The position numbers and the translations under genes are program-made. The notes under the pieces were generated by a model. That model searched no databases. It was not told where the DNA came from and saw only the letters and a program-made list of their open reading frames with translations. This document shows positions 1 through 57,474 of a stretch of 57,474 nucleotides of DNA, in pieces. This DNA comes from Candidatus Omnitrophota bacterium. Its GTDB lineage: Bacteria; Omnitrophota; Gorgyraeia; JABMRJ01. The DNA lies in contig JABMRJ010000030.1 of the NCBI GenBank assembly GCA_013202745.1, positions 1 to 57,474 on the forward strand, read 5' to 3'. How positions within the stretch are numbered: position 1 is the stretch's first letter; every line of letters starts with the position of its first letter.

Positions 1-927
1 AAATCCGTATGCCAGGCCTAAAAATGATGCCAAGAATACAAAAAATAATACGCAATAAGAGGCTGCAGAAAATAGAAGACCCCTTCTTTTGCACAAAAAG
101 CCAAGTACGGGTAGTAAAAATAATGTATATATGATCAGAGACGATAAAGGAAGAACCGGCTTTATAGTGACAAATGGCAATGTGGCAAAAATTGCAAAAC
201 TCGATACCCCGGCTATCTTAATAGAAAGAGGCACTCCGTCTATTTTCAATTTATTCAAGAAACCTCTTTTTCTGTATTGACCTGACGAAAGAGATTTTTT
301 AAAGTAGTCATTTATAAGGCTTTTAAAACAGAACCTCTTTAGATGGGTGACTCTTAAAGATGGGTCAAGCCTCAGGCGGCAGCCCACATTAAAGAGCCTG
401 TGCCCCAGCTCAATATCTTCATAATAGACCATCCGTTCATCGAACCCGCCCGCCTTATTAAACACCTCTTTCTTTATAGCGCAGAATGCGGAATTCAGCA
501 GTCCTGCATCTTTTTTCGGATGTGAAAACCTGTATATCAATATCAGGTTCTGGAGCTCGCTTAAAAAATTGCTGCGTGGTGCATCATCTGAATATACCCC
601 CGAAATAGCGTCAAGGTTATATTCTGCTAGTGAAGATATGGCCTTCTCTATTGAATCACGCCTTAAAACTACGTCGGAATCTACAAAGATAAAGAGATCT
701 CCAGCTGCCACCTCTGCGCCCCTATTTCTCGCAATCGCCGGTCTCCTGCCTTGCGGGATCTTTAGAATCCTGTCTGCGTATCTTTCTGCCTTCTTGAGGG
801 TCTCGTCTGTAGAACTGCTATCTACGAGGATGATCTCCATTGCCTTCGTCTTTTGACTGACCAGACTCTTCAGACACTCTTCAATGGGACCAGCAGCATT
901 ATATGTTGGAATAATTACTGATATCAT
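1..927 (-). CDS. Glycosyltransferase family 2 (partial; C-terminus runs off the left window edge)
   Basis: Missing from the ORF track because it is open to the edge. My translation of the reverse strand from ATG at 927-925 gives MISVIIPTYNAAGPIEECLKSLVSQ..EIILVDSSSTDET..RNRGAEVAAGDLFIFVDSDVV..YYEDIELGHRL. This is a GT-A/GT2 signature with a DxD (DSD), followed by hydrophobic C-terminal segments. It stays in frame to nt 1. Its ATG directly follows the TAG stop (928-930) of the upstream gene. Confidence 0.85.
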   Translation of the reverse strand, partial: MISVIIPTYNAAGPIEECLKSLVSQKTKAMEIILVDSSSTDETLKKAERYADRILKIPQGRRPAIARNRGAEVAAGDLFIFVDSDVVLRRDSIEKAISSLAEYNLDAISGVYSDDAPRSNFLSELQNLILIYRFSHPKKDAGLLNSAFCAIKKEVFNKAGGFDERMVYYEDIELGHRLFNVGCRLRLDPSLRVTHLKRFCFKSLINDYFKKSLSSGQYRKRGFLNKLKIDGVPLSIKIAGVSSFAIFATLPFVTIKPVLPLSSLIIYTLFLLPVLGFLCKRRGLLFSAASYCVLFFVFLASFLGLAYGF

Positions 928-2109
928 CTATGTAGAAATAACCTTCTGCCAAAATTCATAGAACTCTTTTGGCGTGTCCTGAAAATTGTTTTTTATAAAA
1001 TCTTGATCACGTGTCATCTTTACATCGCCATTGATCAGCAGGTCCAGGGTCTTTCTTAGCTCTTCTTTATTTCTCCAGATAAAAAAATCGCAGCACCTGC
1101 CGCCCAGGGAGCTTTTGCCTATCTCTTCAAAAAGCTCTCGATCGTATTGGCTATATTCAACAACCGGTTTGCCCAATAAATAGGCATCGTACATCGTGTG
1201 TGAAAAGTAATTGCCAAAGACAAATCGCGCCTTTGATGCTAATACCATCGGGTGGCCATAGTCGATTACATAATTTGAATAATTGAATTCCTTCAGCACC
1301 TCTTTAATCTTATCCATATCAGTAATCGCGTGGGGCCTAAAGACCGTTTTGATCCTGCTATTGTAAGCCTTTAATATATCAAGTGAGTCTTTGAGATACT
1401 CTATTATCTCCGGGTGGTGGTAGACGCTTTTAGCACGGCCCAGTGATGTCAGTATGTATAAAAAATAATCCCCTTTATCTGCAGCATTATATCTCTTCGA
1501 AGCGTCATCGATAAAGTTCCTCCATCGAGGCATCTTGTGGATGTAACCGGTACTGATCATCTTCTCTTTTGGGGAATTTACATTCAATATCTCCTTAAAG
1601 AGCCCTGCATCTATGCTCGATAAAAAATGGTCATAATGGTCTTTGAAGATATTCCATGTATCGCTCTTTCCCTTCTTCTTGTTGGCTATGGTAAAATCTA
1701 TAAAGGAGAGCCTGGCGCCCTCCAGGGGCATCGTAACGAGATAGGTTTTTATCTCTTTTGTCTTCGACAGTTTCTTCAGAACCTTCATGGCGGTTTTATG
1801 AAACGGTAGAGTATCGGAGTTTTTAACTATTATGTTCTTGGCAAATAAAAATCGTAGAATAAATAATATCAGCTTAATCAGAGTGATAAAATGACTTCTG
1901 TTTCTTATTAAGTAGACCGATGAATCCATCGATTGGATCATCTCCCACATATTGTAATTCTTCTTTATGAGAGCATAATGGTTATCGTCAAATAAAACGA
2001 CACTGACCTTAATATCAGGATAGAGTGCCTTTATTTCCATCAGCACCGGCAGTAAACCATCTATCCCGGTGAGTTTATTCTTGCATATGGCTATCAGGTT
2101 CTTTCGCAT
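928..2109 (-). CDS. Hypothetical GT-B-like transferase (loose TagF / KpsS / sialyltransferase-like pattern)
   Basis: 393-aa ORF with no obvious TM segment. The C-terminal half shows ..IKTVFRPHAITD.. and ..YFSHTMYDAYLLGKPVVEYSQYD.., which recalls the basic-residue-His motif and C-terminal Rossmann half of CDP-/CMP-dependent GT-B transferases. This is a resemblance only. Confidence 0.4.
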   Translation of the reverse strand: MRKNLIAICKNKLTGIDGLLPVLMEIKALYPDIKVSVVLFDDNHYALIKKNYNMWEMIQSMDSSVYLIRNRSHFITLIKLILFILRFLFAKNIIVKNSDTLPFHKTAMKVLKKLSKTKEIKTYLVTMPLEGARLSFIDFTIANKKKGKSDTWNIFKDHYDHFLSSIDAGLFKEILNVNSPKEKMISTGYIHKMPRWRNFIDDASKRYNAADKGDYFLYILTSLGRAKSVYHHPEIIEYLKDSLDILKAYNSRIKTVFRPHAITDMDKIKEVLKEFNYSNYVIDYGHPMVLASKARFVFGNYFSHTMYDAYLLGKPVVEYSQYDRELFEEIGKSSLGGRCCDFFIWRNKEELRKTLDLLINGDVKMTRDQDFIKNNFQDTPKEFYEFWQKVIST

Positions 2110-2117
2110 TTTTCCCT

Positions 2118-2987
2118 TTAGAGTGCGGTCAGGATGTATTCTTTTGATGTGAGCTTATCCGCCCTATTGTCATTTACATCATATGCTTTATAACCTATGC
2201 TATGGACCAATTCAGTCAATTTATCGATTGAACTGCCCAGCGCAGATAGTCTTTTCGGATGGACGCTTAAGAATAAAACGGGTCTGTTTTTTTTAAGCAT
2301 CTTCTCTGCGCCCTTTAAAACCTCTATCTCCGCCCCCTCTACGTCTATCTTGATAACCTCGGGGATAATATTTTCATCTCTGCAAAAATCATCCAGAGAG
2401 ACCTGTTTTCTATAGACCTTATTATACATTTTGTGGTTTTTTATCACTTTAGCCGCATTCATATCATCCGGTTCATTGAGGTTTTCATAGAATGAGACAT
2501 TATCTTCAGATCTTTCGCCTATGAGAAAAGGATATATCCTTACATTATCTATGCCGTTAAAGCGCATGTGTTTCTCCAGATACTCCCTGTTGGCCTTTGA
2601 CGGTTCAAAAGCGTATATGTATCCATCGCCTGCTATCTCCCTGCTGGCTGGAAGCGAATAAAGGCCTATATGGGCGCCTATATCGAACACCCTTCTTTTG
2701 CCCCTGCACGCCTCAAGCCATTTCGAAAAACCAGGGTTGTGATTACCGGTCCCTATTCTGTCAAACCGGCTGAAGGCAAAGATATAATCCATGCGAAAAG
2801 GGCCTCTATTACCTATTTTAATATTCAAACCCTTTTTAAAGAAAGGCTTGAATAAAAATTGGTAAATCTTCTTAATCAACCGCCTCATAAACAACCTCAG
2901 CTGCCTTGGAGATACCATATCCATTCCAGTGCGTATCGTCTCTCCAGTACGTAAATTTACCCTCATCGAGCAATCTTCTCGATTCAT
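2118..2987 (-). CDS. FkbM-family SAM-dependent methyltransferase
   Basis: ..RRVFDIGAHIGLYSL.., ..AFEPSKANREYL.., ..VIKIDVEGAEIEVLKG.. match the FkbM (Methyltransf_21) pattern. Confidence 0.8.
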   Translation of the reverse strand: MNREDCSMRVNLRTGETIRTGMDMVSPRQLRLFMRRLIKKIYQFLFKPFFKKGLNIKIGNRGPFRMDYIFAFSRFDRIGTGNHNPGFSKWLEACRGKRRVFDIGAHIGLYSLPASREIAGDGYIYAFEPSKANREYLEKHMRFNGIDNVRIYPFLIGERSEDNVSFYENLNEPDDMNAAKVIKNHKMYNKVYRKQVSLDDFCRDENIIPEVIKIDVEGAEIEVLKGAEKMLKKNRPVLFLSVHPKRLSALGSSIDKLTELVHSIGYKAYDVNDNRADKLTSKEYILTAL

Positions 2988-3042
2988 CTATTAAATATGG
3001 CGGAAGAATATATGCTCTATATTCAGGATCCACCCCTTCAAT

Positions 3043-4884
3043 CTATTCATAAGCTATTTTTCCGCTCTCTATCTTATAAAGGGATGTCTCCTTATATCTA
3101 TAGACATTCCTTGCCTTGACTGAATCTATATGTTCAAAACCGATCTCTTTAAGAATACCTTCTACAGTATAATCCTGATTTGTAACTACATATACATTAT
3201 AAGATGAGTCCATACTTACCTCTTGCTTGAGGTGCCCGGCGGGTATCTTATGGATATTAAAATAGTACTCTAAGATACGGTCAACCGGAACTATAGCCAC
3301 AACTTTGTCTTCAGGCTTCAGGTGTTCTTTCAAGAATATCGCAGTCTCCTCGGCCCCCCATGATGTCCCTGACTCTGTGGACCAAAAATAAGGCAGCATT
3401 ACAAGGGCATTTAAGGTGATCAGAACCGCAAATAAAACGGCTATGATGCTTAGAGTCATATCTTTAAGTTGTTTTATATATTTACTTTTGAAGATAGCCA
3501 TTATTGGATATATCAGGCCGCAAGCCCCCATGCCCATAAAGATGGGCATAAACCATATATATGTCCTCGGATAAGGAAAGACCCTATAAACAAGAGAGAG
3601 AGGTATCAGCCAGACTGCAGCAGCCAGGATTATAGGAAGACGGTATTTAGATAATCTTCTATGGTATATTAAGCATAAGATAAAGCCTATAGCCAGCAAA
3701 GATGCAATCTTTAATGGCATGCCGCTATTCCACGACAGGAATATCTGCTTGAGATGGGATGGAATATTTGCAATATAATATTTCAGGGTGCCCTGCCTGA
3801 AGGAAGGCACCTTCTTAACGGTCACAAAGCAAGAGACGATAAAGACCGGTAGATACAATAGGATTGTGAGTATCCCCGTCTGCATTAACGAGATAAAGAA
3901 ACTTTTTATAAAATCTAAACGCGGCCCCTCCTTCTTTGTAAAGATACCTGTTATAAAAAGCCAGACCATTACCATGCCGTATGCATATAGCATCACGGGC
4001 ATTGTATAAAACCCCAAAGCAGCCGTAATAGAAAAGATAAGCCAGAGCGCTTTACCGCCCATCTGTATAAGACGATCTGCAAGGCCAAGGAGTATCAGAA
4101 CTATAAGCGTCAATAAGGTATAACCCCTGGCATTTGTAGAATAGGATGCCATGATATATGAACCTGCCAGTACACTTGAGCATAATAAGGCGGCATGCTT
4201 ATTATAGAAAGCCCTTATTACCACATATGAAGCCGGTATTATGAGGACTCCGGAGATAAAGGCCGGCAAACGTATAGCCCATAAAGCATCCCCAAAAAGA
4301 AGATATGAGATGTGGACTAAAAAAGTATGGAAGAGATGATTGTTTGTGGAAAAATAATTGGAGAGACCGAAATAGAGCGGTTTTGAGGCAAATCTTAAGA
4401 AGGTGACCGCTTCGTCATACCTCATCGGCTGATTTAGTAAATAGATTCTTATGCCGATTCCCAGCATCAAGATAATAAATAGAGAGGACGCATGTACCCT
4501 GCCTATCCCCTTAAATGCACCTTTAAGATTATTGGTAAGCTCTTTAACAACGGCAGAAAACGAACCGGCCACCTCTCTTATGTATCTTCCTATCTGTTTT
4601 CTGAATTGGAAAAAAGCTGCGCTTACGAAAAGTATGATAACCCCGGCTATGCGTGTCCTTGAAACTATCTCTTTGTATATAGCCTCTGTAAAATACTTCT
4701 CACAATGATATGGAAACATTGAATATAATTTAGCCCTTATATATTCAAATTTCATAAAAGAGCCGCAAAGCAGAGAAAAGCCGAATATAATAAGTACTAT
4801 TATAAGAATAGATGATAATATATTTGCCTTATTCTTCTGTGAGATATGCACCTTGATTTCCCTTGAATATCTTTCTGACTTCAT
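3043..4884 (-). CDS. Polytopic membrane glycosyltransferase, GT-C fold (ArnT/PMT-like)
   Basis: 613 aa with many hydrophobic helices. An acidic loop motif ..QPMRYDEAVTF.. follows the early helices, as in ArnT/PMT-type enzymes. A soluble C-terminal domain of about 100 aa follows. Confidence 0.6.
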   Translation of the reverse strand: MKSERYSREIKVHISQKNKANILSSILIIVLIIFGFSLLCGSFMKFEYIRAKLYSMFPYHCEKYFTEAIYKEIVSRTRIAGVIILFVSAAFFQFRKQIGRYIREVAGSFSAVVKELTNNLKGAFKGIGRVHASSLFIILMLGIGIRIYLLNQPMRYDEAVTFLRFASKPLYFGLSNYFSTNNHLFHTFLVHISYLLFGDALWAIRLPAFISGVLIIPASYVVIRAFYNKHAALLCSSVLAGSYIMASYSTNARGYTLLTLIVLILLGLADRLIQMGGKALWLIFSITAALGFYTMPVMLYAYGMVMVWLFITGIFTKKEGPRLDFIKSFFISLMQTGILTILLYLPVFIVSCFVTVKKVPSFRQGTLKYYIANIPSHLKQIFLSWNSGMPLKIASLLAIGFILCLIYHRRLSKYRLPIILAAAVWLIPLSLVYRVFPYPRTYIWFMPIFMGMGACGLIYPIMAIFKSKYIKQLKDMTLSIIAVLFAVLITLNALVMLPYFWSTESGTSWGAEETAIFLKEHLKPEDKVVAIVPVDRILEYYFNIHKIPAGHLKQEVSMDSSYNVYVVTNQDYTVEGILKEIGFEHIDSVKARNVYRYKETSLYKIESGKIAYE

Positions 4885-5536
4885 AAGCTATGCGCGACAG
4901 GATCTTCTGCTTGTCTGCTCTTCTAAAGCGCCTCTTGTAGAGATTTTTGTCCATCATCTCTAAATAGTCGTTGTATGTTGGTCCGTAAGGCGTAACCTTT
5001 TCCAGATCACTCTCTTTAGCCATATACTTATTGTGGCGAAGATCAAATATGTGCCAGTCCTCTCCAACCTTTACAAATGATAGAATGAGCCTCTCTGTAA
5101 TCCCTTCTATCGACAATCTAGCTTTGAAGGATTCGTATCCTGCATAACTGCAAAGGGCCGTAAAGACCTCTGCCTTCTGGTCAGGCGTACCGTATCTCCT
5201 TACGACTGTGCTCCAGATATGGTCATCTATGACATCAAAACCTGACGGCAGCTCCTTTATATTCGTTATGGTCCATGCATAGATAGCCGCTAACTTTTCT
5301 TTGCCACTCCTAGTCCCTTTTGTTATGCGCCTTGAAAGATTTCTATACTGATAATCCCTGTCGAGAAAGCTGCATGCCTTTATATAAAGGGGGATTTTCT
5401 TCTCTGTGACTAATCCGCTTACCCCCTGCCTGGTAATAACGGGTATATTGGCGATTGCAAAGACTGCGATGGCAATTGATAAAAATAGAATTATGGTCTT
5501 TTTAAATCCTGTCAATCGCATTCGAAGATATCCCAT
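4829..5536 (-). CDS. Membrane-anchored transglutaminase-like protein, catalytically degenerate paralog
   Basis: N-terminal TM anchor. It aligns by eye with the core of the 13939-15006 product, but Cys is replaced (..YGTPDQKAEVF.. versus ..SAYCDQQANTL..) and there is no His equivalent. The Asp position is kept (..WHIFDL..). Confidence 0.5.
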   Translation of the reverse strand: MGYLRMRLTGFKKTIILFLSIAIAVFAIANIPVITRQGVSGLVTEKKIPLYIKACSFLDRDYQYRNLSRRITKGTRSGKEKLAAIYAWTITNIKELPSGFDVIDDHIWSTVVRRYGTPDQKAEVFTALCSYAGYESFKARLSIEGITERLILSFVKVGEDWHIFDLRHNKYMAKESDLEKVTPYGPTYNDYLEMMDKNLYKRRFRRADKQKILSRIAYEVRKIFKGNQGAYLTEE

Positions 5537-6779
5537 CTCTTTCTCTTATATGACTCATGAGATACACAATACCAGCTGCTGCAAATATAAAGAAAAAAGG
5601 CAAGAGCGTGGCTTTATACCTGTAGGCTGTGCCAAAATTGGCTATGACCAGTGAATAGGCCGCCGTTGTAACCGCAACGAAAAAGTATATTAAGAAGAAT
5701 CTCTTCCAATTCTTTCTGTGAACAAAACTCCCTATTAAGCCAAAGAGAAAGATTGCATACCAGAGAAACATCTCCGGAATCGTCATTTTCTGAAGGAGGC
5801 CCCTGCACTCCCAAAAAAACGGCCTAAATAAGAAATTGAAGATTCCTTTTGGTAAAAATTTTATTATCTCTATCTCCGAGCTAAGGTCTATCCTGGGACC
5901 GTACAAAGCATTCCCCCCCGAGTAGCCTCTGCGCAGATCTGATATGGTTTCAACATCTTTGAAAAAGTCGATTGCCGGCCTTCTAATCTCACCTCTTTTT
6001 GTCTCATCCGATTCCATAAGGTATGTGACACCGCGTATTGTTAAATCACGTAGATATCTGGGTATGGTGGAAAAAATACCTGCATTTACATATTGGGGAA
6101 CACTGTAGAAAAGGATGATGAAGATGATGGCATAGACTATGTTCTTTTTACACGCCTTTTTTGTCATGTTAACCAGAAAGGAGAGAACGATACCATAGAT
6201 AAGAAAGATAAATATATAACCGCGCAATTCATTCAGCTCCATAAGTAACGGAATAACGAAAGCCAAAACGAGTAGATGATGGGGCCTAAACGGGGTTTGG
6301 AGCCTCGTTATAGCCCATACCGACGCTACTACAATAGCTATACAGAGGATCTCTTTATGGTTCTGGGTGGACCAGAATATTAGAGATGGGAAGAATGTAT
6401 AGAGTAAGGAAGATATCAAGGCTACCCTTTTATTAAATAGCCCTTTTGCCAAATCATATAGCATAAATACCGCCAGGGCACCTATAAAGGCATTTATAAG
6501 CGGAACTATTACCCTGTGGTAACCCATTATGGTGTATACAGCCGCCCTGAAGTAGTCATATTTTGGGAAAGTGCCTGCCATAAGATTATGGGCACTGCCG
6601 GTCTTCCAGGAATTGGCTATATCCATTGCGTTTTTGAAACCTCGTGCGTCAGGAGGTATCACCTTAAGCTGTAATTCCGGGGTCAGCCCGTAATGTATGA
6701 CAAATACAGCTACAACCCTTATAAGGAGAGCGATTAAAAATATATATAGAATAGCACTTCTTTTACCCTGCATACCCAT
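5502..6779 (-). CDS. Polytopic membrane protein, possible GT-C-like glycosyltransferase or polymerase
   Basis: 425 aa, hydrophobic helices throughout, no clear catalytic motif. It sits between two GT-C-like genes. Confidence 0.45.
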   Translation of the reverse strand: MGMQGKRSAILYIFLIALLIRVVAVFVIHYGLTPELQLKVIPPDARGFKNAMDIANSWKTGSAHNLMAGTFPKYDYFRAAVYTIMGYHRVIVPLINAFIGALAVFMLYDLAKGLFNKRVALISSLLYTFFPSLIFWSTQNHKEILCIAIVVASVWAITRLQTPFRPHHLLVLAFVIPLLMELNELRGYIFIFLIYGIVLSFLVNMTKKACKKNIVYAIIFIILFYSVPQYVNAGIFSTIPRYLRDLTIRGVTYLMESDETKRGEIRRPAIDFFKDVETISDLRRGYSGGNALYGPRIDLSSEIEIIKFLPKGIFNFLFRPFFWECRGLLQKMTIPEMFLWYAIFLFGLIGSFVHRKNWKRFFLIYFFVAVTTAAYSLVIANFGTAYRYKATLLPFFFIFAAAGIVYLMSHIRERDGISSNAIDRI

Positions 6780-6782
6780 CCC

Positions 6783-8015
6783 CTATCTTTCAAGCGTGTA
6801 TCTTCTAAACCAGCGTTTAACGATATTCTCATCAAAAAAGACGAAAAAGAAGAATAAGACAAAGTTTGTAAGCGGCAACATATAGCGGAAACCATAACTC
6901 TGCACCCTCGCCACTGCGACCAGGCTTATGATATACAGCGCAAGATATAGGTGTATCGCGGCTTCCCATATCTCCATTCGGGCCTTCTTTATAATGCGGG
7001 ATATTAGATATGCAAAATAGCCGATCCACATCAGTATCCAGTGCGGACGGAGCCTGAAATCCTCATCCAAAAGAGGCGCAAAACCGAAGCAGAATAAGAT
7101 ATTCTTGACATAATGGCCCACAAAGACCATCGGTTCCTGGCGCAGGTATTCAAGATAAGGACCGAAATTTTCATTTATCTTGTTCAATTTCGCATATACC
7201 GGAGCATCTGTATTTGAGAGATCAATGGATTTTGGTATGTGGTGGTGCTTTCTCAATAAGCCGTCCGGCTGCCCTTCTACTTTTGCAGTAGGAAGTATAT
7301 ACCATTTTCCGCATACAGAATAATTTCTCAATCCAAGAAGCGATGCTGTGGAGCCCATTATAAGCATAAAAAGGAATATATAAAGAATGCCCTTTTTGGA
7401 CTTTTTTAGATAATAACCTGCAACAGGTATAATAAGGATACCTCCATACAGAAAGAGGTTGGGCCTTGTCAGCATGGCAAGCCCTACGAGAAATGCTGAC
7501 ACAAGCTGCATCCTTAGATCATTTCTGGTAAAACCTCTTACGAAGAAAAAGAAGAATAACGCAATAATAAAAAAAAGCAGGTTTTCGCTCAATAGGCGTA
7601 TAACGTAGTATTTACACATATCTAAAACCGCAAAACCGGACATGGCAAATAGAAAAAGGATGGCCGCTATAGAGCTCATCCTATCTTTGAACGTCCAGTA
7701 TACCAACGCTATGGAAAGACCTACCATCAGGTGCTGAATCAGATATATAGGCATAAGATTTTCACCAAAGATCAAGAAACAGACGGCCACAAAATAATTG
7801 TAGAGAAACCCAGCAGGCCAGTCATAAGGGCCTTTTACAGAAGAGATCTCAAGTCCATTACGCTTGATATCCATACCGAGCCGCGCATACCTGACCCAAT
7901 CGTCATTCAATTCAGACCCAAGCATCCCTTCAAGACCGTTATTATAAGGATAGAGCCTGAAGAGTCCCAGGACCAGAAAAGCTATAATTATCATAACCGG
8001 GAATATATATTTCAC
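6783..8015 (-). CDS. Polytopic membrane protein, GT-C (ArnT-like) architecture
   Basis: 410 aa with multiple TM helices. The early extracytoplasmic loop carries acidic residues (..SELNDDWVRYARLG..). Confidence 0.5.
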   Translation of the reverse strand: MKYIFPVMIIIAFLVLGLFRLYPYNNGLEGMLGSELNDDWVRYARLGMDIKRNGLEISSVKGPYDWPAGFLYNYFVAVCFLIFGENLMPIYLIQHLMVGLSIALVYWTFKDRMSSIAAILFLFAMSGFAVLDMCKYYVIRLLSENLLFFIIALFFFFFVRGFTRNDLRMQLVSAFLVGLAMLTRPNLFLYGGILIIPVAGYYLKKSKKGILYIFLFMLIMGSTASLLGLRNYSVCGKWYILPTAKVEGQPDGLLRKHHHIPKSIDLSNTDAPVYAKLNKINENFGPYLEYLRQEPMVFVGHYVKNILFCFGFAPLLDEDFRLRPHWILMWIGYFAYLISRIIKKARMEIWEAAIHLYLALYIISLVAVARVQSYGFRYMLPLTNFVLFFFFVFFDENIVKRWFRRYTLER

Positions 8016-8021
8016 AGGATA

Positions 8022-9125
8022 TTACCTCTCCGAAATCAGTTTTATCAATTCATCCGCTAAAAATTCGCCTGTCATGGTATTGCCCTTTTGAGTCTGGTGG
8101 CACCTATCGTGAAACGCATCCTCTGGGACATCTGATCTTTCGTAATACTCCTGCACATTTATATATCCCGCACCATGTTTTTTTGCCAATTCTACCGTAA
8201 GTTTATCCAGCTTTGTCCGAAAAGTTTTGTAAAAATCCCTGAACTCTCTACTGCGCCTATCTTTTGTATCTGATACTTCTTTGAGAGGCAGCCTTACTAT
8301 AATAAGCTTTATGTCATTTTCGTCACAAAATCTTTCGGCCTCTAAAAAATTTAATTCATAATTCCTAAGCGGAAGGTCTATAAATCTTCCGGCAACACCT
8401 TGCTTGTACCATTCGTCAACACTGTCGAGCTCTACGACATCTGCCATGTTGGTATATGTCCTGTAGATAAACCTGTGAAGGAACGTATAAAATAAGGAGT
8501 ATTTCTTAAGCGTCTTATCAAGCCTGTGCAGAAATATATTCACCCTGTTTATGGTAAAGTTTGACATCTCTCCTTTTAGTATATCAGTAAACTCCTCATA
8601 CAATATTTGCGCATTCCTATAAGGCCCACTATATAATATGTCGCTTTCGTTTATGTAGTTACACCATAGTATATAGTGGATCTCTCCTTCTTTCTGGCTA
8701 AAGGAAAGGTGTTCTGCTGCATAATCGCTGCTTGCGCCTCCTGTTCCAAGATTAAGCACCCTAAACCCTGTCTTATCTGGACCATAACGCTTATTTAACG
8801 CCATTTCGAGTTCAGCAGGCCAAGAAGAAGAGACCTTGCCTTCATGATAACCGTATGTGGTAGAACCGCCAAAAGCGGCAATCCTGATTATCGCCTGCGC
8901 ACTTTCCTGTCCGCCTCTTTCTGCAGATGTACCTTTTAAAGCAGTGTCTTTCTTTACAAAGGTTATCTTCTTATTGCCAACCATGACCTTGACTGAACTG
9001 TCTAAGCCGTAGCTGAAGCTCAAGCCATCGCCGCTATATAAGAACCCTGCTGTCCTTGCCAGCATCTCCAATATAATTATAGAGATCAAAAGGGCTATCA
9101 ATGAGAGTGATATATTCTTTAGCAT
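8022..9125 (-). CDS. SGNH/GDSL-type hydrolase or O-acyl esterase/transferase, membrane anchored
   Basis: N-terminal hydrophobic anchor. ..AAFGGSTTYGY.. fits the block I Ser, ..LNLGTGGASSD.. fits block II, and ..FHDRCHQTQKGN.. fits the block V DxxH. Confidence 0.6.
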   Translation of the reverse strand: MLKNISLSLIALLISIIILEMLARTAGFLYSGDGLSFSYGLDSSVKVMVGNKKITFVKKDTALKGTSAERGGQESAQAIIRIAAFGGSTTYGYHEGKVSSSWPAELEMALNKRYGPDKTGFRVLNLGTGGASSDYAAEHLSFSQKEGEIHYILWCNYINESDILYSGPYRNAQILYEEFTDILKGEMSNFTINRVNIFLHRLDKTLKKYSLFYTFLHRFIYRTYTNMADVVELDSVDEWYKQGVAGRFIDLPLRNYELNFLEAERFCDENDIKLIIVRLPLKEVSDTKDRRSREFRDFYKTFRTKLDKLTVELAKKHGAGYINVQEYYERSDVPEDAFHDRCHQTQKGNTMTGEFLADELIKLISER

Positions 9126-10162
9126 TTTCCCCTTCTCAAAAGGCTTGTAAGTATAGCATGCCTCATCTTACCCTTAATCAAATTGGTATATGGCATATAG
9201 TGGCTGCATCTTCTGCAAAATGGAGGGATGTCGCCGGACTGCCACCTGCTCCTAATTAAATTAAGCCTCTCCCCCTTCCAATAATCTGTTAGCGAATCAT
9301 ATTTAAATATATTATCTATCACCAATTCAGGCGAAACCCTGCAACTGCACATCGAGATCTCCCCGTCTTTAAGGATCTGCACCTTTCTGTATAAGCCATA
9401 ACACGGGATCCTTTTATTCTTGGGGTTAGCCTTAAACTCCGCATATTTTGGCAAATCAGCCTTTTTAACGGTTCCATCATAGTCGTCCCATTCATCCTTC
9501 TCTATCGTAGTAATATCATCTTCGCCCAAAAACTGCCTGATTCTCCTATACTCCTCACTGTGCCGCAGATCAGCTATGTTATCGTAATCTGTCCTCAGGA
9601 GCATTATTATCTTTATCGGATTGCCGAGTCTTCTGTTCGTCTCCAATAGGACCATTATATTCTTCATCGTCTTATGATAGAGATCGACACCGAACAATTT
9701 TTTGAAAATCTTTTCATCACCTATTGCAGTGGATACAGCTATATCGGTCAAGCCGCTCTTGACAAAATCCTCCACATTAAAATTATCGAGCCCTATTAAG
9801 TTTGTAAATGTAGATATCCTTTTTACGGCCGCATAACTTCGTATAAATTTAACCTTCTTTAAAAACTCCCTATCCGCAAGTGGATCTCCAAGGATCGAAC
9901 CAAAATTAAAATCGCCTCCGCCTGCCTTCTGGTACAGGTCGAGGGTATGTTTTAGGACCTTGAAGTCTACGAAACTCTTCTTTCGTCCGTCCATATTCTT
10001 GCCATAGCCGCAAAAACTGCAGTTCGCATTGCATATATTAGAAGACTCAATCCCGAATGCCATCCACCTCTCTTTAATGGAATCTTCTATTCCTTTCCTA
10101 TAAAATGGCAGTGCCAAAGATGCTGATATCGAGATTATAGATTCTGCTATTTTTTCCTTCAT
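9119..10162 (-). CDS. Radical SAM protein with SPASM/twitch-like Cys-rich C-terminal domain
   Basis: ..SSNICNANCSFCGY.. gives CxxxCxxC. The C-terminal Cys clusters are ..PCYGLY..MCSCR..FCRRCSHY.. Confidence 0.8.
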   Translation of the reverse strand: MKEKIAESIISISASLALPFYRKGIEDSIKERWMAFGIESSNICNANCSFCGYGKNMDGRKKSFVDFKVLKHTLDLYQKAGGGDFNFGSILGDPLADREFLKKVKFIRSYAAVKRISTFTNLIGLDNFNVEDFVKSGLTDIAVSTAIGDEKIFKKLFGVDLYHKTMKNIMVLLETNRRLGNPIKIIMLLRTDYDNIADLRHSEEYRRIRQFLGEDDITTIEKDEWDDYDGTVKKADLPKYAEFKANPKNKRIPCYGLYRKVQILKDGEISMCSCRVSPELVIDNIFKYDSLTDYWKGERLNLIRSRWQSGDIPPFCRRCSHYMPYTNLIKGKMRHAILTSLLRRGKC

Positions 10163-10165
10163 ATA

Positions 10166-11722
10166 TTACCTCGGGAATCTCTTTAAAATAAATTTTTGTG
10201 ATGGTATCATTTGAGTGGCATATTTAAAAAAGCTATAGCTTAAGCGCATTATCTCTAAAGAACAGATTTTCTTTAGAAGACCGAGTATTTTTGGGTTCTT
10301 CATATAGCGATATACAAACCTGCCCTTGCCTGCCATTAATTTATAGTAGAAAAAGAGTAGCAGCAAATCTATGCTGAACATTGTCGGCGCGTATGGATAT
10401 ATCCTGCCGTAATTGTATCTGCTGCGAGTCAGGAGCGTCTTTTCGACATAATCGTCCTTTATTGTCTCGTCAGTAAGGGCGGTATTGTATAATTCGGTAC
10501 CCGGATAGAACTTCAGGGAGTATACATTTAACAGTATCGATCTTTTGGCAAGTTTGTTCTGCTTTAGCCTTTCACCCAATTGGTTGAAAAAATCGATGTT
10601 TTCAATCCAATCAGATGTTTTTTCATAAGGATTCTGCAGTATCATATCTAGTTTCAAATCGATATTATGCGAAGTTATAAGATCAATCTTATCAAGGAAG
10701 GATTCTCTATTAAAATGTCTTTTGTAGATCTGCTTGTTAACCCTTTCGCTGGCACTTTGCAGACCCAGCTTCATCCATATGATATTGGCCTTATACTTTA
10801 AAAGAATCTTCAGTTTATCTTCCGTAAAAGTAGCAAAAGTGCTATAGAATATAAATGGTAAAGAAATTCTCTTTTGATATTCTGCAATAAACTTTTCAAA
10901 TTCGTCTAAACTTCTTGCAGTAAAATCATCTGACATAAAAAAGACTCTGCTTAAGCCTGGAATGATAGTCTTTGCATATTCGAGTTCTTTCATAACCCGC
11001 TCAGTATCAATACACCTGACATTTTTTCCTGCATCCTTATATATATCCTTAAGCTTGTTATTGGCGCAATAAGTGCAGGAAAATGAGCATCCCTTAATAG
11101 TGAATATCCTATAACCAAAATTGCAGGATAGATGAAGAGCTTCCGGGTCTTCTTCCAGTGAAGTAAACTTCCGGTCAAACAAGGTGTAGGTATTCTTAAA
11201 ATCAAAGCGTGGAATAGGTAGCTCGTTTAGATCGATAAGCTGTGGTAACTCATTTAAAATAACCCTGCCATCCTTAGACCTATATCCCAGGCCAGGAACT
11301 TCAAGCTCATTATCTGTCTCGAGAAAACGCTTAAGGAATGTTTCTCCTTCACCCAGGCATACAAAATCTGTAAATTTTAAAAAACGATGCGGCTCCAGCA
11401 TTACAGGAACTCCGCCTAACACTATCTTTGCTTTGGTATTTTTTGACAAAAAGCTGCTGACTTGTTGTACGCGCTTTAAATTATGTACTGATATAACAGA
11501 TATACCCACAACATTGCAATCTTGGCATTTTTCAGCAAGTATTTTCAGTTGAAAATTGTTCAGCAGGCTTATTGGATTGTCTTTTATTGTAGCACAATGA
11601 ATTACAAAGATGTCGTAACCCGATTTCCTTAAGTAGGATTCGATTGAGCGAAGGCCAAAAGTAAAGAGATTTGATGTAAATGAAACCAGTCCTATCTTTT
11701 TTTTCTTAACAACTTCAGCCAT
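10166..11722 (-). CDS. B12-binding-domain radical SAM enzyme (class B-like)
   Basis: N-terminal Rossmann-like cobalamin-binding-type domain (..KIGLVSFTSNLFTFGLRSIESYLRKSGYDIFVIH..), then ..IKGCSFSCTYCAN.. (CxxxCxxC). Confidence 0.8.
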   Translation of the reverse strand: MAEVVKKKKIGLVSFTSNLFTFGLRSIESYLRKSGYDIFVIHCATIKDNPISLLNNFQLKILAEKCQDCNVVGISVISVHNLKRVQQVSSFLSKNTKAKIVLGGVPVMLEPHRFLKFTDFVCLGEGETFLKRFLETDNELEVPGLGYRSKDGRVILNELPQLIDLNELPIPRFDFKNTYTLFDRKFTSLEEDPEALHLSCNFGYRIFTIKGCSFSCTYCANNKLKDIYKDAGKNVRCIDTERVMKELEYAKTIIPGLSRVFFMSDDFTARSLDEFEKFIAEYQKRISLPFIFYSTFATFTEDKLKILLKYKANIIWMKLGLQSASERVNKQIYKRHFNRESFLDKIDLITSHNIDLKLDMILQNPYEKTSDWIENIDFFNQLGERLKQNKLAKRSILLNVYSLKFYPGTELYNTALTDETIKDDYVEKTLLTRSRYNYGRIYPYAPTMFSIDLLLLFFYYKLMAGKGRFVYRYMKNPKILGLLKKICSLEIMRLSYSFFKYATQMIPSQKFILKRFPR

Positions 11723-13019
11723 TTTGGTTTAATCCTATACTCTTTATCCCCATTAAAAGTCCTAGTGAAAAATAGAATAATACCGCCAGCTGGAGCGAAT
11801 AGAGCGAAACGTCGAAACTGCTATGCAATAGAAAAACTGAGATTCCGCAGAAAAGGCCCAAAAATGCATACCTCAAAAAATCGTCTCTTATCAGCCTCAA
11901 CGATTTGATTGATTCTATAGCCATCTTTATAATAAGCCATAAAAAAGAAAGCAGCCCGAATATCCCGGTCTCAGCTGCTATCTGTAAATAGCAATTGTGC
12001 GCGTACCACAGCCCTCTCTCGCTTTTCTTCGGTACTTTAAATCTTTCATAGTTAGCCATAAATGTATTAAGCCCCTGCCCTGTCAATGGTTTTTCCGCAA
12101 ACATCCTTGTACCTGCTGTCCATATCCTTATCCTATGCTGAATCGAGCCATCGCCAGCTAATTTTTGCTGGAAACCCGCCGGGTCCATAAATATCAGCAA
12201 TGTAAGTATTACAATGCCCACAAGCAAGAGGGTTAAGGTAATACGAGATGTCTTTCCGCCTATTAAAAGAAGCATAAGGATCAGCCCTGCAATACAACTA
12301 ATTTGCGCTGCCCGCGTATAAGTCAGTAATAAGCAATATATAAGCAAAATAGCCAGGATTGCGCTTATCGCCTTTAATTTTAAATTCTTTTTAAAAAAGA
12401 GCGCTATGCCCATAAATGGGAATAAGACCACAGATATCCAGATACTCAATCCATTAGGGAATTTAAAAGGCCCGGTCACCCTCCATTTGTTGTATAGGAT
12501 TTCACCCTCTATAGAACCGAAGCCTGTAAATTTTTGCCACTTGCCGTCTACTGATATCCTATCCAATCCGTACATAGTATATCTTCTTATAAAATCGAAA
12601 CCGGTAATCTTCTGGTAGATAACGTCTACGCAGACAATAAATGCCGAAAGCGCTATTGCCCTGATAATGTTGCGTACAACCCTTCTTTCGCTTACGGCCT
12701 CAAAGACTATAAAATAGAGGAATATATACTCTGTTAGCTTGCGTATAAAGGCACTTATACTTATATCTATATGAGTAGACCAGAATATGGATAGGAAACC
12801 GATCAAATAAAACGCCAGCATAGGCCGGTTTAAACCTGTCTGCGGCAGCCTAAGGCCGCTCTTACCCATAAAGACCCTCTTGAGTATCCAGGATGATATG
12901 GCTATAATGGCACATACCTCTATTGCGGTCTTCGAAAACGGGAGTGAAAATATGAGTATATATAGGGCCCACTCTATCAATATATTTAAGGCGCTTATGA
13001 TCTTATTCTTATCCACCAT
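11715..13019 (-). CDS. O-antigen ligase/polymerase family (Wzy_C domain) membrane protein
   Basis: 434 aa, about 10-12 hydrophobic helices. ..GLWYAHNCYLQIAAETGIFGLLSFL.. is the typical Wzy_C loop motif. Confidence 0.8.
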   Translation of the reverse strand: MVDKNKIISALNILIEWALYILIFSLPFSKTAIEVCAIIAISSWILKRVFMGKSGLRLPQTGLNRPMLAFYLIGFLSIFWSTHIDISISAFIRKLTEYIFLYFIVFEAVSERRVVRNIIRAIALSAFIVCVDVIYQKITGFDFIRRYTMYGLDRISVDGKWQKFTGFGSIEGEILYNKWRVTGPFKFPNGLSIWISVVLFPFMGIALFFKKNLKLKAISAILAILLIYCLLLTYTRAAQISCIAGLILMLLLIGGKTSRITLTLLLVGIVILTLLIFMDPAGFQQKLAGDGSIQHRIRIWTAGTRMFAEKPLTGQGLNTFMANYERFKVPKKSERGLWYAHNCYLQIAAETGIFGLLSFLWLIIKMAIESIKSLRLIRDDFLRYAFLGLFCGISVFLLHSSFDVSLYSLQLAVLFYFSLGLLMGIKSIGLNQNG

Positions 13020-13036
13020 CCTCTACTCCTGTTTAG

Positions 13037-13942
13037 CTATATGGAATAACCATAAAGCGCTAAAGATGTCTCTCTTACAGACTCTTTTGGCCTCTTTGTA
13101 AAGAAATGATTTTTCCATAAGGTCCTGTCCTTAATTCCCGGCTTTGGCAATGTCAAAGGGCGTTCTTCTTCAACAAGGCCTGCGTTTGTTATAAGGTAAG
13201 CATCATATCCATAATCTTTCATTAGATCGAATATTTCTCTCTTATTTTTGGAGTTTATCATTAATTCCATAATGAAATCGGCATTCCCTCTCTTTAAAAG
13301 AGGCATTGAGCCCTTTAGGATATTCAATTCATTCTCTTCACAGTCAAGTTTTATTAAGATATCGGAGCTATCATCGCCAGCTACAAGAGGCAAGGTGGTA
13401 GTCTGGACCGTCTTCGTCTTATATGGAATATGACTAAAGATTCCATCTGTTCCTTTAAACGAATTTATAAGTGAGGAGGAGTTTGGCAGTTTGGAACTCC
13501 TGGAAGAAACAGGATAATATATTATAGCTTTGCTATTCTTATCAATATCGAGGGCCTTCTCTATCAATTTAAACTCTATGTTATTTACCCTCTTTAGCCT
13601 TTTTATATATTCAATATTATCCGGAAAAGGCTCTACGGCAATAACCTCAACGCCTTTTGGCATGTAGATCGACGCAATGATCGAATAGAAGCCTATATAC
13701 GCCCCTGCATCAATAAATTTGTCTATATGCCAAGGATAATTCTCAATCAACGTTACCACTTCCCCCTCAAAAGACCTGTATCCGTCCACGGTAATCTGCT
13801 TTAAGAGCGTCGATTTAGAAAGGTCGTGGAATGATATCTTTTTATCTTTTATCTTAAAACTTTTTTTGTTTAAGATCTTGAATCTTATCAACAACTCCAT
13901 CAATACCCTTTTTTTAAAAAGGATGAAGAGACGCCTTATCAT
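13037..13942 (-). CDS. FkbM-family SAM-dependent methyltransferase
   Basis: ..FIDAGAYIGFYSIIAS.., ..AVEPFPDNIEYIKRL.., ..LIKLDCEENELNILKG.. Confidence 0.8.
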   Translation of the reverse strand: MIRRLFILFKKRVLMELLIRFKILNKKSFKIKDKKISFHDLSKSTLLKQITVDGYRSFEGEVVTLIENYPWHIDKFIDAGAYIGFYSIIASIYMPKGVEVIAVEPFPDNIEYIKRLKRVNNIEFKLIEKALDIDKNSKAIIYYPVSSRSSKLPNSSSLINSFKGTDGIFSHIPYKTKTVQTTTLPLVAGDDSSDILIKLDCEENELNILKGSMPLLKRGNADFIMELMINSKNKREIFDLMKDYGYDAYLITNAGLVEEERPLTLPKPGIKDRTLWKNHFFTKRPKESVRETSLALYGYSI

Positions 13943-15006
13943 TTCCCCTCCCGTGTGAGTCTTAATAGATTACGTTGTCCCGGACGTACGGCTTTTAAAT
14001 AAAATGGCTTTGCCTTATCAAAGTCGTTTAGCCTTTCGTATGAATTGCCTAAATAAAATTGGGCTGCTACATCCCATCTGCTTCTGGGATGCTCTTTCGA
14101 AAACTTATTGAATTCCAAAATGGCTCTATTGTAATCGCCTTTATCCCAGATTGCCTGGGCCCTGTAAAATGCCGCTTCAGATCTTATCAAGTCGCTGCTC
14201 TTTGCATCGCTTATGGCGATGGTATAATCGGCGATGGCCTCATCCAATCTAAAGGCCATATGCTTAAGCCTCCCTCTGAAGAAAGGCCTGATATCCCACA
14301 ATCTAAAATACGATTCTTGAAATAATATCACAAAGACATCACCGAAAAGGTCGTAATAAAGGCTTATAAATTCTGATGCTAGAATCCTCTTTATATCCTT
14401 CGTGTTGATTGTGGGTCTATATGTGGGTTCATACAGCCTATAATAGTTAGCTGGGTTATAACCTGAATACAACTGCATCGCCTCAAAGGCATCTGACCTT
14501 ATCGCTTTGTCTCTTTTTTGAATATCCTCAAAGGTAGCAATAGCCCCATCATTATCATAAAAGATGATGGCATAATAAGGATCGAAGATCCTATATTTTC
14601 CGTCTATATAGAGGTCGCAGACCGAGTGGTGTGAAGCTTCATCATATCCGCGCAAGAATATAAGACGACCTTTAATGCCCGCCTTTCTTGCCAGCCAAAG
14701 AAGGGTATTTGCCTGCTGGTCGCAATAGGCAGAGCCCCTCAGTATATCATTTAACGGAAACTCATTTACGGCATAAACATTGCTTACCTTAAAAATGTGC
14801 GTGCATAGATAGTCGAACAATCTGATCGCCTTCTCCTCATCAGATTTAGCCCCTTGTGTTACCTTCTCTGCTATTACCTTGTGGGCCAATTCTCTGTTGA
14901 TGTAGTCACGCAGTACCTTCGGCCCCAATAAGGTGCCAAATGGCAATAAAGACGCTATGAGAAAAAGAAGAATGACTATAAATAAAAACCTGGTTATTTT
15001 TGACAT
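13939..15006 (-). CDS. Membrane-anchored transglutaminase-like cysteine enzyme with C-terminal TPR repeats
   Basis: N-terminal TM segment. ..RGSAYCDQQANTLLWLARKAGIKGRL.. supplies the Cys, ..ASHHSVCDLY.. the His, and ..YRIFDP.. the Asp. TPR-like repeats lie at the C-terminus (..AAFYRAQAIWDKGDYNRAILEFNKF.., ..AQFYLGNSYERLNDFDKAKPFYLKA..). Confidence 0.7.
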   Translation of the reverse strand: MSKITRFLFIVILLFLIASLLPFGTLLGPKVLRDYINRELAHKVIAEKVTQGAKSDEEKAIRLFDYLCTHIFKVSNVYAVNEFPLNDILRGSAYCDQQANTLLWLARKAGIKGRLIFLRGYDEASHHSVCDLYIDGKYRIFDPYYAIIFYDNDGAIATFEDIQKRDKAIRSDAFEAMQLYSGYNPANYYRLYEPTYRPTINTKDIKRILASEFISLYYDLFGDVFVILFQESYFRLWDIRPFFRGRLKHMAFRLDEAIADYTIAISDAKSSDLIRSEAAFYRAQAIWDKGDYNRAILEFNKFSKEHPRSRWDVAAQFYLGNSYERLNDFDKAKPFYLKAVRPGQRNLLRLTREGK

Positions 15007-15019
15007 CTGATATTCTCCA

Positions 15020-15997
15020 TTACCTTTTAACCGCTTGTATAAAAGCCCCGCTTGTCGTCAGATCTTCTTTTGAGATATCTGAAAATCTTGATGATAGGTC
15101 TCCGATGCTTATCCTGGAATCACTCTTTACCTTAGAATCATATACAATGTCAAAGCCGCACTCTTTTATAAACCTGATATGCCTTGAGTGTGGATGCCTA
15201 TTTAACAAGTATGGTCTCTTTCCCCTTATTAATCTCCAGATAGCATCTGAGTAAGTCCAGTGGCCATTCCACTCGCCTGCTGTGCCGTGGTCCTTAAAAT
15301 CAATCTGATGTGACATAAAGCCACCATCCCTGAGCCAGCTATATAAAGCCTTATAAGTCCCTAAAAGGTCATCCACGTGTTCCAATACAGCCTGCGAATA
15401 TACCATATCAACAGATCCCTCTTTGATAATATCTGCAGCATACCAGGGAGCAAAATATGCTATCTGCGTCCCGCAGCAGCATCTATTTTTTCTATCTAAA
15501 AGGGCTTTTCTTATCGCTTCTATCCTGCTGGGTCTTAGTGCCCCTTCAAGGCGTTCTTCTGTCAAAATATGATCAGGGAATTCATATGAATCCAAATAAG
15601 GTTTTATCCTCGGAAATTCGTCTTCCCCGGGAATCATTTCGCGTCGTTTAAAAAGCTCTGCCAATTCATCAAAAATTTCCATATTCTTATCTGCCAAAGC
15701 ATGCTTTACAATATCCAATGCATAATACCTATCTGCACCTGAGAGTAGGGCAGCCAGACCTATCCCCAGAGAATCTCCCGGCCCAAGTTCGGCAACAACC
15801 TCCGGCTGGATCGAAAGCCCGTGCTTTTGCGCAAGGACAAGGTGCCGCAGCCAGACTGAATAACAATATCTGGCAGATATCGTTCCACCCGTGCCTTTCG
15901 ATGCAATCTTATGTAACCCCGGGATATAGGTCCCGAGACCTTTTAATATAGGCAAAAGATACAAATTGTCAGCTTCCCTTGGAAACAAAACTTTCAA
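15020..15997 (-). CDS. Class I SAM-dependent methyltransferase
   Basis: ..VVAELGPGDSLGIGLAALLSGADRYYALD.. contains the glycine-rich SAM motif I followed by an acidic motif II. Confidence 0.7.
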   Translation of the reverse strand: MKVLFPREADNLYLLPILKGLGTYIPGLHKIASKGTGGTISARYCYSVWLRHLVLAQKHGLSIQPEVVAELGPGDSLGIGLAALLSGADRYYALDIVKHALADKNMEIFDELAELFKRREMIPGEDEFPRIKPYLDSYEFPDHILTEERLEGALRPSRIEAIRKALLDRKNRCCCGTQIAYFAPWYAADIIKEGSVDMVYSQAVLEHVDDLLGTYKALYSWLRDGGFMSHQIDFKDHGTAGEWNGHWTYSDAIWRLIRGKRPYLLNRHPHSRHIRFIKECGFDIVYDSKVKSDSRISIGDLSSRFSDISKEDLTTSGAFIQAVKR

Positions 15998-17204
15998 TCA
16001 TAGTTAAGACTTCCTTCTGTTGTCCTGTTTCAGATTTGTCCAATAGTGAGTTCAAATTTTCTAGAAAAGATAAAATTTTTTCGCTCCATTCCTGGTTATT
16101 GAAATTAGGGCTTGTAAATTGCAGGAGATGGATAAAATCATCGAGAGCCCTGCCCACACCGGGCTTTGATACACAACATTGTTTACATTGCGGGATCACC
16201 ATCTCCTCTTCCTGTAAATGCTGCCTTCTGATTTTCTGTGCAATTTCAGAACGCCATATTTTAGAGATGGGCTGCTCGACTGCATCACCTATTATCAGTT
16301 GGTCATCATAATCACGGCAACAAAGTGTAGCCTTGCCTTTATTATTAAAAAATATACTGTTAAAAACAGTGGAACATGGTATCTTCCGTTGATATAAATT
16401 TGGGAAAGGTAATTTTTTTTCATCAAAATAATTTGTATCTGGCGTCAAGCTATTAATAAGAGCGAAATGTATATTTTCTGGAAAGGTATATTTGGAAAAC
16501 ACACGGAAAAAAGTTGCCATCTCTTTGATGTTTTCCTTTGATATAACGCAGTTGATAAATAATGATATGTTAGACATATGCCGTCTTTTATTGGTCTTGA
16601 CTACCCACTCACAGCTCTCTATTACTTTTGCCAGCTTTCCGTCAACTCTTATCTTTTCGTATGTTTCAGGGGTAGCAGCATCCACAGAAAAGCGAAATCC
16701 TTTAACCCAATCAGGATTTGCTTCATAGACAGACTTCAGTCTCTGGTGAAGATTGGCATTAGTGCTGATCAGAACCTCAATACCCATCTTCTTTGCTATG
16801 GATATAGCTTCTTTTAGCCAAGGATATACAAGGGGTTCCCCGACTGTGTGTAAGGAGACTGCATTCACACCCTCATCCTTTATACGCTCCAACAATCTTT
16901 TATATATCTTTAAATCCATGTGCGCCTTTTTTCTTTTGGCAAGATGCGTCCCGCACATTGGGCATTTTAGATTACAAATATTGCTGAGTTCAATTAGATG
17001 ACCGCCGGGCTTCTCTCGTAATTTAGTAAGTTGCAAAGGCCTTAAGCATGAATTTAAAGATTGTTGGAGTCTTTGCTGATAATACAATTTCCCGTTATGC
17101 TTTATCTTCTTATTTATCATCATATACTTAAAATGCCGCAGATAAGGAAAATGGTAAATAATATAATTCTCAATTTTTAAGAATTTAAATCTCCTAGAAG
17201 ACAT
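15969..17204 (-). CDS. Radical SAM protein with SPASM-like C-terminal domain
   Basis: ..LSNICNLKCPMCGT.. gives CxxxCxxC. The C-terminus carries ..IPCSTVF..ATLCCRDYDD.. and ..IPQCKQCCVSKPG.. Confidence 0.8.
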   Translation of the reverse strand: MSSRRFKFLKIENYIIYHFPYLRHFKYMMINKKIKHNGKLYYQQRLQQSLNSCLRPLQLTKLREKPGGHLIELSNICNLKCPMCGTHLAKRKKAHMDLKIYKRLLERIKDEGVNAVSLHTVGEPLVYPWLKEAISIAKKMGIEVLISTNANLHQRLKSVYEANPDWVKGFRFSVDAATPETYEKIRVDGKLAKVIESCEWVVKTNKRRHMSNISLFINCVISKENIKEMATFFRVFSKYTFPENIHFALINSLTPDTNYFDEKKLPFPNLYQRKIPCSTVFNSIFFNNKGKATLCCRDYDDQLIIGDAVEQPISKIWRSEIAQKIRRQHLQEEEMVIPQCKQCCVSKPGVGRALDDFIHLLQFTSPNFNNQEWSEKILSFLENLNSLLDKSETGQQKEVLTMIESFVSKGS

Positions 17205-18426
17205 GCTGTTCCTTTCTATAATCCTTTAGACTCTTTAATAAGCACTCTTCGTAATTTTTAGCAATGGGAAGCAGATCGAACTGGCTTGCCCTCTCAATCC
17301 CTGCATCTGCATATTTTTTAAAAAGATCTTTATTGTCCAAAATGCGTTCAATAGCATCTGAAAGGTTCGATATAGATAATTTATTAATCAGTATGCCGTA
17401 TTTTGATTCAACAATATCATCCATCTCCTGCCTCTCGGGTAATAACATTTCAGAAGGGCCGGATGGGCAATTGTTCACGATAACCGGACAACGGCAGGCC
17501 ATAGATTCCAATACGGCATTAGGAAAACCTTCCCAGAGCGATGATAAAACAAAGACATTTGAACGCATAATATATTTATAAGGATTCTTCTGCCAACCCA
17601 TAAAGAGCACTCTATCATAAATACGCAGCCTTTTGGACTCTCTAATTAGCTTCTCCTTAAGCTCGCCGTCTCCGATAATAGCAAGGCGGATAGGCCGTTT
17701 TGCCGCTATCCGGGCCGTTGCCCTTAAGAGATATATGTGGCCTTTCTGCTTTGTAAGTCTTCCCACATTTATGACAACAGGGATATCTTTCTGCTTAAAC
17801 CACTCTTCCTCCACCTCTTCTTTGGCAAAATGTTCAATCTCCTTGATATATAAAGGATTATAAACTACATTTATAGCATTTCGCTCAACCTTGAAATAGG
17901 TTACTATTTCATCTTTAATAACATATGAATTGACAAAGGTTACTTCAGCATATCTCCATAATCGCTCAAGGGCTATCCTGCATATAAATTTGAATAAACG
18001 GGGTATGTTTTCATACTGCTTTGTCAGGCATACTCTTACATTAACACACGGAGAGTGCTTAGCCCCGAATGCCTTTGCCATCAAATTGATTACGTTGGGC
18101 CTCTGCATAAAACTTAAAACTATATCTACATCATTGTTTTCAACAAAGTCTTTTAGTATAAAAGGATCATATATTAAAGAACGTGTTTTGCTGAATATAT
18201 CGCGCTTTCCATAATAGAGCCTCGTAACCTCTATATCATCGGATATGGGATAGTCGGCACTCCCTTCCAGAAGTAAAATAGAGACGCGATACCTGCCGGA
18301 ATCAACCAGGGCGCGTGAAAGATTAACAACAACGCGTTCGGCTCCTCCATACCGTAAAGAAGGTATAAAGAATAGCAGGTGCTTCTTTTTATCCTTTTTC
18401 TCTTCTGATAATTTCTTCATAAACAT
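17194..18426 (-). CDS. Glycosyltransferase family 4 (GT-B)
   Basis: ..GRLTKQKGHIYLL.. and ..SSLWEGFPNAVLESMACRCPVIV.. (E-x7-E motif). Confidence 0.85.
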   Translation of the reverse strand: MFMKKLSEEKKDKKKHLLFFIPSLRYGGAERVVVNLSRALVDSGRYRVSILLLEGSADYPISDDIEVTRLYYGKRDIFSKTRSLIYDPFILKDFVENNDVDIVLSFMQRPNVINLMAKAFGAKHSPCVNVRVCLTKQYENIPRLFKFICRIALERLWRYAEVTFVNSYVIKDEIVTYFKVERNAINVVYNPLYIKEIEHFAKEEVEEEWFKQKDIPVVINVGRLTKQKGHIYLLRATARIAAKRPIRLAIIGDGELKEKLIRESKRLRIYDRVLFMGWQKNPYKYIMRSNVFVLSSLWEGFPNAVLESMACRCPVIVNNCPSGPSEMLLPERQEMDDIVESKYGILINKLSISNLSDAIERILDNKDLFKKYADAGIERASQFDLLPIAKNYEECLLKSLKDYRKEQHVF

Positions 18427-19573
18427 TTAAGTATTTATCGGCTACGTTTGACCAATCCAGGCCTTCTGTCTTTGCCAAGACGTTTCTTTTTATCCTTTTA
18501 TAAAGCCCTCTATCATCCATAATAGCGCTTATGTTTTCTGCCATACCCTCAAAGTCATGTTTCCCGCAAAGCAGGCCCGTATCATTATGCGTAACCATGT
18601 CCCTTACCCCATCAACATCTGTAGATATTATGGGCAGCCCCGCTGCCATCGCCTCGGTTATAACGGTGCTGCATCCTTCTATAAGAGTAGGTAGAACAAA
18701 GAGGTCCGCGGCCTTATAAATATCCACCAATTCCCTGCTTGGAAAATCCCTCCGGCTTTCTGTACCGCCATCAGTGAGACTCTCCTTTACTACTAAAAAG
18801 CGGCCCACGCCTTCCTTTCGTGCCATCCTGGCTATTTTTTCATTACCGCGCCCTATTAAGAGCCATACAAAATCATCCCTCTTTTTCGAAAGGGATTTAA
18901 TAATATACGGTATCTTGTCAAAACCCTTCTTAGAATGATTTCTCCCTACTGTAAGAATAACTTTTTTGAAAGCATCGATGCCGAGTCTCTTTCTTGATGT
19001 ATCTCTGTCTGCAGCAGCGCCAAAAAAGCCCTTATTGACACCATTGGGAATGTAAAAGATCTTTTCATTGCTAACCCCTATGCTTAAATAATCTCTGGTT
19101 ATGCTGTCAATTATAGATATGTGGCCGTTAAACTGCGGGTAATACCTTCTTATTAAAAAATTAGGCCATCTGCGTAGACGTATGCCGTATTTTATTTCAG
19201 GTTCTGTCTGTATATCCTCTCCTGAACACCTCAAGACACAAGGTATCTTATTCTTCCTAAAAAAATCTATTGCAGCAACACCAAAAGGATAGCCTATCGT
19301 AACCTGCCATATATCAAACTGATGTAGTCTCTGTATGCGTTCGAGCTGTCTTACAAAATATATATTTCTTATAAAGGGAAACGCTGAAAGAAAGACAGAC
19401 CTTGGCTTAAGATGTATAACCTCGTAACTCAAGGGCAATGGAGCACTCTTTTTTGGTGCTATGACCTTAACCGTATGCCCCTTCTTTGTCTGCTCACTTG
19501 CTATATTATGGACACAAATCTCTGCACCGCCCTTGGAGGGCAGGAATGTTGAGATTAAGTGGGCTATTTTCAT
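18389..19573 (-). CDS. Glycosyltransferase family 4 (GT-B)
   Basis: ..MKIAHLISTFLPSKGGAE.. and ..PTLIEGCSTVITEAMAAGLPIIST.. (E-x7-E motif). Confidence 0.85.
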   Translation of the reverse strand: MKIAHLISTFLPSKGGAEICVHNIASEQTKKGHTVKVIAPKKSAPLPLSYEVIHLKPRSVFLSAFPFIRNIYFVRQLERIQRLHQFDIWQVTIGYPFGVAAIDFFRKNKIPCVLRCSGEDIQTEPEIKYGIRLRRWPNFLIRRYYPQFNGHISIIDSITRDYLSIGVSNEKIFYIPNGVNKGFFGAAADRDTSRKRLGIDAFKKVILTVGRNHSKKGFDKIPYIIKSLSKKRDDFVWLLIGRGNEKIARMARKEGVGRFLVVKESLTDGGTESRRDFPSRELVDIYKAADLFVLPTLIEGCSTVITEAMAAGLPIISTDVDGVRDMVTHNDTGLLCGKHDFEGMAENISAIMDDRGLYKRIKRNVLAKTEGLDWSNVADKYLNVYEEIIRREKG

Positions 19574-19743
19574 ATTCTATTCTTAGGCCTCCATGCCGTC
19601 AAAGAATATCCTGCTGGGCATCCGGCCCCTTGTGCGCCATCTTCTTACCGGCCCCAAGCAGCCTATCCTTGTCTATCGCTACATTTTTACGTGAGATAAC
19701 TGATAATACCCCGCACATTCTTTATATCCCGCCTTCAAGCGCT
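19574..19743 (-). promoter_or_regulatory. Only sizeable intergenic spacer; candidate internal promoter or leader for the downstream (leftward) genes
   Basis: A 170-nt gap between the ABC transporter stop (TAA 19744-19746) and the GT4 start (19573). It looks more GC-rich than its surroundings. A GGAGG lies about 14 nt upstream of the ATG. I could identify no convincing -35/-10 pair or terminator hairpin by eye. Confidence 0.2.
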
Positions 19744-21504
19744 TTAAATCTTCTGCAGTTCATAAAGCTGATAAAATTTGGTATCTTTATTTACACAAAG
19801 CTCATCAAAGGTGCCTTCTTCAACTATCCTGCCGTTATCCATTACATATATATAATCTGCCTTTTTAATTGTAGAAAGCCTATGCGCTATAATTAAAATT
19901 GTTTTTTCACCTTTAAACTCCTGGAGGTTTTCATGAATCCTCTGCTCAGACTTGCTATCCAAAGAACTTGTCGCCTCGTCCAGTATGAGAAGTTTTGTAT
20001 TTTTGTATAATTCACGGGCTATCGTTATCCTCTGCCTCTGTCCTCCTGAAACATCGAGCCCGTTGTCGCTGAGCATTCCGTCTTCCTTCTCAGAAAGGCC
20101 GTTTACAAAACTTGTTATATGCGCAATCTCTATCACTTTCTTTAACTTATCGTAGTCAATATTCTCATCCCATAAAGATATATTATCCTTTATGCTTGCA
20201 TTAAAGACTATATCTTCTTGAGTAACATATCCGATATTTTCTCTTAATGCCTTGATATTCAGTCTCTTGTAATTCACGCTGCCAAACATAACTTGTCCAC
20301 TTATCGGCCTCAAAACACCTGCAACCATATTTGCGATAGTCGATTTGCCGGAACCGGAATGGCCAACGACAGCTACTACCGACTTCGGCTTAATCTGAAT
20401 ATTTACATCATCAAGAGCTCTCTTGCCGTTTGGAAAGGTCAGGTTGACATCCTTGAATACTATCTCTCTATCGAATTCCGGCAAGGCGCCATCCAGATTC
20501 AGCTTCTCTTTGTTTTCGTTCAACTCTTTTTCCAAGCTATTAAAGACATCTATGCTGCCCGTTGCTGCCAGAAATTTCCTGTAGTGTAGCTGCATATTTA
20601 AAAACTGCCTTGCAACCTGCAGGAAGAGAAATATAAGGAATATCACTTCGCTCACACTTTTTCTTAGAATGCTCACATGATAAAATAAAATGGCTACTAT
20701 AACAAGTACGAGTAAAGGCTCAAAGATATTTTTAGCCAAAGCCTGCAGCAGGTACATCCTATACCGCAAGCAAGCAATCTTTTTATTTTCTTTTTCCACT
20801 ATTTTTGAAATCCTGCCATGTGAAGATGTAGCTTTGAAATACTTAAATTTGGTTAAGGCCTGAATAGTGGCGGACTGGAATTTACCGTATGAATGACTCA
20901 ATTCCCCGGATAACTTATTTGTAATTAAATTAAAGCCCCTGGCAAGGATAATAAGTAAGGGGCTTACAGTTGCAAGGATCAGCGTAGCCTTGGGGTTTAG
21001 TAATATCGATAATGCGATATAGACTATTGCATAGAAGGCACAGCTCAGCGTCTGTGAAAATGTGCTGAAGGACTCAACTACACAGCTTACCTCCCGCATA
21101 AGCGCGTTATTTATATAGCCTACCTCCTTTTGGAGCAGATAAAGATAGTCTGCTTCAAGGATATTCTTAAGCACTCTCTGTCTTAGCGTAATAGTTAGAT
21201 TAGAAGAAATCCTGCCGAAATACCTTGCGTAAGCTATAAGAAATACGGACCTTAACACAAAAAAGATCAGTATGAGCCACAAGAATGCCGTAAAGGAAAA
21301 AACTATACCCAAACTGCCGAATATTGCCTTTAATATTTGAGACAGTCTGTTTTCGCCAAACCCATCCTGCAGTATAGGCAAAAAGAGGGTTATACCTATA
21401 CCTTCAAAAAAAGCAACTACAGACATAAAGATCAAAAGGTAATAGAGCTTTCGCCCGAGAAGTTTTCTAAATTGCGTAAAATATTCAACAAAATATTTAA
21501 TCAT
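19744..21504 (-). CDS. ABC transporter, fused permease/ATPase half-transporter (MsbA/PglK-like; candidate lipid-linked glycan flippase or exporter)
   Basis: N-terminal six-helix TMD. Walker A is ..GHSGSGKST.., the signature is ..VSGGQRQRITIAREL.., Walker B is ..LLILDEATSSLD.., and the H-loop is ..IAHRLS.. Confidence 0.9.
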   Translation of the reverse strand: MIKYFVEYFTQFRKLLGRKLYYLLIFMSVVAFFEGIGITLFLPILQDGFGENRLSQILKAIFGSLGIVFSFTAFLWLILIFFVLRSVFLIAYARYFGRISSNLTITLRQRVLKNILEADYLYLLQKEVGYINNALMREVSCVVESFSTFSQTLSCAFYAIVYIALSILLNPKATLILATVSPLLIILARGFNLITNKLSGELSHSYGKFQSATIQALTKFKYFKATSSHGRISKIVEKENKKIACLRYRMYLLQALAKNIFEPLLVLVIVAILFYHVSILRKSVSEVIFLIFLFLQVARQFLNMQLHYRKFLAATGSIDVFNSLEKELNENKEKLNLDGALPEFDREIVFKDVNLTFPNGKRALDDVNIQIKPKSVVAVVGHSGSGKSTIANMVAGVLRPISGQVMFGSVNYKRLNIKALRENIGYVTQEDIVFNASIKDNISLWDENIDYDKLKKVIEIAHITSFVNGLSEKEDGMLSDNGLDVSGGQRQRITIARELYKNTKLLILDEATSSLDSKSEQRIHENLQEFKGEKTILIIAHRLSTIKKADYIYVMDNGRIVEEGTFDELCVNKDTKFYQLYELQKI

Positions 21505-21516
21505 TTTTATACCATC

Positions 21517-22623
21517 CTATGAATTGATATGTTTCTTTACTATCTGGCAGACCCTATTGCAAAATTCATCTCTGCCTTTACCAAAAATATAATACTGATA
21601 GTTTTCCTGTGCCTGGGCCGCTATCCTCTCCACCGTCTTTGGACTCGTGAGGAGCTCATCGATCCGCGTCTCAAGGTCCGAAAAATCCCACTCGCATTTG
21701 ACATATGTCTCGCCATCCTTATATATATCAGGCCATGTTCTTACATGGTCCATATCAGGTTTTATAAGAAGCGCTCCGCTTATTATAGTCTCAAAATCTC
21801 TATAGCAGACCTCCCCCAGGCCAAACGGGCTGATGCTCAATTTTGCGTTCTGCAGTTCTCTATAATAAGAGAACCTATTTGTAAAATCTGTATTTACACT
21901 AAACTTTTTCAGCCTATTTGCAAGGAGTCCTCTGTGAAAAGCGACAAAATTTCTATCATGGCTAAATCCAAGTCTTGCAGTAATGTCTAAACTCCTTTTT
22001 CTGCCTGCCGGAGTAAACCTCGCAGCATACTCTATATTAAACGGCAAATGCCTTTTTAGGCGTGAAGCAACTACGCCCAATATCCTGAAATTCGTACTAA
22101 GTAATCCGTAATCATTGAGGCCCGAATTCCATGAAATACCTATTTTTTCTATGTGCGCAGGATCAAGCGGTTTCGCTACATATGGGCTTACCTTCTCATG
22201 GGTTATCCTGAATTTCCTGTAGTAATAGTCAGCGTAGATTCTGTAGCCATGATAATCGTTTAGATACATCATAGGGTCTTTCAATATCTGGTTCTTGTAA
22301 TAACCATCTACATAAGGCATAAGCTTAAACTGCGGCGTGCCGGTTGAGTCTGAAGTATCGAACCACAATACCGCCTTGGCATGCTGTCTGAATCTGTTTA
22401 GGATATCATAAACATCATCCTCATAATCGAACCACCAATCCCAGAAATATTTACTATCGATAAACATCGCGTCGCACTCAAGGAGCTCTTTTTTCTTATG
22501 TGAATAGTACAAAGCAACATCTATCCCTTTATCTGCAAGTATTTTTCTGTTTACCAGAAGAGGAAAACTGAACGCCAGAGAGTTCAGATAATTTGGTGTC
22601 GTCAGTATATTTACCTTTAACAT
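21517..22623 (-). CDS. Hypothetical protein, weak resemblance to the C-terminal half of a GT-B glycosyltransferase (CgeB / Glyco_trans_1_2-like)
   Basis: 368 aa, soluble. ..LSISPFGLGEVCYRDFETIISGALLIKPD..ETRIDELLTSPKTVERIAAQAQ.. resembles that family only loosely. Confidence 0.35.
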   Translation of the reverse strand: MLKVNILTTPNYLNSLAFSFPLLVNRKILADKGIDVALYYSHKKKELLECDAMFIDSKYFWDWWFDYEDDVYDILNRFRQHAKAVLWFDTSDSTGTPQFKLMPYVDGYYKNQILKDPMMYLNDYHGYRIYADYYYRKFRITHEKVSPYVAKPLDPAHIEKIGISWNSGLNDYGLLSTNFRILGVVASRLKRHLPFNIEYAARFTPAGRKRSLDITARLGFSHDRNFVAFHRGLLANRLKKFSVNTDFTNRFSYYRELQNAKLSISPFGLGEVCYRDFETIISGALLIKPDMDHVRTWPDIYKDGETYVKCEWDFSDLETRIDELLTSPKTVERIAAQAQENYQYYIFGKGRDEFCNRVCQIVKKHINS

Positions 22624-22638
22624 AAGTGTATACCGGTG

Positions 22639-23343
22639 TTATCTGGTTACCATTTTGTTTTTATAACGGCAAAATTTTTCGACTACTGCCCTGTCAATCT
22701 CTTCGCCTGCCGGAGGATGATACCCGTTATCTTTTAAATCTATATTTGTAATCTCGTATCTATTTTTAATGATAGATTTAATAACAGGTATCAGCTCATT
22801 GACTTCTGTCTCGTATATCCGCAGGTTTATGTCTTTTATCGCATCATCTTCACGCACAGGTACACCTACCCTTTTAATAACCCTGCCCGCATCCACCCTG
22901 TGGTCAATAAAATGTGCTGTCATCCCTTGCGGGATCTCTTTGAAAACCGCCCATTTGACAGCATTGAGCCCTCTATTTTCAGGAATGAGCCCTGGATGAA
23001 AATTGACTATCCCTATCTTAAATGTTTCTATTATCTCCCTCTTTAATATCCTCGCTGCTGCTATTATACCTATATCCGGCGCAATTTCTTTTAATATCCC
23101 TTGTGTCTTTTTCGAATTATGATCACCCTCCATATATTTGAAATTAAATTTTTCACATAAAGTCCTGGGATCGATAAGATCACTATCTCTGTACTTATCT
23201 TCCAAAGAACTCTTGGGAAGGTTCAGCTTAACCGGCGGAGATGCTATTACCAGATCCGGCCTTATCCCAAAGAGGGCAAGCCTATTCAGGAAATCCTGTG
23301 TTTTTTTATGCGGAAAATTGTAGGCAAAGACGACTATCTTCAT
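22639..23343 (-). CDS. Formyltransferase-family protein (Formyl_trans_N), catalytic N-x-H...D retained
   Basis: ..IGIVNFHPGLIPENRGLNAVKWAV..GMTAHFIDHRVDAGRVI.. Confidence 0.75.
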   Translation of the reverse strand: MKIVVFAYNFPHKKTQDFLNRLALFGIRPDLVIASPPVKLNLPKSSLEDKYRDSDLIDPRTLCEKFNFKYMEGDHNSKKTQGILKEIAPDIGIIAAARILKREIIETFKIGIVNFHPGLIPENRGLNAVKWAVFKEIPQGMTAHFIDHRVDAGRVIKRVGVPVREDDAIKDINLRIYETEVNELIPVIKSIIKNRYEITNIDLKDNGYHPPAGEEIDRAVVEKFCRYKNKMVTR

Positions 23344-24326
23344 ATACTTATACCCTCTCTAAGCGGGTTCTTTGTTAGAACCCTTTCCGCTTCTTCCAAT
23401 ATGTTTAACACCCTTATCCCCTCACGGCCATCTGTCCTTGGTGATTTTCTTTCAGAGATGCATTCTATAAAATGCTTGGTCTCTTCCATAAGCGGTTCCT
23501 TGTTCTCTACTTCCACCGAATAGTGCTCTGCCTTATGGGCTACAGGGATATTTCCGTTCTTCCATTCCACTTTATGCGGATAGATAAAGAGTTTCTCTTT
23601 AGTTAGGTCATCAAAGACGGCCATAGCTTCTGAACCTATAACTACCAACTTCTGCTCTTTAAAGGGGTGGAGCCAATTAACGAATATATGTGCCTTTACC
23701 TTATTTTTGAACAAAAGCGTAGTTAAAGTGACGTCAAAGATACCCTCATTCAGATAATCTTCACCAAAACAACCCACTTCGATCGGGTCGGACCCAAGCA
23801 GCATCAGTATTGCCGAAATATCGTGAGGAGCAAAGCTCCACAATATACTCTCTTCCTTTCTCAGCTTTCCGATATTTAACCGGTTTGAATAGATATAACG
23901 CACCTTCCCCAGATCACCATTATCTATGAGTTCTTTTAACTTAATAACCGCAGGATGGTACTGTAGAATATGGCCCACCATCAAGATCTTGCTTTCGTCC
24001 CTGGCTATATCCATCAGCTTCTTTCCCTGTTTATAATTTAATGCCAGCGGCTTTTCGACAAAAACATCTTTTCCGGAAAGCAGGGCCTCCCTGGCCAGTG
24101 AGTAATGCGTATCCGCCTGTGTCGCAATAGCAACCGCCTTTATTTTAGCGTCTCTAAAGATATCCTTATATGAGGTGGTATAATAAATGTCCTTGTATCC
24201 GTTCTGCATATCATCCAATTTCTCTTTATCAATGTCGCAGACCGCACAGAGTGCCTTCTGGTGATAAAATGTCCTGACTAAATTTTTTCCCCATCCTCCG
24301 CATCCTATAACTGCTATATTCTTCAT
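23340..24326 (-). CDS. Gfo/Idh/MocA-family NAD(P)-dependent oxidoreductase
   Basis: ..MKNIAVIGCGGWGKNLVRTF.. Rossmann motif, ..FVEKPLAL.., and a C-terminal alpha/beta domain of typical length (328 aa). Confidence 0.85.
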   Translation of the reverse strand: MKNIAVIGCGGWGKNLVRTFYHQKALCAVCDIDKEKLDDMQNGYKDIYYTTSYKDIFRDAKIKAVAIATQADTHYSLAREALLSGKDVFVEKPLALNYKQGKKLMDIARDESKILMVGHILQYHPAVIKLKELIDNGDLGKVRYIYSNRLNIGKLRKEESILWSFAPHDISAILMLLGSDPIEVGCFGEDYLNEGIFDVTLTTLLFKNKVKAHIFVNWLHPFKEQKLVVIGSEAMAVFDDLTKEKLFIYPHKVEWKNGNIPVAHKAEHYSVEVENKEPLMEETKHFIECISERKSPRTDGREGIRVLNILEEAERVLTKNPLREGISI

Positions 24327-24359
24327 ATCCAGCCTCTTTTCTTTTAAAATCCTGTTAAA

Positions 24360-25613
24360 CTAAGAATTTATTATTCTCCTAAAAATCTCTATTTCGTATT
24401 CTATCCTCTCATCCCAGCTTTTCAAAAGCCCTGACGATAGGCCGCGCGTCAGCACGGATAGCTCTTTTATTCTGTCATTATTTTTTAAAAGGCGCTCCAA
24501 CACTCCCGGGAGCTCCTCTAATATCCGGCCCTTGTCTATAAAGATGGCTTTATCCGATAATATCTCGGCTGTATCCAAATCGGTATGCCCTGTTTCATCT
24601 TTTTGGAATGTTACTATACACTTCCCTGCATTTATCGCTTCGAGCACTGTGTTGCACAGATTACCCATAGAACTCAATGAGACATATATATCTGTCGAAT
24701 GGAAATACTTGTAAACAATATTATGCTCCACTGCGTCTTCTATCTTTACAAAATCTTCCAGCCTATTCTTGCCAATCTCTTCTAACAGCGCGCTTTTTAG
24801 CGGGCCGTGGCCGACCATAACTGCGAAGAAATTGCTGCATCTTTTCCTTAATTCACTCAACGCCTTTACAAATAACACCGGGTTCTTGTCTTCGGCCAAC
24901 CTACTTAAAAATAGTATAATTTTGCGCTCTTTGGGAATATTATATTTTCTTCGCAAATAGCTTGTGTCATCCTTACTCAATCCGCTATCCTCGGTCCTAT
25001 CTACGCCATTCAATAAAATTTCATACGGAATTCTTTTATTAACAAATTTTTTAAAAAAGTGTTTAGCATCACTGCCGTCCTTTGAGCATATTATATATTT
25101 AAAGGGTGCTTTGAAGCTTAGATAACGAAGCGGCTCTTTGAGCCATTTCTTAAAGCCCTCCATCCTTTTTATGAGAAGACATACACCAAAAAGCCTTACT
25201 ATTACTTTTTTCCTAAAAAAAGTAGCGAATATCGCGCCGTAAACTATATTTACCCTATCTACATAAACAAGATCGTAGTCATTCTTCATAAAGATTGACA
25301 GGCAAGAAAAGAATTGCTCAATTTCATTTATGACCCTGCTTAGATACCTGCCAAGGATCGCTACATTATTGTAAGGGAGTACGTGAAACTTTACATCAGA
25401 GTTATCAAATTTATGAAATTCTCTTTTATCTATGCCCCTATGTGGGATTTTGCCCAGACATATTGCATCTACTTCCCACTCCTTATCCAGGCCCTCCAAC
25501 AATTTATAATAACCCGGCATACCAGTGGGCTGCCAGGTTTTAGTCTTAAATGATTCTAGCATAGAGGTATATATTCTAGTAATGACGAGTATCTTCGGCA
25601 TAACAGCCCTCAT
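24360..25613 (-). CDS. Glycosyltransferase, GT-B (GT4-like)
   Basis: ..LFLSRLAEDKNPVLFVKAL..VGHGPLKSAL..GNLCNTVLEAINAGKCIVTF.. Confidence 0.6.
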   Translation of the reverse strand: MRAVMPKILVITRIYTSMLESFKTKTWQPTGMPGYYKLLEGLDKEWEVDAICLGKIPHRGIDKREFHKFDNSDVKFHVLPYNNVAILGRYLSRVINEIEQFFSCLSIFMKNDYDLVYVDRVNIVYGAIFATFFRKKVIVRLFGVCLLIKRMEGFKKWLKEPLRYLSFKAPFKYIICSKDGSDAKHFFKKFVNKRIPYEILLNGVDRTEDSGLSKDDTSYLRRKYNIPKERKIILFLSRLAEDKNPVLFVKALSELRKRCSNFFAVMVGHGPLKSALLEEIGKNRLEDFVKIEDAVEHNIVYKYFHSTDIYVSLSSMGNLCNTVLEAINAGKCIVTFQKDETGHTDLDTAEILSDKAIFIDKGRILEELPGVLERLLKNNDRIKELSVLTRGLSSGLLKSWDERIEYEIEIFRRIINS

Positions 25614-27249
25614 GAAACTTAGTTATATTATTCAAGTAACATCTTGTTAAAAGTGAATTTATATGTTTAGTCTTTGTCAGATTTTTGATAAAAGCCGTAT
25701 AGCCATAAATACCATATCTTGCAAGGTCATCCTTAAAATAGTCTAAAAATTTCTTATATAGGTGATAATACCGCAATATCCACCTTAAAAAGGGTATATT
25801 TCGCCTCTTATAAATATTTTCCATAAGCATGCCGGCAAGACTCTTTCTGTCCATTTTCGGATTAAAGAGACCGTATTTATCGGAATCGGCAAGATACCTG
25901 GTGTATAATTTTTTATTGAGTTTAAAACCATAAAGCATGTCTTTCCAAAAATCCATAAACTCCACATCCCATAAAGGAAGTCTCCAATCATAACCCCAAA
26001 AGTCATAAACCCTTACAGAATTGACGATAAATTTGGATTGACGTTCCTGCCATTCCCAATATTCATAACTGGATGCCATATCCTGAACCGTCTCTTTCTT
26101 TAAATCTCTAAGAGAGTTTCTGATCTTTCTTTTAAGCATCGCGTTTAGATCTTTATCCTTCAATTTAACCGGCCAGAGACCATAATGTTTCTGCATAATA
26201 TTAGTAACCAGCTCCTTTTCGGTAAGTTTCTTTGTAGAATCAAATATATATTTCAAATGGCCGCCTGAGATAAAATCTCCAGTGTGGCCAGGCACAAAAA
26301 CAGCATTATCTGGAATAAGGGCGTTATCGCGTAATTCCTTTACTGCAGCCCAGTCATCAATGTGAGGTAGCGAGGAGAGGTTATCCGCCGAATTAAAATA
26401 AGATCTGAAGTCATTATGATTATACCATTCCCGCCATTTCCTCTCGGAATACTCTACAAAAAACCATTTATAGCCCAACGCCTTAGCTATGCGTTCACTC
26501 TTTAACGAATCTTTATTATTCTTTCGGCCGTACGAAAAACATATAACATTATCATATCCTGCCCTCTTTAGCATTGAAGCAACCAGTCTCGAATCGAGTC
26601 CGCCGCTTAAAGGGACGACGATGGTCCTTCCATTAACTCCGGATACCAGTCTTTCAAAAACATTCTGGGTAACCTTGTCCAATTCGTCAATGAGGGTATC
26701 TATAGGCTTGTGAGAAAGCTTGTGGCTTAAATAACGATAGTAGCGCTCTTTCTTAAAAATACTCTCACCATCTTCTGCTCCGCCAAGATATAGGCACTCA
26801 CCGGCCTGCAATTGTTTTATATTTTCAAAAAGTGTATCCTGGCCCGTTACATACCCTGTGCATAAAAATTCGTCTCTTGACAGTTTATCCGGGATAAGGC
26901 AGTCACATTTCTCCCTAATCCACAATGCCCGGTCTGATATATAAAAGCGATTACCTTTATTAACATAAAAGAGGGGGATGCTCCGAATGTGGTCAACTGC
27001 GGCAATACAGCTCCCCCCATCCCTTACTATGACAATAAAATTGCCGTTTAATGCTTTTATCTTCTCTTTAAAGGTGCCGAAAGTCAATTTGCCATTATGT
27101 AAAAAGGTCTTTGCTAATGACTCGGCATTAAGGAATAGGCCGTTTAAAAACCCGGAGCCGCTAACCCATATCTCTTTATCTTCTGCCTTTTGCTGATACC
27201 AGGCATATCTCTTCCTATCATCAAAATGCAGCTTTATATTAATATCCAT
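25576..27249 (-). CDS. Asparagine synthase (AsnB)-like ATP-dependent amidotransferase lacking the N-terminal catalytic Cys
   Basis: PP-loop ..VVPLSGGLDSRLVASML... The protein starts MDINIKL rather than the MC(G) expected for an Ntn glutaminase. Confidence 0.75.
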   Translation of the reverse strand: MDINIKLHFDDRKRYAWYQQKAEDKEIWVSGSGFLNGLFLNAESLAKTFLHNGKLTFGTFKEKIKALNGNFIVIVRDGGSCIAAVDHIRSIPLFYVNKGNRFYISDRALWIREKCDCLIPDKLSRDEFLCTGYVTGQDTLFENIKQLQAGECLYLGGAEDGESIFKKERYYRYLSHKLSHKPIDTLIDELDKVTQNVFERLVSGVNGRTIVVPLSGGLDSRLVASMLKRAGYDNVICFSYGRKNNKDSLKSERIAKALGYKWFFVEYSERKWREWYNHNDFRSYFNSADNLSSLPHIDDWAAVKELRDNALIPDNAVFVPGHTGDFISGGHLKYIFDSTKKLTEKELVTNIMQKHYGLWPVKLKDKDLNAMLKRKIRNSLRDLKKETVQDMASSYEYWEWQERQSKFIVNSVRVYDFWGYDWRLPLWDVEFMDFWKDMLYGFKLNKKLYTRYLADSDKYGLFNPKMDRKSLAGMLMENIYKRRNIPFLRWILRYYHLYKKFLDYFKDDLARYGIYGYTAFIKNLTKTKHINSLLTRCYLNNITKFHEGCYAEDTRHY

Positions 27250-27263
27250 AATTTACACCTGAA

Positions 27264-28175
27264 TTAATTCTTTTTGTAAAAATCACTGCTATACAGATCC
27301 TCTCCGGGATGTTCAAAATAGAGACTGCATAGATCCAGATATTCTCTTGCAGGTAATACAAAGAAGGCCTCTGCGTATCCCGGCCTGTTTGTCTTTAGAA
27401 AACGGCTGTTGAAGGCATTCAGCCCGCGTGTATAATGCGCCCAGTCTCTGCTTTTCTTTCTCGCCTGACAGAGGTCTATTAAATCTGTCTTTTTGTCCAT
27501 CACGTCTGTTATATCTACCACTACATTGGGCAGCACCGTAGAGTAGACCTGGTAAGCCCAGATATCAAAATTTAAATCTCTGGAAGACTTAAACGATTCG
27601 TAAAAGAGCTGCGCGCTGCGCCTGTGATCATCATGATCATCGGCAATAAAAGGCAGGAATATTATGTCCGGCCTCAAATCCATAAAGAGATCTTTAAGCC
27701 TCTTTATGGCATTTTCATCTACCTTAATCCCCCCGCTTAGATACCGCCAAAATTCTATCTCTGTGCCTAAACTTCCCGCTACTCTCTTTGCGTCTTCTTC
27801 AAATTCTAATGCCTGAGACGCTGGCGTTTCTCCTTCTTTGTCGATTGAAGACCATTTATCGCTTGAAGTCAAGTATACTACCTTAACTCTGGATCCGTTT
27901 TCCATCAGCTTAAGCATAGCCCCTCCTGATGATATGATATCGTCATCCGGGTGCGGGGCTATCACCAGTGCCCTTTTCGCGTCAGGTTTTGGCATTATGA
28001 TAGGATTTATATTCTGAGAAAAACGCTTTGTCTCCAAAACCTTTCCCATGACATTCAGGTCTTTTAAAGAGATCCAGTCCTTCAAGATAAACTTGTAATG
28101 AGATCTGGATGCCGCAAGCATTGCAAGTTTCCTGATAAAATCTTTTAGTCGCGCCAGTTTAGCCGATAATGTCAT
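27264..28175 (-). CDS. PIG-L/LmbE-family N-deacetylase
   Basis: ..LVIAPHPDDDIISSGGAMLKL.. and ..ADDHDDHRRSA.. Confidence 0.8.
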   Translation of the reverse strand: MTLSAKLARLKDFIRKLAMLAASRSHYKFILKDWISLKDLNVMGKVLETKRFSQNINPIIMPKPDAKRALVIAPHPDDDIISSGGAMLKLMENGSRVKVVYLTSSDKWSSIDKEGETPASQALEFEEDAKRVAGSLGTEIEFWRYLSGGIKVDENAIKRLKDLFMDLRPDIIFLPFIADDHDDHRRSAQLFYESFKSSRDLNFDIWAYQVYSTVLPNVVVDITDVMDKKTDLIDLCQARKKSRDWAHYTRGLNAFNSRFLKTNRPGYAEAFFVLPAREYLDLCSLYFEHPGEDLYSSDFYKKN

Positions 28176-28773
28176 AGCTCTTCCTTTTGCTTATTATTTT
28201 GACCCTTTCGCTGTCCTTCTTCACAATGCACATGGGACCTATCTTAACCACAGAAAATGCGAAGATCTCCTTGAACCCGGCAGAGATAATGCCCCTCTTT
28301 GAATGGAGATTACCTTCAGCGCAACATATATAAACCCTCTTTATGCCTTTCTTGAAATGGATAGATCTTGCATTCCGCAGACCGTTTTTATAAAAGCCTT
28401 TTCCCCTGTGTTTTGGGGCGGTAAAGCAGTCCCATACATAACCATCGCCTTGCCTTAAAACAAGCTTGTTATCAAATACCCATGGTATCTCTATCTCTTC
28501 ATCCGGAATTGAGCTCCATAAATATGAAGCTATGGAATTTTTTTTATCGAAGAAACCGTAACAGCGGTGCCCCTTCTCGCTATGGGCTTGGAATCTCTGA
28601 AACCTCTTCTTATCCGCAAATATGGGATCTATCCCGAAACATTCATTTGGAATTTCCTTAAATACACAGCCGTCCATATCCATATCTTCAATTAGGCAAT
28701 CTGTATCTACGTCAGCCTGAAAAAAGCTGCCTTTATAAAACCTGAATAAGTAGTCGGTTAATCTCTTTATCAA
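28159..28773 (-). CDS. GNAT-like acyltransferase
   Basis: ..DCFTAPKHRGKGFYKNGLRNA.. resembles GNAT motif A. Size (204 aa) fits. Confidence 0.5.
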   Translation of the reverse strand: MIKRLTDYLFRFYKGSFFQADVDTDCLIEDMDMDGCVFKEIPNECFGIDPIFADKKRFQRFQAHSEKGHRCYGFFDKKNSIASYLWSSIPDEEIEIPWVFDNKLVLRQGDGYVWDCFTAPKHRGKGFYKNGLRNARSIHFKKGIKRVYICCAEGNLHSKRGIISAGFKEIFAFSVVKIGPMCIVKKDSERVKIISKRKSYDIIG

Positions 28774-29786
28774 ATGATCCTCTCACTCCTTTTTATCCAG
28801 TGTGCCACATTCTTTCCTAAAAGTGACGGTGAGATCGATAGGATTGCTCTTTTCAGCGAAGCACCCTGACTTTCTTTCTTTTCTTTGCCTATCCTGCCCG
28901 GATTAGGGGTAGAGTAATAATAGATATCGCTTGGCCTTCCGCCAAAATTTGTCTTAAACCGGTAGACCGTCCCCCCTTCTCTCGACTCTCCCATATCCAG
29001 CAGGCCTATTCCATTATCCAGGCAGAGCTTCATCGTCTCCCATATCAGAAAATCGTTCGGCGCAAACTTACGATGACTCTCTAAAGAAGACTGAAAAGGA
29101 TAGATAGCTATATCCTTTGAAAATAAAATAAGGATACCGGCTATAACTCTATTATCCTTCTTTGCTACAATAAGCTCTGTTTTATCCTTCATCTTCTCAG
29201 CTATATTTTTGAAAAATGTGTAAGAATGCGCCGGTAATCCCTTCCGGAGCATGCTCGATACATATACCTTGTAAAACTCCTTTAAATTGCAGAATCCCTT
29301 CTCTGCTGCCAGTTCGGATCTTACGGCCTTGCGGATCATATTTCTGGTTTTATCTCTCAAAGATCTCCACGTTGATTCAGCATCCTGCGCCAGATCTATT
29401 ATAACGGTCTTTTTTATCAACTCTCCCAGGTCCGTATCTACACGTCGGTTTCCGGATGTCACAAGGGCCGACTCGATCCCATTTCGCCGGCAAAAAGAGA
29501 TCATATGCAAAAAAAGTTCGTTTTGTATATCGCTACTATCGGCTACACAGCCGTATCTTAAGGAGTACAACTTCTTCCTTCCTCTTATGCTCTTCGTTAC
29601 ATAAGTGGGCAAGACTCCTTCTATATCACCGCCGCTTCCCGAGGCGATAAAGAAGAATGTCTTTATCTTATAAGTATCCTCCAGTATTTGGCGCCATGCA
29701 TAGAGGTTCATCGGAGGGTTATATGAAAACCTGCCGAGGTATGCATCCCAGCTATTCTTATCAGCTTTTGTTGCTAGTCTTATCAT
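28770..29786 (-). CDS. FemAB / BioF2-like (Acetyltransf_6) family acyl- or aminoacyl-transferase
   Basis: 338 aa. ..NSWDAYL..NLYAWRQILEDTY.. at the N-terminus and ..GGTVYRFKTNFGGRP.. near the C-terminus are typical of the FemAB/CelD-like GNAT superfamily. Confidence 0.6.
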   Translation of the reverse strand: MIRLATKADKNSWDAYLGRFSYNPPMNLYAWRQILEDTYKIKTFFFIASGSGGDIEGVLPTYVTKSIRGRKKLYSLRYGCVADSSDIQNELFLHMISFCRRNGIESALVTSGNRRVDTDLGELIKKTVIIDLAQDAESTWRSLRDKTRNMIRKAVRSELAAEKGFCNLKEFYKVYVSSMLRKGLPAHSYTFFKNIAEKMKDKTELIVAKKDNRVIAGILILFSKDIAIYPFQSSLESHRKFAPNDFLIWETMKLCLDNGIGLLDMGESREGGTVYRFKTNFGGRPSDIYYYSTPNPGRIGKEKKESQGASLKRAILSISPSLLGKNVAHWIKRSERII

Positions 29787-31314
29787 TATAGTATTTTTCT
29801 ATATCTACGCTATCCCGATTTTTTGATAAATTTATGCTTTTCATTAACGCTGAATAGAGGACTTCGGTCTCTTTCGCGCTTGCGGGTTCTCTCTTCTTAG
29901 AGTTGTAATCACTCCAGCTTAAATTTATGGACGAGGCCTTGAGCGCTGCCAGGTATCTCATACCATCCTTACGGCGTTTTTCTCTATCCTCTTTTGTATC
30001 CCCCTTGCATAATCTAACCAGAAGCGGCCTTAGCTCTTTCCACGATTCAACCGTATATACGTGAGGTAGAAATCTAAAATTATTATGCATGCCGAATGAT
30101 ATAACAGGCACGCCATAGACAGCCGATTCAACACCCAGGGTACTCGTAATAACTGCCACGGCCTTCGCATCTTTTGCAAGCTCGAAGATATATACATGAG
30201 GCGGCACCATCACAACATTGGGTATTTCAAGAAGCGTTGAATAAAAATCTCTGGGCCTTCTTCCTATGCTGGCAAGATGTTCTTTAACAACCAATAATGT
30301 GCCGGCCGGAAGATTTTTTGCCAGTAGTTCTATAAGTGCCATCTGCTCATTGAATTCAGGGCTGAGCATACTGAGTGCGGTTTCGGGTTCAACATGGAGT
30401 GGATAGAGCACATAAGACTTACCCTTAAGCTTTTCCGGGGATATCAAATTCAGCTTATGCGCATCTCTAATCTCTCTGTGCATCCTATAGATATATTTTA
30501 TATCCTCTGAAAGCCTGTAATTGCCCATCGAAATTATCTTTTTATGTCTTTTAAAAAGATGGTTCATTGATCGAGCTATAACTCTCTCTAAAAGGTTCCA
30601 TATCGAAGAATACTGCATATATTTTTTATAGTTCATAGCCGTTACAGGAAGACGTTTTATCTCATTCAATTCCTTATGTTCAATATCACTGAATGCATTC
30701 TTTGTTAGATCAAAATTCTCTTTTAATGCGGGAAAAGAATAAAATTCATCTATGGCCCAATAAAAGTATGATTGATGCTTGGCCGATGCTAAAGCCCTTA
30801 TGGGTATCCCTCTTTTTCTGGCTATGGCAGAAAAAGTCTTTCCCACTACTCCGGAAGTAACTCCGATAATTAAATCCGGGTTAGTCCTTTCTATCTGGTC
30901 TTCCCAGAACCTCATGCATTTGTTGAAAATATTTACTGATTTAATGTAGGTAGCTTTCTGGCTCAATTTCGATCTTGGATGGCCGGTTCCCGCTGATGAA
31001 AAACCGCGCCCTAAGTGCCTATCTGCTTGCAGGGCATCAGACACCAAAATACCGTATTTATCCTCATATTGTCTCGCCTGCCTGTATATATCCTCAGTCG
31101 GGCCAGTGCAATTGTCATATTCCTGGAAAAAATGGCTTGTTGCTATGAATGAATCTATTATCCCAGATTTATCATTGCGCTTCCAATACTCAATGTCCTG
31201 TATATTAACACATATAAAATGTACCTTAGTATTATAGTGCTCTTTAAATTTTTTTGACAGAGGGAGCCATAGCCAATTGCGAATCGAAACTCCCCACACT
31301 ATTATATTTTTCAT
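29761..31314 (-). CDS. Capsule_synth (KpsS/KpsC)-like protein; candidate CMP-ulosonic acid transferase
   Basis: ..SYVLYPLHVEPETALS.. and ..LLVVKEHLASIG.. resemble the PLQVxxDxQ and KxHP regions of KpsS/KpsC-type enzymes. I moved the start to M42 (MKNIIVWGVS, ATG 31314-31312), which forms an ATGA overlap with the upstream stop. Confidence 0.5.
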   Translation of the reverse strand: MKNIIVWGVSIRNWLWLPLSKKFKEHYNTKVHFICVNIQDIEYWKRNDKSGIIDSFIATSHFFQEYDNCTGPTEDIYRQARQYEDKYGILVSDALQADRHLGRGFSSAGTGHPRSKLSQKATYIKSVNIFNKCMRFWEDQIERTNPDLIIGVTSGVVGKTFSAIARKRGIPIRALASAKHQSYFYWAIDEFYSFPALKENFDLTKNAFSDIEHKELNEIKRLPVTAMNYKKYMQYSSIWNLLERVIARSMNHLFKRHKKIISMGNYRLSEDIKYIYRMHREIRDAHKLNLISPEKLKGKSYVLYPLHVEPETALSMLSPEFNEQMALIELLAKNLPAGTLLVVKEHLASIGRRPRDFYSTLLEIPNVVMVPPHVYIFELAKDAKAVAVITSTLGVESAVYGVPVISFGMHNNFRFLPHVYTVESWKELRPLLVRLCKGDTKEDREKRRKDGMRYLAALKASSINLSWSDYNSKKREPASAKETEVLYSALMKSINLSKNRDSVDIEKYYNDKTSNKS

Positions 31315-32102
31315 ACTTGGCCTTTCCGGAGCACCTGTTTTTGATCTGTAAAACGCGCATCCAGCCTGCTTGTTCGGGCATGCCTTAGGTTCTTTCGTGC
31401 ATCCTGTAGTGCTGCAATAATTAAAATCACAGCCCATATGAATATGGAAATTGCAAATATTATATATAAAACCTTATTCATCCCTGTAAAGGTTGCGGCT
31501 AAGAGCAAAGATATCTTAAAATCTGTCTGAAAATTGAATATCTTCTTCATGGGCAGCCTGGTAGACTTAAGAGGATTCAGCTCCTTGGTATTGCCTCCGG
31601 AGCCTCTTTCGATCTCGATCCACCGTTTAAAAAAGGAGATTCTATTTATTGCAAAAAATGCAAAGAGCAGCGATACCGATATAGATGTGCCGACAGCGAT
31701 ATAAAAGATATCGCCTTCCTTAATAAAGAGGCCAATCGCAATAGATAGCGGTAATAGCGTCTCAATGAGCGCATCCACCATGCCATCCAAAAATTTTCCA
31801 TAATATGAAGCGCTATTAGATACACGCGCAATGTTTCCGTCAGCAAAATCGAAAAACCAGTATAATATGTAAAATAATGTCCCCAAGTAAAATACCTTAT
31901 CACTCATGGCAAAGAAAAGGAGAGATATTAAACCCACAACAAGACCAAAGATGGTAGCGAGATTTGCGCTGACTCCTGCCCCCATCAGCAGATAAGCAAG
32001 ATAGAAAGAACCTGGCCTAAATATATTACGCAATATAAACGAATTATTATCTGCTTTTTTATTATAGGATTCTTTTATTTTTCGCATTGAATATCTTCTC
32101 AT
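31311..32102 (-). CDS. CDP-alcohol phosphatidyltransferase family membrane protein
   Basis: Exact family motif D-x2-D-G-x2-A-R-x8-G-x3-D-x3-D in ..DFADGNIARVSNSASYYGKFLDGMVDAL... Several TM helices. Confidence 0.85.
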   Translation of the reverse strand: MRRYSMRKIKESYNKKADNNSFILRNIFRPGSFYLAYLLMGAGVSANLATIFGLVVGLISLLFFAMSDKVFYLGTLFYILYWFFDFADGNIARVSNSASYYGKFLDGMVDALIETLLPLSIAIGLFIKEGDIFYIAVGTSISVSLLFAFFAINRISFFKRWIEIERGSGGNTKELNPLKSTRLPMKKIFNFQTDFKISLLLAATFTGMNKVLYIIFAISIFIWAVILIIAALQDARKNLRHARTSRLDARFTDQKQVLRKGQV

Positions 32103-32115
32103 CTTATTTTAACCT

Positions 32116-32835
32116 CTATAACTTCCTCTTTTTAGCCATAAATTCTGCAAATTCAAAATCCAGCTTTTCGTCTATATCAACAGATCTCTCTCTTGGCATC
32201 AAATAAGCCGCCGTCATTTTGGTTATAAGCGCATTTTCTTTAAATAGATTGTCTCTCCTTGTCGCGTATATTGCGCCGTTTGGCACCACCATTTTATTAA
32301 GATAGCGCCGAAGCGCCCTCTTCCCGTTCCATCTTCCGGGGATATAGGGTTCTGCCTTATTCCTGCCTTTGAGTGTAAACATCCATTCGGGATATTCCGT
32401 AATCTCTACAGCCGAAAAGACGGAGCCTAAATTTTTGTTTCTTAAAAGAAGCTTAATACATTCGTCTATGTCGCTTCCTTTACAAAATGGCGATGTAGGC
32501 TGCAGGGTGACGATAATATCAATCTTCTTGCCTTCCTTCTTTTCGATAAAGTAAGCTGCGTGTTGGGTAACCAGCGTGGAGGCGCAATCCCCTGAGATAT
32601 TCTCTGGCCGACTAAAAGGAACTTCCCCGCCGTATTTTAACGCAGCAGCCTTTATCTTTGGATGGTCTGTTGAGACTATCACCCTGCCCAATAGCCTGCT
32701 TTCAAGCGCTGCCTTTATCATATACGAAATAAGCGGCTTGCCGCACAGCCGTTTTATATTCTTAAGCGGCAGCCTTACGGAACCGCCTCTTGCGTGTATC
32801 ACCCCTCTGATATTAGCATACTTTGTATTCTTCAT
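32116..32835 (-). CDS. Acylneuraminate (NulO) cytidylyltransferase, NeuA/LegF-like
   Basis: ..VIHARGGSVRLPLKNIKRLCGKPLISYMIKAALES.. (CTP_transf_3 pattern). Confidence 0.8.
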   Translation of the reverse strand: MKNTKYANIRGVIHARGGSVRLPLKNIKRLCGKPLISYMIKAALESRLLGRVIVSTDHPKIKAAALKYGGEVPFSRPENISGDCASTLVTQHAAYFIEKKEGKKIDIIVTLQPTSPFCKGSDIDECIKLLLRNKNLGSVFSAVEITEYPEWMFTLKGRNKAEPYIPGRWNGKRALRRYLNKMVVPNGAIYATRRDNLFKENALITKMTAAYLMPRERSVDIDEKLDFEFAEFMAKKRKL

Positions 32836-33978
32836 TTATAATTTACCCTGAAAATTTTTTGTAGTCTCCTTATAGGCCTCCCACTGCCCTACATCCAGCC
32901 ACGATTTTTCACTTACGGGGTAGACACCGATCTTACATTTCTTTCTTTTAAGTTTTTTGATAAAGTCGGTAATGTGAAAAGTTCTGTCTCTTGGAATATA
33001 CCTTAATGTCTTCTTATCTACAAGATACATCCCTGTATTGACCAGGAAATCATATTCGGGTTTTTCCTCTATCTTTTTTAACTCCCCTCCGGAATTTATG
33101 TCTACGACTCCATAAGGGACTACAAAATGCTGCATTGAACATATTATTGTTAAGTCGTAACCATTCTTTTTATGAAAGCTATATATGTCATCATATCTGG
33201 CTTTTATAATAGTGTCGCAATTTGACAAAAAGAATGTATTCGAAATGGTCCGGGGTAAAAGTTTTAATCCCCCTACTGTTCCAAGCGCCCTATCTTTTTC
33301 GTAAATATATTTTACCTTGTATTCTGCTCCGCTATTATCAAAATACGACTTTATCATCTCGCCCTTGTAACCTATAATAAAATAGATGGCGTCTGTTATA
33401 TGCTCCCTGAAATTATCTATTATCAACTCGATGACAGGCTTATCACCGACAGGTATTAAGGCCTTCGGCAATATTTTAGTAAAAGGATCGAGCCGGCTGC
33501 CTTGGCCGCCGGCCATTACAACGAGGGGTATCTTAAGGGCCTGCGCCTTACTTGGCATGCCGGCTTCATCCTTTATCACATCGCTCCAGAAGAGAAGATT
33601 TACAATTCTTTTGTTTTCATCTACTATAGGTAAGGAATTTACACCTGCCTCCAGCATAATCTTCCTTATCCTTCTTTTGGATGTATACCTGTCAACATAG
33701 ACGGGGTTATCATTATAGATCTTATCAACCTTTGCGCCCAAATCACCGTCAGTAAGTATCCAGCGCCGTATGTCTCCGTCTGTAATAGTGCCTATGAGCT
33801 TACGTTTCTTATCGGTAAGAAAGAGTATCTTCCTGGATCCCTTATCCATATGCTTCATGGCATTCTTTATTGTATATTTGCCTGTTATAAAAAGATCTTC
33901 CAATTTTTTTGTCATATTTTCACCATTCCCTTTATTGCCAGTTTTATATTCTATGTAACCTGGTGCCTGAGACACCAC
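32836..33978 (-). CDS. CBS-domain nucleotidyltransferase (PtmE-like sugar-1-phosphate nucleotidylyltransferase)
   Basis: N-terminal tandem CBS-like region (..LIGTITDGDIRR.., ..NSLPIVDENKRIVNLL..), then ..VVMAGGQGSRLDPFTKILPKALIPVGDKPVIE.. Confidence 0.8.
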   Translation of the reverse strand: MVSQAPGYIEYKTGNKGNGENMTKKLEDLFITGKYTIKNAMKHMDKGSRKILFLTDKKRKLIGTITDGDIRRWILTDGDLGAKVDKIYNDNPVYVDRYTSKRRIRKIMLEAGVNSLPIVDENKRIVNLLFWSDVIKDEAGMPSKAQALKIPLVVMAGGQGSRLDPFTKILPKALIPVGDKPVIELIIDNFREHITDAIYFIIGYKGEMIKSYFDNSGAEYKVKYIYEKDRALGTVGGLKLLPRTISNTFFLSNCDTIIKARYDDIYSFHKKNGYDLTIICSMQHFVVPYGVVDINSGGELKKIEEKPEYDFLVNTGMYLVDKKTLRYIPRDRTFHITDFIKKLKRKKCKIGVYPVSEKSWLDVGQWEAYKETTKNFQGKL

Positions 33979-35168
33979 TTACCGTTCTCCTTCTTCCATA
34001 AATGCGGCGACCTGAATCTATCGCATAACTCAAGGAAATGCTCAGGATCCATTCCGATATATTCCATAACCTCTTTGAAATATTGTTTCGGGAATTCACC
34101 GTCGAAGCGCTTTACAAGCGCCACTCCCTCTTGGCGCGTCAGGTGCTTATTTCTTATCTCCTGAGACGCCTCATAGGTAGTCCTTCCGATCCCAAATTTT
34201 ATAAATGTTGTGTAAAAATGAAAACCGTCTATACGGTCATCGAGGCTGTTGTATTTGCTATATGTCCCCTCTGTGCGTACCGGATTGGCCTGGAACCCTG
34301 TGTGTTCGGCAGCATAATAGTATGCCTCCTGAGGCGTCCATTTGATGTAATATCCCAAATAATTGACTATAAGGTTAATCTTCTCAATTTCCTTATTGTC
34401 CATTGGCAAAAACGCGCTTAATTCATTGAGGGACAATTTATGCTTTTCGATAAGCTCGGGTATCGATACTCCTCCCATGTATACCTTTGATAAGTCCTTC
34501 ATGGCGTAATAGGACTTATCGCGCAAAGAAGTTGAGTTATCAGCTACAGGATTACCGTATTCTGCCTCATTTTCGCCGTAAAATATTAAAGGTATCCCAT
34601 ACTTTGCCGCTACCTTAGGAACAATATTCTTCTGCCCCAATATAAAGGTCTGGAAAGGATGTAAGAGGTTCTCTATGGAAAGGCGGGTAAGAAGCTTCAT
34701 GGCTTTGCCATTTGGCTTGAATGTAATATTATCGAACCCCCCTATTTCAATCCAATTGCGGAAATTCTTCCAGCCTATATCAGTATATATAACAGGAGGC
34801 CATGTCACTGTAAGCGGATGCATGCCATATTTATATTTCAATATATGGGCGGCATATGCGCTGTCCTTGCCTCCGCTTCCGGGAACGACACAATCGTAAT
34901 AGCCGTCATTCCTTCGGTGCTTATCCAGAAGCCTTAGTAGCTCCTCTTCTCTTTGTTTCCAATCTATGCCCTCTTTCACATCTGCATAACGGCATGCATC
35001 ACAGATACCTTCTTCGTCAATATGCATACTCCTGTGCTTATGGTCCTGTGAATGTTTGAATTCATGAGTAGATGTCGGACGCTGATTCGACATCACACAC
35101 CGCTTGCAGAATATAACCTTTTCAGGCAGTCCGTATCGCGCTTCCAGGATCTTCTCTGTATCTATCAC
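33951..35168 (-). CDS. N-acetyl sugar amidotransferase (WbuX/WbpG/PseA family)
   Basis: ..FCKRCVMSNQRPT.. zinc-ribbon-like start, and PP-loop ..VVPGSGGKDSAYAAHILK... It sits immediately downstream of HisH/HisF paralogs. Confidence 0.8.
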   Translation of the reverse strand: MIDTEKILEARYGLPEKVIFCKRCVMSNQRPTSTHEFKHSQDHKHRSMHIDEEGICDACRYADVKEGIDWKQREEELLRLLDKHRRNDGYYDCVVPGSGGKDSAYAAHILKYKYGMHPLTVTWPPVIYTDIGWKNFRNWIEIGGFDNITFKPNGKAMKLLTRLSIENLLHPFQTFILGQKNIVPKVAAKYGIPLIFYGENEAEYGNPVADNSTSLRDKSYYAMKDLSKVYMGGVSIPELIEKHKLSLNELSAFLPMDNKEIEKINLIVNYLGYYIKWTPQEAYYYAAEHTGFQANPVRTEGTYSKYNSLDDRIDGFHFYTTFIKFGIGRTTYEASQEIRNKHLTRQEGVALVKRFDGEFPKQYFKEVMEYIGMDPEHFLELCDRFRSPHLWKKENGKWCLRHQVT

Positions 35169-35850
35169 CTTTAGACCTCCTTGTACTTAATGCAAAATTC
35201 TTATAAATTTTCAAACCGCTTAAAGCGCTCCTTTCAGGGTGAAATTGGCACGCAAATATATTTTTATAACGTAGGCTTGAACAAAACCTGATATTTCCGT
35301 ATTGGGATTCTGACAGAACTATATCTTTCTCTTGGGGGTCTGCATAGAAAGAATGGACAAAATACATATATTCCCCTCCCTCCAGACCGTCAAGCAGCGT
35401 CTCGGACCACATATCGCTGTTCTCTTTATGCGCCGATTTATATATACGGTTCCATCCTATCTCCGGAACTTTTAGCCTTCCGCCCAGCTGATCAACCGGG
35501 TTGCCAAAATGCTTAACCTCTCCTTTTATGATATCCAGCCCCTCATGGCACCCGAACTCCATGCTCTTTGACATAAGCAGCTGCATACCGAGACATATAG
35601 CTAAAAAAGGCTTCTCCATGCCCGCTATTTCGCGCAAAACACTGCTTAAGCCGAGATCCCTCAATGCGTTCATTGCATCTGGGAATGCCCCGACACCCGG
35701 CAGGATCACGGCATCTGCTGAGCGGATCTTTTCTTCGGATGATGTCAGCACGCCCTTAAGCCCCACGCTCAGACAGGCATGTTTCACGCTGAATAGATTA
35801 CCCATGCCATAATCTATAATTGCAGCTATAGGGCTATCTTTATCATGCAT
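35122..35850 (-). CDS. Imidazole glycerol phosphate synthase HisH-like glutamine amidotransferase (WbuY-like)
   Basis: ..IIDYGMGNLFSV.., ..AICLGMQLL.. (nucleophile Cys), ..CQFHPERS.. Confidence 0.85.
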   Translation of the reverse strand: MHDKDSPIAAIIDYGMGNLFSVKHACLSVGLKGVLTSSEEKIRSADAVILPGVGAFPDAMNALRDLGLSSVLREIAGMEKPFLAICLGMQLLMSKSMEFGCHEGLDIIKGEVKHFGNPVDQLGGRLKVPEIGWNRIYKSAHKENSDMWSETLLDGLEGGEYMYFVHSFYADPQEKDIVLSESQYGNIRFCSSLRYKNIFACQFHPERSALSGLKIYKNFALSTRRSKGDRYREDPGSAIRTA

Positions 35851-36715
35851 AAAGCTTCTCCGCTTTGTAACCGCGGCACTCTATACCGCTTCTCATAAGG
35901 AATTCCTTTATATCCTGAAGCGACGTATGGTTTATCATTGAAAATGAACGTTTATTTCTCATATATTCTATATTGCCTTCACCGGAGAAATCACCCTTGT
36001 TTTCATGCTTCATAACAATGTCGTAATGGAGTATTGACGCAACGCTTACGGCGTCTGCCCTTCCTTGTGTAATTACGTCTTTAATATCTTCTTTATTGCC
36101 GGCGCCGCCGCATGCTATAACCGGGATGGAAACGGATTCTGCAATCTTTCTTGTAAGTTCTAAGTCAAGCCCCTTTCCCGTTCCTTCTCTATCAATAGAT
36201 GTAATAACTATCTCGCCTGCGCCCAATTCCGCTGCTCTTACCGCCCACTCCATGGCATCTACCCCGGTGCTCTCCCTGCCGTTATCGGTATAGGCCTCGT
36301 AACCGCCATCCGGCTTTCTTATCGCTTCAATAGAAATAACTATAGTGGATGAGCCAAAACGCTTTGATGCCCTGCGTATCAATTCGGGATCTTGCATAGC
36401 TGCGGTATTTATGGAGACCTTATCAGCCCCGGCCCTAAGAACGGCCTTTATATCATCTATATTTCTCAATCCACCCCCTACGGTAAGAGGAATGAAAATC
36501 TCTTTCGCGGTCCGCTCTACTATGCCCAGAAGGTTGTTCCTGCCGTATAGACTCGCAACAACATCCATATAGATGAGCTCGTCTGCCCCGTTTTCGTAAT
36601 AATGCCGCGCAAAATATTCGGGCTTGCCTAAAACGCGCAGGCCTTCCATGTGGATCCCTTTTACCAGATTCGGCCCCTTTATGTCGAGCCTCGGTATAAC
36701 TCTTATATACGCCAT
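35843..36715 (-). CDS. HisF-like cyclase subunit (WbuZ-like)
   Basis: ..RVIPRLDIKG.., ..ADELIYMDV.., ..IPLTVGGGLRNIDD.., ..PVIACGGAGN.. Confidence 0.85.
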   Translation of the reverse strand: MAYIRVIPRLDIKGPNLVKGIHMEGLRVLGKPEYFARHYYENGADELIYMDVVASLYGRNNLLGIVERTAKEIFIPLTVGGGLRNIDDIKAVLRAGADKVSINTAAMQDPELIRRASKRFGSSTIVISIEAIRKPDGGYEAYTDNGRESTGVDAMEWAVRAAELGAGEIVITSIDREGTGKGLDLELTRKIAESVSIPVIACGGAGNKEDIKDVITQGRADAVSVASILHYDIVMKHENKGDFSGEGNIEYMRNKRSFSMINHTSLQDIKEFLMRSGIECRGYKAEKLYA

Positions 36716-37881
36716 CTTATATTGTAAAATTCCTTTTTTAACAACAGCCCCTTTACTGTCTTTATTATCTTTGCTATTCTTTTTGAAGCGCTTCCATCCC
36801 CGTATGGGCTCTTTATTCTCTTTAAGGTTTTCTGGAATTCCGGCGTATAGAGTTTTCTAATGGCCTTTTTTATATCTTCCTTACGGGGGCTGCAATCGAT
36901 AATACTCTCTGTCCTGATCCTCCCCTTTTGCCTATCGCCTATATTGACCGTGCCTATCTTAAAGCTTGGGGCCTCAATGATACCGCTCGATGAGTTTCCA
37001 ACAACTGCATCGACAAACTGCATTGTTGAAAGGTACTTTCGCTGCCCCATGGAGATAAATGCCTTTGATTTATACGGCCTCTTTGCAACATACTTATCTA
37101 TCATCTTATTTATTATCCTGCCCTCTGTATCAGCGTTTGCCATCGTAAATATTATATGTGTACCTTTAAGTGAATCCAACACATTAAGCAGGTTCCCAAA
37201 CTGCTTTTTCGATGTCCCCTTTTCAAGAGTAACAGGATGGAACGTAACAAGCAGATTGCGTTTTGCAAATTTAAAACTTAATTCCTTTTCCAGATCTTTT
37301 TTGGATAAAAACTTCATCCTTTTTATACTATCCAGCCCTGTTGCCCCTACGTTAAATACCCTGTCAGGCTGCTCGCCCAGCTGTATCACTCTCTTTCTGT
37401 ATTCGTCCGTAGATGTAAAATGGAGATGGCTCATCTTTGTTATGGAATGCCTGATCGCCTCATCTATCACGCCAAAGGTCGCCTCGCCCCCGTTTATGTG
37501 TGCTATAGGTATTCTCCATATCATAGCAGCGGTTGCGGCTGAAAAGGCCTCAAACCTATCGCCCAAAATCACTACCATGTCTGGTTTTAACTTCACAAAA
37601 GCCTTACTCAATTTTAAAATAGCAGAAGAGACAGACCTATTTATGCCCACAGGCGTATCATCCTCTAGAAAAATTTTTACTTTTTCGTCTATCTTAAGCC
37701 CGTCCCTTTCGATCTCCTTATATGTTGACCCGAACTCAGGTAAAAGATGCATGGCAGAAGCTACTATCTGGAGCTTAAATGCCTTATCCTTCCTTACCTC
37801 TTCCATAAGCGGTCTTAAAAGGCCGTATTCGGCCCTTGTACCCGTAAAGACGCAGATCTTTTTCTTACTTTTTTTAGTCAT
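36703..37881 (-). CDS. UDP/GDP-N-acetylglucosamine 2-epimerase (hydrolysing), NeuC/LegG-like
   Basis: ..KKICVFTGTRAEYGLLRPLMEEV.., ..IAHINGGEATFGVIDEAIRHSITKMSHLHF.. Confidence 0.9.
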   Translation of the reverse strand: MTKKSKKKICVFTGTRAEYGLLRPLMEEVRKDKAFKLQIVASAMHLLPEFGSTYKEIERDGLKIDEKVKIFLEDDTPVGINRSVSSAILKLSKAFVKLKPDMVVILGDRFEAFSAATAAMIWRIPIAHINGGEATFGVIDEAIRHSITKMSHLHFTSTDEYRKRVIQLGEQPDRVFNVGATGLDSIKRMKFLSKKDLEKELSFKFAKRNLLVTFHPVTLEKGTSKKQFGNLLNVLDSLKGTHIIFTMANADTEGRIINKMIDKYVAKRPYKSKAFISMGQRKYLSTMQFVDAVVGNSSSGIIEAPSFKIGTVNIGDRQKGRIRTESIIDCSPRKEDIKKAIRKLYTPEFQKTLKRIKSPYGDGSASKRIAKIIKTVKGLLLKKEFYNIRWRI

Positions 37882-37883
37882 AG

Positions 37884-38555
37884 TTATTTAGACAACTCCT
37901 TTAAAACCATGAAGCTCTCTGCATATTTAAAACCAGCTGTTGCGCCCCTGAAGGTTGCGAGAGTTTTTATGTTTTTTACGCTTCTTGGAAACGGGTGTCT
38001 TCCTATCTCATTCTTAAAGATCTTCATGATCTCGATCTTTTTCGCTATAAATTCGCTTATATCCACAAAATAATTCGGCACAAATACAGAATCTTTCGTG
38101 GGAGGTGCAAATTCTGTTTCGCTTATCGTCTCCATCATCAAAACCTTGTTCAGGAATGGATAGCGGAACGTCTTTGTGCAGCTGTATGCGGCCTCGAAGA
38201 TTACTTTGTGATCACTGTGAACATCTCCGTTAAACGGCAGATAAAGTATATTCGGTTTAATGGCCTTGAATACTGTTGATATACTCTTAACCATCTCTTG
38301 CTTCGGAAACTCCTTCACCTGTGTCGTAGGAATATCAAGCATCTTAACGGCCTCAAATCCATACATGTTTGCAACAGACTTTATCTCCTTATCCCTTCTG
38401 GCTATCTCATCCTTCTTAAAGCCCTGCTCGCTTTTTATGCTCGTGGCAATAAGCCAGTATATCTTATCGCCTTTCTTTTTATGCTTTAGAAGGGAGCCTC
38501 CGCAGCCTAGGGTCTCATCATCCGGGTGGACAGCAAGGATCAGTACCTTATTCAT
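37884..38555 (-). CDS. PIG-L/LmbE-family N-deacetylase
   Basis: ..VLILAVHPDDETLGCGGSLLKH.. and ..GDVHSDHKV... Clear paralog of the 47844-48542 product. Confidence 0.85.
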   Translation of the reverse strand: MNKVLILAVHPDDETLGCGGSLLKHKKKGDKIYWLIATSIKSEQGFKKDEIARRDKEIKSVANMYGFEAVKMLDIPTTQVKEFPKQEMVKSISTVFKAIKPNILYLPFNGDVHSDHKVIFEAAYSCTKTFRYPFLNKVLMMETISETEFAPPTKDSVFVPNYFVDISEFIAKKIEIMKIFKNEIGRHPFPRSVKNIKTLATFRGATAGFKYAESFMVLKELSK

Positions 38556-39436
38556 TATAGACGGTCTCCTTTTCTTGGTAATTTTGCAAAATCATGTTCT
38601 GTAAGTAAGATTGCATTGTCGCCGCATTTAACCAATATATTGCCTTCGGCCGCATCGAGAACTTTGCCGCAATCAATCTCTTTTGAATTTACCATTACCT
38701 CCTTTGCAGCCCAGACCTTTATTCCTTTACCTTTATATGAAACATGCGCACCTACATAAGGCCTTGTGAGGGCCCTTATAAGGTTATACACTGTCCTGCT
38801 GTCAGCCCTGAAGTCGATCTCGCCATCCTTCTCTACTCTCTTCCTCCAATAACCCGATCTTGCAGGATCCTGCGGAATCCTATTAAATGTTCCGTCTTTC
38901 AGCTTCGGCAGGAAATCCTCTATCTGCTCCAGGGCTCTCTTTGTAACCCTATCACAAAGAGACCTCGCATTATCACTATAATCTATTAAAACCTCTGCCT
39001 GGCTCAATATATCACCATCGTCAAGGCCTTTCTTAATAAAGAAGAAGGTCGAAGCGGTCTTATCCAATCCTTTCGCGAGGGCCCATATAAGCGGGTGCCT
39101 CCCTCTGTTTTCCGGCAGCCTGGCAGGATGGTATCCTATTACACCCATAGGGGCGATTTGCAATACTTCCTCTTTTAACAGATGTGAAAACCCGAAACAG
39201 AACATAATATCAGGCGCTATCCGCCTCATCCAATCTATGTTTTCTTTTGAATTGATATCTTCTACATGCTTATAAGGAATATCCTTCTCGGTACAGACTG
39301 GAGCAAGGTCGGCAAAATCTGCATTTATGCCTGCGTCTTTTTTAGTAACAACACCTGCTATATCTGCATTCAGCTTTATCAGCTTTAAAAGTGCCTTTTT
39401 GCTGAACTCAACAGAACCTATAAATAGAATCCTCAT
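38555..39436 (-). CDS. Formyltransferase-fold protein with C-terminal Fmt-like domain; catalytic Asn position replaced
   Basis: ..MGVIGYHPARLPENRGRHPLIWAL..FFFIKKGLDDGDIL... His and Asp are kept. The residue two before His is Gly rather than Asn. Confidence 0.7.
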   Translation of the reverse strand: MRILFIGSVEFSKKALLKLIKLNADIAGVVTKKDAGINADFADLAPVCTEKDIPYKHVEDINSKENIDWMRRIAPDIMFCFGFSHLLKEEVLQIAPMGVIGYHPARLPENRGRHPLIWALAKGLDKTASTFFFIKKGLDDGDILSQAEVLIDYSDNARSLCDRVTKRALEQIEDFLPKLKDGTFNRIPQDPARSGYWRKRVEKDGEIDFRADSRTVYNLIRALTRPYVGAHVSYKGKGIKVWAAKEVMVNSKEIDCGKVLDAAEGNILVKCGDNAILLTEHDFAKLPRKGDRL

Positions 39437-40434
39437 AGCTCTATTTGCTCATCCTTCTTAAAGTCTTTCTTTGCCGCTCTACCTATTACATCGGGCCACC
39501 TTAGGGGGCTTATACCTGTACCTGGTCTCTTTGCCCCAATATTCCTGTCGCTAAACAATTCCCCCTCCTTAATATCGCGCTCGGCAACTATGCTCTTGCG
39601 TACTACAGGGATATTCCTAAGCTCGGAAGCGCTTGGCCTTTTTATGCCACTGCCAAGCCCTTTTTCCACGGCCCTAATCGCAGAGACCATCTCTTTTAGT
39701 TCATTCGGCTCCAGAGAGGCGCGATGGTCCGGGCCGGCCATCCCTCTATCAAGGGTAAAGTGTTTCTCGATAACAGTTGCCCCTAATGCTGCTGCAGCAA
39801 TCGGTAAGGCAATTCCCGGCGTATGGTCTGAATAACCAACCTCTACATTAAGTTTATCTCTTATAGTAATCATTGCCGATAGATTGGCATCTTCAAATGG
39901 TGTCGGATATTCTGTATTACAGTGCAGGACGGTTATATCATCCTTATGCAATCCTGCCCCCTTTAATATATCAAGTGCCTTTGCCACCTCTCTTAACTCC
40001 GACATACCGGTAGATAGTATAACCTTCTTATTCAAGGATCCTATTCTTTTAAGAAAAGGGAAATTCGTTATCTCGCCGGATGGTATTTTGTATATCTTCA
40101 AGCCCAGCTCTTCGAGCCGCTCTACGCTCTCTATGTCAAATGGGCTCGACAAGAATAATATGCCCTTCTTGGTGCAATAATTCATAAGTTCCCTATGGGC
40201 ATCTATATCCAATTCCAGCCTCTTTAACATATCGAGGTGTGACTCCCTGCCGTTTGTGCTTCTTTTTTGATATTCCGCCTTAGAGGCAAAACGGCTTACT
40301 ATCCTTTCTGCTCTGAAGGTTTGAAACTTTACGGCGTCTGCCCCGGCATCATAAGCAGCATTTACCATCCGCATGGCTATTCCCAGATCTCCGTTATGAT
40401 TAACGCCTGCCTCTGCTATTATAAAGATACTCAT
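39433..40434 (-). CDS. N-acetylneuraminate-type (NulO) synthase, NeuB/LegI-like, with C-terminal SAF domain
   Basis: ..MSIFIIAEAGVNHNGDLGIAMRMVNAAYDAGADAVKFQTF.. and a C-terminal ..RKSIVAERDIKEGELFSDRNIGAKRPG.. Confidence 0.9.
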   Translation of the reverse strand: MSIFIIAEAGVNHNGDLGIAMRMVNAAYDAGADAVKFQTFRAERIVSRFASKAEYQKRSTNGRESHLDMLKRLELDIDAHRELMNYCTKKGILFLSSPFDIESVERLEELGLKIYKIPSGEITNFPFLKRIGSLNKKVILSTGMSELREVAKALDILKGAGLHKDDITVLHCNTEYPTPFEDANLSAMITIRDKLNVEVGYSDHTPGIALPIAAAALGATVIEKHFTLDRGMAGPDHRASLEPNELKEMVSAIRAVEKGLGSGIKRPSASELRNIPVVRKSIVAERDIKEGELFSDRNIGAKRPGTGISPLRWPDVIGRAAKKDFKKDEQIEL

Positions 40435-40437
40435 ACA

Positions 40438-42864
40438 TTACTTTCCTTTAAAGATTAGATAGTTCCCCATCACAAGACAATCCAGGCCGCATGAAAAGAA
40501 TGTCCGCACTGCATCCTGGGGTGAGCAGACTATCGGTTCGCCATTTATATTAAAAGAGGTATTCAAGACCACAGGGATACCCATCACCCTGTTAAATTCC
40601 GATATCAATCCGTAGAAACTCGGATTCATCTCTTCCGAAACGGTCTGGAGCCTTCCCGTCCCGTCAATGTGTACAACCGCCGGAATAAGCCCTTTCTTAT
40701 CTTTTTTGACCTTGCAGACCTTCTCCATAAAAGGCACGCTGTTGCCTCCGGATGTCTCAAAATAATCTTTTGTATACTTCTCCAATACCGAAGGTGCAAA
40801 AGGACGGAAGGTCTCTCTATACTTAACCGCCTTGTTTACGATATCTTTAGTCTTTACCTGGCGCGGATCTGCCAGGATGGAACGGTTACCAAGCGCCCTT
40901 TGGCCAAACTCCATACTCCCCTGGAACCAGCCTATAAGCATGCCTTCTGAGATAAGTCTTGCCGTTATCTTCTCGATATCCTTATGGAAGGTATATTTAA
41001 GCTTATGTTTATCGAGGACCTCCTTAATCTCTTTGTTAGAAAATTCCGGACCCCAATAATTGTGCTGCTGGAAATGGCGTTTTTTATGGCCGAGTATGCA
41101 ATTGTATAAATAGAGCGCTCCTCCTATAGAAGTACCGCTGTCGTCTGGGCACGAAGAGATGAAGAGCTCTTTAAAGGGCGTCAAGTCCAGCAGTTTCCCG
41201 TTAAATACGGAGTTCATAGCGCATCCTCCGGAAAGAACGAGTTTGCTGCATCCGGTCGCGGCATGGAGGTGATTCAGCATATGGACGGCTATCTCTTCGA
41301 ATATTTGCTGTGCAGCAACCGCTATCTGCGTATGCCTATCACTTATCTTGCTATCCTTTTCCCTTGCCGGCCCTAAAAGTTCTATGAGCTTTTCAGTATA
41401 CATCGTATGCTGCCTGTCAAAGAGATAGAAGGTAAAATATGATAGGTCAAGCTCAAAGGTGCCGTCCTTCTTCAATGTTATGATACTCTTAAGCTTCCTA
41501 TAATATTTATTGTCTCGCTTGCCATAAGAGGCCAATGCCATGACCTTCCACTCATCGGAATCAGGCCTGAATCCCAGGTATTCGGTAATGGCCCCGTAGA
41601 ATAACCCGAGTGAATGCGGCATCATAACAGATTGAATCTTTTTTATGCTATTACCTTTCCCTTTCGCAAATAGACATGTTTCATTTTCACCCCTCCCATC
41701 CATCGTAAGTATTGCAGCCTTCTCAAATGGAGAGAGTAAAAATGCATTTGCGGTATGCGCATCATGGTGATTAATAAAAAAGAGGGAGAGATCCTTGCCA
41801 TTCAGGGAGATCTTCTGTTCTATGTGCTTAGGATCTGAGCTGTAGAACTGGTTCAAGAGACAGCTTGGTGTTGAATATAGATATTCACCGCGCCATCTAA
41901 TAGGTTTCGAATATCTCATACTTGCCGATTTTATATGTAATGCCGGATTCCACGACATGACGATGTAGTCAATGTCATTAATCGTTATCCCTGCTCTATC
42001 AAGACAATAAGCTATCGCTTTATTAGGAAATGCGTTAGACATCTTCTGTCTGTCGAATCTCTCTTCCGGAGCCGCAGCAATAATCTTACCGTCTTCTATC
42101 AGGGCCGCTGAAGAAATCCAGATATCCGGGCTTATACCGAGTATTCTCACGCCATAACCTCTTTTTTTAGAGGTTAACTGTTTCTTTCTAGTTACCCTGT
42201 TATCGGGATCATGCTCAAATCTATAACCGCTCAGATCGATATAGGCACCAGGCATATCAGGATAAGTGGATGCCTTTATCCTTTTGGCTATCTCTTTTTT
42301 TGACATCCTGGGGCTTATTTTGCATAATGCCTCTAAATCATTACGCTTATAAGGCTTTCTCTTCCACTTTTCAGTGCAATGCGGAAGTTCTTTTCTATCC
42401 AAAACAAAATTCATAACATCTAAGAATGCCGAAAACATTTCGTCGTAGCTTTTCATGCTCAGGTTATATATCGAATCGGATTCCAGCAGACGAAACCTCT
42501 TTACCGATATTATCTTGCCCGTATCAACCTTTTTGTCCATGATATGGGCTGTAACACCATAGGTCTTTTCGTTGTTGTAGACGGCAAAATTAAAACAACC
42601 TATACCAGGATACTCCGGAGGGCCGGGATGGAAATTGATATTCCAGAGCTTTGTCCTCTTTAGAATCTTACTGGGAATTATCCATGGTGATAGATAGGAT
42701 ATTATTATATCTGGAGATTCATTATAAGGTTGCTTTGGAAAAGGATCCTTCACCCCTCCCGGATATATAGTTAATTTCTCTGAATGCCTCTTTAAGTACT
42801 CTATTACCTCTTTTACTGTATACTTTTCGGGTTTTGTGAATAATGTGACTTTCATCTTAAACAT
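40438..42864 (-). CDS. Fusion protein: N-terminal formyltransferase-fold domain plus NodU/CmcH-family carbamoyltransferase
   Basis: Residues about 1-230 contain ..LWNINFHPGPPEYPGIG..GVTAHIMDKKVDTGKII... The remaining roughly 570 aa contain ..ILGISPDIWISSAALIEDGKIIAAAPEERFDRQK.., ..FFINHHDAHTANAF.., ..LNTSFNINGEPIV.. (carbamoyltransferase N and C domains). Confidence 0.8.
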   Translation of the reverse strand: MFKMKVTLFTKPEKYTVKEVIEYLKRHSEKLTIYPGGVKDPFPKQPYNESPDIIISYLSPWIIPSKILKRTKLWNINFHPGPPEYPGIGCFNFAVYNNEKTYGVTAHIMDKKVDTGKIISVKRFRLLESDSIYNLSMKSYDEMFSAFLDVMNFVLDRKELPHCTEKWKRKPYKRNDLEALCKISPRMSKKEIAKRIKASTYPDMPGAYIDLSGYRFEHDPDNRVTRKKQLTSKKRGYGVRILGISPDIWISSAALIEDGKIIAAAPEERFDRQKMSNAFPNKAIAYCLDRAGITINDIDYIVMSWNPALHIKSASMRYSKPIRWRGEYLYSTPSCLLNQFYSSDPKHIEQKISLNGKDLSLFFINHHDAHTANAFLLSPFEKAAILTMDGRGENETCLFAKGKGNSIKKIQSVMMPHSLGLFYGAITEYLGFRPDSDEWKVMALASYGKRDNKYYRKLKSIITLKKDGTFELDLSYFTFYLFDRQHTMYTEKLIELLGPAREKDSKISDRHTQIAVAAQQIFEEIAVHMLNHLHAATGCSKLVLSGGCAMNSVFNGKLLDLTPFKELFISSCPDDSGTSIGGALYLYNCILGHKKRHFQQHNYWGPEFSNKEIKEVLDKHKLKYTFHKDIEKITARLISEGMLIGWFQGSMEFGQRALGNRSILADPRQVKTKDIVNKAVKYRETFRPFAPSVLEKYTKDYFETSGGNSVPFMEKVCKVKKDKKGLIPAVVHIDGTGRLQTVSEEMNPSFYGLISEFNRVMGIPVVLNTSFNINGEPIVCSPQDAVRTFFSCGLDCLVMGNYLIFKGK

Positions 42865-43949
42865 CCTTTCAAGATTTTACAAGCAGAATATATATCATCT
42901 TCTGAGTTTAATGTTGAACATGGCAGGCACAGCCCTCTTTCGTAAATTCTATATGAGTTTTTATAATCATGGTTTTTGTACCTTTTGTATGGCGGAAATT
43001 CGACTATCGGCATAAAGATTCTTCTCGTAGTAACACCCTTATTTTTAAGGTTGCTCTGGAGTAAAGGTATATCGATATCTTTAAGCAATATGCATACAAG
43101 CCAGTAAGAGCTATTTGCGTTAGTGAGTGTTTCCTGGAAAGATATCTTCTTTATACTTTTTAATTCATTCCGGTATATCTCATTAAATCTTTCTTTCTTC
43201 TTCAGAAATCCTTCCAGTCTCTTTAGCTGGGCCAATCCGAGCGCTGCTTCTATATTTGTCATCCTGTCATTAAAACCTATCTCAGGGTGGTAGGACTCAT
43301 TCGATCTATCCTTTGCCTGATTGGCCAAAAACTTTATGTGCTCTAATTTCTTCGGGCTATTCCCAACAATCATCCCGCCGCCGCCGGTGGTAATAACCTT
43401 ATTTCCATTAAAACTGAAACACCCGAAGTCTCCCAATGTCCCTGTATAATTACCATTATATTTTGCGCCCAGGCTCTCTGCGGCATCTTCAATCACATAT
43501 ATATTATGTTTCTTTGCAATCCGCAGGATCTGATCCATGTTGCAGGGGTTTCCATAAAGGTGGACCGCTATTATCACCTTTGTCTTGTCTGTTATGGCCT
43601 TTTCTACGGCAGCTGCATCTATATTCCATGTCACGGGGTCGATATCTACAAATACGGGCTTTGCATTGACATATAAGACCGGGTTTATACTGGCGATAAA
43701 TGTCAGGGCAGGCACGATTACTTCATCCCCTTTACCTACACCCAGCTCGTGTAAAACCATATGTATAGCCGTGGTTCCGCTTTGCGTGGAGACGGCCTTC
43801 TTTACCCCGAGGAGTTTGGCAAATTCCGCTTCAAATTCTGCTACAAACGGCCCGACGCTCGAAACATAGCCGCTATCTATAGCGTTATTCAGATATTTTT
43901 TTTCCAACTCCCCTACATTCGGCGCGTCCAGAAAGATTTTTTTATACAT
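42852..43949 (-). CDS. DegT/DnrJ/EryC1-family PLP aminotransferase (LegC-like)
   Basis: ..SGTTAIHMVL.., ..VIEDAAESLGA.., ..FSFNGNKVITTGGGGMI.. (PLP Lys). Confidence 0.85.
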   Translation of the reverse strand: MYKKIFLDAPNVGELEKKYLNNAIDSGYVSSVGPFVAEFEAEFAKLLGVKKAVSTQSGTTAIHMVLHELGVGKGDEVIVPALTFIASINPVLYVNAKPVFVDIDPVTWNIDAAAVEKAITDKTKVIIAVHLYGNPCNMDQILRIAKKHNIYVIEDAAESLGAKYNGNYTGTLGDFGCFSFNGNKVITTGGGGMIVGNSPKKLEHIKFLANQAKDRSNESYHPEIGFNDRMTNIEAALGLAQLKRLEGFLKKKERFNEIYRNELKSIKKISFQETLTNANSSYWLVCILLKDIDIPLLQSNLKNKGVTTRRIFMPIVEFPPYKRYKNHDYKNSYRIYERGLCLPCSTLNSEDDIYSACKILKGCLR

Positions 43950-44940
43950 TGTATATACCCGGTTTATAAATTTTCATGTTGTCTTTATTCCTAAACCACT
44001 CTATAGTTTCATCTATGCCTTTGTCAAGTGAGTATCTCGGCTTCCAACCTGTCAACTCTGTAATCTTTTTGTTGCTTCCCAAAAGTTCCATTACCTCGGA
44101 CTTTTCCGGCCTTATTCTTGCATTATCACATATTATCTTTGCCCCGGGGTTTATCTTCCCTATAATCTTCTTCCCCAGCTCTCCTATTGTAACTTTTTCA
44201 CTGCTTGCAATATTGATCTCTTCGCCTATAGTATTGTCAGAACTTGCAATGGCTATGAAAGCATCGCACACATCTTTTACGAAATTAAAATCTCTGGCAG
44301 GCTCCAAATGACCAAGCTTTAACTCCCTGCCGCCGTTTAATAATTGCGTAATGATCGTAGGTATAACCGCCCTTGCAGACTGCCTGGGGCCGTAGGTATT
44401 GAACGGCCTGACTATAGTAACGGGTGCATTAAATGACCTGTAAAATGACTCTGCTATTTTATCCGCACCTATCTTTGTCGCGCTATATGGCGACTGCCCC
44501 TGCAGGGGGTGTGTCTCTTCTATGGGTATGCTTACTGCAGTACCATAGACCTCAGATGTGGAAGTCATAAACAACCTCCCTGCATTAAGGTCTATACCTG
44601 CCTGAAGTATGTTCAATGCGCCTTTTATATTCGTATCTACATAAGAATCGGGTGCATGGTAAGAGAATGGTATGCCGACAAGCGCCGCTAGATGAAAAAC
44701 TGCGTCAACGCCCTTCATGGCCTTTCTCACGCTATTTGAGTCCCGCACATCTCCGGGAAATACCTCGATTTTTTCTATTTTTTCACGGCTGAATCCATCG
44801 AGCCAGCCCCAGGAGTTAAATGAATTATAGAAAACAAATGCCCTGACCCTGCAGCCCTCATCCAGCAAGCGTTCAACGAGATGGCTTCCTATGAATCCGT
44901 CTGCGCCCGTTACAAGAACCTTCTTATTTTTTAGATTCAT
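43942..44940 (-). CDS. NAD-dependent nucleotide-sugar 4,6-dehydratase (LegB-like SDR)
   Basis: ..KVLVTGADGFIGSHLVERLL.., ..FYNSFNSWGWLD.., catalytic ..SPYSATKIGADK.. Confidence 0.8.
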   Translation of the reverse strand: MNLKNKKVLVTGADGFIGSHLVERLLDEGCRVRAFVFYNSFNSWGWLDGFSREKIEKIEVFPGDVRDSNSVRKAMKGVDAVFHLAALVGIPFSYHAPDSYVDTNIKGALNILQAGIDLNAGRLFMTSTSEVYGTAVSIPIEETHPLQGQSPYSATKIGADKIAESFYRSFNAPVTIVRPFNTYGPRQSARAVIPTIITQLLNGGRELKLGHLEPARDFNFVKDVCDAFIAIASSDNTIGEEINIASSEKVTIGELGKKIIGKINPGAKIICDNARIRPEKSEVMELLGSNKKITELTGWKPRYSLDKGIDETIEWFRNKDNMKIYKPGIYNV

Positions 44941-46610
44941 TTATCTTTTCTCCAATCTTTCTCTCTTTTTGCCTTTTCAGGAAAAAGGTATGTTTCCATA
45001 AATTCGTTATTAGGATGCTGTGGGTTCTTTGACAAATAACTTAAAAGCTGCCCTTCATCAAAGATTACCCGGTTCTGACCATTAAATTCCATATTAACAA
45101 AATCACATCTCTTTTTTAAAAGCTCCATCGGTTCAGGAAAAGGCCTAATGGGGCTGCCTGCCATACAAAAAGCGATTACCAGCTTATTCGTACATAGTGT
45201 TATTGGAAAGGCTGTGGTCTTTACATGTGTAAAAATAAAGGCGTCGGCAAGCGACAGGTAATCTTCGAGATAACCCTTCAATACCTTAACTCTGCTTTTA
45301 AAAATACTCTCGACTTCCGGTAAATTTTCAGGATGCGCCTTATAAAATACCTCATAACCGGCATCTTTGAGAAGATCTATGATGCGCAGTTCAAGATCTA
45401 ACTGCATAAATCCTAAAGCGGACGGAGTCAGATGTTTTCTTAAATGTGTATAAAGATAACCCACCATCATTACCTTCTTAACCTCCTTCGGTAATTTTTT
45501 CTTGTTATACATCTTGTACCATTTATAGTATTCATTGCTGTCAGCGGATTTGATTACGGTATTAACGGGCCTAAGAGGTTTATGGCTCTTTTTAATCTTC
45601 TCAAAGAGTTCAATGCTCTTGGTAGTATATGTAATAAATTCATCCGAAAGCGCAAATTCTGAAAATGCCATTGTCGGAGTATCAAATAGACCTATGTGGC
45701 CGCCATGGCTAAAACTTGTAATCCTCCCTCCTTGTCGGCGAACTGCTATAGAGAGCGCTCTAATAAACGGACTATTTAAATTAGCTGTCAATAAATGAAT
45801 TTTTTTTCTTCTCATTTTGATTTCATCTTTTAATGCTCCGAGTATTCTGGCAGAAAATATTAATTCGTTTTGCATCATTTGTCTTAGATGATCAATATGC
45901 ACATTAAAGATCTCAATCTCATTTTTGACGGCTATCGATCTCAATTCATCGGCAAAGGCCCTCGATATCTCTTTTATGGCATTCTCTTTCTTATTGGGTA
46001 TCATATAAGTGAATCTTTTCGGCAACCAATCGGACGGTGATGTAAAATAGGTATAATATGGCGCCTTTTTAATATATTCACCCGTAAGAGAGCTTACTGA
46101 ACCGCAGAATAATGCGTTCTCTTCATTATCTTTTGGTTTAAAGCATTTAAGAGGATTTGAGTTATATATTACATTCTTGGCAATCTTTTTTATAGTGATC
46201 TCTGTATTCTTGCAAAAGGTGTAATTACAAAGATCACACATAGGCCTACCTATGTTCGGTATGGGATTTTCCGCGGGATAATGGTCTGTTGTGAGCTTCT
46301 TATACCAGGGCGTATGATCTGTATATAAAATACGCATTCCCAGCCTACCTATCTTCTGTATTACCTTCAAGGCATGTAAAAAATGGAGGTATTCAGTAAC
46401 CAGGTACCGCTGAATAAGAAATATATCGCCTATCTCTTCCGGCTGGGTGGTTATATATCTCCTTAAAGAGGCGCTGATATCCTCATATAACGCAAAGAAT
46501 TCGCTGTCGGATACAGGCCAAAAGAAATCATTTCGCCATTTCTCTATTCCGTATTCTTTAATCTTTATTATATCAACCGGGAAATATCTATCTTTGCAGC
46601 CCTGTGCCAT
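44937..46610 (-). CDS. Hypothetical protein; C-terminal GT-B-like half with KxHP-type motif (candidate CMP-NulO transferase)
   Basis: 557 aa, soluble. ..KIHLLTANLNSPFIRALSIAVRRQGGRITSF.. and ..GYEVFYKAHPENLPEV..ADAFIFTHVKTTAFPITLCTNKLVIAF... Distant by-eye similarity to the 29761-31314 product. Confidence 0.35.
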   Translation of the reverse strand: MAQGCKDRYFPVDIIKIKEYGIEKWRNDFFWPVSDSEFFALYEDISASLRRYITTQPEEIGDIFLIQRYLVTEYLHFLHALKVIQKIGRLGMRILYTDHTPWYKKLTTDHYPAENPIPNIGRPMCDLCNYTFCKNTEITIKKIAKNVIYNSNPLKCFKPKDNEENALFCGSVSSLTGEYIKKAPYYTYFTSPSDWLPKRFTYMIPNKKENAIKEISRAFADELRSIAVKNEIEIFNVHIDHLRQMMQNELIFSARILGALKDEIKMRRKKIHLLTANLNSPFIRALSIAVRRQGGRITSFSHGGHIGLFDTPTMAFSEFALSDEFITYTTKSIELFEKIKKSHKPLRPVNTVIKSADSNEYYKWYKMYNKKKLPKEVKKVMMVGYLYTHLRKHLTPSALGFMQLDLELRIIDLLKDAGYEVFYKAHPENLPEVESIFKSRVKVLKGYLEDYLSLADAFIFTHVKTTAFPITLCTNKLVIAFCMAGSPIRPFPEPMELLKKRCDFVNMEFNGQNRVIFDEGQLLSYLSKNPQHPNNEFMETYLFPEKAKREKDWRKDK

Positions 46611-47184
46611 AAATCCTTATCCTTTTCCTCTGCTTAAGAAACTCTTGTTGAGAAATGCCCATATATATTTTATCCATATACCTGCCTTCAAAATTATAAA
46701 GATCCTTTATTCTCCCTTCAACCTTAAACCCGACCTTTTTGTACAGCTTTATCGCCGCTACATGCTTTTGGCAAACACCGAGAAAAACCTTATTCAAATT
46801 CAATTTCGTAAATGAATATTCCAGAAGAAGGCGGCAGGCCTCCTGTCCGTAGCCCATGCACCAGCATCTTTTCTCACCTATCATGATTCCAAGGTCACCA
46901 TATCGATGTGTCCAATTTATCTTACCCAACTTAACATTACCTATATGAATATTTTCCTTTTTCGTAACTATAGCAAACATAATATTATCTTTAGATTTTT
47001 GCATATTCTGAAAATATTTTTGTAAACTAGTATATGTGGTTGGAGAACCCTTGTTTATCATGTATTTAACAACGCTGTTGTCATTGAGCCATGACAGGTA
47101 CCTTCTGTTTATATCCTTTTTTACAATAGGCCTAAGATATATCTTATCACCTGCAAGAAGAGGTCCTTTATGCCTTTTTCTCAT
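46588..47184 (-). CDS. GNAT N-acetyltransferase, RimJ/RimL/PseH-like
   Basis: ..IYLRPIVKKDINRRYLSWLNDNSVVKYM.. and ..RCWCMGYGQEACRLLLEYSF.. Confidence 0.75.
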   Translation of the reverse strand: MRKRHKGPLLAGDKIYLRPIVKKDINRRYLSWLNDNSVVKYMINKGSPTTYTSLQKYFQNMQKSKDNIMFAIVTKKENIHIGNVKLGKINWTHRYGDLGIMIGEKRCWCMGYGQEACRLLLEYSFTKLNLNKVFLGVCQKHVAAIKLYKKVGFKVEGRIKDLYNFEGRYMDKIYMGISQQEFLKQRKRIRIYGTGLQR

Positions 47185-47187
47185 AAA

Positions 47188-47865
47188 CTATTTTCCACTA
47201 CACTTTTCTTTACGAATCTTCAGGGTGTACTTATATCCCTTGTGCCTAAAGAAAGCCGGGAACCTCTTATTATTCACAATTCTTAATAAGTTAAATTGCT
47301 CTTTTAGCGTCTTATCCATATCCAATGCACTATCAACCGGCTTCCTCCTTTTGTAAAAAGTAGACTTACCCTTCTGTTTTTCTGGTCTCAATCTTTTATA
47401 TTCAGTTAAAAATCTTAAACAGAGGTCTAGCGTTTTTCTCGCCTGCTTTTCTCTTATCTCACTATTCAGTTCGTGGCCTTTCATTTTTATATAATCTTTT
47501 AAGTACAAATCTCCATCGTCAATTTTTTCATTTGCATCGAATAAAACTATCGGCACTACATTCTTGCCTTCCAGTACCTGCCAGAATAATGGTGCCCACC
47601 CTTTACCTTTCGGGAGATCACTCTCGTGTACCACTAAATTATGTTTATGCTTCCGCAAATATCCTGCTCCTATCAGGCGCGTATAATTTAATATAAATAC
47701 TATTTTGTAGTTCTCATCGATCTTTCTGTGATCATAGAATAGCCCGGGCCTTAATCTCTTATTCTTAAGTGTTGCAACGAATTGCCTTGCATAAGGGAGA
47801 AACCAGCTCCCTTTTGAGGTCAATACGGCTACACTCTTAGAATTCATCTTATCACCCTGACGCAT
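47188..47865 (-). CDS. Formyltransferase-fold protein, divergent (catalytic Asn position replaced)
   Basis: ..HNLVVHESDLPKGKGWAPLFWQVLEG..VLFDANEKIDDGDLY... His and Asp are kept. The residue two before His is Val, and RG is replaced by KG. Confidence 0.55.
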   Translation of the reverse strand: MRQGDKMNSKSVAVLTSKGSWFLPYARQFVATLKNKRLRPGLFYDHRKIDENYKIVFILNYTRLIGAGYLRKHKHNLVVHESDLPKGKGWAPLFWQVLEGKNVVPIVLFDANEKIDDGDLYLKDYIKMKGHELNSEIREKQARKTLDLCLRFLTEYKRLRPEKQKGKSTFYKRRKPVDSALDMDKTLKEQFNLLRIVNNKRFPAFFRHKGYKYTLKIRKEKCSGK

Positions 47866-48542
47866 TCAAATGCTTCCGCGTGGCTCAGGCCGACTACGCT
47901 GCCCCGTAGTTTTGCAAGATTTCTGACAGATTTATCCGATCGAGGATGCGGGAAGTTCCTATATTCTGTCTTATAAATCTTGAGGGCCTTGATCTTTCTG
48001 TCTATAGTCTCAGATATATCGATAAAGACATTGGGATTAAAGCGATTGGGGTAATTCCACTCTGTTGCAGAGGGGGTTTCAAAAGAGTAGATCTCCTTGG
48101 TCTCTTCCCCTCTCATCGGCCTGCAGGCTGTCAAGACGGCCTTAAAGACTATCCTATGGTCTACATTCAGATCATTCCAGTGGTGAGTATAGATTATGCT
48201 GGGATTTATCTTATCCTTAACCTTCTCAATAACCTTTATAATATCCAACAAGGGGGTTTTATCAAATCTATTATCCGGGAACTGATATATAAAAAGCTTT
48301 TTTACGCCAATAGCGTCATTGGCCTTATGGGCTTCGTTCTGCAATCTCTTTATATCATCCATCCGGGCCTTCTTTCTACGTTTCGTATCTCTTGAGGTTA
48401 TCCCCTCTCCCAAGATAAGGGTGGCCGCGTTAAACCCTTCTTTAATTAAGCGCGCAAGTGTCCCACCGCAGCCCAGGATCTCATCATCAGGGTGTGCGGC
48501 AACGACTAAGATATCCCTTCTCTTCTCCCGCTTTATCATCAC
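47844..48542 (-). CDS. PIG-L/LmbE-family N-deacetylase
   Basis: ..ILVVAAHPDDEILGCGGTLARL.. and ..DLNVDHRIV.. Confidence 0.85.
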   Translation of the reverse strand: MMIKREKRRDILVVAAHPDDEILGCGGTLARLIKEGFNAATLILGEGITSRDTKRRKKARMDDIKRLQNEAHKANDAIGVKKLFIYQFPDNRFDKTPLLDIIKVIEKVKDKINPSIIYTHHWNDLNVDHRIVFKAVLTACRPMRGEETKEIYSFETPSATEWNYPNRFNPNVFIDISETIDRKIKALKIYKTEYRNFPHPRSDKSVRNLAKLRGSVVGLSHAEAFECVRVIR

Positions 48543-49936
48543 TTATTCTCCTCTGATCTGCTTATGCAAGTCATATTATCAAAAACCGGTTTATAGCTAC
48601 CCTCCAACTCCCTTTCGAAAAGATGCTTATAAACTCCAAATTCTTCGTTATATGTCTTAATATATTCGCTAAGAATATTCGACGGTATCCAGGTTATATC
48701 GTCTCTCTCTTCAAATCTTGAAGATATGCTCCTGCCGGTCCAGCCTTCGAGGCTATTTGGAGAAGTATATCCGTTTGCGCAGGCCTCTTTGTACATAGGT
48801 GTACTAGGTAGCGGTAGATAGATGCAATTTTGAATAACGCTGCCAGGATTAATCTTTTTCAATCTTCTTATATGATTAATCGTATCTTTAAGATCATTTA
48901 TGGTCTCTGAAGGCGTTGCAAACATAAACGAGGCATAAAATTCTATACCAAATTCATGGCAAATCTGGGCACACCTCTCTGCCTGTTCCGGTTTTGTATG
49001 CTTTCGCATTCTTTCCAATACGTGTTCTGAGCCGGATTCGACCCCGAAGAAAAGGGATGCAAGACCTGATTCTTTTAGTAAGATCATCTCTTCTTTTGAA
49101 TAATCTAATAGAGAACTCACCCTGGCCTTGGCCTTCCATTTTATGTTCAATCCTGACGTAATAAAAAAACGGGCGATATCCATTACCCTTTCTTTTTTGA
49201 TAAAATATGTTCCGTCTTGAATAAATATATTCTTAAACCCCAGCTTATTGACTATAAAGAGTATCTCATTTTTAACCTGCTCAAACTTCTTCTCGGAATA
49301 ATTATTATCCGGGGCCGTACAAAAGGTGCATCGGAACGGACACCCTCGAGCAGTAAAGACCGAGGCTACATTATTTGGGGATCTGTATTTTTCAATATTA
49401 ATCAAATGGAATCCTGGAAAGAGATCATAATCGAAAGGCCTGGGGTCAGCCTTGGTGTTTTGGTAAATCGTTTGGTTTCTTTTATACGCAATACCGGAGA
49501 TATCTGTATAATCTTTATTGCTATAGATCCTGCCTGCTATTTCAGGCATTACATATTCACCCTGCCCCAAAGCCACTATATCTACACAAGCCGATTGCAA
49601 GGTCTCTGCCGGCAGGGCCGTAGCATGTGGCCCTCCCCATATTGCAAGTACTTCCGGATTCATACCCTTGCATATCCTGATAGCTTCCAGGGCATCCCTT
49701 ATATCAGAGCCGGTCATAGCAGTAATCCCCAGGCACAGAGCATCTTTAGCGGCCTTGGCCAACTTATTTTTCCAGTCAGGTTCTACCCTTGCATCAATAA
49801 TAATAGCCTTGAAGCCGGCCTTTTCTAAAAAAGGCCCTATATATAGATATGGGAAAGGAAACCAATGATACTTACCCATCCCTTCATAGGAAGGATAAAA
49901 CAAAACTACTTTGCCTTTATTCAAGTCTCTTCTCAT
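48539..49936 (-). CDS. B12-binding-domain radical SAM enzyme (class B-like)
   Basis: N-terminal ..KVVLFYPSY..YLYIGPFLEKAGFKAIIIDARVE.. (B12-binding-type domain), then ..ARGCPFRCTFCTAP.. Confidence 0.8.
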   Translation of the reverse strand: MRRDLNKGKVVLFYPSYEGMGKYHWFPFPYLYIGPFLEKAGFKAIIIDARVEPDWKNKLAKAAKDALCLGITAMTGSDIRDALEAIRICKGMNPEVLAIWGGPHATALPAETLQSACVDIVALGQGEYVMPEIAGRIYSNKDYTDISGIAYKRNQTIYQNTKADPRPFDYDLFPGFHLINIEKYRSPNNVASVFTARGCPFRCTFCTAPDNNYSEKKFEQVKNEILFIVNKLGFKNIFIQDGTYFIKKERVMDIARFFITSGLNIKWKAKARVSSLLDYSKEEMILLKESGLASLFFGVESGSEHVLERMRKHTKPEQAERCAQICHEFGIEFYASFMFATPSETINDLKDTINHIRRLKKINPGSVIQNCIYLPLPSTPMYKEACANGYTSPNSLEGWTGRSISSRFEERDDITWIPSNILSEYIKTYNEEFGVYKHLFERELEGSYKPVFDNMTCISRSEENK

Positions 49937-49938
49937 AT

Positions 49939-51156
49939 TTATACCTTCGACAAAAGCTGGATTGTCGCGTCCTTAAATACAGCCATCTTGGGCCTGGAAA
50001 ATTCACCGGCTATAATCTTTAATATATGCTTCCATGATTTCTCCCAGATTAACGATTCCGGATTATCAAATGTATCAAATGTGCTATGCCCCTTGTAAGG
50101 TGAAAAGATAATATATTTCACCTTGGGCTTTAAAAAAGTCCTTATTTTAAAACATCTTCCGCTTATAAATTTGCCGTAACTGCGGAGCAGGTAATGATTG
50201 ATCTGGCCGTGCGGATTATGCGTTATCAGAATGAGAATCCCTCTTTTAGGATTCAGCAATTTAATAACATTATGTATTGCGAGATCCGCTTCATTTGATT
50301 TGGCATAGGCATTAGCGATTATTACGTCATAATCCTTCCCGTGAGGTGTAAGATATGCCTTTTTGGCCAAGCGAACCGCTTCCTTGAATTCCGATATGGG
50401 GTCACCGGCAAAACAGGCTACCTCATCCCCGTTTGTGTTCATGATAAAATCTATCTTCAATTGAAAATTCGCCATCCTCACCGCCTCTTCAATAGACCCG
50501 GCTCTAATATTCTTCTTTTGCTTGCCGAGACCGGAGATCCCTTTTCTGAGAGAATGGAATTTATCTATCGTCTTAATATGACTAATACCGGGGACTACTA
50601 TTTTACCTCCTCCGCTAAAGCCGCAGTATACATGCGGCAGTACGGAACCGATTCCTATCTTTAAGTCACATGATACAAACTCCTTATTTAAATATATGGG
50701 AACTCCGCTTGAGCTCATTCCTATATATGCGCAATTCTCAAAACAGTTATGATTATACACAGGATAGTTAGCAACTATGTCACTTCCGAGCTTCTTTTTA
50801 AATTCGTCTAATCTGTGAGCCCCGTGAGAGCCTGTGGAAATTATAAATCTTATATTATTCTTTTTTATCCCCCCGGATTTCAACTTCTCAAGTATATAGG
50901 GGATTATTTTATACGGTTTTGTAGGCCTTGTCATATCATCGAAGAGTATCACCGCTTCTCTTTTTCCCTTGGCAAGGAATTCCAACTTTTCGCAACCTAT
51001 AGGGTTGTCTATGGCCTTTTTCATTTCCCTTAAAGAGATCTTCTTCCAGTTATCAGCTGCCATATCGCAGATATCGACCTTCCATTTATCCGGAAAGGTC
51101 AAGACAACCTCTCTTTTTTTAGACCAGAATCCCTGTAAAATAGTTACTCTCTTCAT
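49939..51156 (-). CDS. LarA-like protein (nickel-pincer-nucleotide-dependent racemase/epimerase family, DUF2088)
   Basis: ..AVILFDDMTRPT.., ..FIISTGSHGAHR.., ..LPHVYCGFSGGGKIVVPGISHIKTIDKFH.. match the conserved LarA blocks (substrate/cofactor Arg, catalytic His residues, cofactor-tethering Lys, Ni-binding His). Confidence 0.7.
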   Translation of the reverse strand: MKRVTILQGFWSKKREVVLTFPDKWKVDICDMAADNWKKISLREMKKAIDNPIGCEKLEFLAKGKREAVILFDDMTRPTKPYKIIPYILEKLKSGGIKKNNIRFIISTGSHGAHRLDEFKKKLGSDIVANYPVYNHNCFENCAYIGMSSSGVPIYLNKEFVSCDLKIGIGSVLPHVYCGFSGGGKIVVPGISHIKTIDKFHSLRKGISGLGKQKKNIRAGSIEEAVRMANFQLKIDFIMNTNGDEVACFAGDPISEFKEAVRLAKKAYLTPHGKDYDVIIANAYAKSNEADLAIHNVIKLLNPKRGILILITHNPHGQINHYLLRSYGKFISGRCFKIRTFLKPKVKYIIFSPYKGHSTFDTFDNPESLIWEKSWKHILKIIAGEFSRPKMAVFKDATIQLLSKV

Positions 51157-51160
51157 ATAT

Positions 51161-52192
51161 TTACACGCAATCCGAATATATTGGAAAATTTTTCTTTATA
51201 TTCTTTTTTGATTTTTTTCCTATAACCTTTTCAAAATAGGCCGTACTTAACCCGGGTTTTACCAAAGGCCTCTTCATTCCGACTATATCTCTACCTATTA
51301 TCTGGCCTTTCTTAATATCCGTTTCGGCAATAAGGCATCTTCTATATTTATCTCTTACGCCAAATTCTTTCGGTGAGGGTGATTTTTTAAGATCCCCCAG
51401 TGTTTTTTCAATATATCTTATATTGTCGACCAGGCGTTTTAACTCTACGGCGCTATAGGAAAAACTCTGTTCCGGACCGCCGATATTTCTATCAATAGTA
51501 AAATGTTTCTCGACTACCCTGGCTCCCAGGCAAATAGCAGCTACTGATGGAAGATCGCTCCTTGTATGGTCTGAATATCCTATGGGATAAGAAAATGATT
51601 CTCTCAATACCTTGATAGCGTTTAAATTTAACTGATCCGGCCCTGCAGGATAGAGAGAAGTGCAATGAAAAATTATAAGATCCTTTACGCCTCTTCTTTC
51701 GAATTCCGACACTACCATCTTAACCTCGGAAAGATATGACATTCCCGTAGAGATCATTACCGGTATCTTCAACTTTGCCATCCTACGCACCAGAGCGATA
51801 TTTGTCATGCTGCCTGATGAAATCTTTATTACAGGCAATTTTACAGCTTTAAAGATATCTACGCTCAGTACATCAGCCGGTGCGCTAAAAAAAATAATAT
51901 TATTTTGCAAAGCGGCTTTTTTTAATCTCTTCCAATCGTTGAGAGTGAACTTCATGTGTTTATATATATTATAGGGCAAAGTATCCTTTATATAACTGGC
52001 ATCTGCATCTATAGTCTGAAACTTTACCGCATCAGCGCCGCAGCGTTTTGCCGCTTCTATCATTTTTATAGCAACTTCAATATTTCCATTGTGATTCGTG
52101 CCGGTCTCTGCAACTATAAACACCGGTGATCTGTCACCAATGGTACGCTTGCCTATCTTTACAATCTTTCTTGTTCGATTAGAGATTGCCAT
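51161..52192 (-). CDS. NulO synthase, NeuB/PseI-like, with SAF domain
   Basis: ..VFIVAETGTNHNGNIEVAIKMIEAAKRCGADAVKFQT.. and a C-terminal ..RCLIAETDIKKGQIIGRDIVGMKRP.. Confidence 0.85.
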   Translation of the reverse strand: MAISNRTRKIVKIGKRTIGDRSPVFIVAETGTNHNGNIEVAIKMIEAAKRCGADAVKFQTIDADASYIKDTLPYNIYKHMKFTLNDWKRLKKAALQNNIIFFSAPADVLSVDIFKAVKLPVIKISSGSMTNIALVRRMAKLKIPVMISTGMSYLSEVKMVVSEFERRGVKDLIIFHCTSLYPAGPDQLNLNAIKVLRESFSYPIGYSDHTRSDLPSVAAICLGARVVEKHFTIDRNIGGPEQSFSYSAVELKRLVDNIRYIEKTLGDLKKSPSPKEFGVRDKYRRCLIAETDIKKGQIIGRDIVGMKRPLVKPGLSTAYFEKVIGKKSKKNIKKNFPIYSDCV

Positions 52193-53258
52193 TGCCGAAT
52201 CCCCCTATAAAAAGATGCTGCCAATATCTATAGAATCTTACGGGTTTTCTCTGAAATTTGAAATGTCTCCTTCTGAAAGCACCGTTTAAGGCATAAGAAA
52301 TCATCTCTTGAAAATAATTGATCCCAAGCCCTTCCACTATGGGGAGCGTTGCATCAATCCTCGGATTTACTTCTATAAGGCACGGCTTACCGTATTTATT
52401 GCGCCCTACTTCTACCTGAACAAAATAATCAAAATTTAAAAGCGCTGCAATATTCTCGGCATAATCGATTATATCTTTATCAAATACGATATCTGCTAAT
52501 TGAGTCGGGCTATTAATGGGAAATATCTTTTTCCTGCAAACAGATGCAACTGCCCTGCCGTGCTCCACTAATATATCCACTGAATAACGGGGCCCTGGAA
52601 AATACTCCATTACGAAAAATCGGCTTAACTCTTTCGAGTGTCTTCTAAAGATATTAAGAATCTCGTTTAGGGAAGTAAAATAAAACTCATTTTTAAAGAA
52701 TTTTTCATAAAGGCTGCAATCATGCGTTATTATCCTCATGCCCCTGGAACCCCGCGCAGTTCTGGGTTTAATTATAACTTTTTCTTTAGGGTATTTCAGT
52801 CTTCTACAGTATTTTTTGATATCACTTATTTTTATTAATTCATAAAATTTGCCTGTGTAAATCTTATTTTTTCTAAGCTGCTCCATTAGCTTAAGTTTAT
52901 CCAGGCTCATTTCGATAGATTTAGCATCTGAACAGGCGATCTTAGTGCCTGATGAGAGAAATCTTTCTTTATGTCGCGACAATATCATAGCCTCTTCATC
53001 AGACCCTGGAAAGATAACTGCTACCTTTTGAGTCCTGCAAATATCTAGCATTGCCGATATATATCCCTTTTTATCCGGATAGGGTACACTGAAGAAGTGA
53101 TCGCAAAAATGCCTCCCCGGTAAATTTTCTTTTATGCCGGCATCAACACCTATTACAATGGTCTTATGCTTTTTATTCTCTCTGATCATTTTTATCAGGC
53201 CGGGAGCAACCTGACTTCCCGCCGAGGTCAGCATTATACTTACTGTTTTAATAGCCAT
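52179..53258 (-). CDS. ATP-grasp family ligase
   Basis: ..KVIIKPRTARGSRGM.., ..VMEYFPGPRYSVDIL.., ..CLIEVNPRIDATLP.. Confidence 0.75.
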   Translation of the reverse strand: MAIKTVSIMLTSAGSQVAPGLIKMIRENKKHKTIVIGVDAGIKENLPGRHFCDHFFSVPYPDKKGYISAMLDICRTQKVAVIFPGSDEEAMILSRHKERFLSSGTKIACSDAKSIEMSLDKLKLMEQLRKNKIYTGKFYELIKISDIKKYCRRLKYPKEKVIIKPRTARGSRGMRIITHDCSLYEKFFKNEFYFTSLNEILNIFRRHSKELSRFFVMEYFPGPRYSVDILVEHGRAVASVCRKKIFPINSPTQLADIVFDKDIIDYAENIAALLNFDYFVQVEVGRNKYGKPCLIEVNPRIDATLPIVEGLGINYFQEMISYALNGAFRRRHFKFQRKPVRFYRYWQHLFIGGFGNGNL

Positions 53259-54226
53259 TTTGCGACTCGCCCTGCTCCTTTGCCATCAATTAAACTTTTA
53301 CCGATTTCGTTTCGCTTAAGCCTTTCGGAATAATCCCTCATGATAGAAATTTTTTCCAGCAACTTTTCCATGAGATTCTTATCATCGTATCTGCCCGCGC
53401 ATTCGGCAAATCCTTTTCTGTGCCACCCTGCCGTATTAAGGAGTTGATTATCAGCCGCTGTTATACTTACAGTGGGAATCCCTATCCTTGCAAGCTCATA
53501 TAGGGTCTGGCCGCCTGCTGATATGCTCATATCAGAAGCCAGCATGGCTGCCCTCATCTCATCTGCGCTCGGGTCATATACGAAACAATCGTCTCCTCTC
53601 TTCAATTTATCGATATCTGCGATATTATTAAAACCTTTGCCAATGATAACCTTTTTCGATATTCGTGGAAATCTCATATTTAGTAGTTCTAAAACCTTGG
53701 GCGTAGTCCTGTTTTTATCAACAGCGCCGAAGGTTATCATAATACTGCGTATATCATTATTTATCTCTTTCTCAGGGACAAGCCAGAATTCCTTCCTCAA
53801 TAAGGCATACTCAGGCCCTAAAAGATAGGTTATATTGTCCTTATCCGGATAATTCAATTCCTCGGTATATAAAGCGCTGTTTAGAACGGCTCCCCGGGGG
53901 TAGTCCAATCTTTTAAAATCGTCTATATAAAGAGGTGCCTCTACTGTATTAGATATCTCCTCATAGAGATCCAGATCCGACAAATAAGAATCTACTACAA
54001 CGGCATCTGCATCTTTAATGACGCTCGATAACCTTCTTCTATCCTTTGTCCAGTCAAACATATAAAAATCTCTGTCCTTTATCAAGGACTCGACCGTTTT
54101 ATCTCCGTTTACGACAAATTTAGTCTCTATCTTTTTCTCACCAAGGGCCTGGCATAAAGAGATACATCTCGCGATGTGCCCAAAACCTATATGCCTTCCG
54201 CCTTCTGTTATAATTATCGTCTTCAT
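53240..54226 (-). CDS. pseG: UDP-2,4-diacetamido-2,4,6-trideoxy-beta-L-altropyranose hydrolase (PseG-like)
   Basis: ..MKTIIITEGGRHIGFGHIARCISLCQAL.. and ..MSISAGGQTLYELARIGIPTVSI.. Confidence 0.8.
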   Translation of the reverse strand: MKTIIITEGGRHIGFGHIARCISLCQALGEKKIETKFVVNGDKTVESLIKDRDFYMFDWTKDRRRLSSVIKDADAVVVDSYLSDLDLYEEISNTVEAPLYIDDFKRLDYPRGAVLNSALYTEELNYPDKDNITYLLGPEYALLRKEFWLVPEKEINNDIRSIMITFGAVDKNRTTPKVLELLNMRFPRISKKVIIGKGFNNIADIDKLKRGDDCFVYDPSADEMRAAMLASDMSISAGGQTLYELARIGIPTVSITAADNQLLNTAGWHRKGFAECAGRYDDKNLMEKLLEKISIMRDYSERLKRNEIGKSLIDGKGAGRVAKWLLKQ

Positions 54227-54232
54227 ATAGAG

Positions 54233-55012
54233 TTATATCGGCTGCTTGTCTTCTCTTAGGGATTTTAAATACCCTTCGCCCTGCATAATATGCCTGTTTA
54301 GATCCTCCAAGTGCGCATTATGCCCGAGAAACCTTAGGACATCTTCCATATTAAAACCTGGATTTTTAATATACAGTGATTCCAAAATAGACTTTATAAG
54401 TTCGAAGTCTTCGCTTTTATCCAGAGTCCACCTCTTGCTGCTAAGATTTATTTCGTTTTTCAAATTTACCAATTTAAATATATCCCCTCTCTTTCTGATG
54501 TATGGTGTGACATGCTCCCTCTCAGAAAGCAAATCTGCGTTATTCCACGCATGCTCCAGGGCCCCAAAAGTAAATACCTCCACATCGAGCCCGTCCGGAA
54601 AAGTCCTATCCAGGATATTTGAGCAATAATCTGCATGAGACTCAAAATAGAGGCTTACCGTCTTATTGATTATGCCAGGATCCATTAAGGGGCAATCGGC
54701 GCATATCCTTATTATATGCTGCATCTTATAGAGTTTCGCAGCCTGGTAAAACCTATCCAGGACGTCTTTTTCAGACCCGCGAAATACCTTTACCCCTAAA
54801 CTCTCCGCCAGGTTAACTATTCTTAAGTCTTCGCCCTTCATTGAAGTGGCGATTGCAATGTCACTTACACTTTTAGCGTTTTTTATGCGCTGGACTATAT
54901 ATTCCAGGATAGGTTTTCCAAGAACTTCAAGCAAGACCTTTCCCAGCAATCTTGTAGAACCAAGGCGTGCCTGTATGATAACGTCTGCTTTCTTCATATC
55001 TTCCAATTGCAA
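54233..55012 (-). CDS. SpsF-type cytidylyltransferase (candidate CMP-pseudaminic acid synthetase)
   Basis: ..ADVIIQARLGSTRLLGKVLLEVLGKPILEYIVQR..IAIATS.. Confidence 0.7.
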   Translation of the reverse strand: MQLEDMKKADVIIQARLGSTRLLGKVLLEVLGKPILEYIVQRIKNAKSVSDIAIATSMKGEDLRIVNLAESLGVKVFRGSEKDVLDRFYQAAKLYKMQHIIRICADCPLMDPGIINKTVSLYFESHADYCSNILDRTFPDGLDVEVFTFGALEHAWNNADLLSEREHVTPYIRKRGDIFKLVNLKNEINLSSKRWTLDKSEDFELIKSILESLYIKNPGFNMEDVLRFLGHNAHLEDLNRHIMQGEGYLKSLREDKQPI

Positions 55013-55884
55013 GGAAGGATTACTTCCTCATCATGAAATTTAATCGATTCTAAAAGACCGTGCATATCTTTAACTTCGTCCATATACTCTAAAGATGCTA
55101 TATTCTCTTTAAGCTGTTCCAGGGAATCTACTCCGATTATCACTTTGTCTATAGAAGAATTCAGCATGGCAAAACATATGCATAGAGCCTGAATCGGTAT
55201 TCTGCTCTCCCTAGATATATTGCGCAATTTTTCCATAGAATCCATTGCCGGCTGAAAATTCTTCTCTATTGCATCCATATCTATAAAAAACAGTCCCTGC
55301 AAAAAGATTGAGCGGGTATGCACCTCTATGCCCTTTTCCTTAAGTTTAGGCATCTTTTCTTTAAATCTCTGATCAAAGAGATTGTAAGGGATCTGGATAA
55401 TATCGAATGATATTCTGTTATCTAATAAATAATTGAGATCTTCCACCCTGTTTATAGAGAAACCTATCTTTTCAATAACCCCCTTCTCCTTCATTGATTC
55501 AAGGGCGCTCCACAAGCCCTCTTTATAGGCAGCAATATCGCTGGACTTATGCACCAGATAGCCGTAGATCTTATTGCGCCTGAGCCTATCCAGCGTCTCT
55601 AGACAAATCGATTCTATGCCTGCAATGCCATTGTCGCCGAGTTGCGGTAATTTGGATATAATGTTGAAGCTTAACCCTGATCCTGATATAAAATCCCCTA
55701 TGGTCTTTTCGCTTTCTCCGTAAGAATGGGCTGTATCCAGAGTATCGATACCTGAGTTATGCGCAAATTCTAAAATTTGGAATACCTCATTTCTGGCAAT
55801 TTTGCCGTTTACATTTGCAATACCGTAATCGAAGCCGAATTGCGCAGTCCCCAAACAGAGTTTTTTTGTAATAACGTCTTTCAT
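54994..55884 (-). CDS. Aldo/keto reductase family oxidoreductase
   Basis: ..KLCLGTAQFGFDYGIAN.., ..GIDTLDTAHSYGESE.., ..IQIPYNLFDQR.. Confidence 0.85.
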   Translation of the reverse strand: MKDVITKKLCLGTAQFGFDYGIANVNGKIARNEVFQILEFAHNSGIDTLDTAHSYGESEKTIGDFISGSGLSFNIISKLPQLGDNGIAGIESICLETLDRLRRNKIYGYLVHKSSDIAAYKEGLWSALESMKEKGVIEKIGFSINRVEDLNYLLDNRISFDIIQIPYNLFDQRFKEKMPKLKEKGIEVHTRSIFLQGLFFIDMDAIEKNFQPAMDSMEKLRNISRESRIPIQALCICFAMLNSSIDKVIIGVDSLEQLKENIASLEYMDEVKDMHGLLESIKFHDEEVILPCNWKI

Positions 55885-57029
55885 TATTGAAAAAATTCCC
55901 TCACTCTTTTTATAACTTTAGATTGATCACGCCTTGATAACCCTACGTATAATGGCAAGCTTAGGCATTCTGCAGAATATCTTTCTGATACTAAAAAATC
56001 GCCGCGCCTATACCCGAGTAAATTGCGGTAGTATGACAAAAGGTGCAAAGGTATATAATTTACCTGTGTGGAGATGTTATTTTCTTTAAGATAGCTGTAC
56101 AGCTTATCACGGCGGCCTCTTTGCATTCTAATCACATAAAGATGGTAAGAAGCGTTTGTTCCTTCTCTTTCATAAGGGAGCCTAATTCCTTCTACTTTCC
56201 GCAGGCTTTCATTATAATATCCGACTATTCTCCTTCTAATATTTATCATTTTATCTATCTTCTTTAATTGAGAAATGCCCAGAGCGCACTGGAAATCAGT
56301 AATGCGGTAATTAAACCCTACCTGGGGGATGTCATAAGACCACGGCTTCTTACTGCTTCTGACTATACCATGATGCCTCAATCTTAATGCCGATTTATAA
56401 ATCTTCTTGTCGTTTGTAAGGAGCGCCCCTCCTTCGCCCGTTGTTATCTGTTTTATAGGGTGGAAGCTGAATATGGTCGCTTTTGAATCTTCGCATCTGC
56501 CCACTTTAATCCATTTGTCTTTAAATTTATATGCTGCGCCCAATGCATGGGCAGCATCCTCAACTATGCTTATCCCGTATCTATCGCAGATCTTTTTCAT
56601 CTCGGCGATATCCGCTACCGTCCCCATAAAATGGACCGAAACTATAGCCTTTACCCCTTTCCTATTTGAAGGGACCTTTAGAAAACTCTTTAGCTTCTCT
56701 ATGTCTAGATGATAAGTCTTGTCGTCAATATCAACAAATAGGGGTCTGGCACCTACATATAGTGCGCAATTTGCGCTCGCTGAAAAGGTAATGGGTGATG
56801 TTATGATCTTATCCCCCTTACCTATACCGAGTGTCAGCAATGAAAGGTGCAATGCCGCTGTTCCGCTAGATAGAGCAACGCTATACTTTGCGCTCGTGTA
56901 CTCACAGAGCGCGGCCTCAAACTCGCCAATCTTGGGTCCTTGTGTAATCCAGTCTGATTTAAGGACCTTGACCACCTCATCGATATCATTACCGTCTATA
57001 TATTGACAGCTATATAGAAGAGACTTCAT
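55884..57029 (-). CDS. pseC: UDP-4-amino-4,6-dideoxy-N-acetyl-beta-L-altrosamine transaminase (PseC-like DegT aminotransferase)
   Basis: ..YSCQYIDGNDIDEVVKVLKSDWITQGPKIGEFE.., ..IVEDAAHALGA.., ..FSFHPIKQITTGEGG.. Confidence 0.85.
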   Translation of the reverse strand: MKSLLYSCQYIDGNDIDEVVKVLKSDWITQGPKIGEFEAALCEYTSAKYSVALSSGTAALHLSLLTLGIGKGDKIITSPITFSASANCALYVGARPLFVDIDDKTYHLDIEKLKSFLKVPSNRKGVKAIVSVHFMGTVADIAEMKKICDRYGISIVEDAAHALGAAYKFKDKWIKVGRCEDSKATIFSFHPIKQITTGEGGALLTNDKKIYKSALRLRHHGIVRSSKKPWSYDIPQVGFNYRITDFQCALGISQLKKIDKMINIRRRIVGYYNESLRKVEGIRLPYEREGTNASYHLYVIRMQRGRRDKLYSYLKENNISTQVNYIPLHLLSYYRNLLGYRRGDFLVSERYSAECLSLPLYVGLSRRDQSKVIKRVREFFQ

Positions 57030-57474
57030 TGCCGGTCTTGACCTCCATGTCGAAACCCCCGATCATGTTCCTCAACTGTTCCTCATTAAGCCATAGATCG
57101 TTGCTATCACTCCTAAAGGCACGTCCGTCCGGAATGTTTGGGCAATCCATATATTTCTTGTAGAGCCTCTTTCTTTCAAAAAATTGCGGCAGGATTACAT
57201 ATATGCCGTCTACTACCTTCGTGTTCCTCGTCTCGTCTTCTGATATCAAGGTTTCGTGGAGCTTTTCGCCGGGCCTTATGCCCACTATCTCTATCTTGCA
57301 GTCAGGTATTATGGCCCTGGCTACATCTTCCATCTTCATTGATGGTACCTTTGGCACCAGTATCTCTCCTCCTTCTGCCCATTCTAAAGATTTCATGACA
57401 AGATCAACGCTCTCTTCTAATGTCATCCAGAACCTTGTCATTCTTCCATCTGTGAGCGGAACCGTCTTTGCACC
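57010..57474 (-). CDS. pseB: UDP-N-acetylglucosamine 4,6-dehydratase (inverting), PseB/FlaA1-like; partial, N-terminus beyond the right window edge
   Basis: The C-terminal region ..MTRFWMTLEESVDLVMKSLEWAEGGEILVPKVPSMKMEDVARAI..GIRPGEKLHETLISEDE.. is the typical PseB tail. The frame stays open to nt 57474, so the listed Met at 57441 is internal. Confidence 0.85.
   Translation of the reverse strand, partial: GAKTVPLTDGRMTRFWMTLEESVDLVMKSLEWAEGGEILVPKVPSMKMEDVARAIIPDCKIEIVGIRPGEKLHETLISEDETRNTKVVDGIYVILPQFFERKRLYKKYMDCPNIPDGRAFRSDSNDLWLNEEQLRNMIGGFDMEVKTGNEVSSI

What the first reader, a model, noticed from the sequence alone, without database searches (positions are those of the whole stretch)
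9119..17204. Radical SAM-rich decoration block: two SPASM-type and one B12-type enzyme (a fourth radical SAM enzyme lies at 48539-49936)
The radical SAM enzymes here are:
- 9119-10162: CNANCSFC plus a Cys-rich tail.
- 10166-11722: B12-binding domain plus CSFSCTYC, immediately adjacent to the first.
- 15969-17204: CNLKCPMC plus ..CCRDYDD../..CKQCC...

All three are embedded among the Wzy_C, methyltransferase and GT genes. A second B12-type enzyme sits in the NulO region.

SPASM/twitch radical SAM enzymes are best known for peptide maturation. A few act on carbohydrates (BtrN-type dehydrogenation). Class B enzymes typically methylate unactivated carbons (Fom3/GenK-type).

Four such enzymes in one glycan locus points to chemistry beyond ordinary glycan tailoring: C-methylation, radical epimerisation, oxidation or dehydration of sugars.
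Basis: partly seen in the sequence, partly recalled or inferred. Interest (0 to 1): 0.65.

Follow-up and report, generated by a model that had tools for sequence, protein, structure and literature searches.

The report
Radical SAM enzymes in glycan locus
Four iron-sulfur "radical SAM" enzymes from uncharacterised families sit inside a 57-kb cell-surface sugar operon, and because their relatives elsewhere keep the same gene neighbours they most likely do radical chemistry on surface sugars that nobody has yet demonstrated.

Summary
Four intact radical SAM (rSAM) genes lie at the stated coordinates in one 57-kb minus-strand glycan operon.

One correction: the two "SPASM-type" enzymes pass the Pfam SPASM model but lack the CX2CX5CX3C half of the seven-Cys motif. 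Both families keep only CX12GX4C…(43)…CX2C, which is a one-cluster twitch domain.

- **Nearest solved relative.** Family profiles place BtrN, the sugar-type twitch dehydrogenase, first (E 3e-26 and 1e-14). Peptide maturases score far lower.
- **Classification.** None of the four reaches any NCBIfam cut-off.
- **What is absent.** There is no RiPP recognition domain, no room for a precursor peptide and no sulfatase.
- **Context elsewhere.** Most relatives in other metagenomes lie among NeuB, CMP-sugar synthetase, SDR, aminotransferase, glycosyltransferase, FkbM and MsbA-like exporter genes.
- **Fusions.** Natural fusions join this domain to an FkbM methyltransferase and to a GT2. Another fuses a class B enzyme to a twitch enzyme.
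- **Precedent.** Brachyspira plasmid pBHWA1 carries six rSAM genes of the same architecture among rfb genes. The phenomenon has been seen before, but the enzymes there were not characterised.

Best reading: cytoplasmic, BtrN-like oxidation or epimerisation plus B12-dependent C-methylation of sugar intermediates. The chemistry is inferred, not shown.

The parts
9119..10162 (-). rSAM1: twitch-type radical SAM enzyme, 347 aa. Motifs: CNANCSFC, then C254-X12-G267-X4-C272 ... C316-X2-C319.
   Evidence: Pfam Radical_SAM and SPASM. Invariant Cys in 25 homologues. AF2 pLDDT 92.4. The family profile hits BtrN at E 1e-14 across core and twitch domain. No NCBIfam cut-off is met.
10166..11722 (-). B12-2: class B radical SAM enzyme with a cobalamin-binding domain, 518 aa, motif CSFSCTYC. 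It lies 3 bp upstream of rSAM1.
   Evidence: Pfam B12-binding and Radical_SAM. The family profile is nearest to QCMT 9CCB, CysS, AprD4 and TokK. Homologues lie in glycan loci L008 and L164. The fusion P0136 joins this type to a twitch rSAM.
15969..17204 (-). rSAM3: twitch-type radical SAM enzyme, 411 aa. Motifs: CNLKCPMC, then C277-X12-G290-X4-C295, the extra invariant C296, and C340-X2-C343. Helical N- and C-terminal extensions.
   Evidence: Pfam. Invariant Cys in 24 homologues. AF2 pLDDT 92.5. The family profile hits BtrN at E 3e-26 and BlsE at 3e-14. It is a sister family of rSAM1 (hhalign E 5.6e-27).
48539..49936 (-). B12-4: second class B radical SAM enzyme, 465 aa, motif CPFRCTFC, inside the pseudaminic-acid-type gene block.
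   Evidence: Pfam B12-binding 61 bits and Radical_SAM 74 bits. Best NCBIfam hit is HpnJ at 142 bits against a cut-off of 578. PDB sequence search: 9CCB and TokK at about 1e-11.
15020..15997 (-). Class I SAM methyltransferase whose start overlaps the end of rSAM3 by 29 nt.
   Evidence: Pfam Methyltransf_11/23. Overlap shown. The same three-gene order occurs on an independent 3.4-kb contig, L001.
13037..13942 (-). FkbM-family methyltransferase, with a paralogue at 2118-2987.
   Evidence: Pfam Methyltransf_21. FkbM is the commonest family among neighbours of rSAM1 homologues. It is fused to an rSAM1-like domain in P0367.
11715..13019 (-). Wzy_C (O-antigen ligase or polymerase-like) polytopic membrane protein between the rSAM genes.
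   Evidence: Pfam Wzy_C 86 bits. Multiple hydrophobic segments.
13939..15006 (-). Transglutaminase-like plus TPR protein with an N-terminal membrane anchor.
   Evidence: Pfam. TM segment at residues 1-32. TPR is fused to rSAM1-like domains in P0368 and P0333.
8022..9125 (-). GDSL-family esterase or acyltransferase with an N-terminal anchor, overlapping the end of rSAM1.
   Evidence: Pfam Lipase_GDSL. TM segment at residues 1-30.
3043..8015 (-). Three PMT_2 (GT-C, ArnT/PMT-like) membrane glycosyltransferases, plus a small transglutaminase-like ORF at 4829-5536.
   Evidence: Pfam. PMT_2 also neighbours rSAM3 homologues in L002 and L010.
17194..19573 (-). Two GT4 glycosyltransferases.
   Evidence: Pfam.
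19744..21504 (-). MsbA-like fused ABC exporter. It recurs beside rSAM1 and rSAM3 homologues.
   Evidence: Pfam. Homologues in L006/L090 (656 bits), L007, L099, L102 and L161.
21517..22623 (-). Conserved unknown protein with a faint GT-B signature that travels with rSAM1 and B12-2 homologues.
   Evidence: No Pfam hit at E<=1e-3. Faint Glyco_trans_1_2 and RXYLT1_C. Homologues in L007, L008, L095, L098, L102, L104 and L105.
32116..57441 (-). Two nonulosonic-acid pathways and their N-acyl remodelling genes. Included: PseB, PseC, PseG-like, two NeuB, two CMP-sugar synthetases, a NeuC-like 2-epimerase, PIG-L deacetylases, formyltransferase-like genes, a carbamoyltransferase and WbuX/HisH/HisF.
   Evidence: Pfam and NCBIfam. 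PseC reaches 449 bits, above its cut-off of 423.

Best explanation
**Setting.** The window is one co-directional cell-surface glycan operon. It makes two nonulosonic acids, remodels their N-acyl groups, assembles a glycan, exports it through an MsbA-like ABC transporter and decorates it outside the cytoplasm.

**The enzymes.** The four rSAM enzymes are soluble cytoplasmic tailoring enzymes of this pathway. They act on nucleotide-activated or lipid-linked sugar intermediates before export.

**rSAM1 and rSAM3.** These are sister twitch-type enzymes built like BtrN. The proposed steps are:
1. The CX3CX2C cluster cleaves SAM.
2. 5'-deoxyadenosyl radical abstracts a hydrogen from a sugar carbon.
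3. The single, fully Cys-ligated auxiliary [4Fe-4S] cluster oxidises the substrate radical to a ketone. Alternatively, a conserved extra Cys (C296 in rSAM3, C274 in rSAM1) returns a hydrogen atom to the opposite face, giving an epimer.
4. Neighbouring methyltransferases and transferases take the product further.

**The two class B enzymes.** They most likely use methylcobalamin to C-methylate an unactivated carbon of the same kind of intermediate. They probably work together with a twitch enzyme.

**Shown versus inferred.**
- Shown: gene identity, motifs, fold class, nearest solved relatives, conserved genomic company and domain fusions.
- Inferred: substrate, reaction type, order of steps and cofactor loading.
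For: **Architecture**
- The rSAM motif is present, together with only CX12GX4C ... 43 residues ... CX2C. These are invariant in 24 and 25 homologues, and there is no CX2CX5CX3C.
- This matches the twitch definition of one auxiliary cluster, fully ligated by four Cys in BtrN (PMC6231123).

**Nearest solved relatives by family profile**
- rSAM3 family: BtrN at E 3e-26 over core and twitch domain, BlsE at 3e-14, then SkfB at 1e-12.
- rSAM1 family: BtrN at 1e-14, MoaA at 2e-6, SkfB and SuiB at about 1e-2 to 1e-3.
- All four twitch Cys align with Cys of BtrN.
- In Foldseek, BtrN gives the lowest rmsd among the full-length matches and the highest target TM-score (0.76 and 0.68).

**No peptide machinery**
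- Gaps in the block are 17 bp or less.
- The N-termini are helices only.
- No PqqD, peptidase or sulfatase is present.

**Conserved company of rSAM1 homologues**
- Of 17 metagenomic loci of 8 kb or more, 8 carry NeuB and 8 carry a CMP-sugar synthetase.
- Of 128 neighbouring ORFs, the top families are FkbM 9, class I methyltransferase 8, SDR 7, GT4 7, CTP_transf_3 6 and AsnB 5. No RiPP family appears among the 25 commonest.

**Context of rSAM3 and B12-2 homologues**
- rSAM3 homologues at 40-56% identity lie in glycan loci L002, L161, L162 and L003.
- B12-2 homologues lie in glycan loci L008 and L164.

**Fusions**
- P0367 is FkbM plus an rSAM1-like domain (E 2e-35).
- P0315 is rSAM, TPR, a methyltransferase, an rSAM1-like domain and a GT2.
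- P0136 is a class B enzyme plus an rSAM3-like twitch enzyme.

**Class B and twitch genes occur together** in the window, L002, L099, L108, L162 and L164.

**Localisation**
- The rSAMs lack TM segments.
- The GDSL protein, the transglutaminase-TPR protein, the PMT_2 proteins and Wzy_C are membrane or exported proteins.

**Independent precedent.** Six twitch-pattern rSAM genes lie among rfb and GT genes on Brachyspira plasmid pBHWA1.
Against: - No tool result identifies a substrate or a product.
- Identity to BtrN is under 20%.
- Foldseek E-values for sugar-acting and peptide-acting enzymes overlap, at 1e-9 to 1e-7.
- PMC6231123 warns that sequence clustering predicts function poorly in this subfamily.
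- Two rSAM3 homologues are in other contexts. L005 (36% identity) lies with ScmC, further rSAMs and PqqD. L163 (43%) lies with hydrolase, ECH and SDR genes.
- One B12-2 homologue (36%) in Sulfurimonas has no glycan neighbours.
- The nearest solved relative of both class B enzymes is QCMT, a protein glutamine C-methyltransferase.
- Class B enzymes also perform non-methylation chemistry, such as ring contraction by OxsB. AprD4, a related rSAM without B12 by my recollection, is a diol dehydratase.
- Cluster and cobalamin binding cannot be tested in silico here.
Confidence: 0.6

Rival explanations
1. The enzymes belong to the glycan pathway but do not act on a sugar ring. They would modify the non-sugar parts instead: the N-acyl substituents of the diamino nonulosonic acids or their free-acid precursors, or the lipid carrier or anchor. 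An example is stepwise C-methylation of an acyl group.
For: - The locus is unusually rich in N-acyl remodelling genes: three PIG-L, four formyltransferase-like, two GNAT, FemAB, ATP-grasp, an AsnB-like gene and a carbamoyltransferase.
- B12-4 lies beside a LarA-like hydroxyacid-racemase homologue and an ATP-grasp ligase.
- rSAM3 homologues in L161 and L162 sit with a 2-hydroxyacid dehydrogenase and an AMP-binding enzyme.
- The class B profile hits include the iterative methylases CysS and TokK.
- Weak NCBIfam hits go to lipid-acting rSAMs: the ladderane type, Tes and HpnJ.
- B12-2 homologues have a C-terminal hydrophobic helix.
- The window encodes a CDP-alcohol phosphatidyltransferase and a KpsS/C-like protein.
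Against: - The twitch families' best solved relatives act on cyclitol or sugar rings (BtrN, BlsE).
- All the lipid and acyl family hits are far below their cut-offs.
- No acyl carrier protein lies next to the window's rSAMs.
Confidence: 0.2
2. They are peptide or protein maturases. Candidates are RiPP maturases, an anSME-like enzyme activator, or modifiers of the glycosylated target protein, as SPASM/twitch and QCMT-type enzymes commonly are.
For: - Pfam SPASM hits are present.
- Foldseek lists SuiB, CteB, SkfB, anSME and EpeE among the top matches.
- rSAM3's best NCBIfam hit is a tungsten-enzyme maturase, at 96 bits.
- An Acidobacteria homologue (36%) lies with ScmC and PqqD.
- QCMT is the nearest solved relative of the class B enzymes.
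- TPR domains are fused to some rSAM1 relatives.
Against: - No NCBIfam cut-off is reached; for example 96 bits against 380.
- There is no RRE or PqqD domain. The N-termini are helices only.
- Gaps near the rSAMs are 17 bp or less, so there is no precursor ORF.
- No sulfatase, peptidase or RiPP transporter is present in the 57 kb.
- The second SPASM cluster motif is absent.
- No RiPP family appears among the 25 commonest Pfam families of the neighbours of 20 homologous loci.
- Peptide maturases score 8-14 orders of magnitude worse than BtrN in profile searches.
Confidence: 0.1
3. The rSAM genes are functionally unrelated passengers, for example cofactor or housekeeping enzymes that merely lie in the operon.
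For: No substrate is known. Some homologues occur outside glycan loci.
Against: - The genes are tightly overlapping or abutting within one operon.
- The same families recur in glycan loci of unrelated metagenomes.
- Fusions to an FkbM methyltransferase and to a GT2 exist.
- No match reaches the cut-off of any housekeeping rSAM equivalog such as MoaA, QueE or HemW.
Confidence: 0.05

Closest known systems
BtrN (butirosin 2-deoxy-scyllo-inosamine dehydrogenase; twitch radical SAM; PDB 4M7T)
   Same: - Top solved relative of both twitch families by profile search, at E 3e-26 and 1e-14, over the rSAM core and the C-terminal domain.
- All four auxiliary-cluster Cys align.
- It is a single-cluster twitch domain.
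- In Foldseek it has the lowest rmsd among full-length matches and the highest target TM-score.
- It acts on an amino-cyclitol, which is sugar-like.
   Different: - Identity is under 20%.
- The window enzymes carry helical N- and C-terminal extensions.
- They have an extra conserved Cys next to a cluster ligand: C296 is invariant in rSAM3, and C274 is present in most rSAM1 homologues.
- Their context is a cell-surface nonulosonic-acid glycan operon, not an aminoglycoside antibiotic cluster.
- The reaction is unknown.
Other carbohydrate-acting radical SAM enzymes (BlsE, DesII, SpeY)
   Same: BlsE is the second-best profile hit for the rSAM3 family, at 3e-14. DesII, BlsE and SpeY are among the top Foldseek matches. 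They act on nucleotide- or nucleoside-linked sugars.
   Different: Similarity is low and mostly confined to the rSAM core. No NCBIfam cut-off is met; rSAM_BlsE scores 18 bits against 400.
Class B (cobalamin-dependent) radical SAM enzymes: QCMT (9CCB), CysS, TokK, GenK/Fom3-type C-methylases, HpnJ, OxsB
   Same: An N-terminal B12-binding domain plus an rSAM core. The nearest solved relatives are QCMT, CysS and TokK. From my own knowledge, GenK and Fom3 show that this class can C-methylate sugar-like substrates.
   Different: - No equivalog cut-off is met: HpnJ scores 142 bits against 578, and TIGR04013 scores 67 against 251.
- The two window enzymes are barely similar to each other (E 1e-4).
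- A 2026 review of the class does not contain the words 'polysaccharide' or 'sugar'.
- Methylation, as opposed to another reaction, is not established.
Radical SAM-rich LOS/rfb block of Brachyspira hyodysenteriae plasmid pBHWA1
   Same: - Seven rSAM genes lie among rfbF, rfbC, epimerase, glycosyltransferase and rhamnan-synthesis genes.
- Six have the same CX3CX2C + CX12GX4C + CX2C pattern without CX2CX5CX3C.
- They match rSAM3 and rSAM1 at E 1e-25 to 1e-12.
- Their functions were not characterised in the cited study, although the block was linked to virulence (PMC4267127).
   Different: - Identity is only 23-27%.
- The block is plasmid-borne and has a rhamnose/CDP-hexose context, not a nonulosonic-acid one.
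- The annotation lists no B12-binding or cobalamin-dependent protein.
SPASM peptide and protein maturases (anSME, SuiB, CteB, PqqE; twitch SkfB)
   Same: The rSAM core is followed by a Cys-rich C-terminal domain that matches Pfam SPASM. They appear in the Foldseek lists.
   Different: - The second-cluster motif is missing.
- There is no RRE.
- There is no precursor gene and no sulfatase.
- Profile scores are much weaker than for BtrN.

Membership tests
Radical SAM superfamily (PF04055) | CX3CX2C cluster motif and an rSAM core domain scoring above the Pfam gathering cut-off. | tested here: met
   All four proteins meet it. Scores are 41, 60, 58 and 74 bits against a cut-off of 29.5. Motifs were located and are invariant in the families.
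SPASM subfamily (two auxiliary clusters) | Seven-Cys motif CX9-15GX4C - gap - CX2CX5CX3C - gap - C (PMC6231123). | tested here: not met
   The first half (CX12GX4C) and a CX2C are present. There is no CX2CX5CX3C in rSAM1 or rSAM3, and the families have only 4-5 invariant C-terminal Cys. The Pfam SPASM HMM still passes its cut-off, at 34 and 41 bits against 21.5.
Twitch subfamily (one auxiliary cluster) | A truncated SPASM domain that provides the ligands for a single auxiliary cluster, as in BtrN. | tested here: met
   The patterns are C254/C272/C316/C319 in rSAM1 and C277/C295/C340/C343 in rSAM3. They are invariant and align with Cys residues of the BtrN twitch domain.
Twitch subfamily (one auxiliary cluster) | The protein actually binds a second [4Fe-4S] cluster. 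| not testable with these tools
   This needs Fe/S analysis, EPR or Mössbauer spectroscopy.
BtrN-type sugar or cyclitol dehydrogenase | Two-electron oxidation of a secondary alcohol on a carbohydrate-like substrate. | not testable with these tools
   Only homology is available: the best PDB relative, at under 20% identity. No BtrN model appeared among the NCBIfam hits.
Class B (cobalamin-dependent) radical SAM | An N-terminal B12-binding domain fused to an rSAM core. | tested here: met
   PF02310 scores 39 and 61 bits against a cut-off of 32.1. The nearest solved relatives are the B12-dependent enzymes QCMT, CysS and TokK.
Class B (cobalamin-dependent) radical SAM | Cobalamin binding and methyl transfer to carbon. 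| not testable with these tools
   This needs a biochemical assay. AprD4, which from my own knowledge lacks B12, and the non-methylating OxsB are also among the relatives.
Anaerobic sulfatase-maturating enzyme (anSME) | [quoted passage not shown] | tested here: not met
   The second-cluster motif is absent. No sulfatase family was found in any of the 52 ORFs. No anSME model appeared among the NCBIfam hits.
RiPP radical SAM maturase | An RRE/PqqD-like leader-binding domain (fused or adjacent) and a precursor peptide gene. | tested here: not met
   The N-terminal extensions are purely helical. No PqqD is present in the window. Gaps around the rSAM genes are 17 bp or less. All RiPP NCBIfam models score far below their cut-offs.
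Prokaryotic viperin (pVip) | The NCBIfam viperin_w_prok equivalog score, in a defence-island context. | tested here: not met
   The score is 53.6 bits against a cut-off of 180. The PADLOC pVip hit of 60 bits covers the rSAM core only, residues 73-229. The context is a glycan operon.
HpnJ / hopanoid class B rSAM | The NCBIfam TIGR03471 equivalog score, with hopanoid (hpn) gene neighbours. | tested here: not met
   Scores are 142 bits (B12-4) and 57 bits (B12-2) against a cut-off of 577.6. No hpn genes are present in the window.

The most novel reading that the evidence does not exclude
A BtrN-like twitch rSAM and a cobalamin-dependent rSAM form a conserved two-enzyme module, sometimes fused into a single polypeptide. 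The module would rebuild the carbon skeleton of a nonulosonic acid or a neighbouring sugar in a bacterial surface glycan, for example by radical oxidation or epimerisation followed by C-methylation at an unactivated carbon. I know of no characterised example of radical SAM or B12 chemistry in cell-surface glycan biosynthesis, so this would be the first to my knowledge. It would also predict new C-branched or epimeric nonulosonic acids.
Probability: 0.3. Interest if true: 0.75.

Novelty: new variant of a known kind. Interest (0 to 1): 0.55.

Why it matters
**Gap in current knowledge.** To my knowledge, sugar-modifying radical SAM enzymes are characterised almost only in antibiotic pathways, such as butirosin, gentamicin, desosamine and blasticidin.
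- The paper library returned no paper containing both 'radical SAM' and 'nonulosonic'.
- A 2026 review of B12-dependent rSAM enzymes does not contain the words 'polysaccharide' or 'sugar'.

**What is new here.**
- Two sister twitch families and a class B family recur in nonulosonic-acid and O-antigen-like loci across unrelated uncultured lineages.
- They are fused in nature to sugar methyltransferase and glycosyltransferase domains.
- They share their architecture with the uncharacterised rSAM genes of the virulence-linked Brachyspira plasmid.

**Why that is useful.** This defines a concrete, testable enzyme class for surface-glycan chemistry in anaerobes. Possible products are keto, epimeric or C-methyl sugars, which would matter for antigenic diversity, phage and immune recognition, and biocatalysis.

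**Caveat.** This is a lead, not a demonstrated new chemistry.

Tried and rejected
- **NCBIfam subgroup assignment.** All four enzymes fall below every curated cut-off.
- **Single-sequence PDB searches.** The hits were weak or absent. Family profiles were needed.
- **Foldseek of the two AF2 models.** It confirms the fold, but sugar-acting and peptide-acting enzymes have overlapping E-values, so it does not discriminate.
- **anSME reading.** Rejected: no sulfatase is present and the second cluster motif is missing.
- **RiPP reading.** Rejected for the window: no precursor space, no RRE and no PqqD. A distant homologue does sit in such a context.
- **Defence or viperin reading.** Rejected: the match covers the rSAM core only and lies below the cut-offs.
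- **Rfam scan, for example for a cobalamin riboswitch.** No match.
- **Promoter and terminator scan of 8-22 kb.** Counts do not differ from shuffles, so there is no evidence for sub-operon boundaries. The one exception is a promoter-like site in the only long gap, at 19574-19743.
- **GTDB species-genome scan for rSAM3.** The best hit is only 36% identical (a Magnetospirillum MAG) and the rest are 31% or lower, so the family proper is not in species representatives. The first attempt, with the wide alignment, failed.
- **Source organism.** All the window proteins looked up are representatives of clusters of one or two members at 90% identity. The record is an NCBI/JGI metagenomic contig of 113 kb whose name is not shown, so taxonomy stays unknown.
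- **Literature searches** linking rSAM to pseudaminic or legionaminic acid, flagellin glycosylation or O-antigen clusters gave only incidental annotation-level mentions.
- **Unknown ORFs** 928-2109, 21517-22623 and 44937-46610 gave only faint GT-B hints.

Full report
**Observation**

The 57,474-bp window is a single minus-strand gene train of about 52 ORFs at roughly 40% G+C. Most neighbouring genes overlap or lie fewer than 20 bp apart. The only long gap is 170 bp, at 19574-19743.

Pfam scores, all above gathering thresholds:

| ORF | Label | Pfam domains |
|---|---|---|
| 9119-10162 | rSAM1 | Radical_SAM + SPASM |
| 10166-11722 | B12-2 | B12-binding + Radical_SAM |
| 15969-17204 | rSAM3 | Radical_SAM + SPASM |
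| 48539-49936 | B12-4 | B12-binding + Radical_SAM |

The genes between and around them are also as described: Wzy_C, an FkbM methyltransferase, a transglutaminase-TPR protein, a class I methyltransferase, a GDSL protein, two GT4 and three PMT_2.

**What the locus is**

Pfam and NCBIfam give a coherent picture:
- **First nonulosonic-acid pathway (about 46-57 kb).** A pseudaminic-acid-type set: a PseB fragment, PseC above its equivalog cut-off, an AKR, a CMP-sugar synthetase, a PseG-like gene, an ATP-grasp ligase, NeuB, a GNAT, PIG-L and a formyltransferase-like gene. B12-4 and a LarA-like gene are inserted in this set.
- **Second nonulosonic-acid pathway (about 32-45 kb).** A 4,6-dehydratase, DegT, a formyltransferase-carbamoyltransferase fusion, NeuB, a formyltransferase, PIG-L, a NeuC-like 2-epimerase, HisF/HisH/WbuX amidotransferases, a CBS-nucleotidyltransferase and a CMP-sugar synthetase.
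- **Anchor or linker genes.** A CDP-alcohol phosphatidyltransferase and a KpsS/C-like protein.
- **Further acyl and amide tailoring, glycosyltransferases and an MsbA-like ABC exporter.**
- **The 'decoration block' holding the three rSAM genes.**

Hydropathy analysis shows that the rSAMs, methyltransferases and GT4s are soluble. GDSL, transglutaminase-TPR, PMT_2, Wzy_C and the exporter are membrane or exported proteins. The rSAM steps must therefore happen in the cytoplasm, before export.

**Classification of the two 'SPASM' enzymes**

Homologues are few and come from metagenomes or metagenome-assembled genomes. None has a functional name.

In 24 rSAM3 relatives the invariant cysteines are:
- C77/C81/C84, the rSAM cluster.
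- C277, C295, C296, C340 and C343 in the C-terminal domain.

In 25 rSAM1 relatives they are:
- C44/C48/C51, the rSAM cluster.
- C254, C272, C316 and C319 in the C-terminal domain.

Both families therefore keep CX12GX4C, then 43 residues, then CX2C. Neither has the CX2CX5CX3C that builds the second auxiliary cluster of a true SPASM domain (definitions in PMC6231123). These are twitch domains with one auxiliary cluster.

The two families are sisters (hhalign probability 99.7%, E 5.6e-27). AlphaFold models are confident, at pLDDT 92.5 and 92.4. They show only helical N-terminal extensions and no RRE-like beta-sheet domain.

**Nearest characterised relatives**

- **Single sequences.** These gave little.
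- **Foldseek.** It mixed sugar-acting enzymes (BtrN, BlsE, DesII, SpeY) and peptide-acting enzymes (SuiB, CteB, SkfB, anSME, EpeE) at similar E-values. BtrN superposed best.
- **Family profiles.** These discriminate.
  - rSAM3 profile: BtrN at 3e-26 over both domains, BlsE at 3e-14, SkfB at 1e-12.
  - rSAM1 profile: BtrN at 1e-14, MoaA at 2e-6, peptide maturases at about 1e-2 to 1e-3.
- **Cysteine alignment.** The four twitch cysteines align with cysteines of BtrN. C296 of rSAM3 aligns with a Phe in BtrN, so it is an extra, invariant Cys beside a cluster ligand.
- **NCBIfam.** None of the four proteins reaches any curated cut-off.
- **Class B family.** The B12-2 profile is nearest to QCMT (9CCB), CysS, AprD4, TokK and OxsB. 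B12-2 and B12-4 are only marginally similar to each other.

**Evidence from other loci**

*rSAM1 relatives*
- P0076 (53% identity) lies in this order: NeuB, CMP-synthetase, a homologue of window ORF 928-2109, a second SPASM-type rSAM, then the rSAM1 homologue. Downstream come homologues of the window's GT1 (24360), GFO/IDH/MocA (23340), formyltransferase-like gene (22639) and ABC exporter (19744).
- P0082 (46%, Lentisphaerae) lies among PseG-GNAT, NeuB, PIG-L, a methyltransferase, another rSAM, a homologue of window ORF 21517, a GT, the ABC exporter, FkbM and AsnB genes.
- A metagenome scan gave 30 loci at 27% identity or more. Of the 17 that are 8 kb or longer, 8 have NeuB and 8 have a CMP-sugar synthetase.
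- An unbiased Pfam census of 128 ORFs within 4 kb in 20 loci is dominated by FkbM, class I methyltransferases, SDRs, GT4, CTP_transf_3, AsnB, NeuB, ABC transporters and further rSAMs. No RiPP-associated family appears among the 25 commonest.
- The family comprises about 281 clusters (at 50% identity) at E<=1e-30 among 1.84 billion representatives. It is real but small.

*rSAM3 relatives at 40-56% identity*
- L002: two class B rSAMs, GT2, PMT_2 and Pse genes.
- L161: an acyl-activation kit, a formyltransferase, an ABC exporter, a 4,6-dehydratase, DegT and PglD.
- L162: a class B rSAM, methyltransferases, a homologue of window ORF 44937 and a NeuB fragment.
- L003: an archaeal TagF/Wzm/Wzt locus.
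- L010: a 36% homologue in a Magnetospirillum MAG is followed by PMT_2.

*Exceptions*
- L163 (43%) lies among hydrolase, ECH and SDR genes.
- L005 (36%) lies with ScmC, other rSAMs and PqqD.

*B12-2 relatives*
- They lie in glycan loci L008 and L164. L164 again carries a SPASM-type rSAM.
- One copy, in Sulfurimonas, does not.

**Domain fusions**

Among relatives of the rSAM1 profile:
- P0367 is an FkbM methyltransferase fused to a full-length rSAM1-like enzyme (30% identity, E 2e-35).
- P0315 (1,977 aa) strings together rSAM/SPASM, TPR, Methyltransf_24, an rSAM1-like domain and a GT2.
- P0368 and P0333 carry N-terminal TPR domains.

P0136 (849 aa) fuses a B12-2-like class B enzyme to an rSAM3-like twitch enzyme that keeps C-X17-CC...CX2C.

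Class B and twitch genes also occur together in the window (3 bp apart), L002, L099, L108, L162 and L164. Together with the fusion, this points to a functional pair.

**Precedent**

A tblastn search of plasmids found Brachyspira hyodysenteriae pBHWA1.
- Its annotation lists seven rSAM genes among rfbF, rfbC, an epimerase, glycosyltransferases, rhamnan-synthesis genes and a GDP-mannose dehydratase.
- Six of them have the same twitch pattern and match rSAM3 and rSAM1 at E 1e-25 to 1e-12.
- A block including these genes correlates with virulence, and that study did not determine their biochemical role (PMC4267127).
- Phase-variable 'MoaA/NifB/PqqE/SkfB-family' rSAM genes are listed among SDR, methyltransferase and formyltransferase genes in C. 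fetus (PMC6321876).
- An rSAM gene lies in a capsule cluster of C. jejuni HS:19 (PMC8743553).

rSAM genes in surface-glycan loci have therefore been noticed, but I found no report of their chemistry. The library held no paper combining 'radical SAM' with 'nonulosonic'. A 2026 review of B12-dependent rSAM enzymes does not contain the words 'polysaccharide' or 'sugar'.

**Most likely mechanism (inferred)**

1. rSAM1 and rSAM3 cleave SAM at the CX3CX2C cluster.
2. They abstract a hydrogen from a sugar carbon of a nucleotide- or lipid-linked intermediate.
3. They then either pass the electron to the fully ligated auxiliary cluster, giving a ketone as BtrN does, or re-deliver hydrogen from the extra conserved Cys, giving an epimer.
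4. The class B partners methylate an unactivated carbon through methylcobalamin.
5. FkbM and class I methyltransferases, transferases and the exporter complete the pathway.

I put about 0.6 on 'radical tailoring of carbohydrate intermediates of this glycan', and about 0.4 on the specific oxidation or epimerisation plus C-methylation chemistry. The rivals are:
- Action on N-acyl groups, their precursors or the lipid part (0.2).
- Peptide or protein maturation (0.1).
- Unrelated passenger genes (0.05).

**Verdict**

The finding is real. I rate it a new variant of a known kind: sugar-tailoring rSAM enzymes, here in nonulosonic-acid surface-glycan operons and paired with class B enzymes. It has clear experimental handles. 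Interest is moderate, at 0.55.

Noticed in passing
window 49939-51156 (-): A LarA-like protein lies between NeuB (51161-52192) and the class B rSAM (48539-49936). Evidence: Lar_N domain, and best NCBIfam hit nickel-dependent malate racemase LarAH6 at 205 bits against a cut-off of 500. No larBCE cofactor genes are in the window, and no homologue occurs in any fetched locus. A nickel-pincer racemase homologue inside a nonulosonic-acid cluster is unexplained.
   Followed up: partly
window 21517-22623, 928-2109, 44937-46610 (-): Three conserved proteins without Pfam assignment recur beside rSAM1, rSAM3 or B12-2 homologues in L006/L090, L007, L008, L095, L098, L102, L104, L105 and L162. Two of them have faint GT-B signatures: 21517-22623 (Glyco_trans_1_2, RXYLT1_C) and 44937-46610 (PIGA). 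They may be novel transferases, possibly for nonulosonic acids.
   Followed up: partly
window 22639-48542 (-): The set of N-acyl remodelling genes is unusually large. It includes:
- Three PIG-L de-N-acetylases (27264, 37884, 47844).
- Four formyltransferase-like genes (22639, 38555, 40438, 47188).
- Two GNATs, FemAB and an AsnB-like gene.
- WbuX/HisH/HisF.
This suggests several different N-substituents on the diamino sugars.
   Followed up: no
window 40438-42864 (-): An 808-aa fusion of a formyltransferase-like N-terminal domain with a NodU/CmcH-type carbamoyltransferase, placed inside the second NeuB pathway.
   Followed up: no
window 29761-32102 (-): A KpsS/C-like Capsule_synth protein and a CDP-alcohol phosphatidyltransferase hint at a lipid-anchored, linker-primed polymer. 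The listed ORFs overlap by 127 nt, so the upstream start is probably mis-set.
   Followed up: no
window 19574-19743: This is the only long intergenic gap (170 bp) in the 57 kb. It holds a sigma-70-like site on the minus strand (19602-19574) just upstream of the GT4 gene, so it may be an internal promoter for the decoration block. Site counts in the region do not exceed shuffles.
   Followed up: partly
L165 (Brachyspira hyodysenteriae pBHWA1, NC_012226) 5835-18593: Seven rSAM genes lie among rfb, glycosyltransferase and rhamnan-synthesis genes. Six have the same twitch Cys pattern as the window enzymes. The block is linked to virulence in PMC4267127 and could serve as a culturable model.
   Followed up: partly
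P0315, P0367, P0136, P0368, P0333 (proteins): Natural fusion proteins:
- rSAM/SPASM + TPR + methyltransferase + rSAM1-like + GT2 (1,977 aa).
- FkbM + rSAM1-like.
- Class B rSAM + rSAM3-like twitch (849 aa).
- TPR + rSAM1-like.
   Followed up: partly
L005 4120-12295 (Acidobacteria MAG JAHINJ010000089): A 36% rSAM3 homologue sits with ScmC, three other rSAMs, PqqD and two methyltransferases. This is a RiPP-like cassette, so the wider clade is not exclusively glycan-associated.
   Followed up: no
L009 10001-12675 (Sulfurimonas sp. chromosome): A 36% B12-2 homologue lies alone between a Mu-like prophage and a FlaG gene, with no glycan genes within 10 kb.
   Followed up: no
window 13939-15006 and 4829-5536 (-): Two membrane-anchored transglutaminase-like proteins, one with TPR repeats, lie within a glycan decoration block. 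Their role there is unclear.
   Followed up: no

Follow-up and report, generated by a model that had tools for sequence, protein, structure and literature searches.

The best explanation for three genes in the 57,474-nucleotide stretch of DNA analysed here (the window), from an uncultivated Omnitrophota genome, is that they constitute the activation-and-transfer core of a glycan operon for nonulosonates (NulO) of the legionaminic/pseudaminic type. The genes encode a cytidylyltransferase, a CDP-alcohol phosphotransferase (hereafter CDPOH) and a PF05159 protein (Table 1). What stands out is the rare CDPOH clade inside a NulO operon; the pairing of PF05159 and NulO genes is already known and ordinary. 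Rather than making an ordinary membrane lipid, CDPOH probably places a small charged group on the sugar chain. With somewhat less than even confidence, we propose that it is a membrane head-group transferase decorating the NulO glycan.

Table 1. Features of the window discussed in the text.
Feature	Coordinates	Strand	Basis
CBS-CBS-nucleotidyltransferase, conserved upstream neighbour	32836-33978	minus	CBS and NTP_transferase domains
Cytidylyltransferase, LegF/PseF-like CMP-NulO synthetase	32116-32835	minus	239 aa; PF02348 CTP_transf_3, E 7.5e-24
CDP-alcohol phosphotransferase (CDPOH)	31311-32102	minus	263 aa; PF01066, E 4.1e-10, full signature motif
PF05159 Capsule_synth (KpsS/KpsC-family) protein	29761-31314	minus	517 aa; E 1.9e-8
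Conserved downstream module	25576-29786	minus	Pfam and NCBIfam matches
FemAB-like	28770-29786	minus	Pfam/NCBIfam match
GNAT	28159-28773	minus	Pfam/NCBIfam match
PIG-L deacetylase	27264-28175	minus	Pfam/NCBIfam match
AsnB-like	25576-27249	minus	Pfam/NCBIfam match
Conserved 368-aa protein, no family assigned	21517-22623	minus	L004 homologue, 53% identity
MsbA/PglK-type ABC half-transporter	19744-21504	minus	Fused ABC_membrane and ABC_tran
Wzy_C, O-antigen ligase/O-oligosaccharyltransferase family	11715-13019	minus	PF04932, 3.2e-24

The three-gene core and its neighbours

All three open reading frames lie on the minus strand where the sequence-only reading had placed them, including the ATGA overlap at 31314 between the CDPOH stop (TGA) and the start of the PF05159 gene; 13 nucleotides separate the cytidylyltransferase stop from the CDPOH start. 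The longest reading frame of the PF05159 gene begins at 31437, and the ATG at 31314 gives the N-terminus MKNIIVWG, which agrees with the start consensus of ten homologues. The N-termini of homologues also back the 263-residue start of CDPOH. On its Pfam profile CDPOH scores 40.7 bits (cut-off 22), and the PF05159 protein scores 34.6 bits on its own (cut-off 20). The best NCBIfam match of the cytidylyltransferase is PseF (TIGR03584; 142 bits, 2e-41), which falls below the cut-off of 205.7 bits; on its sequence, the enzyme is assigned to the legionaminic-type pathway. Its orthologues (58–73% identity) occupy the same position in the relatives' loci L004, L005/L006/L007 and L020. The upstream CBS protein, which we take to be PtmE-like, has orthologues (60–77% identity) beside the NulO cytidylyltransferase in L004, L005, L009, L011 and L020.

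The module downstream of the core probably remodels N-acyl groups of the NulO. The order PF05159 gene, FemAB-like, GNAT and PIG-L is kept in L004, L006, L008 and L010. In L006 the AsnB-like gene comes next, and in L004 and L010 two FkbM methyltransferases stand before it; L008 showed no match to it after the module.

The PF05159 protein

The PF05159 protein adopts a GT-B fold. A profile search of the PDB found sequence relatives only in the Kdo transferases KpsC and WbbB (6mgd at 7e-7; 5fa0 at 4e-4), so the lack of any GT-B or CMP-binding fold, which would have spoken against the sequence-only reading, is not what we see. The KpsC-aligned segment contains the blocks PLHVEPE, KEH and ITSTLG-E. 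Its NCBIfam scores are all under the cut-offs, including that for the BFO_1060 family, which it matches weakly (E 0.004). The placement of PF05159 genes beside NulO modules is published and recurrent, and the proteins have been read as NulO transferases acting on sugar acceptors, with KpsS1, KpsS2 and Gtr59 of Acinetobacter baumannii K loci and Escherichia coli O108/O165 as predicted nonulosonate transferases of this family (PMC4487303). The PF05159 part of our locus is thus ordinary, and such a gene alone does not indicate a KpsS-type lipid linker. As in the Acinetobacter and E. coli loci, the gene lies beside a NulO synthesis module ending with a cytidylyltransferase, and the GT-B protein is inferred to use a CMP-NulO donor. 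The Tannerella forsythia BFO_1060 family, comprising transferases of Pse/Leg derivatives (PMC5420450), is a more distant relative than the Acinetobacter/E. coli set. Unlike the Acinetobacter and Tannerella proteins, the 517-residue subfamily has its own N-terminal half and its gene is translationally coupled to CDPOH; a CDP-alcohol transferase is not described in the NulO loci of either.

The group 2 capsule linker enzymes KpsS and KpsC (GT107) of E. coli/Neisseria and WbbB (GT99), retaining beta-Kdo transferases, belong to the same Pfam family. Unlike in the KpsS/KpsC systems, the donor pathway beside our gene makes a Leg/Pse-type NulO and not Kdo; KdsB is encoded on another contig (C64). The genome has a single PF05159 gene and no KpsC partner, and no KpsMT/KpsED-type exporter was seen within the window. 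Together with the published sugar-acceptor transferases, this weakens the analogy with the KpsS/KpsC lipid linker that the sequence-only reading had drawn. Despite the "KpsS-like" label, the protein is most likely an ordinary CMP-NulO-dependent nonulosonate transferase.

CDPOH is an accessory CDP-alcohol phosphotransferase

The CDPOH motif, D85-F-A-D88-G-N-I-A-R93-x8-G102-K-F-L-D106-G-M-V-D110, is the complete DxxDGxxAR-x8-G-x3-D-x3-D signature from D85 to D110, as had been noticed earlier. CDPOH is a six-TM protein (AlphaFold model pLDDT 90.2). Archaeoglobus fulgidus AF2299 is the best match in both fold (Foldseek, 1e-5) and profile, followed by the PIP synthases and IPCT-DIPPS; among solved structures, the profile scored AF2299 at 68 bits, PIP synthases at 47 and PgsA at 28. 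The six-TM fold and the full catalytic motif are shared with AF2299 and IPCT-DIPPS, which use soluble donors, and with RsPIPS and MtPgsA1, and an R-x-x-S juxtamembrane helix is common to CDPOH, AF2299 and DIPPS. AF2299 and DIPP synthase take soluble CDP-alcohols as donors and do not process lipids (PMC4634129). The cytosine-binding motif P(D/N)xx(T/S) at the start of TM1 in CDP-alcohol phosphotransferases (PMC4634129) has the form A-N47-L-A-T50 in CDPOH. Its N-x-x-T is shared with AF2299, IPCT-DIPPS and PIP synthases, and the motif is kept throughout the close CDPOH clade, including members beside Sat cassettes. Y100, K103 and the NPLKS loop are invariant and clade-specific, and some members do without the fourth Asp of the signature, proposed as the general base. 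Unlike AF2299, IPCT-DIPPS and the PIP synthases, CDPOH has no cytosolic N-terminal domain, and its context is a glycan operon rather than osmolyte or lipid synthesis. The similarity to these enzymes extends no further than TM4, which leaves the acceptor side (TM5-TM6) unrelated.

CDPOH is an accessory paralogue and not the housekeeping PgsA or PssA, a possibility raised beforehand: a distinct PgsA is encoded after rimO (151 bits; cut-off 109), and the genome contains a further PgsA/ClsA-like gene apart from CDPOH. Nor does anything point to the PgsA-type chemistry invoked from the sequence, with CDPOH scoring 21.7 bits on TIGR00560 against a cut-off of 109.

Two options had been proposed at the outset, a phospho-substituent on the glycan, which the synteny of relatives favours, and a dedicated phospholipid acceptor, the main rival, which we regard as rather unlikely. 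In the latter, CDPOH would join CDP-diacylglycerol to a small alcohol, or to the glycan or NulO, giving a special phosphatidyl lipid. The PF05159 enzyme would add the first NulO to this lipid in KpsS style, and chain extension by GT4 enzymes and flipping by the MsbA-type ABC transporter would follow. CDP-diacylglycerol is the only CDP-alcohol with a visible synthase in the genome (CdsA), which also counts against the head-group reading, and the top NCBIfam matches of CDPOH, archaetidylinositol-phosphate and PIP synthases, are users of lipid donors. The window shows no initiating phosphoglycosyltransferase. CDPOH is tightly coupled to the close PF05159 subfamily in six loci, and among 401 genomes this subfamily is confined to the two with close CDPOH (G000 and G213), never occurring without it. 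MsbA-type ABC genes recur near CDPOH (adjacent in L029, two genes off in L023/L027), and in the distant clade members L012-L016 CDPOH lies directly behind GT4 genes, an order that we take to resemble the mycobacterial pgsA1-pimA operon.

Against the phospholipid acceptor, the housekeeping PgsA already supplies phosphatidylglycerol, no KpsC was found in the genome and no KpsMTED-type export system in the window, other NulO loci have PF05159 enzymes with assigned sugar acceptors (PMC4487303), and AF2299, the closest structure, handles no lipids (PMC4634129). A myo-inositol-1-phosphate synthase occurs in only one of five relatives' genomes, making a PIP-synthase-like role of the clade unlikely. 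Module-boundary insertion hardly explains the repeated coupling to donor cassettes, in several gene orders and on deep branches. The option keeps some weight from the failure to find a soluble CDP-linked donor route in the genome (91.5% complete). We found neither a Cj1418-type glutamine kinase nor an APS kinase there, and no obvious enzyme for making CDP-glycerol, CDP-choline or CDP-ethanolamine; these negatives also weigh against the head-group reading.

Donor cassettes beside CDPOH relatives

The CDPOH clade is rare, with 3 of 401 genomes of the phylum and about 20 loci in public data; the gene pairing seen in the window nevertheless recurs in other genomes, a point that the sequence-only reading had proposed to check. 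Our synteny comparison took in about 19 independent loci. NulO genes are present in the core-clade loci and in three of the four more distant ones, L027 showing none. A donor-making gene abuts CDPOH in 13 of the ~19 relatives, in varying gene order and frequently with overlaps of a few bases. Cj1418/1417/1416/1415-like cassettes abut it in L008, L009, L011, L020, L023, L027 and L028, APS-kinase/Sat/PK-like cassettes in L004, L010, L022 and L027 (in L029 such a cassette lies beside it on the opposite strand), and fusions of an NTP-transferase and a methyltransferase in L025 and L026. L027 thus has both cassette types and one CDPOH.

In Campylobacter jejuni, the donor for O-methyl phosphoramidate (MeOPN) is made by Cj1415-Cj1418, and Cj1421/Cj1422 are the transferases by genetics (PMC11800397, PMC3907429). 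Like that pathway, CDPOH relatives lie directly beside complete cassettes of this type, with NF004508 scores of 880–912 bits and gamma-glutamyl-CDP-amidate hydrolase as the top match. Unlike C. jejuni, the inferred transferase in the relatives is a membrane CDP-alcohol phosphotransferase, their glycan is NulO-based and not a Kdo-anchored capsule, and both our window and genome are without such a cassette. The remaining genes of the L008 cassette encode an SGNH/GDSL-like membrane protein and a methyltransferase, with homologues in L011 and L020. No TagF/LicD-type family was found among the genes scanned in these three phosphoramidate loci of the methyltransferase type, so that CDPOH is the only candidate for a CDP-dependent transferase observed in them. 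L009, L027 and L028 have instead a protein without family match and a formyltransferase-like gene, and the argument is weaker for them.

Neither the window nor the loci L005/L006/L007 (64% identical) have a donor pathway adjoining CDPOH, which counts against the head-group reading. In the nearest relative genome, of the same GTDB family (G213, locus L010), a Sat/PK cassette lies directly upstream of CDPOH, and a 3.2-kb contig (C8) of our genome carries a Sat/PK-like fragment that shares 64% identity with the cassette preceding CDPOH in L004, the only donor candidate found in the genome. Both count for the head-group reading. Members with phosphoramidate-type cassettes, with Sat-type cassettes and with none interleave in the CDPOH tree. 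Either CDPOH accepts more than one kind of head group, or it has a role independent of the cassettes, a constant function that would fit the phospholipid acceptor.

The interleaving, the two cassettes of L027 and the fragment on C8 could also fit a sulfuryl or broad "small tetrahedral group" transferase, which would serve the Sat/PK cassette by moving sulfate to the NulO glycan, and isosteric phosphoramidate in sister loci. Sat, possibly acting on CTP regenerated by the pyruvate-kinase-like enzyme, would make a nucleoside 5'-phosphosulfate. In three of the four Sat-type loci (L004, L010, L022, L029), CDPOH comes immediately after the PK-like gene, and no canonical sulfotransferase family was found among the genes scanned in them. 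We consider this improbable. The cassette Sat and CysC reach NCBIfam cut-offs for ordinary ATP-dependent enzymes, keep the QTRNP, HRxH and GRDHAG motifs and look like genuine sulfate-activating enzymes making adenosine-based PAPS, an unexpected substrate for a cytidine-specific enzyme, which weighs against the head-group reading as well; the clade retains its cytosine-recognition motif. The idea is speculative, and we know of no CDP-alcohol phosphotransferase shown to transfer sulfate.

The cassette-less core, consisting of only the cytidylyltransferase, CDPOH and the PF05159 gene, would suit a CDPOH whose donor is CMP-NulO. CMP would leave, the C1 carboxylate would take the place of the beta-phosphate, and NulO would be placed on a lipid phosphate, e.g., polyprenyl phosphate, for periplasmic GT-C enzymes. 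The dispensable fourth Asp would suit a phosphate nucleophile, and the window holds three PMT_2 GT-C genes. This proposal is very improbable: it has no precedent, the PMT_2 genes are not kept near CDPOH in other loci, and the coupling to donor cassettes is left unexplained.

Proposed pathway and export

The head-group reading draws on the non-housekeeping nature of CDPOH, AF2299 as its nearest solved relative, the cytosine motif, the cassette synteny, CDPOH being the only transferase candidate seen in L008, L011 and L020, the NulO context and the signs of an Und-PP route given below; the interleaved tree counts against it. In the pathway that we propose, the cytidylyltransferase would make CMP-NulO, as its family directly supports. 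The PF05159 enzyme, which is related to the CMP-Kdo transferases and to predicted Acinetobacter NulO transferases, would then transfer NulO to a membrane-bound glycan intermediate at the cytoplasmic face. CDPOH, a presumed membrane-embedded phosphotransferase dependent on a cytidine nucleotide, would modify the same intermediate just before or after the step of its translationally coupled partner. Using a CMP-linked donor (CMP-O-P(O)(O-)-X), it would move a small anionic head group onto a hydroxyl, either of the NulO or of an adjacent sugar, with release of CMP. In the relatives, the donor made next door would be cytidine diphosphoramidate (3'-phosphate) from the Cj1415-Cj1418-type genes, or alternatively the product of the nucleotidyltransferase-methyltransferase fusion or one linked to the Sat/CysC/pyruvate-kinase-like cassette.

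The MsbA/PglK-type ABC transporter would flip the finished glycan, which would probably pass to the Wzy_C-family ligase, whose presence argues for a polyprenol-linked glycan transferred en bloc. Together with two Bac_transf genes located outside the window, the ligase and the transporter agree with an undecaprenyl-diphosphate (Und-PP)-linked glycan, for which no special phospholipid primer is needed. The ABC transporter to which the sequence-only reading had assigned export of the polymer is a fused half-transporter and does not belong to the KpsMT type. Homologous ABC genes occur close to CDPOH in L020, L023, L027 and L029, and the L004 homologue of the 368-residue protein likewise precedes an ABC_membrane gene.

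A NulO gene array with a CDP-alcohol phosphotransferase

The 57-kb window is a single operon-like gene array with every gene on the minus strand, comprising a Pse-type and a Leg-type pathway for nonulosonic acids (NulO), many tailoring enzymes, an MsbA/PglK-type ABC half-transporter, and GT4 and GT2 glycosyltransferases. It also encodes three PMT_2 GT-C proteins and one Wzy_C ligase-family protein, and no initiating Bac_transf-type enzyme. The sequence-only reading had drawn attention to three genes, coding for a cytidylyltransferase, a CDP-alcohol phosphotransferase (CDPOH) and a KpsS-like protein of the PF05159 family; we find them where it placed them, and all three proteins exceed the Pfam gathering thresholds. 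The PF05159 gene and its upstream neighbour share an ATGA start/stop overlap, and the start codons of both this gene and the CDPOH gene are backed by the N-termini of homologues.

Features of the window and of related loci (L) and other contigs of the source genome (C)
Feature	Sequence	Coordinates	Strand	Note
Pse-type NulO pathway	window	57474-51161	-	window annotation
Leg-type NulO pathway	window	44940-32116	-	window annotation
CTP_transf_3 cytidylyltransferase	window	32116-32835	-	best NCBIfam match PseF, under cut-off
CDPOH, PF01066, 263 aa	window	31311-32102	-	complete motif D85xxD88GxxAR93-x8-G102xxxD106xxxD110
PF05159 protein, 517 aa	window	29761-31314	-	Pfam PF05159
368-aa protein	window	21517-22623	-	directly upstream of the ABC transporter
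668-689-aa protein	L009	9823-11829
668-689-aa protein	L011	10764-12833
668-689-aa protein	L021	2138-2739
SGNH/GDSL-like protein	L008	7895-9142		membrane-anchored
NTP-transferase/SAM-methyltransferase fusion	L025	10762-12246		directly after CDPOH
NTP-transferase/SAM-methyltransferase fusion	L026	4100-5599		directly after CDPOH
Locus with two cassettes	L027	9905-20282		one CDPOH
Sat, pyruvate-kinase-like gene, GT4	C8	1-3202
Two Bac_transf (PF02397) matches	C41	1664-3573		side by side
Myo-inositol-1-phosphate synthase-like gene region	C111	574-5879
Myo-inositol-1-phosphate synthase-like gene	C111	2851-4137
DegT-type-looking aminotransferase	C111	1718-2854		by eye only
Uncharacterised 514-aa ORF	C111	4335-5879		upstream of the synthase-like gene

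The 368-aa protein encoded further along the window has no match in Pfam, NCBIfam or PDB sequences; its gene always immediately precedes that of the MsbA-type ABC transporter, and it shares 53% identity with the corresponding protein of the L004 locus.

CDPOH is distinct from the housekeeping enzymes

CDPOH scores 40.7 bits on PF01066 (cut-off 22), and the class I signature D-x2-D-G-x2-A-R-x8-G-x3-D-x3-D (TM2-TM3) is complete, with D85, D88, G89, A92, R93, G102, D106 and D110. The AlphaFold model (pLDDT 90.2) has the six long helices of the six-TM fold in addition to juxtamembrane helices. The cytosine ring is read by a P(D/N)xx(T/S) motif where TM1 begins (PMC4634129); in CDPOH this motif appears as A-N47-L-A-T50, and it is kept throughout the close clade. 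A PDB search with a profile of 25 CDPOH sequences retrieved AF2299 first (68 bits, 1e-17), followed by PIP synthases (46-47 bits), IPCT-DIPPS (35), PgsA (28), and then CEPT1 and PssA. The fold ranking of the AlphaFold model agrees with this order, the best Foldseek matches being AF2299, RsPIPS, IPCT-DIPPS and MtPgsA1. AF2299 and DIPP synthase do no lipid processing and have a small polar pocket for the donor substituent; in PIP synthases, a lipid groove runs between JM1, TM2 and TM5 (PMC4634129). The best NCBIfam scores are all far under cut-off: 54 bits for archaetidylinositol-phosphate synthase (cut-off 180), 40.6 for PIP synthase (cut-off 170) and 31 for IPCT/DIPPS.

The source assembly (1.67 Mb, 195 contigs, 91.5% complete) contains two PF01066 genes besides CDPOH. 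One, on contig C187 directly after rimO, clearly encodes PgsA, scoring 151 bits where the cut-off is 109, and the other is PgsA/ClsA-like and lies between lepB and der. CDPOH itself reaches only 21.7 bits on pgsA (TIGR00560, cut-off 109.1) and 17.4 bits on pssA. The two further genes rule out a housekeeping PgsA or PssA role for CDPOH, and the worry that it might be the genome's sole such orthologue can be set aside. CDPOH represents an uncharacterised clade in a well-known superfamily, in a glycan context that is both unusual and conserved.

A PIP-synthase-like activity with inositol phosphate was downgraded, since MIPS is found in the source genome but is absent from the genomes of four of five relatives; it is present in one of the five genomes carrying clade members. 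The alignment of CDPOH to PIP synthases does not reach the inositol-phosphate-binding arginines of TM5/TM6. On contig C111, a myo-inositol-1-phosphate synthase-like gene sits beside what resembles, by eye, a DegT-type aminotransferase, a pair that may constitute an aminocyclitol-type route and appears separate from lipid synthesis.

The PF05159 protein is a predicted NulO transferase

The PF05159 protein scores 34.6 bits on this Pfam family (cut-off 20), to which KpsS and KpsC also belong, and its AlphaFold model (pLDDT 77.8) consists of two Rossmann-like halves. The top Foldseek matches are all GT-B proteins, namely UDP-GlcNAc 2-epimerases, a polysialyltransferase and UGTs, with the low TM-scores expected for two domains set at different angles. 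An 11-sequence profile matched only KpsC and WbbB in the PDB: KpsC 6mgd at 7e-7, then 8fux, 8fuw, 6mgc and 6mgb, and the Kdo-transferase domain of WbbB (5fa0) at 4e-4. These matches dispel the possibility that the KpsS-like protein has no GT-B or CMP-binding fold.

The source genome has one PF05159 gene only and no KpsC partner. In contrast to the group 2 capsule system with KpsS and KpsC (GT107), the transporter in the window is a fused ABC_membrane/ABC_tran half-transporter, unlike KpsMT. The window showed neither Poly_export nor Wzz-type genes, nor a KpsS/KpsC pair with a KpsMT ABC-2 exporter and KpsE/KpsD. Because the KpsC partner is missing and the exporter is of another type, the label "KpsS-like" denotes a family-level resemblance. 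The surroundings follow the Acinetobacter type, in which a PF05159 gene adjoins a complete NulO synthesis module ending in a CMP-NulO synthetase; here a Leg-type module lies upstream, with the cytidylyltransferase two genes away. NulO transfer onto sugar acceptors has been assigned to Acinetobacter Gtr59, KpsS1 and KpsS2, as well as to relatives from E. coli O108/O165, Photobacterium, Bacteroides and Sphingobium, with explicit mention that these PF05159 genes adjoin the NulO module (PMC4487303). The sole other NCBIfam match is to the BFO_1060 family (E 0.004), whose Tannerella members are genetically proven transferases of Pse/Leg derivatives (PMC5420450). The simplest reading of these sequence comparisons is a predicted CMP-NulO transferase. 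Both this protein and the cytidylyltransferase belong to already known kinds of enzymes. That CDPOH itself uses CMP-NulO appears highly improbable.

The gene arrangement is rare but recurrent

At E ≤ 0.001, only five other protein clusters in a collection of 5.8 billion sequences resemble CDPOH. Pattern scans for the clade returned nine loci in 185,579 species genomes and ten in metagenome contigs, and a close homologue occurs in three of the 401 genomes of the phylum. We annotated the flanks by BLAST against the labelled window proteins and by Pfam and NCBIfam scans. NulO synthesis genes are present in every core-clade locus; among the four more distant loci (L023, L027-L029), NeuB-type genes occur in L023, L028 and L029, and the readable part of L027 contains dehydratase-type sugar genes only. 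A still more distant subclade (L012-L016) is located behind GT4 genes in other glycan loci.

The order of CDPOH followed by the PF05159 gene, the two overlapping by or separated by only a few bases, is found in the window, L004, L005/L006, L008, L010 and L020, so that the juxtaposition noticed in the window holds in other genomes. The same FemAB-like, GNAT and PIG-L genes then follow in L004, L006, L008 and L010. Among the 401 genomes, the close PF05159 subfamily was found only in those with a close CDPOH, namely G000 and G213. The association of the clade with NulO loci and with a specific PF05159 subfamily is added here.

In L009, L011 and L021, the position after CDPOH is taken by a 668-689-aa protein without any Pfam or NCBIfam match. 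L009 and L011 encode full-length copies that share 39% identity. This family is a candidate for an additional transferase of NulO or of a head group. A distant homology of the 668-aa protein to KpsS was unsupported (BLASTP E 0.35, no Pfam/NCBIfam matches).

Donor-making cassettes adjoin CDPOH in relatives

In relatives, CDPOH is directly coupled to cassettes for nucleotide-activated small groups. A complete Campylobacter-type phosphoramidate set lies beside it in L008, L009, L011, L020, L027 and L028, and a partial one in L023, where the contig ends inside the kinase gene. These sets comprise a glutamine kinase (880-912 bits on NF004508), a second gene with gamma-glutamyl-CDP-amidate hydrolase as its top match, a cytidylyltransferase of the NTP_transf_3 family and a PRK05541-type homologue of APS kinase. 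In Campylobacter, the evidence for Cj1421/Cj1422 as transferases is purely genetic (PMC11800397, PMC3907429). A preprint on Borgs independently describes MeOPN-like genes next to a CDP-alcohol phosphotransferase resembling AF2299 but draws no connection between them (10.1101/2024.11.05.622173), and our literature search found no paper in which an enzyme of this sort is assigned to glycans with NulO or phosphoramidate.

The rest of the L008, L011 and L020 cassettes encodes a methyltransferase and a membrane protein of SGNH/GDSL-like type (identified by scans in L008 and as homologues in L011 and L020), leaving CDPOH as the only candidate for a CDP-dependent transferase seen in these loci. The SGNH/GDSL-like protein is fixed in the phosphoramidate cassettes that also carry the methyltransferase; L009, L027 and L028 have a protein without family match and a formyltransferase-like gene in place of this pair. 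In L008, the SGNH/GDSL-like protein displays FGDSYTF and GVGNYGADQ blocks. On account of such blocks, we rejected the idea that phosphoramidate transfer is really the task of the 415-aa cassette protein.

A PAPS-type cassette of APS kinase, sulfate adenylyltransferase (Sat) and a truncated pyruvate-kinase-like protein is found in L004, L010, L022, L027 and L029, and canonical sulfotransferases were absent among the scanned genes of the Sat-type loci. These cassettes raise the alternative of CDPOH as a sulfuryl or broad small-group transferase, which we regard as improbable for an enzyme whose clade keeps a cytosine-binding motif. L027 carries a single CDPOH followed by both phosphoramidate-type and APS-kinase/Sat/pyruvate-kinase cassettes, and it also holds two PF00884 sulfatase-family genes. 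A third type, in L025 and L026, is a nucleotidyltransferase-methyltransferase fusion, which suggests a methylated CDP-linked head group.

We built a maximum-likelihood tree from 25 CDPOH sequences, in which members from phosphoramidate-type, Sat-type and cassette-less loci are interleaved on short internal branches. This can be read in two ways, either as an enzyme tolerant of different small head groups or as a constant, cassette-independent function. That the clade occurs with PAPS cassettes and also with no cassette is a further addition of this work.

Donor supply in the source genome

No cassette separates the cytidylyltransferase and CDPOH in the window or in the 64%-identical L005/L006/L007 loci; the nearest relative genome, G213 (same GTDB family, carrying L010), has a Sat/PK-type cassette directly upstream of CDPOH. 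The source genome lacks a Cj1418-type kinase (no NF004508 match above 21 bits) and any match to the APS kinase family, and the MeOPN set of Cj1418 glutamine kinase, Cj1416 cytidylyltransferase, Cj1417 hydrolase and Cj1415 kinase was not found in locus or genome. A role of CDPOH as a universal phosphoramidate transferase was rejected, as the Cj1418-type kinase is absent from the source genome, G213/L010 and the L012 genome. We recognised no CDP-glycerol, CDP-choline or CDP-ethanolamine synthase in the source genome, nor, by eye, a TagD/LicC-like soluble CDP-alcohol synthase. The nucleotidyltransferases seen instead, also assigned by eye, are IspD, KdsB, GlmU, RmlA, GlgC, CoaD, NadD, RibF, an RfaE-like protein and two extra NeuA/SpsF-like proteins. 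CdsA is present.

Contig C8 encodes Sat, with its 5' end cut by the contig end and the QTRNP, HRGH and GRDHAG motifs intact, followed by a truncated pyruvate-kinase-like gene and a GT4. The Sat-PK fragment is 64% identical to the cassette directly preceding CDPOH in L004, and the contig probably carries a further segment of a surface-glycan locus. The two Bac_transf matches on contig C41, in open frames of about 460 aa and one of them strong (206 bits), are likely initiating enzymes for Und-P-linked glycans.

Possible functions of CDPOH

The sequence-only reading had proposed that the three genes provide a phospholipid acceptor for a NulO polymer or a phospho-alcohol substituent on the glycan. 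It was borne out in part: CDPOH is not a housekeeping enzyme, its neighbour has a GT-B fold and the arrangement recurs, but a KpsS-type lipid linker is not implied. KpsS-like genes near NulO genes are by adjacency alone insufficient to indicate a capsule-type lipid linker, a likely over-reading that our analysis corrects.

We tentatively favour CDPOH as a membrane head-group transferase decorating the NulO glycan, because it is close to AF2299, its cytosine-binding motif is conserved, its tight coupling to donor pathways repeats in several gene orders and on deep branches, no other candidate transferase was seen, and the architecture is of the Und-PP type, with Wzy_C, a PglK/MsbA-like ABC transporter and phosphoglycosyltransferases elsewhere in the genome. 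The missing donor in the source genome and the adenosine-based chemistry of PAPS weaken this assignment. A dedicated phospholipid acceptor is the main rival and seems less likely to us. The available CDP-DAG, a close PF05159 subfamily that depends strictly on CDPOH, an MsbA-type transporter that recurs, the coupling of the distant subclade to GT4 and the interleaved CDPOH tree speak for it, against which stand the presence of PgsA, the sugar acceptors that the literature assigns to NulO transferases of the PF05159 family, the lack of KpsC and KpsMT and, in four of five relatives' genomes, of MIPS, and the coupling of CDPOH to donor cassettes. If true, it would reveal a new way to prime surface glycans on a dedicated phospholipid.

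Sialic-acid-like sugars of bacteria affect how phages, predators and immune systems see cells. To our knowledge, very few enzymes that transfer or decorate these sugars are known, and the MeOPN phosphoramidate transfer step has never been shown biochemically, Campylobacter included. CDPOH, a small, easily expressed membrane enzyme, is a concrete candidate for this missing transfer chemistry, encoded between a CMP-sugar synthetase and its transferase and adjoined in relatives by phosphoramidate or sulfate activation genes. More speculatively, and in our judgement unlikely, the clade might form a previously unrecognised membrane glycan-decorating class that transfers small tetrahedral anionic groups from nucleotide-anhydride donors to NulO glycans, with phosphoramidate (from cytidine diphosphoramidate) in sister loci and maybe sulfate here and in the Sat/PK loci. 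CDPOH would then represent a novel type of sulfotransferase as well as the phosphoramidate transferase that is missing outside Campylobacter.

In the clade alignment A3, the fourth signature Asp is replaced by Asn or Gly in several members (P0007-P0009, L009, L021 and L012-L016), and the remaining three are invariant. The loss of this proposed general base hints at a nucleophile without need of deprotonation or at a relocated base.

Follow-up and report, generated by a model that had tools for sequence, protein, structure and literature searches.

The window considered here, a stretch of 57,474 nucleotides of DNA from Candidatus Omnitrophota bacterium (GCA_013202745.1, JABMRJ010000030.1:1-57474), carries on its minus strand seven genes that overlap or lie at most 3 nt apart, in the order legB, legC, a gene for an 808-aa protein, neuB/legI, a gene for a 293-aa formyltransferase-fold protein (Fmt293), a PIG-L gene and neuC/legG. 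The profile scores and coordinates of all seven bear out the genes and the transcription order proposed in the initial annotation, and establish their identities. They comprise a LegB-type NDP-GlcNAc 4,6-dehydratase (332 aa, 43942..44940; TIGR04180, 480.9 bits, cut-off 475), a LegC-type C4 aminotransferase (365 aa, 42852..43949; PF01041, E = 5.5e-111), the 808-aa protein itself (40438..42864; Formyl_trans_N, Carbam_trans_N and Carbam_trans_C), a LegI/NeuB nonulosonic acid (NulO) synthase (333 aa, 39433..40434; TIGR03569, 498.7 bits, cut-off 399.65) and a LegG/NeuC hydrolysing NDP-sugar 2-epimerase (392 aa, 36703..37881; TIGR03568, 502.7 bits, cut-off 235.9). LegB, LegI and LegG thus exceed their TIGRFAM cut-offs, while LegC falls slightly short of that of TIGR04181 (415.8 against 420 bits), which is nevertheless its best family by a wide margin. 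On the same strand follow the genes of an acetamidino trio, the amidotransferase WbuX (33951-35168; TIGR03573, 358.2 bits, cut-off 203.2) with paralogues of HisH (35122-35850; TIGR01855, 195.5 bits) and HisF (HisF/WbuZ-like, 35843-36715; TIGR03572, 271.8 bits, short of its 299.7-bit cut-off), which together span 33951..36715, a PtmE-like CBS-nucleotidyltransferase (32836-33978; PF00571 and PF00483) and the NulO cytidylyltransferase LegF (32116-32835; PF02348; PseF model 142.1 bits, below its cut-off).

This gene set closely recalls the CMP-legionaminic acid pathway of Campylobacter jejuni, made up of LegB, LegC, LegH, LegG, LegI and LegF together with PtmE for the GDP-linked precursor, with which it shares LegB, a LegC-type aminotransferase, LegG, LegI, the cytidylyltransferase and the PtmE-like protein. 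Unlike that pathway, the window lacks a LegH of the left-handed beta-helix (LbH) type, and a formyltransferase-carbamoyltransferase protein occupies its slot; a built-in PIG-L/Fmt-like cassette and the WbuX/HisH/HisF trio are further differences. The product can be assigned only as legionaminic-type, epimers (4eLeg, 8eLeg) being indistinguishable at the level of sequence.

The absence of LegH from the window is established. Pfam scans of all 56 window ORFs of at least 150 aa returned no Hexapep match, and a six-frame genome search with TIGR03570 and PF00132 returned no LbH match on the window's contig, in agreement with the earlier statement that no hexapeptide-repeat protein is encoded in the 57 kb. 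With a LegH HMM built for this analysis, with which generic LbH proteins score 48-71 bits, only four LbH proteins were found genome-wide, namely an LpxD-like protein (356 aa, contig C122), an LpxA-like protein (274 aa, C194), GlmU (445 aa, C34) and a CysE adjoining cysS (C88). No PglD/LegH-type protein or orthologue is thus present across the 1.67-Mb assembly, which is 91.5% complete in 195 contigs, about 8.5% of the genome being missing.

The LegH slot, between legC and legI, is occupied in the window by the 808-aa protein, whose N-terminal domain (residues 1-223, 42196..42864) has the Formyl_trans_N fold (PF00551, 42.9 bits, cut-off 26.1). Its best solved relative is the GDP-perosamine N-formyltransferase WbkC of Brucella (5vyt, E = 1.1e-13; PDB 5vyr-5vyu), with which it shares the motifs NINFHPG and DTG. 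The Asn-His-Asp triad, likewise common to both, is intact in the domain (N77-x-H79...D114) and invariant in its family, here called Fmt219 (alignment A2), a large WbkC-like family with stand-alone 219-aa homologues 50-65% identical to the domain; at E < 1e-5 the stand-alone homologues number 1157. WbkC acts on a GDP-linked 4-amino-4,6-dideoxyhexose (GDP-4-amino-4,6-dideoxymannose), a substrate like the expected LegC product; it differs in belonging to another pathway, in using another sugar, which carries a hydroxyl rather than an acetamido group at C2, and in being unfused. PseJ is a proven precedent for a formyltransferase in the place of PseH, in the Pse5Ac7Fo pathway (PMC11040635; PDB 6ci2/6ci4): as is predicted for the enzyme of the Fmt219 slot, this small formyltransferase stands in for an N4-acetyltransferase and gives an N7-formyl NulO. 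PseJ nonetheless works in a Pse pathway on UDP-L-AltNAc-type substrates, and its similarity to the N-terminal domain is slight (E = 3e-4, compared with 1e-13 for WbkC); the domain represents a distinct family of about 219 aa.

The synteny of the slot, established in the window, recurs elsewhere. All eight other Fmt219 loci read have the order LegB-LegC-Fmt219-NeuB, Fmt219 overlapping or abutting legC, and none has an LbH match within 10 kb. Locus L122 reproduces the whole gene order of the window minus the carbamoyltransferase, at 53-71% identity (71% for LegB). Among 400 sampled genomes of the phylum, carriers of Fmt219 and carriers of LegH plus Fmt293 show zero overlap. The LegI tree places the window inside a clade of 20 rows with 96/85 support, within which slot types are mixed (Fmt219, LegH, carbamoyltransferase, ATP-grasp and Fmt295). 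N7-formylation is, as a prediction, well supported, because the domain resembles WbkC, retains an intact triad and sits between legC and legI without LegH in eight of eight loci; the non-acetylated N7 put forward in the initial annotation, there either formylated or carbamoylated, is best read as formylated. That annotation had also let formyltransferase-fold proteins in general fill the LegH slot, which slot synteny upholds for the N-terminal domain of the 808-aa protein and not for the 293-aa protein.

The remainder of the 808-aa protein (residues 239-808, 40438..42150) is a NodU/TobZ-type carbamoyltransferase with a Kae1-like N-domain (PF02543, 193.4 bits) and a YrdC-like C-domain (PF16861, 227.1 bits); its matches in the PDB are 7xb6 (E = 1.9e-98) and TobZ, NovN and GdmN (about 1e-81). 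Every homologue at 63-70% identity stands alone, with a length of about 570 aa. The anatomy of the junction is clear: Fmt219 proteins end directly after ...PDR, and where the window has the codons "aac agg gta act", removal of one G gives "agg taa", so that a single extra G abolishes the usual stop codon of the family. The 15-codon linker that follows (VTRKKQLTSKKRGYG, 42151..42195) is a former intergenic spacer that retains a ribosome-binding site (AAGAGG, 7 nt before GTG) and the carbamoyltransferase's own GTG start, which aligns with the Met of the stand-alone homologues (MRILGIS). The fusion is young. A NodU/TobZ-type carbamoyltransferase gene has been inserted ahead of legI, and the formyltransferase gene, having lost its stop through the extra G, reads through the former spacer into it. 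Such a fusion would be odd if both enzymes targeted the same amine, a point against our preferred explanation.

The carbamoyltransferase might itself be the working substitute for LegH, N-carbamoylating the 4-amino group to give a 7-ureido Leg, or both enzymes might act to give a 7-formamido/7-ureido mixture; we regard this as possible, though rather doubtful. Related carbamoyltransferases lie next to NeuB in 25 NulO loci from many phyla, and LegH occurs in only two of these, as against 10 of 13 NeuB loci that lack a carbamoyltransferase (Fisher p = 3e-5, for loci that are non-independent and differently anchored); in each of the three loci that lack both, a different acyl-transfer enzyme fills the slot. 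Stand-alone homologues (43-67% identical) are found in Leg-type clusters, often exactly in the order LegC-carbamoyltransferase-NeuB (L013, L015, L055, L058). Furthermore, O3 would be the sole free hydroxyl of the NDP-hexose and later become the ring oxygen of the NulO, and carbamoylation before condensation would therefore necessarily fall on nitrogen. However, the nearest solved relatives TobZ, NovN and GdmN are all O-carbamoyltransferases, about half of the carbamoyltransferase NulO loci, SAR11 included, lack a DegT aminotransferase within 10 kb, the slot in the window is already taken by a formyltransferase predicted to be competent, and the closest cluster, L122, is without any carbamoyltransferase. 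TobZ, NovN, GdmN and NodU have the same two domains (Carbam_trans_N and Carbam_trans_C), and the known members transfer the carbamoyl group to hydroxyls of antibiotics or of Nod factors, whereas the enzyme of the window forms part of a NulO operon, into which it is fused. Candidate acceptors are a NulO hydroxyl or a remaining free amine; the literature searched yielded no carbamoylated NulO.

The argument that acetylation must be missing where no LbH protein exists took no account of three GNAT-type acyltransferases encoded in the window. Among them is a PseH-like protein of 198 aa (46588..47184, minus strand; PF13302, 79.1 bits), encoded two genes upstream of legB; it might acetylate N4, which speaks against our preferred explanation. 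SpsD of Bacillus subtilis is a GNAT. Leg production in that organism requires SpsD, a putative acetyltransferase (PMC7439481), homologues of the window's GNAT immediately precede legB in the SAR11 loci L025 and L042, and the protein itself shares the gene string of legB and matches the PseH model TIGR03585. It might thus be that this GNAT, or that at 28159-28773, acetylates N4 to give Leg5Ac7Ac first, the formyltransferase-fold proteins editing later or serving the neighbouring Pse pathway. We consider this unlikely: the PseH score (60.6 bits) is below the cut-off of 93.1, a 557-aa gene separates the GNAT from legB, and the GNAT, together with a further PIG-L/Fmt-like pair, neighbours the Pse cluster, in which PseH is likewise missing. 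Acetylation of GDP-GlcN at N2 would be equally possible for it. BLAST with the GNAT as query (E <= 1e-6) returned no homologue from the eight Fmt219 loci, and the subtype therefore runs without this GNAT.

The 293-aa protein (38555..39436) is ArnA-like (PF00551, 78.5 bits, and PF02911; ArnA formyltransferase domain, E = 5e-33). Its catalytic Asn is replaced by Gly (GVIGYHPA), as in all close family members aligned, while His and Asp are retained; its activity is uncertain because the Asn is missing. Beside it lies the PIG-L/LmbE-type de-N-acetylase (223 aa, 37884..38555; PF02585, 78.8 bits), in which residues 10-14 read HPDDE and residues 113-116 HSDH; the HPDD and HxxH motifs of such enzymes bind metal. 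A PIG-L gene adjoins every orthologue of Fmt293 of at least 39% identity that was read, and of 12 other loci, all without a carbamoyltransferase, 10 have the pair alongside LegH; the two form a cassette separate from the LegH slot. Because N5, derived from GlcNAc, is the sole acetamido group in the Fmt219 subtype, the cassette most probably exchanges the acetyl group on N5 for a formyl group.

Formylated NulOs are on record. Halorubrum sp. PV6 makes 5-N-formyl-legionaminic acid (PMC6137143); like the window it has a predicted formyltransferase gene in a leg cluster and a formylated Leg (predicted here), but it carries its formyl group on N5 and has a LegH, while the window has no LegH and formylation is predicted to occur first at N7. 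A CMP-NulO of Ca. Kuenenia stuttgartiensis is reported to be O-methylated, with one amine formylated and one free (SugarBase preprint, 10.64898/2026.04.20.719630). Its Leg-type cluster carries a deacetylase and a formyltransferase, as the window does, LegH being unmentioned (10.64898/2026.04.20.719630; 2026 anammox preprint); on the other side, no carbamoyltransferase, Asn-less Fmt partner or amidotransferase trio is reported for it and the formyl nitrogen is unassigned. The Brocadia locus L123, with Fmt219 in the slot, PIG-L and a methyltransferase, fits this product. N7 might then be the free amine, with the formyltransferase domain or Fmt293 formylating N5 after deacetylation by PIG-L to give 5-formamido-7-amino-Leg, possibly the anammox product, given that the preprint leaves the positions of the free and the formylated amine unassigned and that N5-formylation is known from Halorubrum (PMC6137143). 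We hold this to be quite improbable: five of the eight Fmt219 loci (L124-L128) lack PIG-L, and N4 is therefore the sole free amine for Fmt219 there; the gene overlaps or abuts legC, and the similarity to WbkC suggests a GDP-4-amino sugar as substrate. Least probable is a canonical pathway whose LegH gene falls outside the assembled sequence, despite the fragmented, incomplete assembly and the dispersal of glycan genes on small contigs (C128, C35, C36, C21, C87), as the slot that holds LegH in relatives is already filled here, LegH is absent within 10 kb in all eight Fmt219-type loci and one of them (L124, read at the locus only) comes from a 1.43-Mb single-contig Omnitrophota genome.

We thus favour, as a probable reading, a GDP-type Leg operon of a recurrent subtype in which LegH is replaced by a WbkC-like N-formyltransferase of about 219 aa, with a fused carbamoyltransferase and a separate PIG-L/Fmt293 cassette, and we infer its substrates, positions and products as follows. 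LegB and LegC would form GDP-4-amino-4,6-dideoxy-GlcNAc, the 4-amino group of which would be formylated by the formyltransferase domain with N10-formyl-tetrahydrofolate. LegG and LegI would then convert the 4-formamido product to a predicted 5-acetamido-7-formamido legionaminic-type acid, to a hydroxyl or free amine of which the carbamoyltransferase may add a carbamoyl group. PIG-L would remove the N5 acetyl and the Asn-less Fmt293 would re-formylate N5, while the WbuX/HisH/HisF trio would yield an alternative N5-acetamidino form. The sialic-acid-like surface sugar of this bacterium is probably an unusual and partly undescribed version, because the enzyme that adds an acetyl group has been swapped for one that adds a formyl group and runs into one that adds a carbamoyl group.

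The source genome is a 1.67 Mb assembly in 195 contigs (91.5% complete) and the window is its contig C10, in which the 56 ORFs of 150 aa or more all lie on the minus strand and form a single 57-kb glycan locus. It combines a Leg-type operon and a Pse-type cluster (51161-57474, minus strand) with glycosyltransferases, radical SAM enzymes, methyltransferases, an ABC exporter and a Wzy_C protein. Pfam and TIGRFAM profile assignments reproduce exactly the gene order of the initial annotation for the Leg operon (36703-44940): on the minus strand, LegB (TIGR04180, 480.9 bits; cut-off 475) is followed by LegC (TIGR04181, 415.8 bits; cut-off 420), an 808-aa protein carrying Formyl_trans_N and both carbamoyltransferase domains, NeuB/LegI (TIGR03569, 498.7 bits), a 293-aa protein with formyltransferase N- and C-domains (Fmt293), a PIG-L de-N-acetylase and NeuC/LegG (TIGR03568, 502.7 bits). 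Downstream of LegG are found HisF/WbuZ-like, HisH and WbuX (TIGR03573, 358.2 bits) proteins, a PtmE-like CBS-nucleotidyltransferase and then a cytidylyltransferase. As adjacent genes overlap or are at most 3 nt apart, the string from LegB to the cytidylyltransferase constitutes one operon. Directly upstream of legB, with a 4-nt overlap, lies a 557-aa ORF (44937-46610) that has no Pfam or NCBIfam match; two other sizeable ORFs of the window, at 21517-22623 (368 aa) and 928-2109 (393 aa), also have no Pfam match.

The position between legC and legI (the slot) is canonically occupied, in relatives that share these core enzymes, by LegH, a left-handed beta-helix (LbH) N-acetyltransferase of ~215 aa with PglD_N and Hexapep domains. 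This arrangement is found in Nitrospirota (L011), Planctomycetota (L012) and metagenome (L099) loci, and in seven Omnitrophota genomes (L114-L116 and L118-L121). The gene for the 808-aa protein fills the slot in the window. The top match of the first ~220 residues of this protein among solved structures is WbkC, the GDP-perosamine N-formyltransferase (E = 1.1e-13), other solved sugar formyltransferases scoring 1e-6 or worse (PseJ, 3e-4). The NINFHPG and DTG motifs are preserved in this N-domain, and a search with it returned 1157 proteins at E < 1e-5, nearly all of which are stand-alone proteins of ~219 aa (Fmt219). These stand-alone homologues, from Omnitrophota, Brocadia and others, show 50-65% identity, and the triad N77, H79 and D114 is invariant in the Fmt219 alignment. 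The Fmt219 gene directly follows legC and precedes legI in all eight loci read (L122-L129), none of which has an LbH match within 10 kb, and among 400 sampled genomes of the phylum six carry Fmt219 and eight carry LegH together with Fmt293, without any overlap. The closest whole-operon relative, L122, has the order LegB, LegC, Fmt219, NeuB, Fmt293, PIG-L, NeuC, WbuZ, HisH, WbuX, PtmE and LegF, at 53-71% identity to the window; it has one additional methyltransferase and lacks a carbamoyltransferase. Since this is the full order of the window without the carbamoyltransferase, the window represents an L122-type operon that gained a carbamoyltransferase gene. The identification of the ~219-aa WbkC-like family as the recurrent occupant of the LegH slot is a new observation of this work.

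The initial annotation had proposed that N7 of the nonulosonic acid (NulO), which derives from the 4-amino group, is not acetylated. The WbkC-like domain in the slot speaks for this proposal, which could not be carried by the missing LbH protein as sole argument: Leg production in Bacillus subtilis involves SpsD, a putative acetyltransferase to which the name LegH is not given (PMC7439481), and thus a missing LbH protein alone does not mean missing acetylation. In the window, a PseH-like GNAT encoded two genes upstream of legB (46588-47184; 60.6 bits with the PseH model, cut-off 93.1) could acetylate N4, and GNAT homologues adjoin legB in two SAR11 loci; alternatively, it could act on GDP-GlcN at N2, or could serve the Pse pathway, the core of which is without PseH. 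A free N7 amine is another possibility. As to LegH itself, a Pfam scan of every window ORF of at least 150 aa gave zero Hexapep matches and a six-frame genome search with TIGR03570 and PF00132 left C10 without any LbH match, confirming that the 57 kb encode no hexapeptide-repeat protein. Genome-wide, an HMM built from 12 LegH proteins of related loci, which detected generic LbH proteins at 48-71 bits, matched only proteins on C122 (356 aa, LpxD-like), C194 (274 aa), C34 (GlmU) and C88, the last of which is ruled out as a hidden LegH, being a serine acetyltransferase encoded beside cysS. No LegH is thus found among the four LbH proteins of the assembly, and LegH is absent as far as the assembly reaches; this absence is not proven, as ~8.5% of the genome is missing, and we consider it very improbable that a LegH gene resides in the remainder left out of these 195 contigs at 91.5% completeness. 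Formylation by the Fmt219 domain remains our preferred reading; the observation of the initial annotation is confirmed and its interpretation partly supported.

The carbamoyltransferase (CT) part of the 808-aa protein has homologues at 63-70% identity that are all stand-alone proteins of ~570 aa starting with MRILGIS, and among the 120 matches listed PF00551 is combined with a CT only in the window's own protein. Stand-alone formyltransferases end in ...FEYNPDR, and the window protein reads ...FEHDPDNR, then VTRKKQLTSKKRGYG, then V-RILGIS. The DNA across the fusion point is aac agg gta act aga aag aaa cag tta acc tct aaa aaa aga ggt tat ggc gtg; with one G removed, the codon following AGG becomes TAA, at the usual end of the family. 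Within the linker, AAGAGG lies 7 nt ahead of a GTG, and this GTG is aligned with the Met of stand-alone carbamoyltransferases. This near-stop one G away, and the retention of AAGAGG and GTG, indicate that the fusion arose by read-through of a former spacer. The fusion, which is new here, appears very recent, a single base old, and separate translation of the carbamoyltransferase may occur as well. Note also that the 808-aa ORF is called on three contigs and that the one read is recorded in two samples, which argues against a random error as the source of the extra G.

Solved relatives of the CT domain (7xb6, TobZ, NovN and GdmN) are O-carbamoyltransferases. NeuB is also present in 25 of the 80 CT loci fetched, as a neighbour of the CT in most of these, in lineages that include Pelagibacteraceae, Balneolaceae, Rhodospirillales, Acidobacteriota, Elusimicrobiota, Bacteroidota and Thermodesulfobacteriota as well as Omnitrophota; in four loci (L013, L015, L055 and L058) the CT lies between legC and legI. 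LegH occurs in 2 of the 25 loci with CT and NeuB versus 10 of 13 NeuB loci without CT (Fisher p = 3e-5), and, counting legC-bearing loci only, in 1 of 10 with CT versus 7 of 10 without (p = 0.02), both p-values overstating the case because the two sets consist of related loci and are anchored on different genes. The three loci with neither LegH nor CT each have another enzyme in the slot, namely a canonical 295-aa Fmt in L010 (Campylobacter concisus), an Fmt in L100, and, in L117, an ATP-grasp ligase accompanied by PHP and methyltransferase genes. Such mutual replacement suggests that the slot enzymes are alternatives for the same step, in which case the CT would be the N4 enzyme. Against this, a DegT aminotransferase was not found within 10 kb in about half of the CT-bearing NulO loci, and the slot of the window is already filled. 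SAR11 CT loci have only a class-III aminotransferase and SDR pair, which we take to be a PtmF/PtmA-type precursor supply. For the window, the CT is not our preferred LegH replacement, as the N-domain family fills the slot alone and the L122 operon has no CT. We propose, with rather less than even confidence, that the CT domain and its stand-alone relatives beside NeuB (at least 25 loci) carbamoylate the NulO, yielding a 7-ureido sugar in clusters with legC and without LegH, the slot being a general N7 swap site for acetyl, formyl, carbamoyl and ATP-grasp-linked acyl groups. Literature searches for carbamoylated nonulosonic acids returned nothing relevant, and the product of the CT clade is absent from the literature searched; the wide association of this clade with NulO clusters is new here.

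Five Pelagibacteraceae loci (L023, L025, L042, L056 and L092) share the order LegB-NeuC-NeuB-CT-PtmE-cytidylyltransferase, then the class-III aminotransferase and SDR, and neither a DegT aminotransferase nor LegH was found in them within 10 kb, which suggests a carbamoylated NulO without a 7-amino group in SAR11. In L025, a Polysacc_deac_1 deacetylase and a GNAT are encoded just upstream of legB. The source genome itself has four NeuB homologues and at least four further CT paralogues (32-42% identical), on small contigs (C128, C35, C36, C21, C87 and C19), and C128 carries a third NulO fragment with DegT, NeuB and then a ~310-aa Fmt.

The window's LegI falls, in a 41-row LegI tree, within a 20-row clade (support 96/85) mixing seven Fmt219, seven LegH, three carbamoyltransferase, one ATP-grasp and one Fmt295 loci, with poor resolution inside; the ATP-grasp locus L117 and a LegH locus are sisters of each other (97/93). 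The LegH label changes eight times on the tree versus 9.1 times for shuffled labels, and LegI proteins are 55-65% identical across acetyl-, formyl-, carbamoyl- and ATP-grasp-type pairings. The intermixing of slot types within the clade implies that the occupant changes often and the core enzymes stay, and shows one position of the Leg operon to be a swappable transferase cassette. In L117, from an Omnitrophota genome, the slot region (11398-15266) encodes a methyltransferase, a PHP-domain protein, a PylC-like ATP-grasp ligase and an SDR epimerase. The Pse cluster of the window offers a parallel, with PseB, PseC, an aldo-keto reductase, PseF, a PseG-like protein and PseI, no PseH, and an ATP-grasp ligase (52179-53258) in the place of PseH.

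Fmt293 is ArnA-like (E = 5e-33) with Gly at the position of the catalytic Asn, and all aligned close members of its family share this Gly. This large family is well conserved across phyla (55-63% identity), Campylobacter concisus included. It accompanies LegH in 10 of the 12 loci without carbamoyltransferase and therefore cannot be a LegH replacement, so that the earlier placing of formyltransferase-fold proteins in the LegH slot holds for the N-domain of the 808-aa protein (8 of 8 Fmt219 loci) and fails for Fmt293. A PIG-L gene adjoins the Fmt293 orthologue (at least 39% identity) in every locus read, and HPDDE and HSDH motifs are present in the PIG-L protein. A metagenome scan with Fmt293 returned only five loci and was of little use. 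For the Fmt219 subtype, the sole acetamido group would be the GlcNAc-derived one that becomes N5; PIG-L should then remove the acetyl at N5, and the amine set free would be re-acylated by Fmt293. The slot role and the Asn-less Fmt/PIG-L cassette are told apart here for the first time.

Between the Pse and Leg clusters, at 46588-48542, a second PIG-L (47844-48542), a second Asn-less Fmt-like protein (225 aa, 47188-47865, LVVHES) and the PseH-like GNAT are tightly packed, both Asn-less Fmt-fold proteins of the window thus having a PIG-L neighbour. At 27264-29786, a third PIG-L (303 aa) has a GNAT (204 aa) and a 338-aa FemAB-like protein as neighbours; the three may constitute a further module for deacetylation and reacylation, which perhaps depends on aminoacyl-tRNA. 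The Campylobacter concisus locus L010 (GCA_977870645.1) encodes a PseB/PglF-like dehydratase, DegT, the 295-aa Fmt (INCH motif) in the acetyltransferase slot, NeuB, NeuC, and an Fmt293 orthologue (57% identical) with PIG-L, with no LbH gene nearby; the predicted product in this human-associated Campylobacter is a NulO with two formyl groups.

A Leg operon with a formyltransferase has known precedents: PseJ is a formyltransferase replacing the N4-acetyltransferase in the Pse pathway (PMC11040635), 5-N-formyl-Leg occurs in Halorubrum (PMC6137143), and for Candidatus Kuenenia a 2026 preprint (10.64898/2026.04.20.719630) reports a Leg-type cluster in which a deacetylase accompanies a formyltransferase, along with O-methylated CMP-NulOs that have one amine formylated and another free, without assigning positions. 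The Brocadia locus L123, with Fmt219 in the slot, a methyltransferase and PIG-L and without Fmt293, matches this product well and serves as a proxy for the Kuenenia formyltransferase. The Fmt219 family is the likely origin of formylated Leg sugars, the one recently detected in anammox bacteria among them.

NulOs decorate flagella, S-layers, capsules and LPS, and their N-acyl groups decide charge, antigenicity, and phage and lectin recognition. From the occupant of the slot, the N7 substituent can be predicted by a genomic rule, and carbamoylated nonulosonic acids, as yet undescribed, are indicated in abundant uncultured groups, including SAR11.
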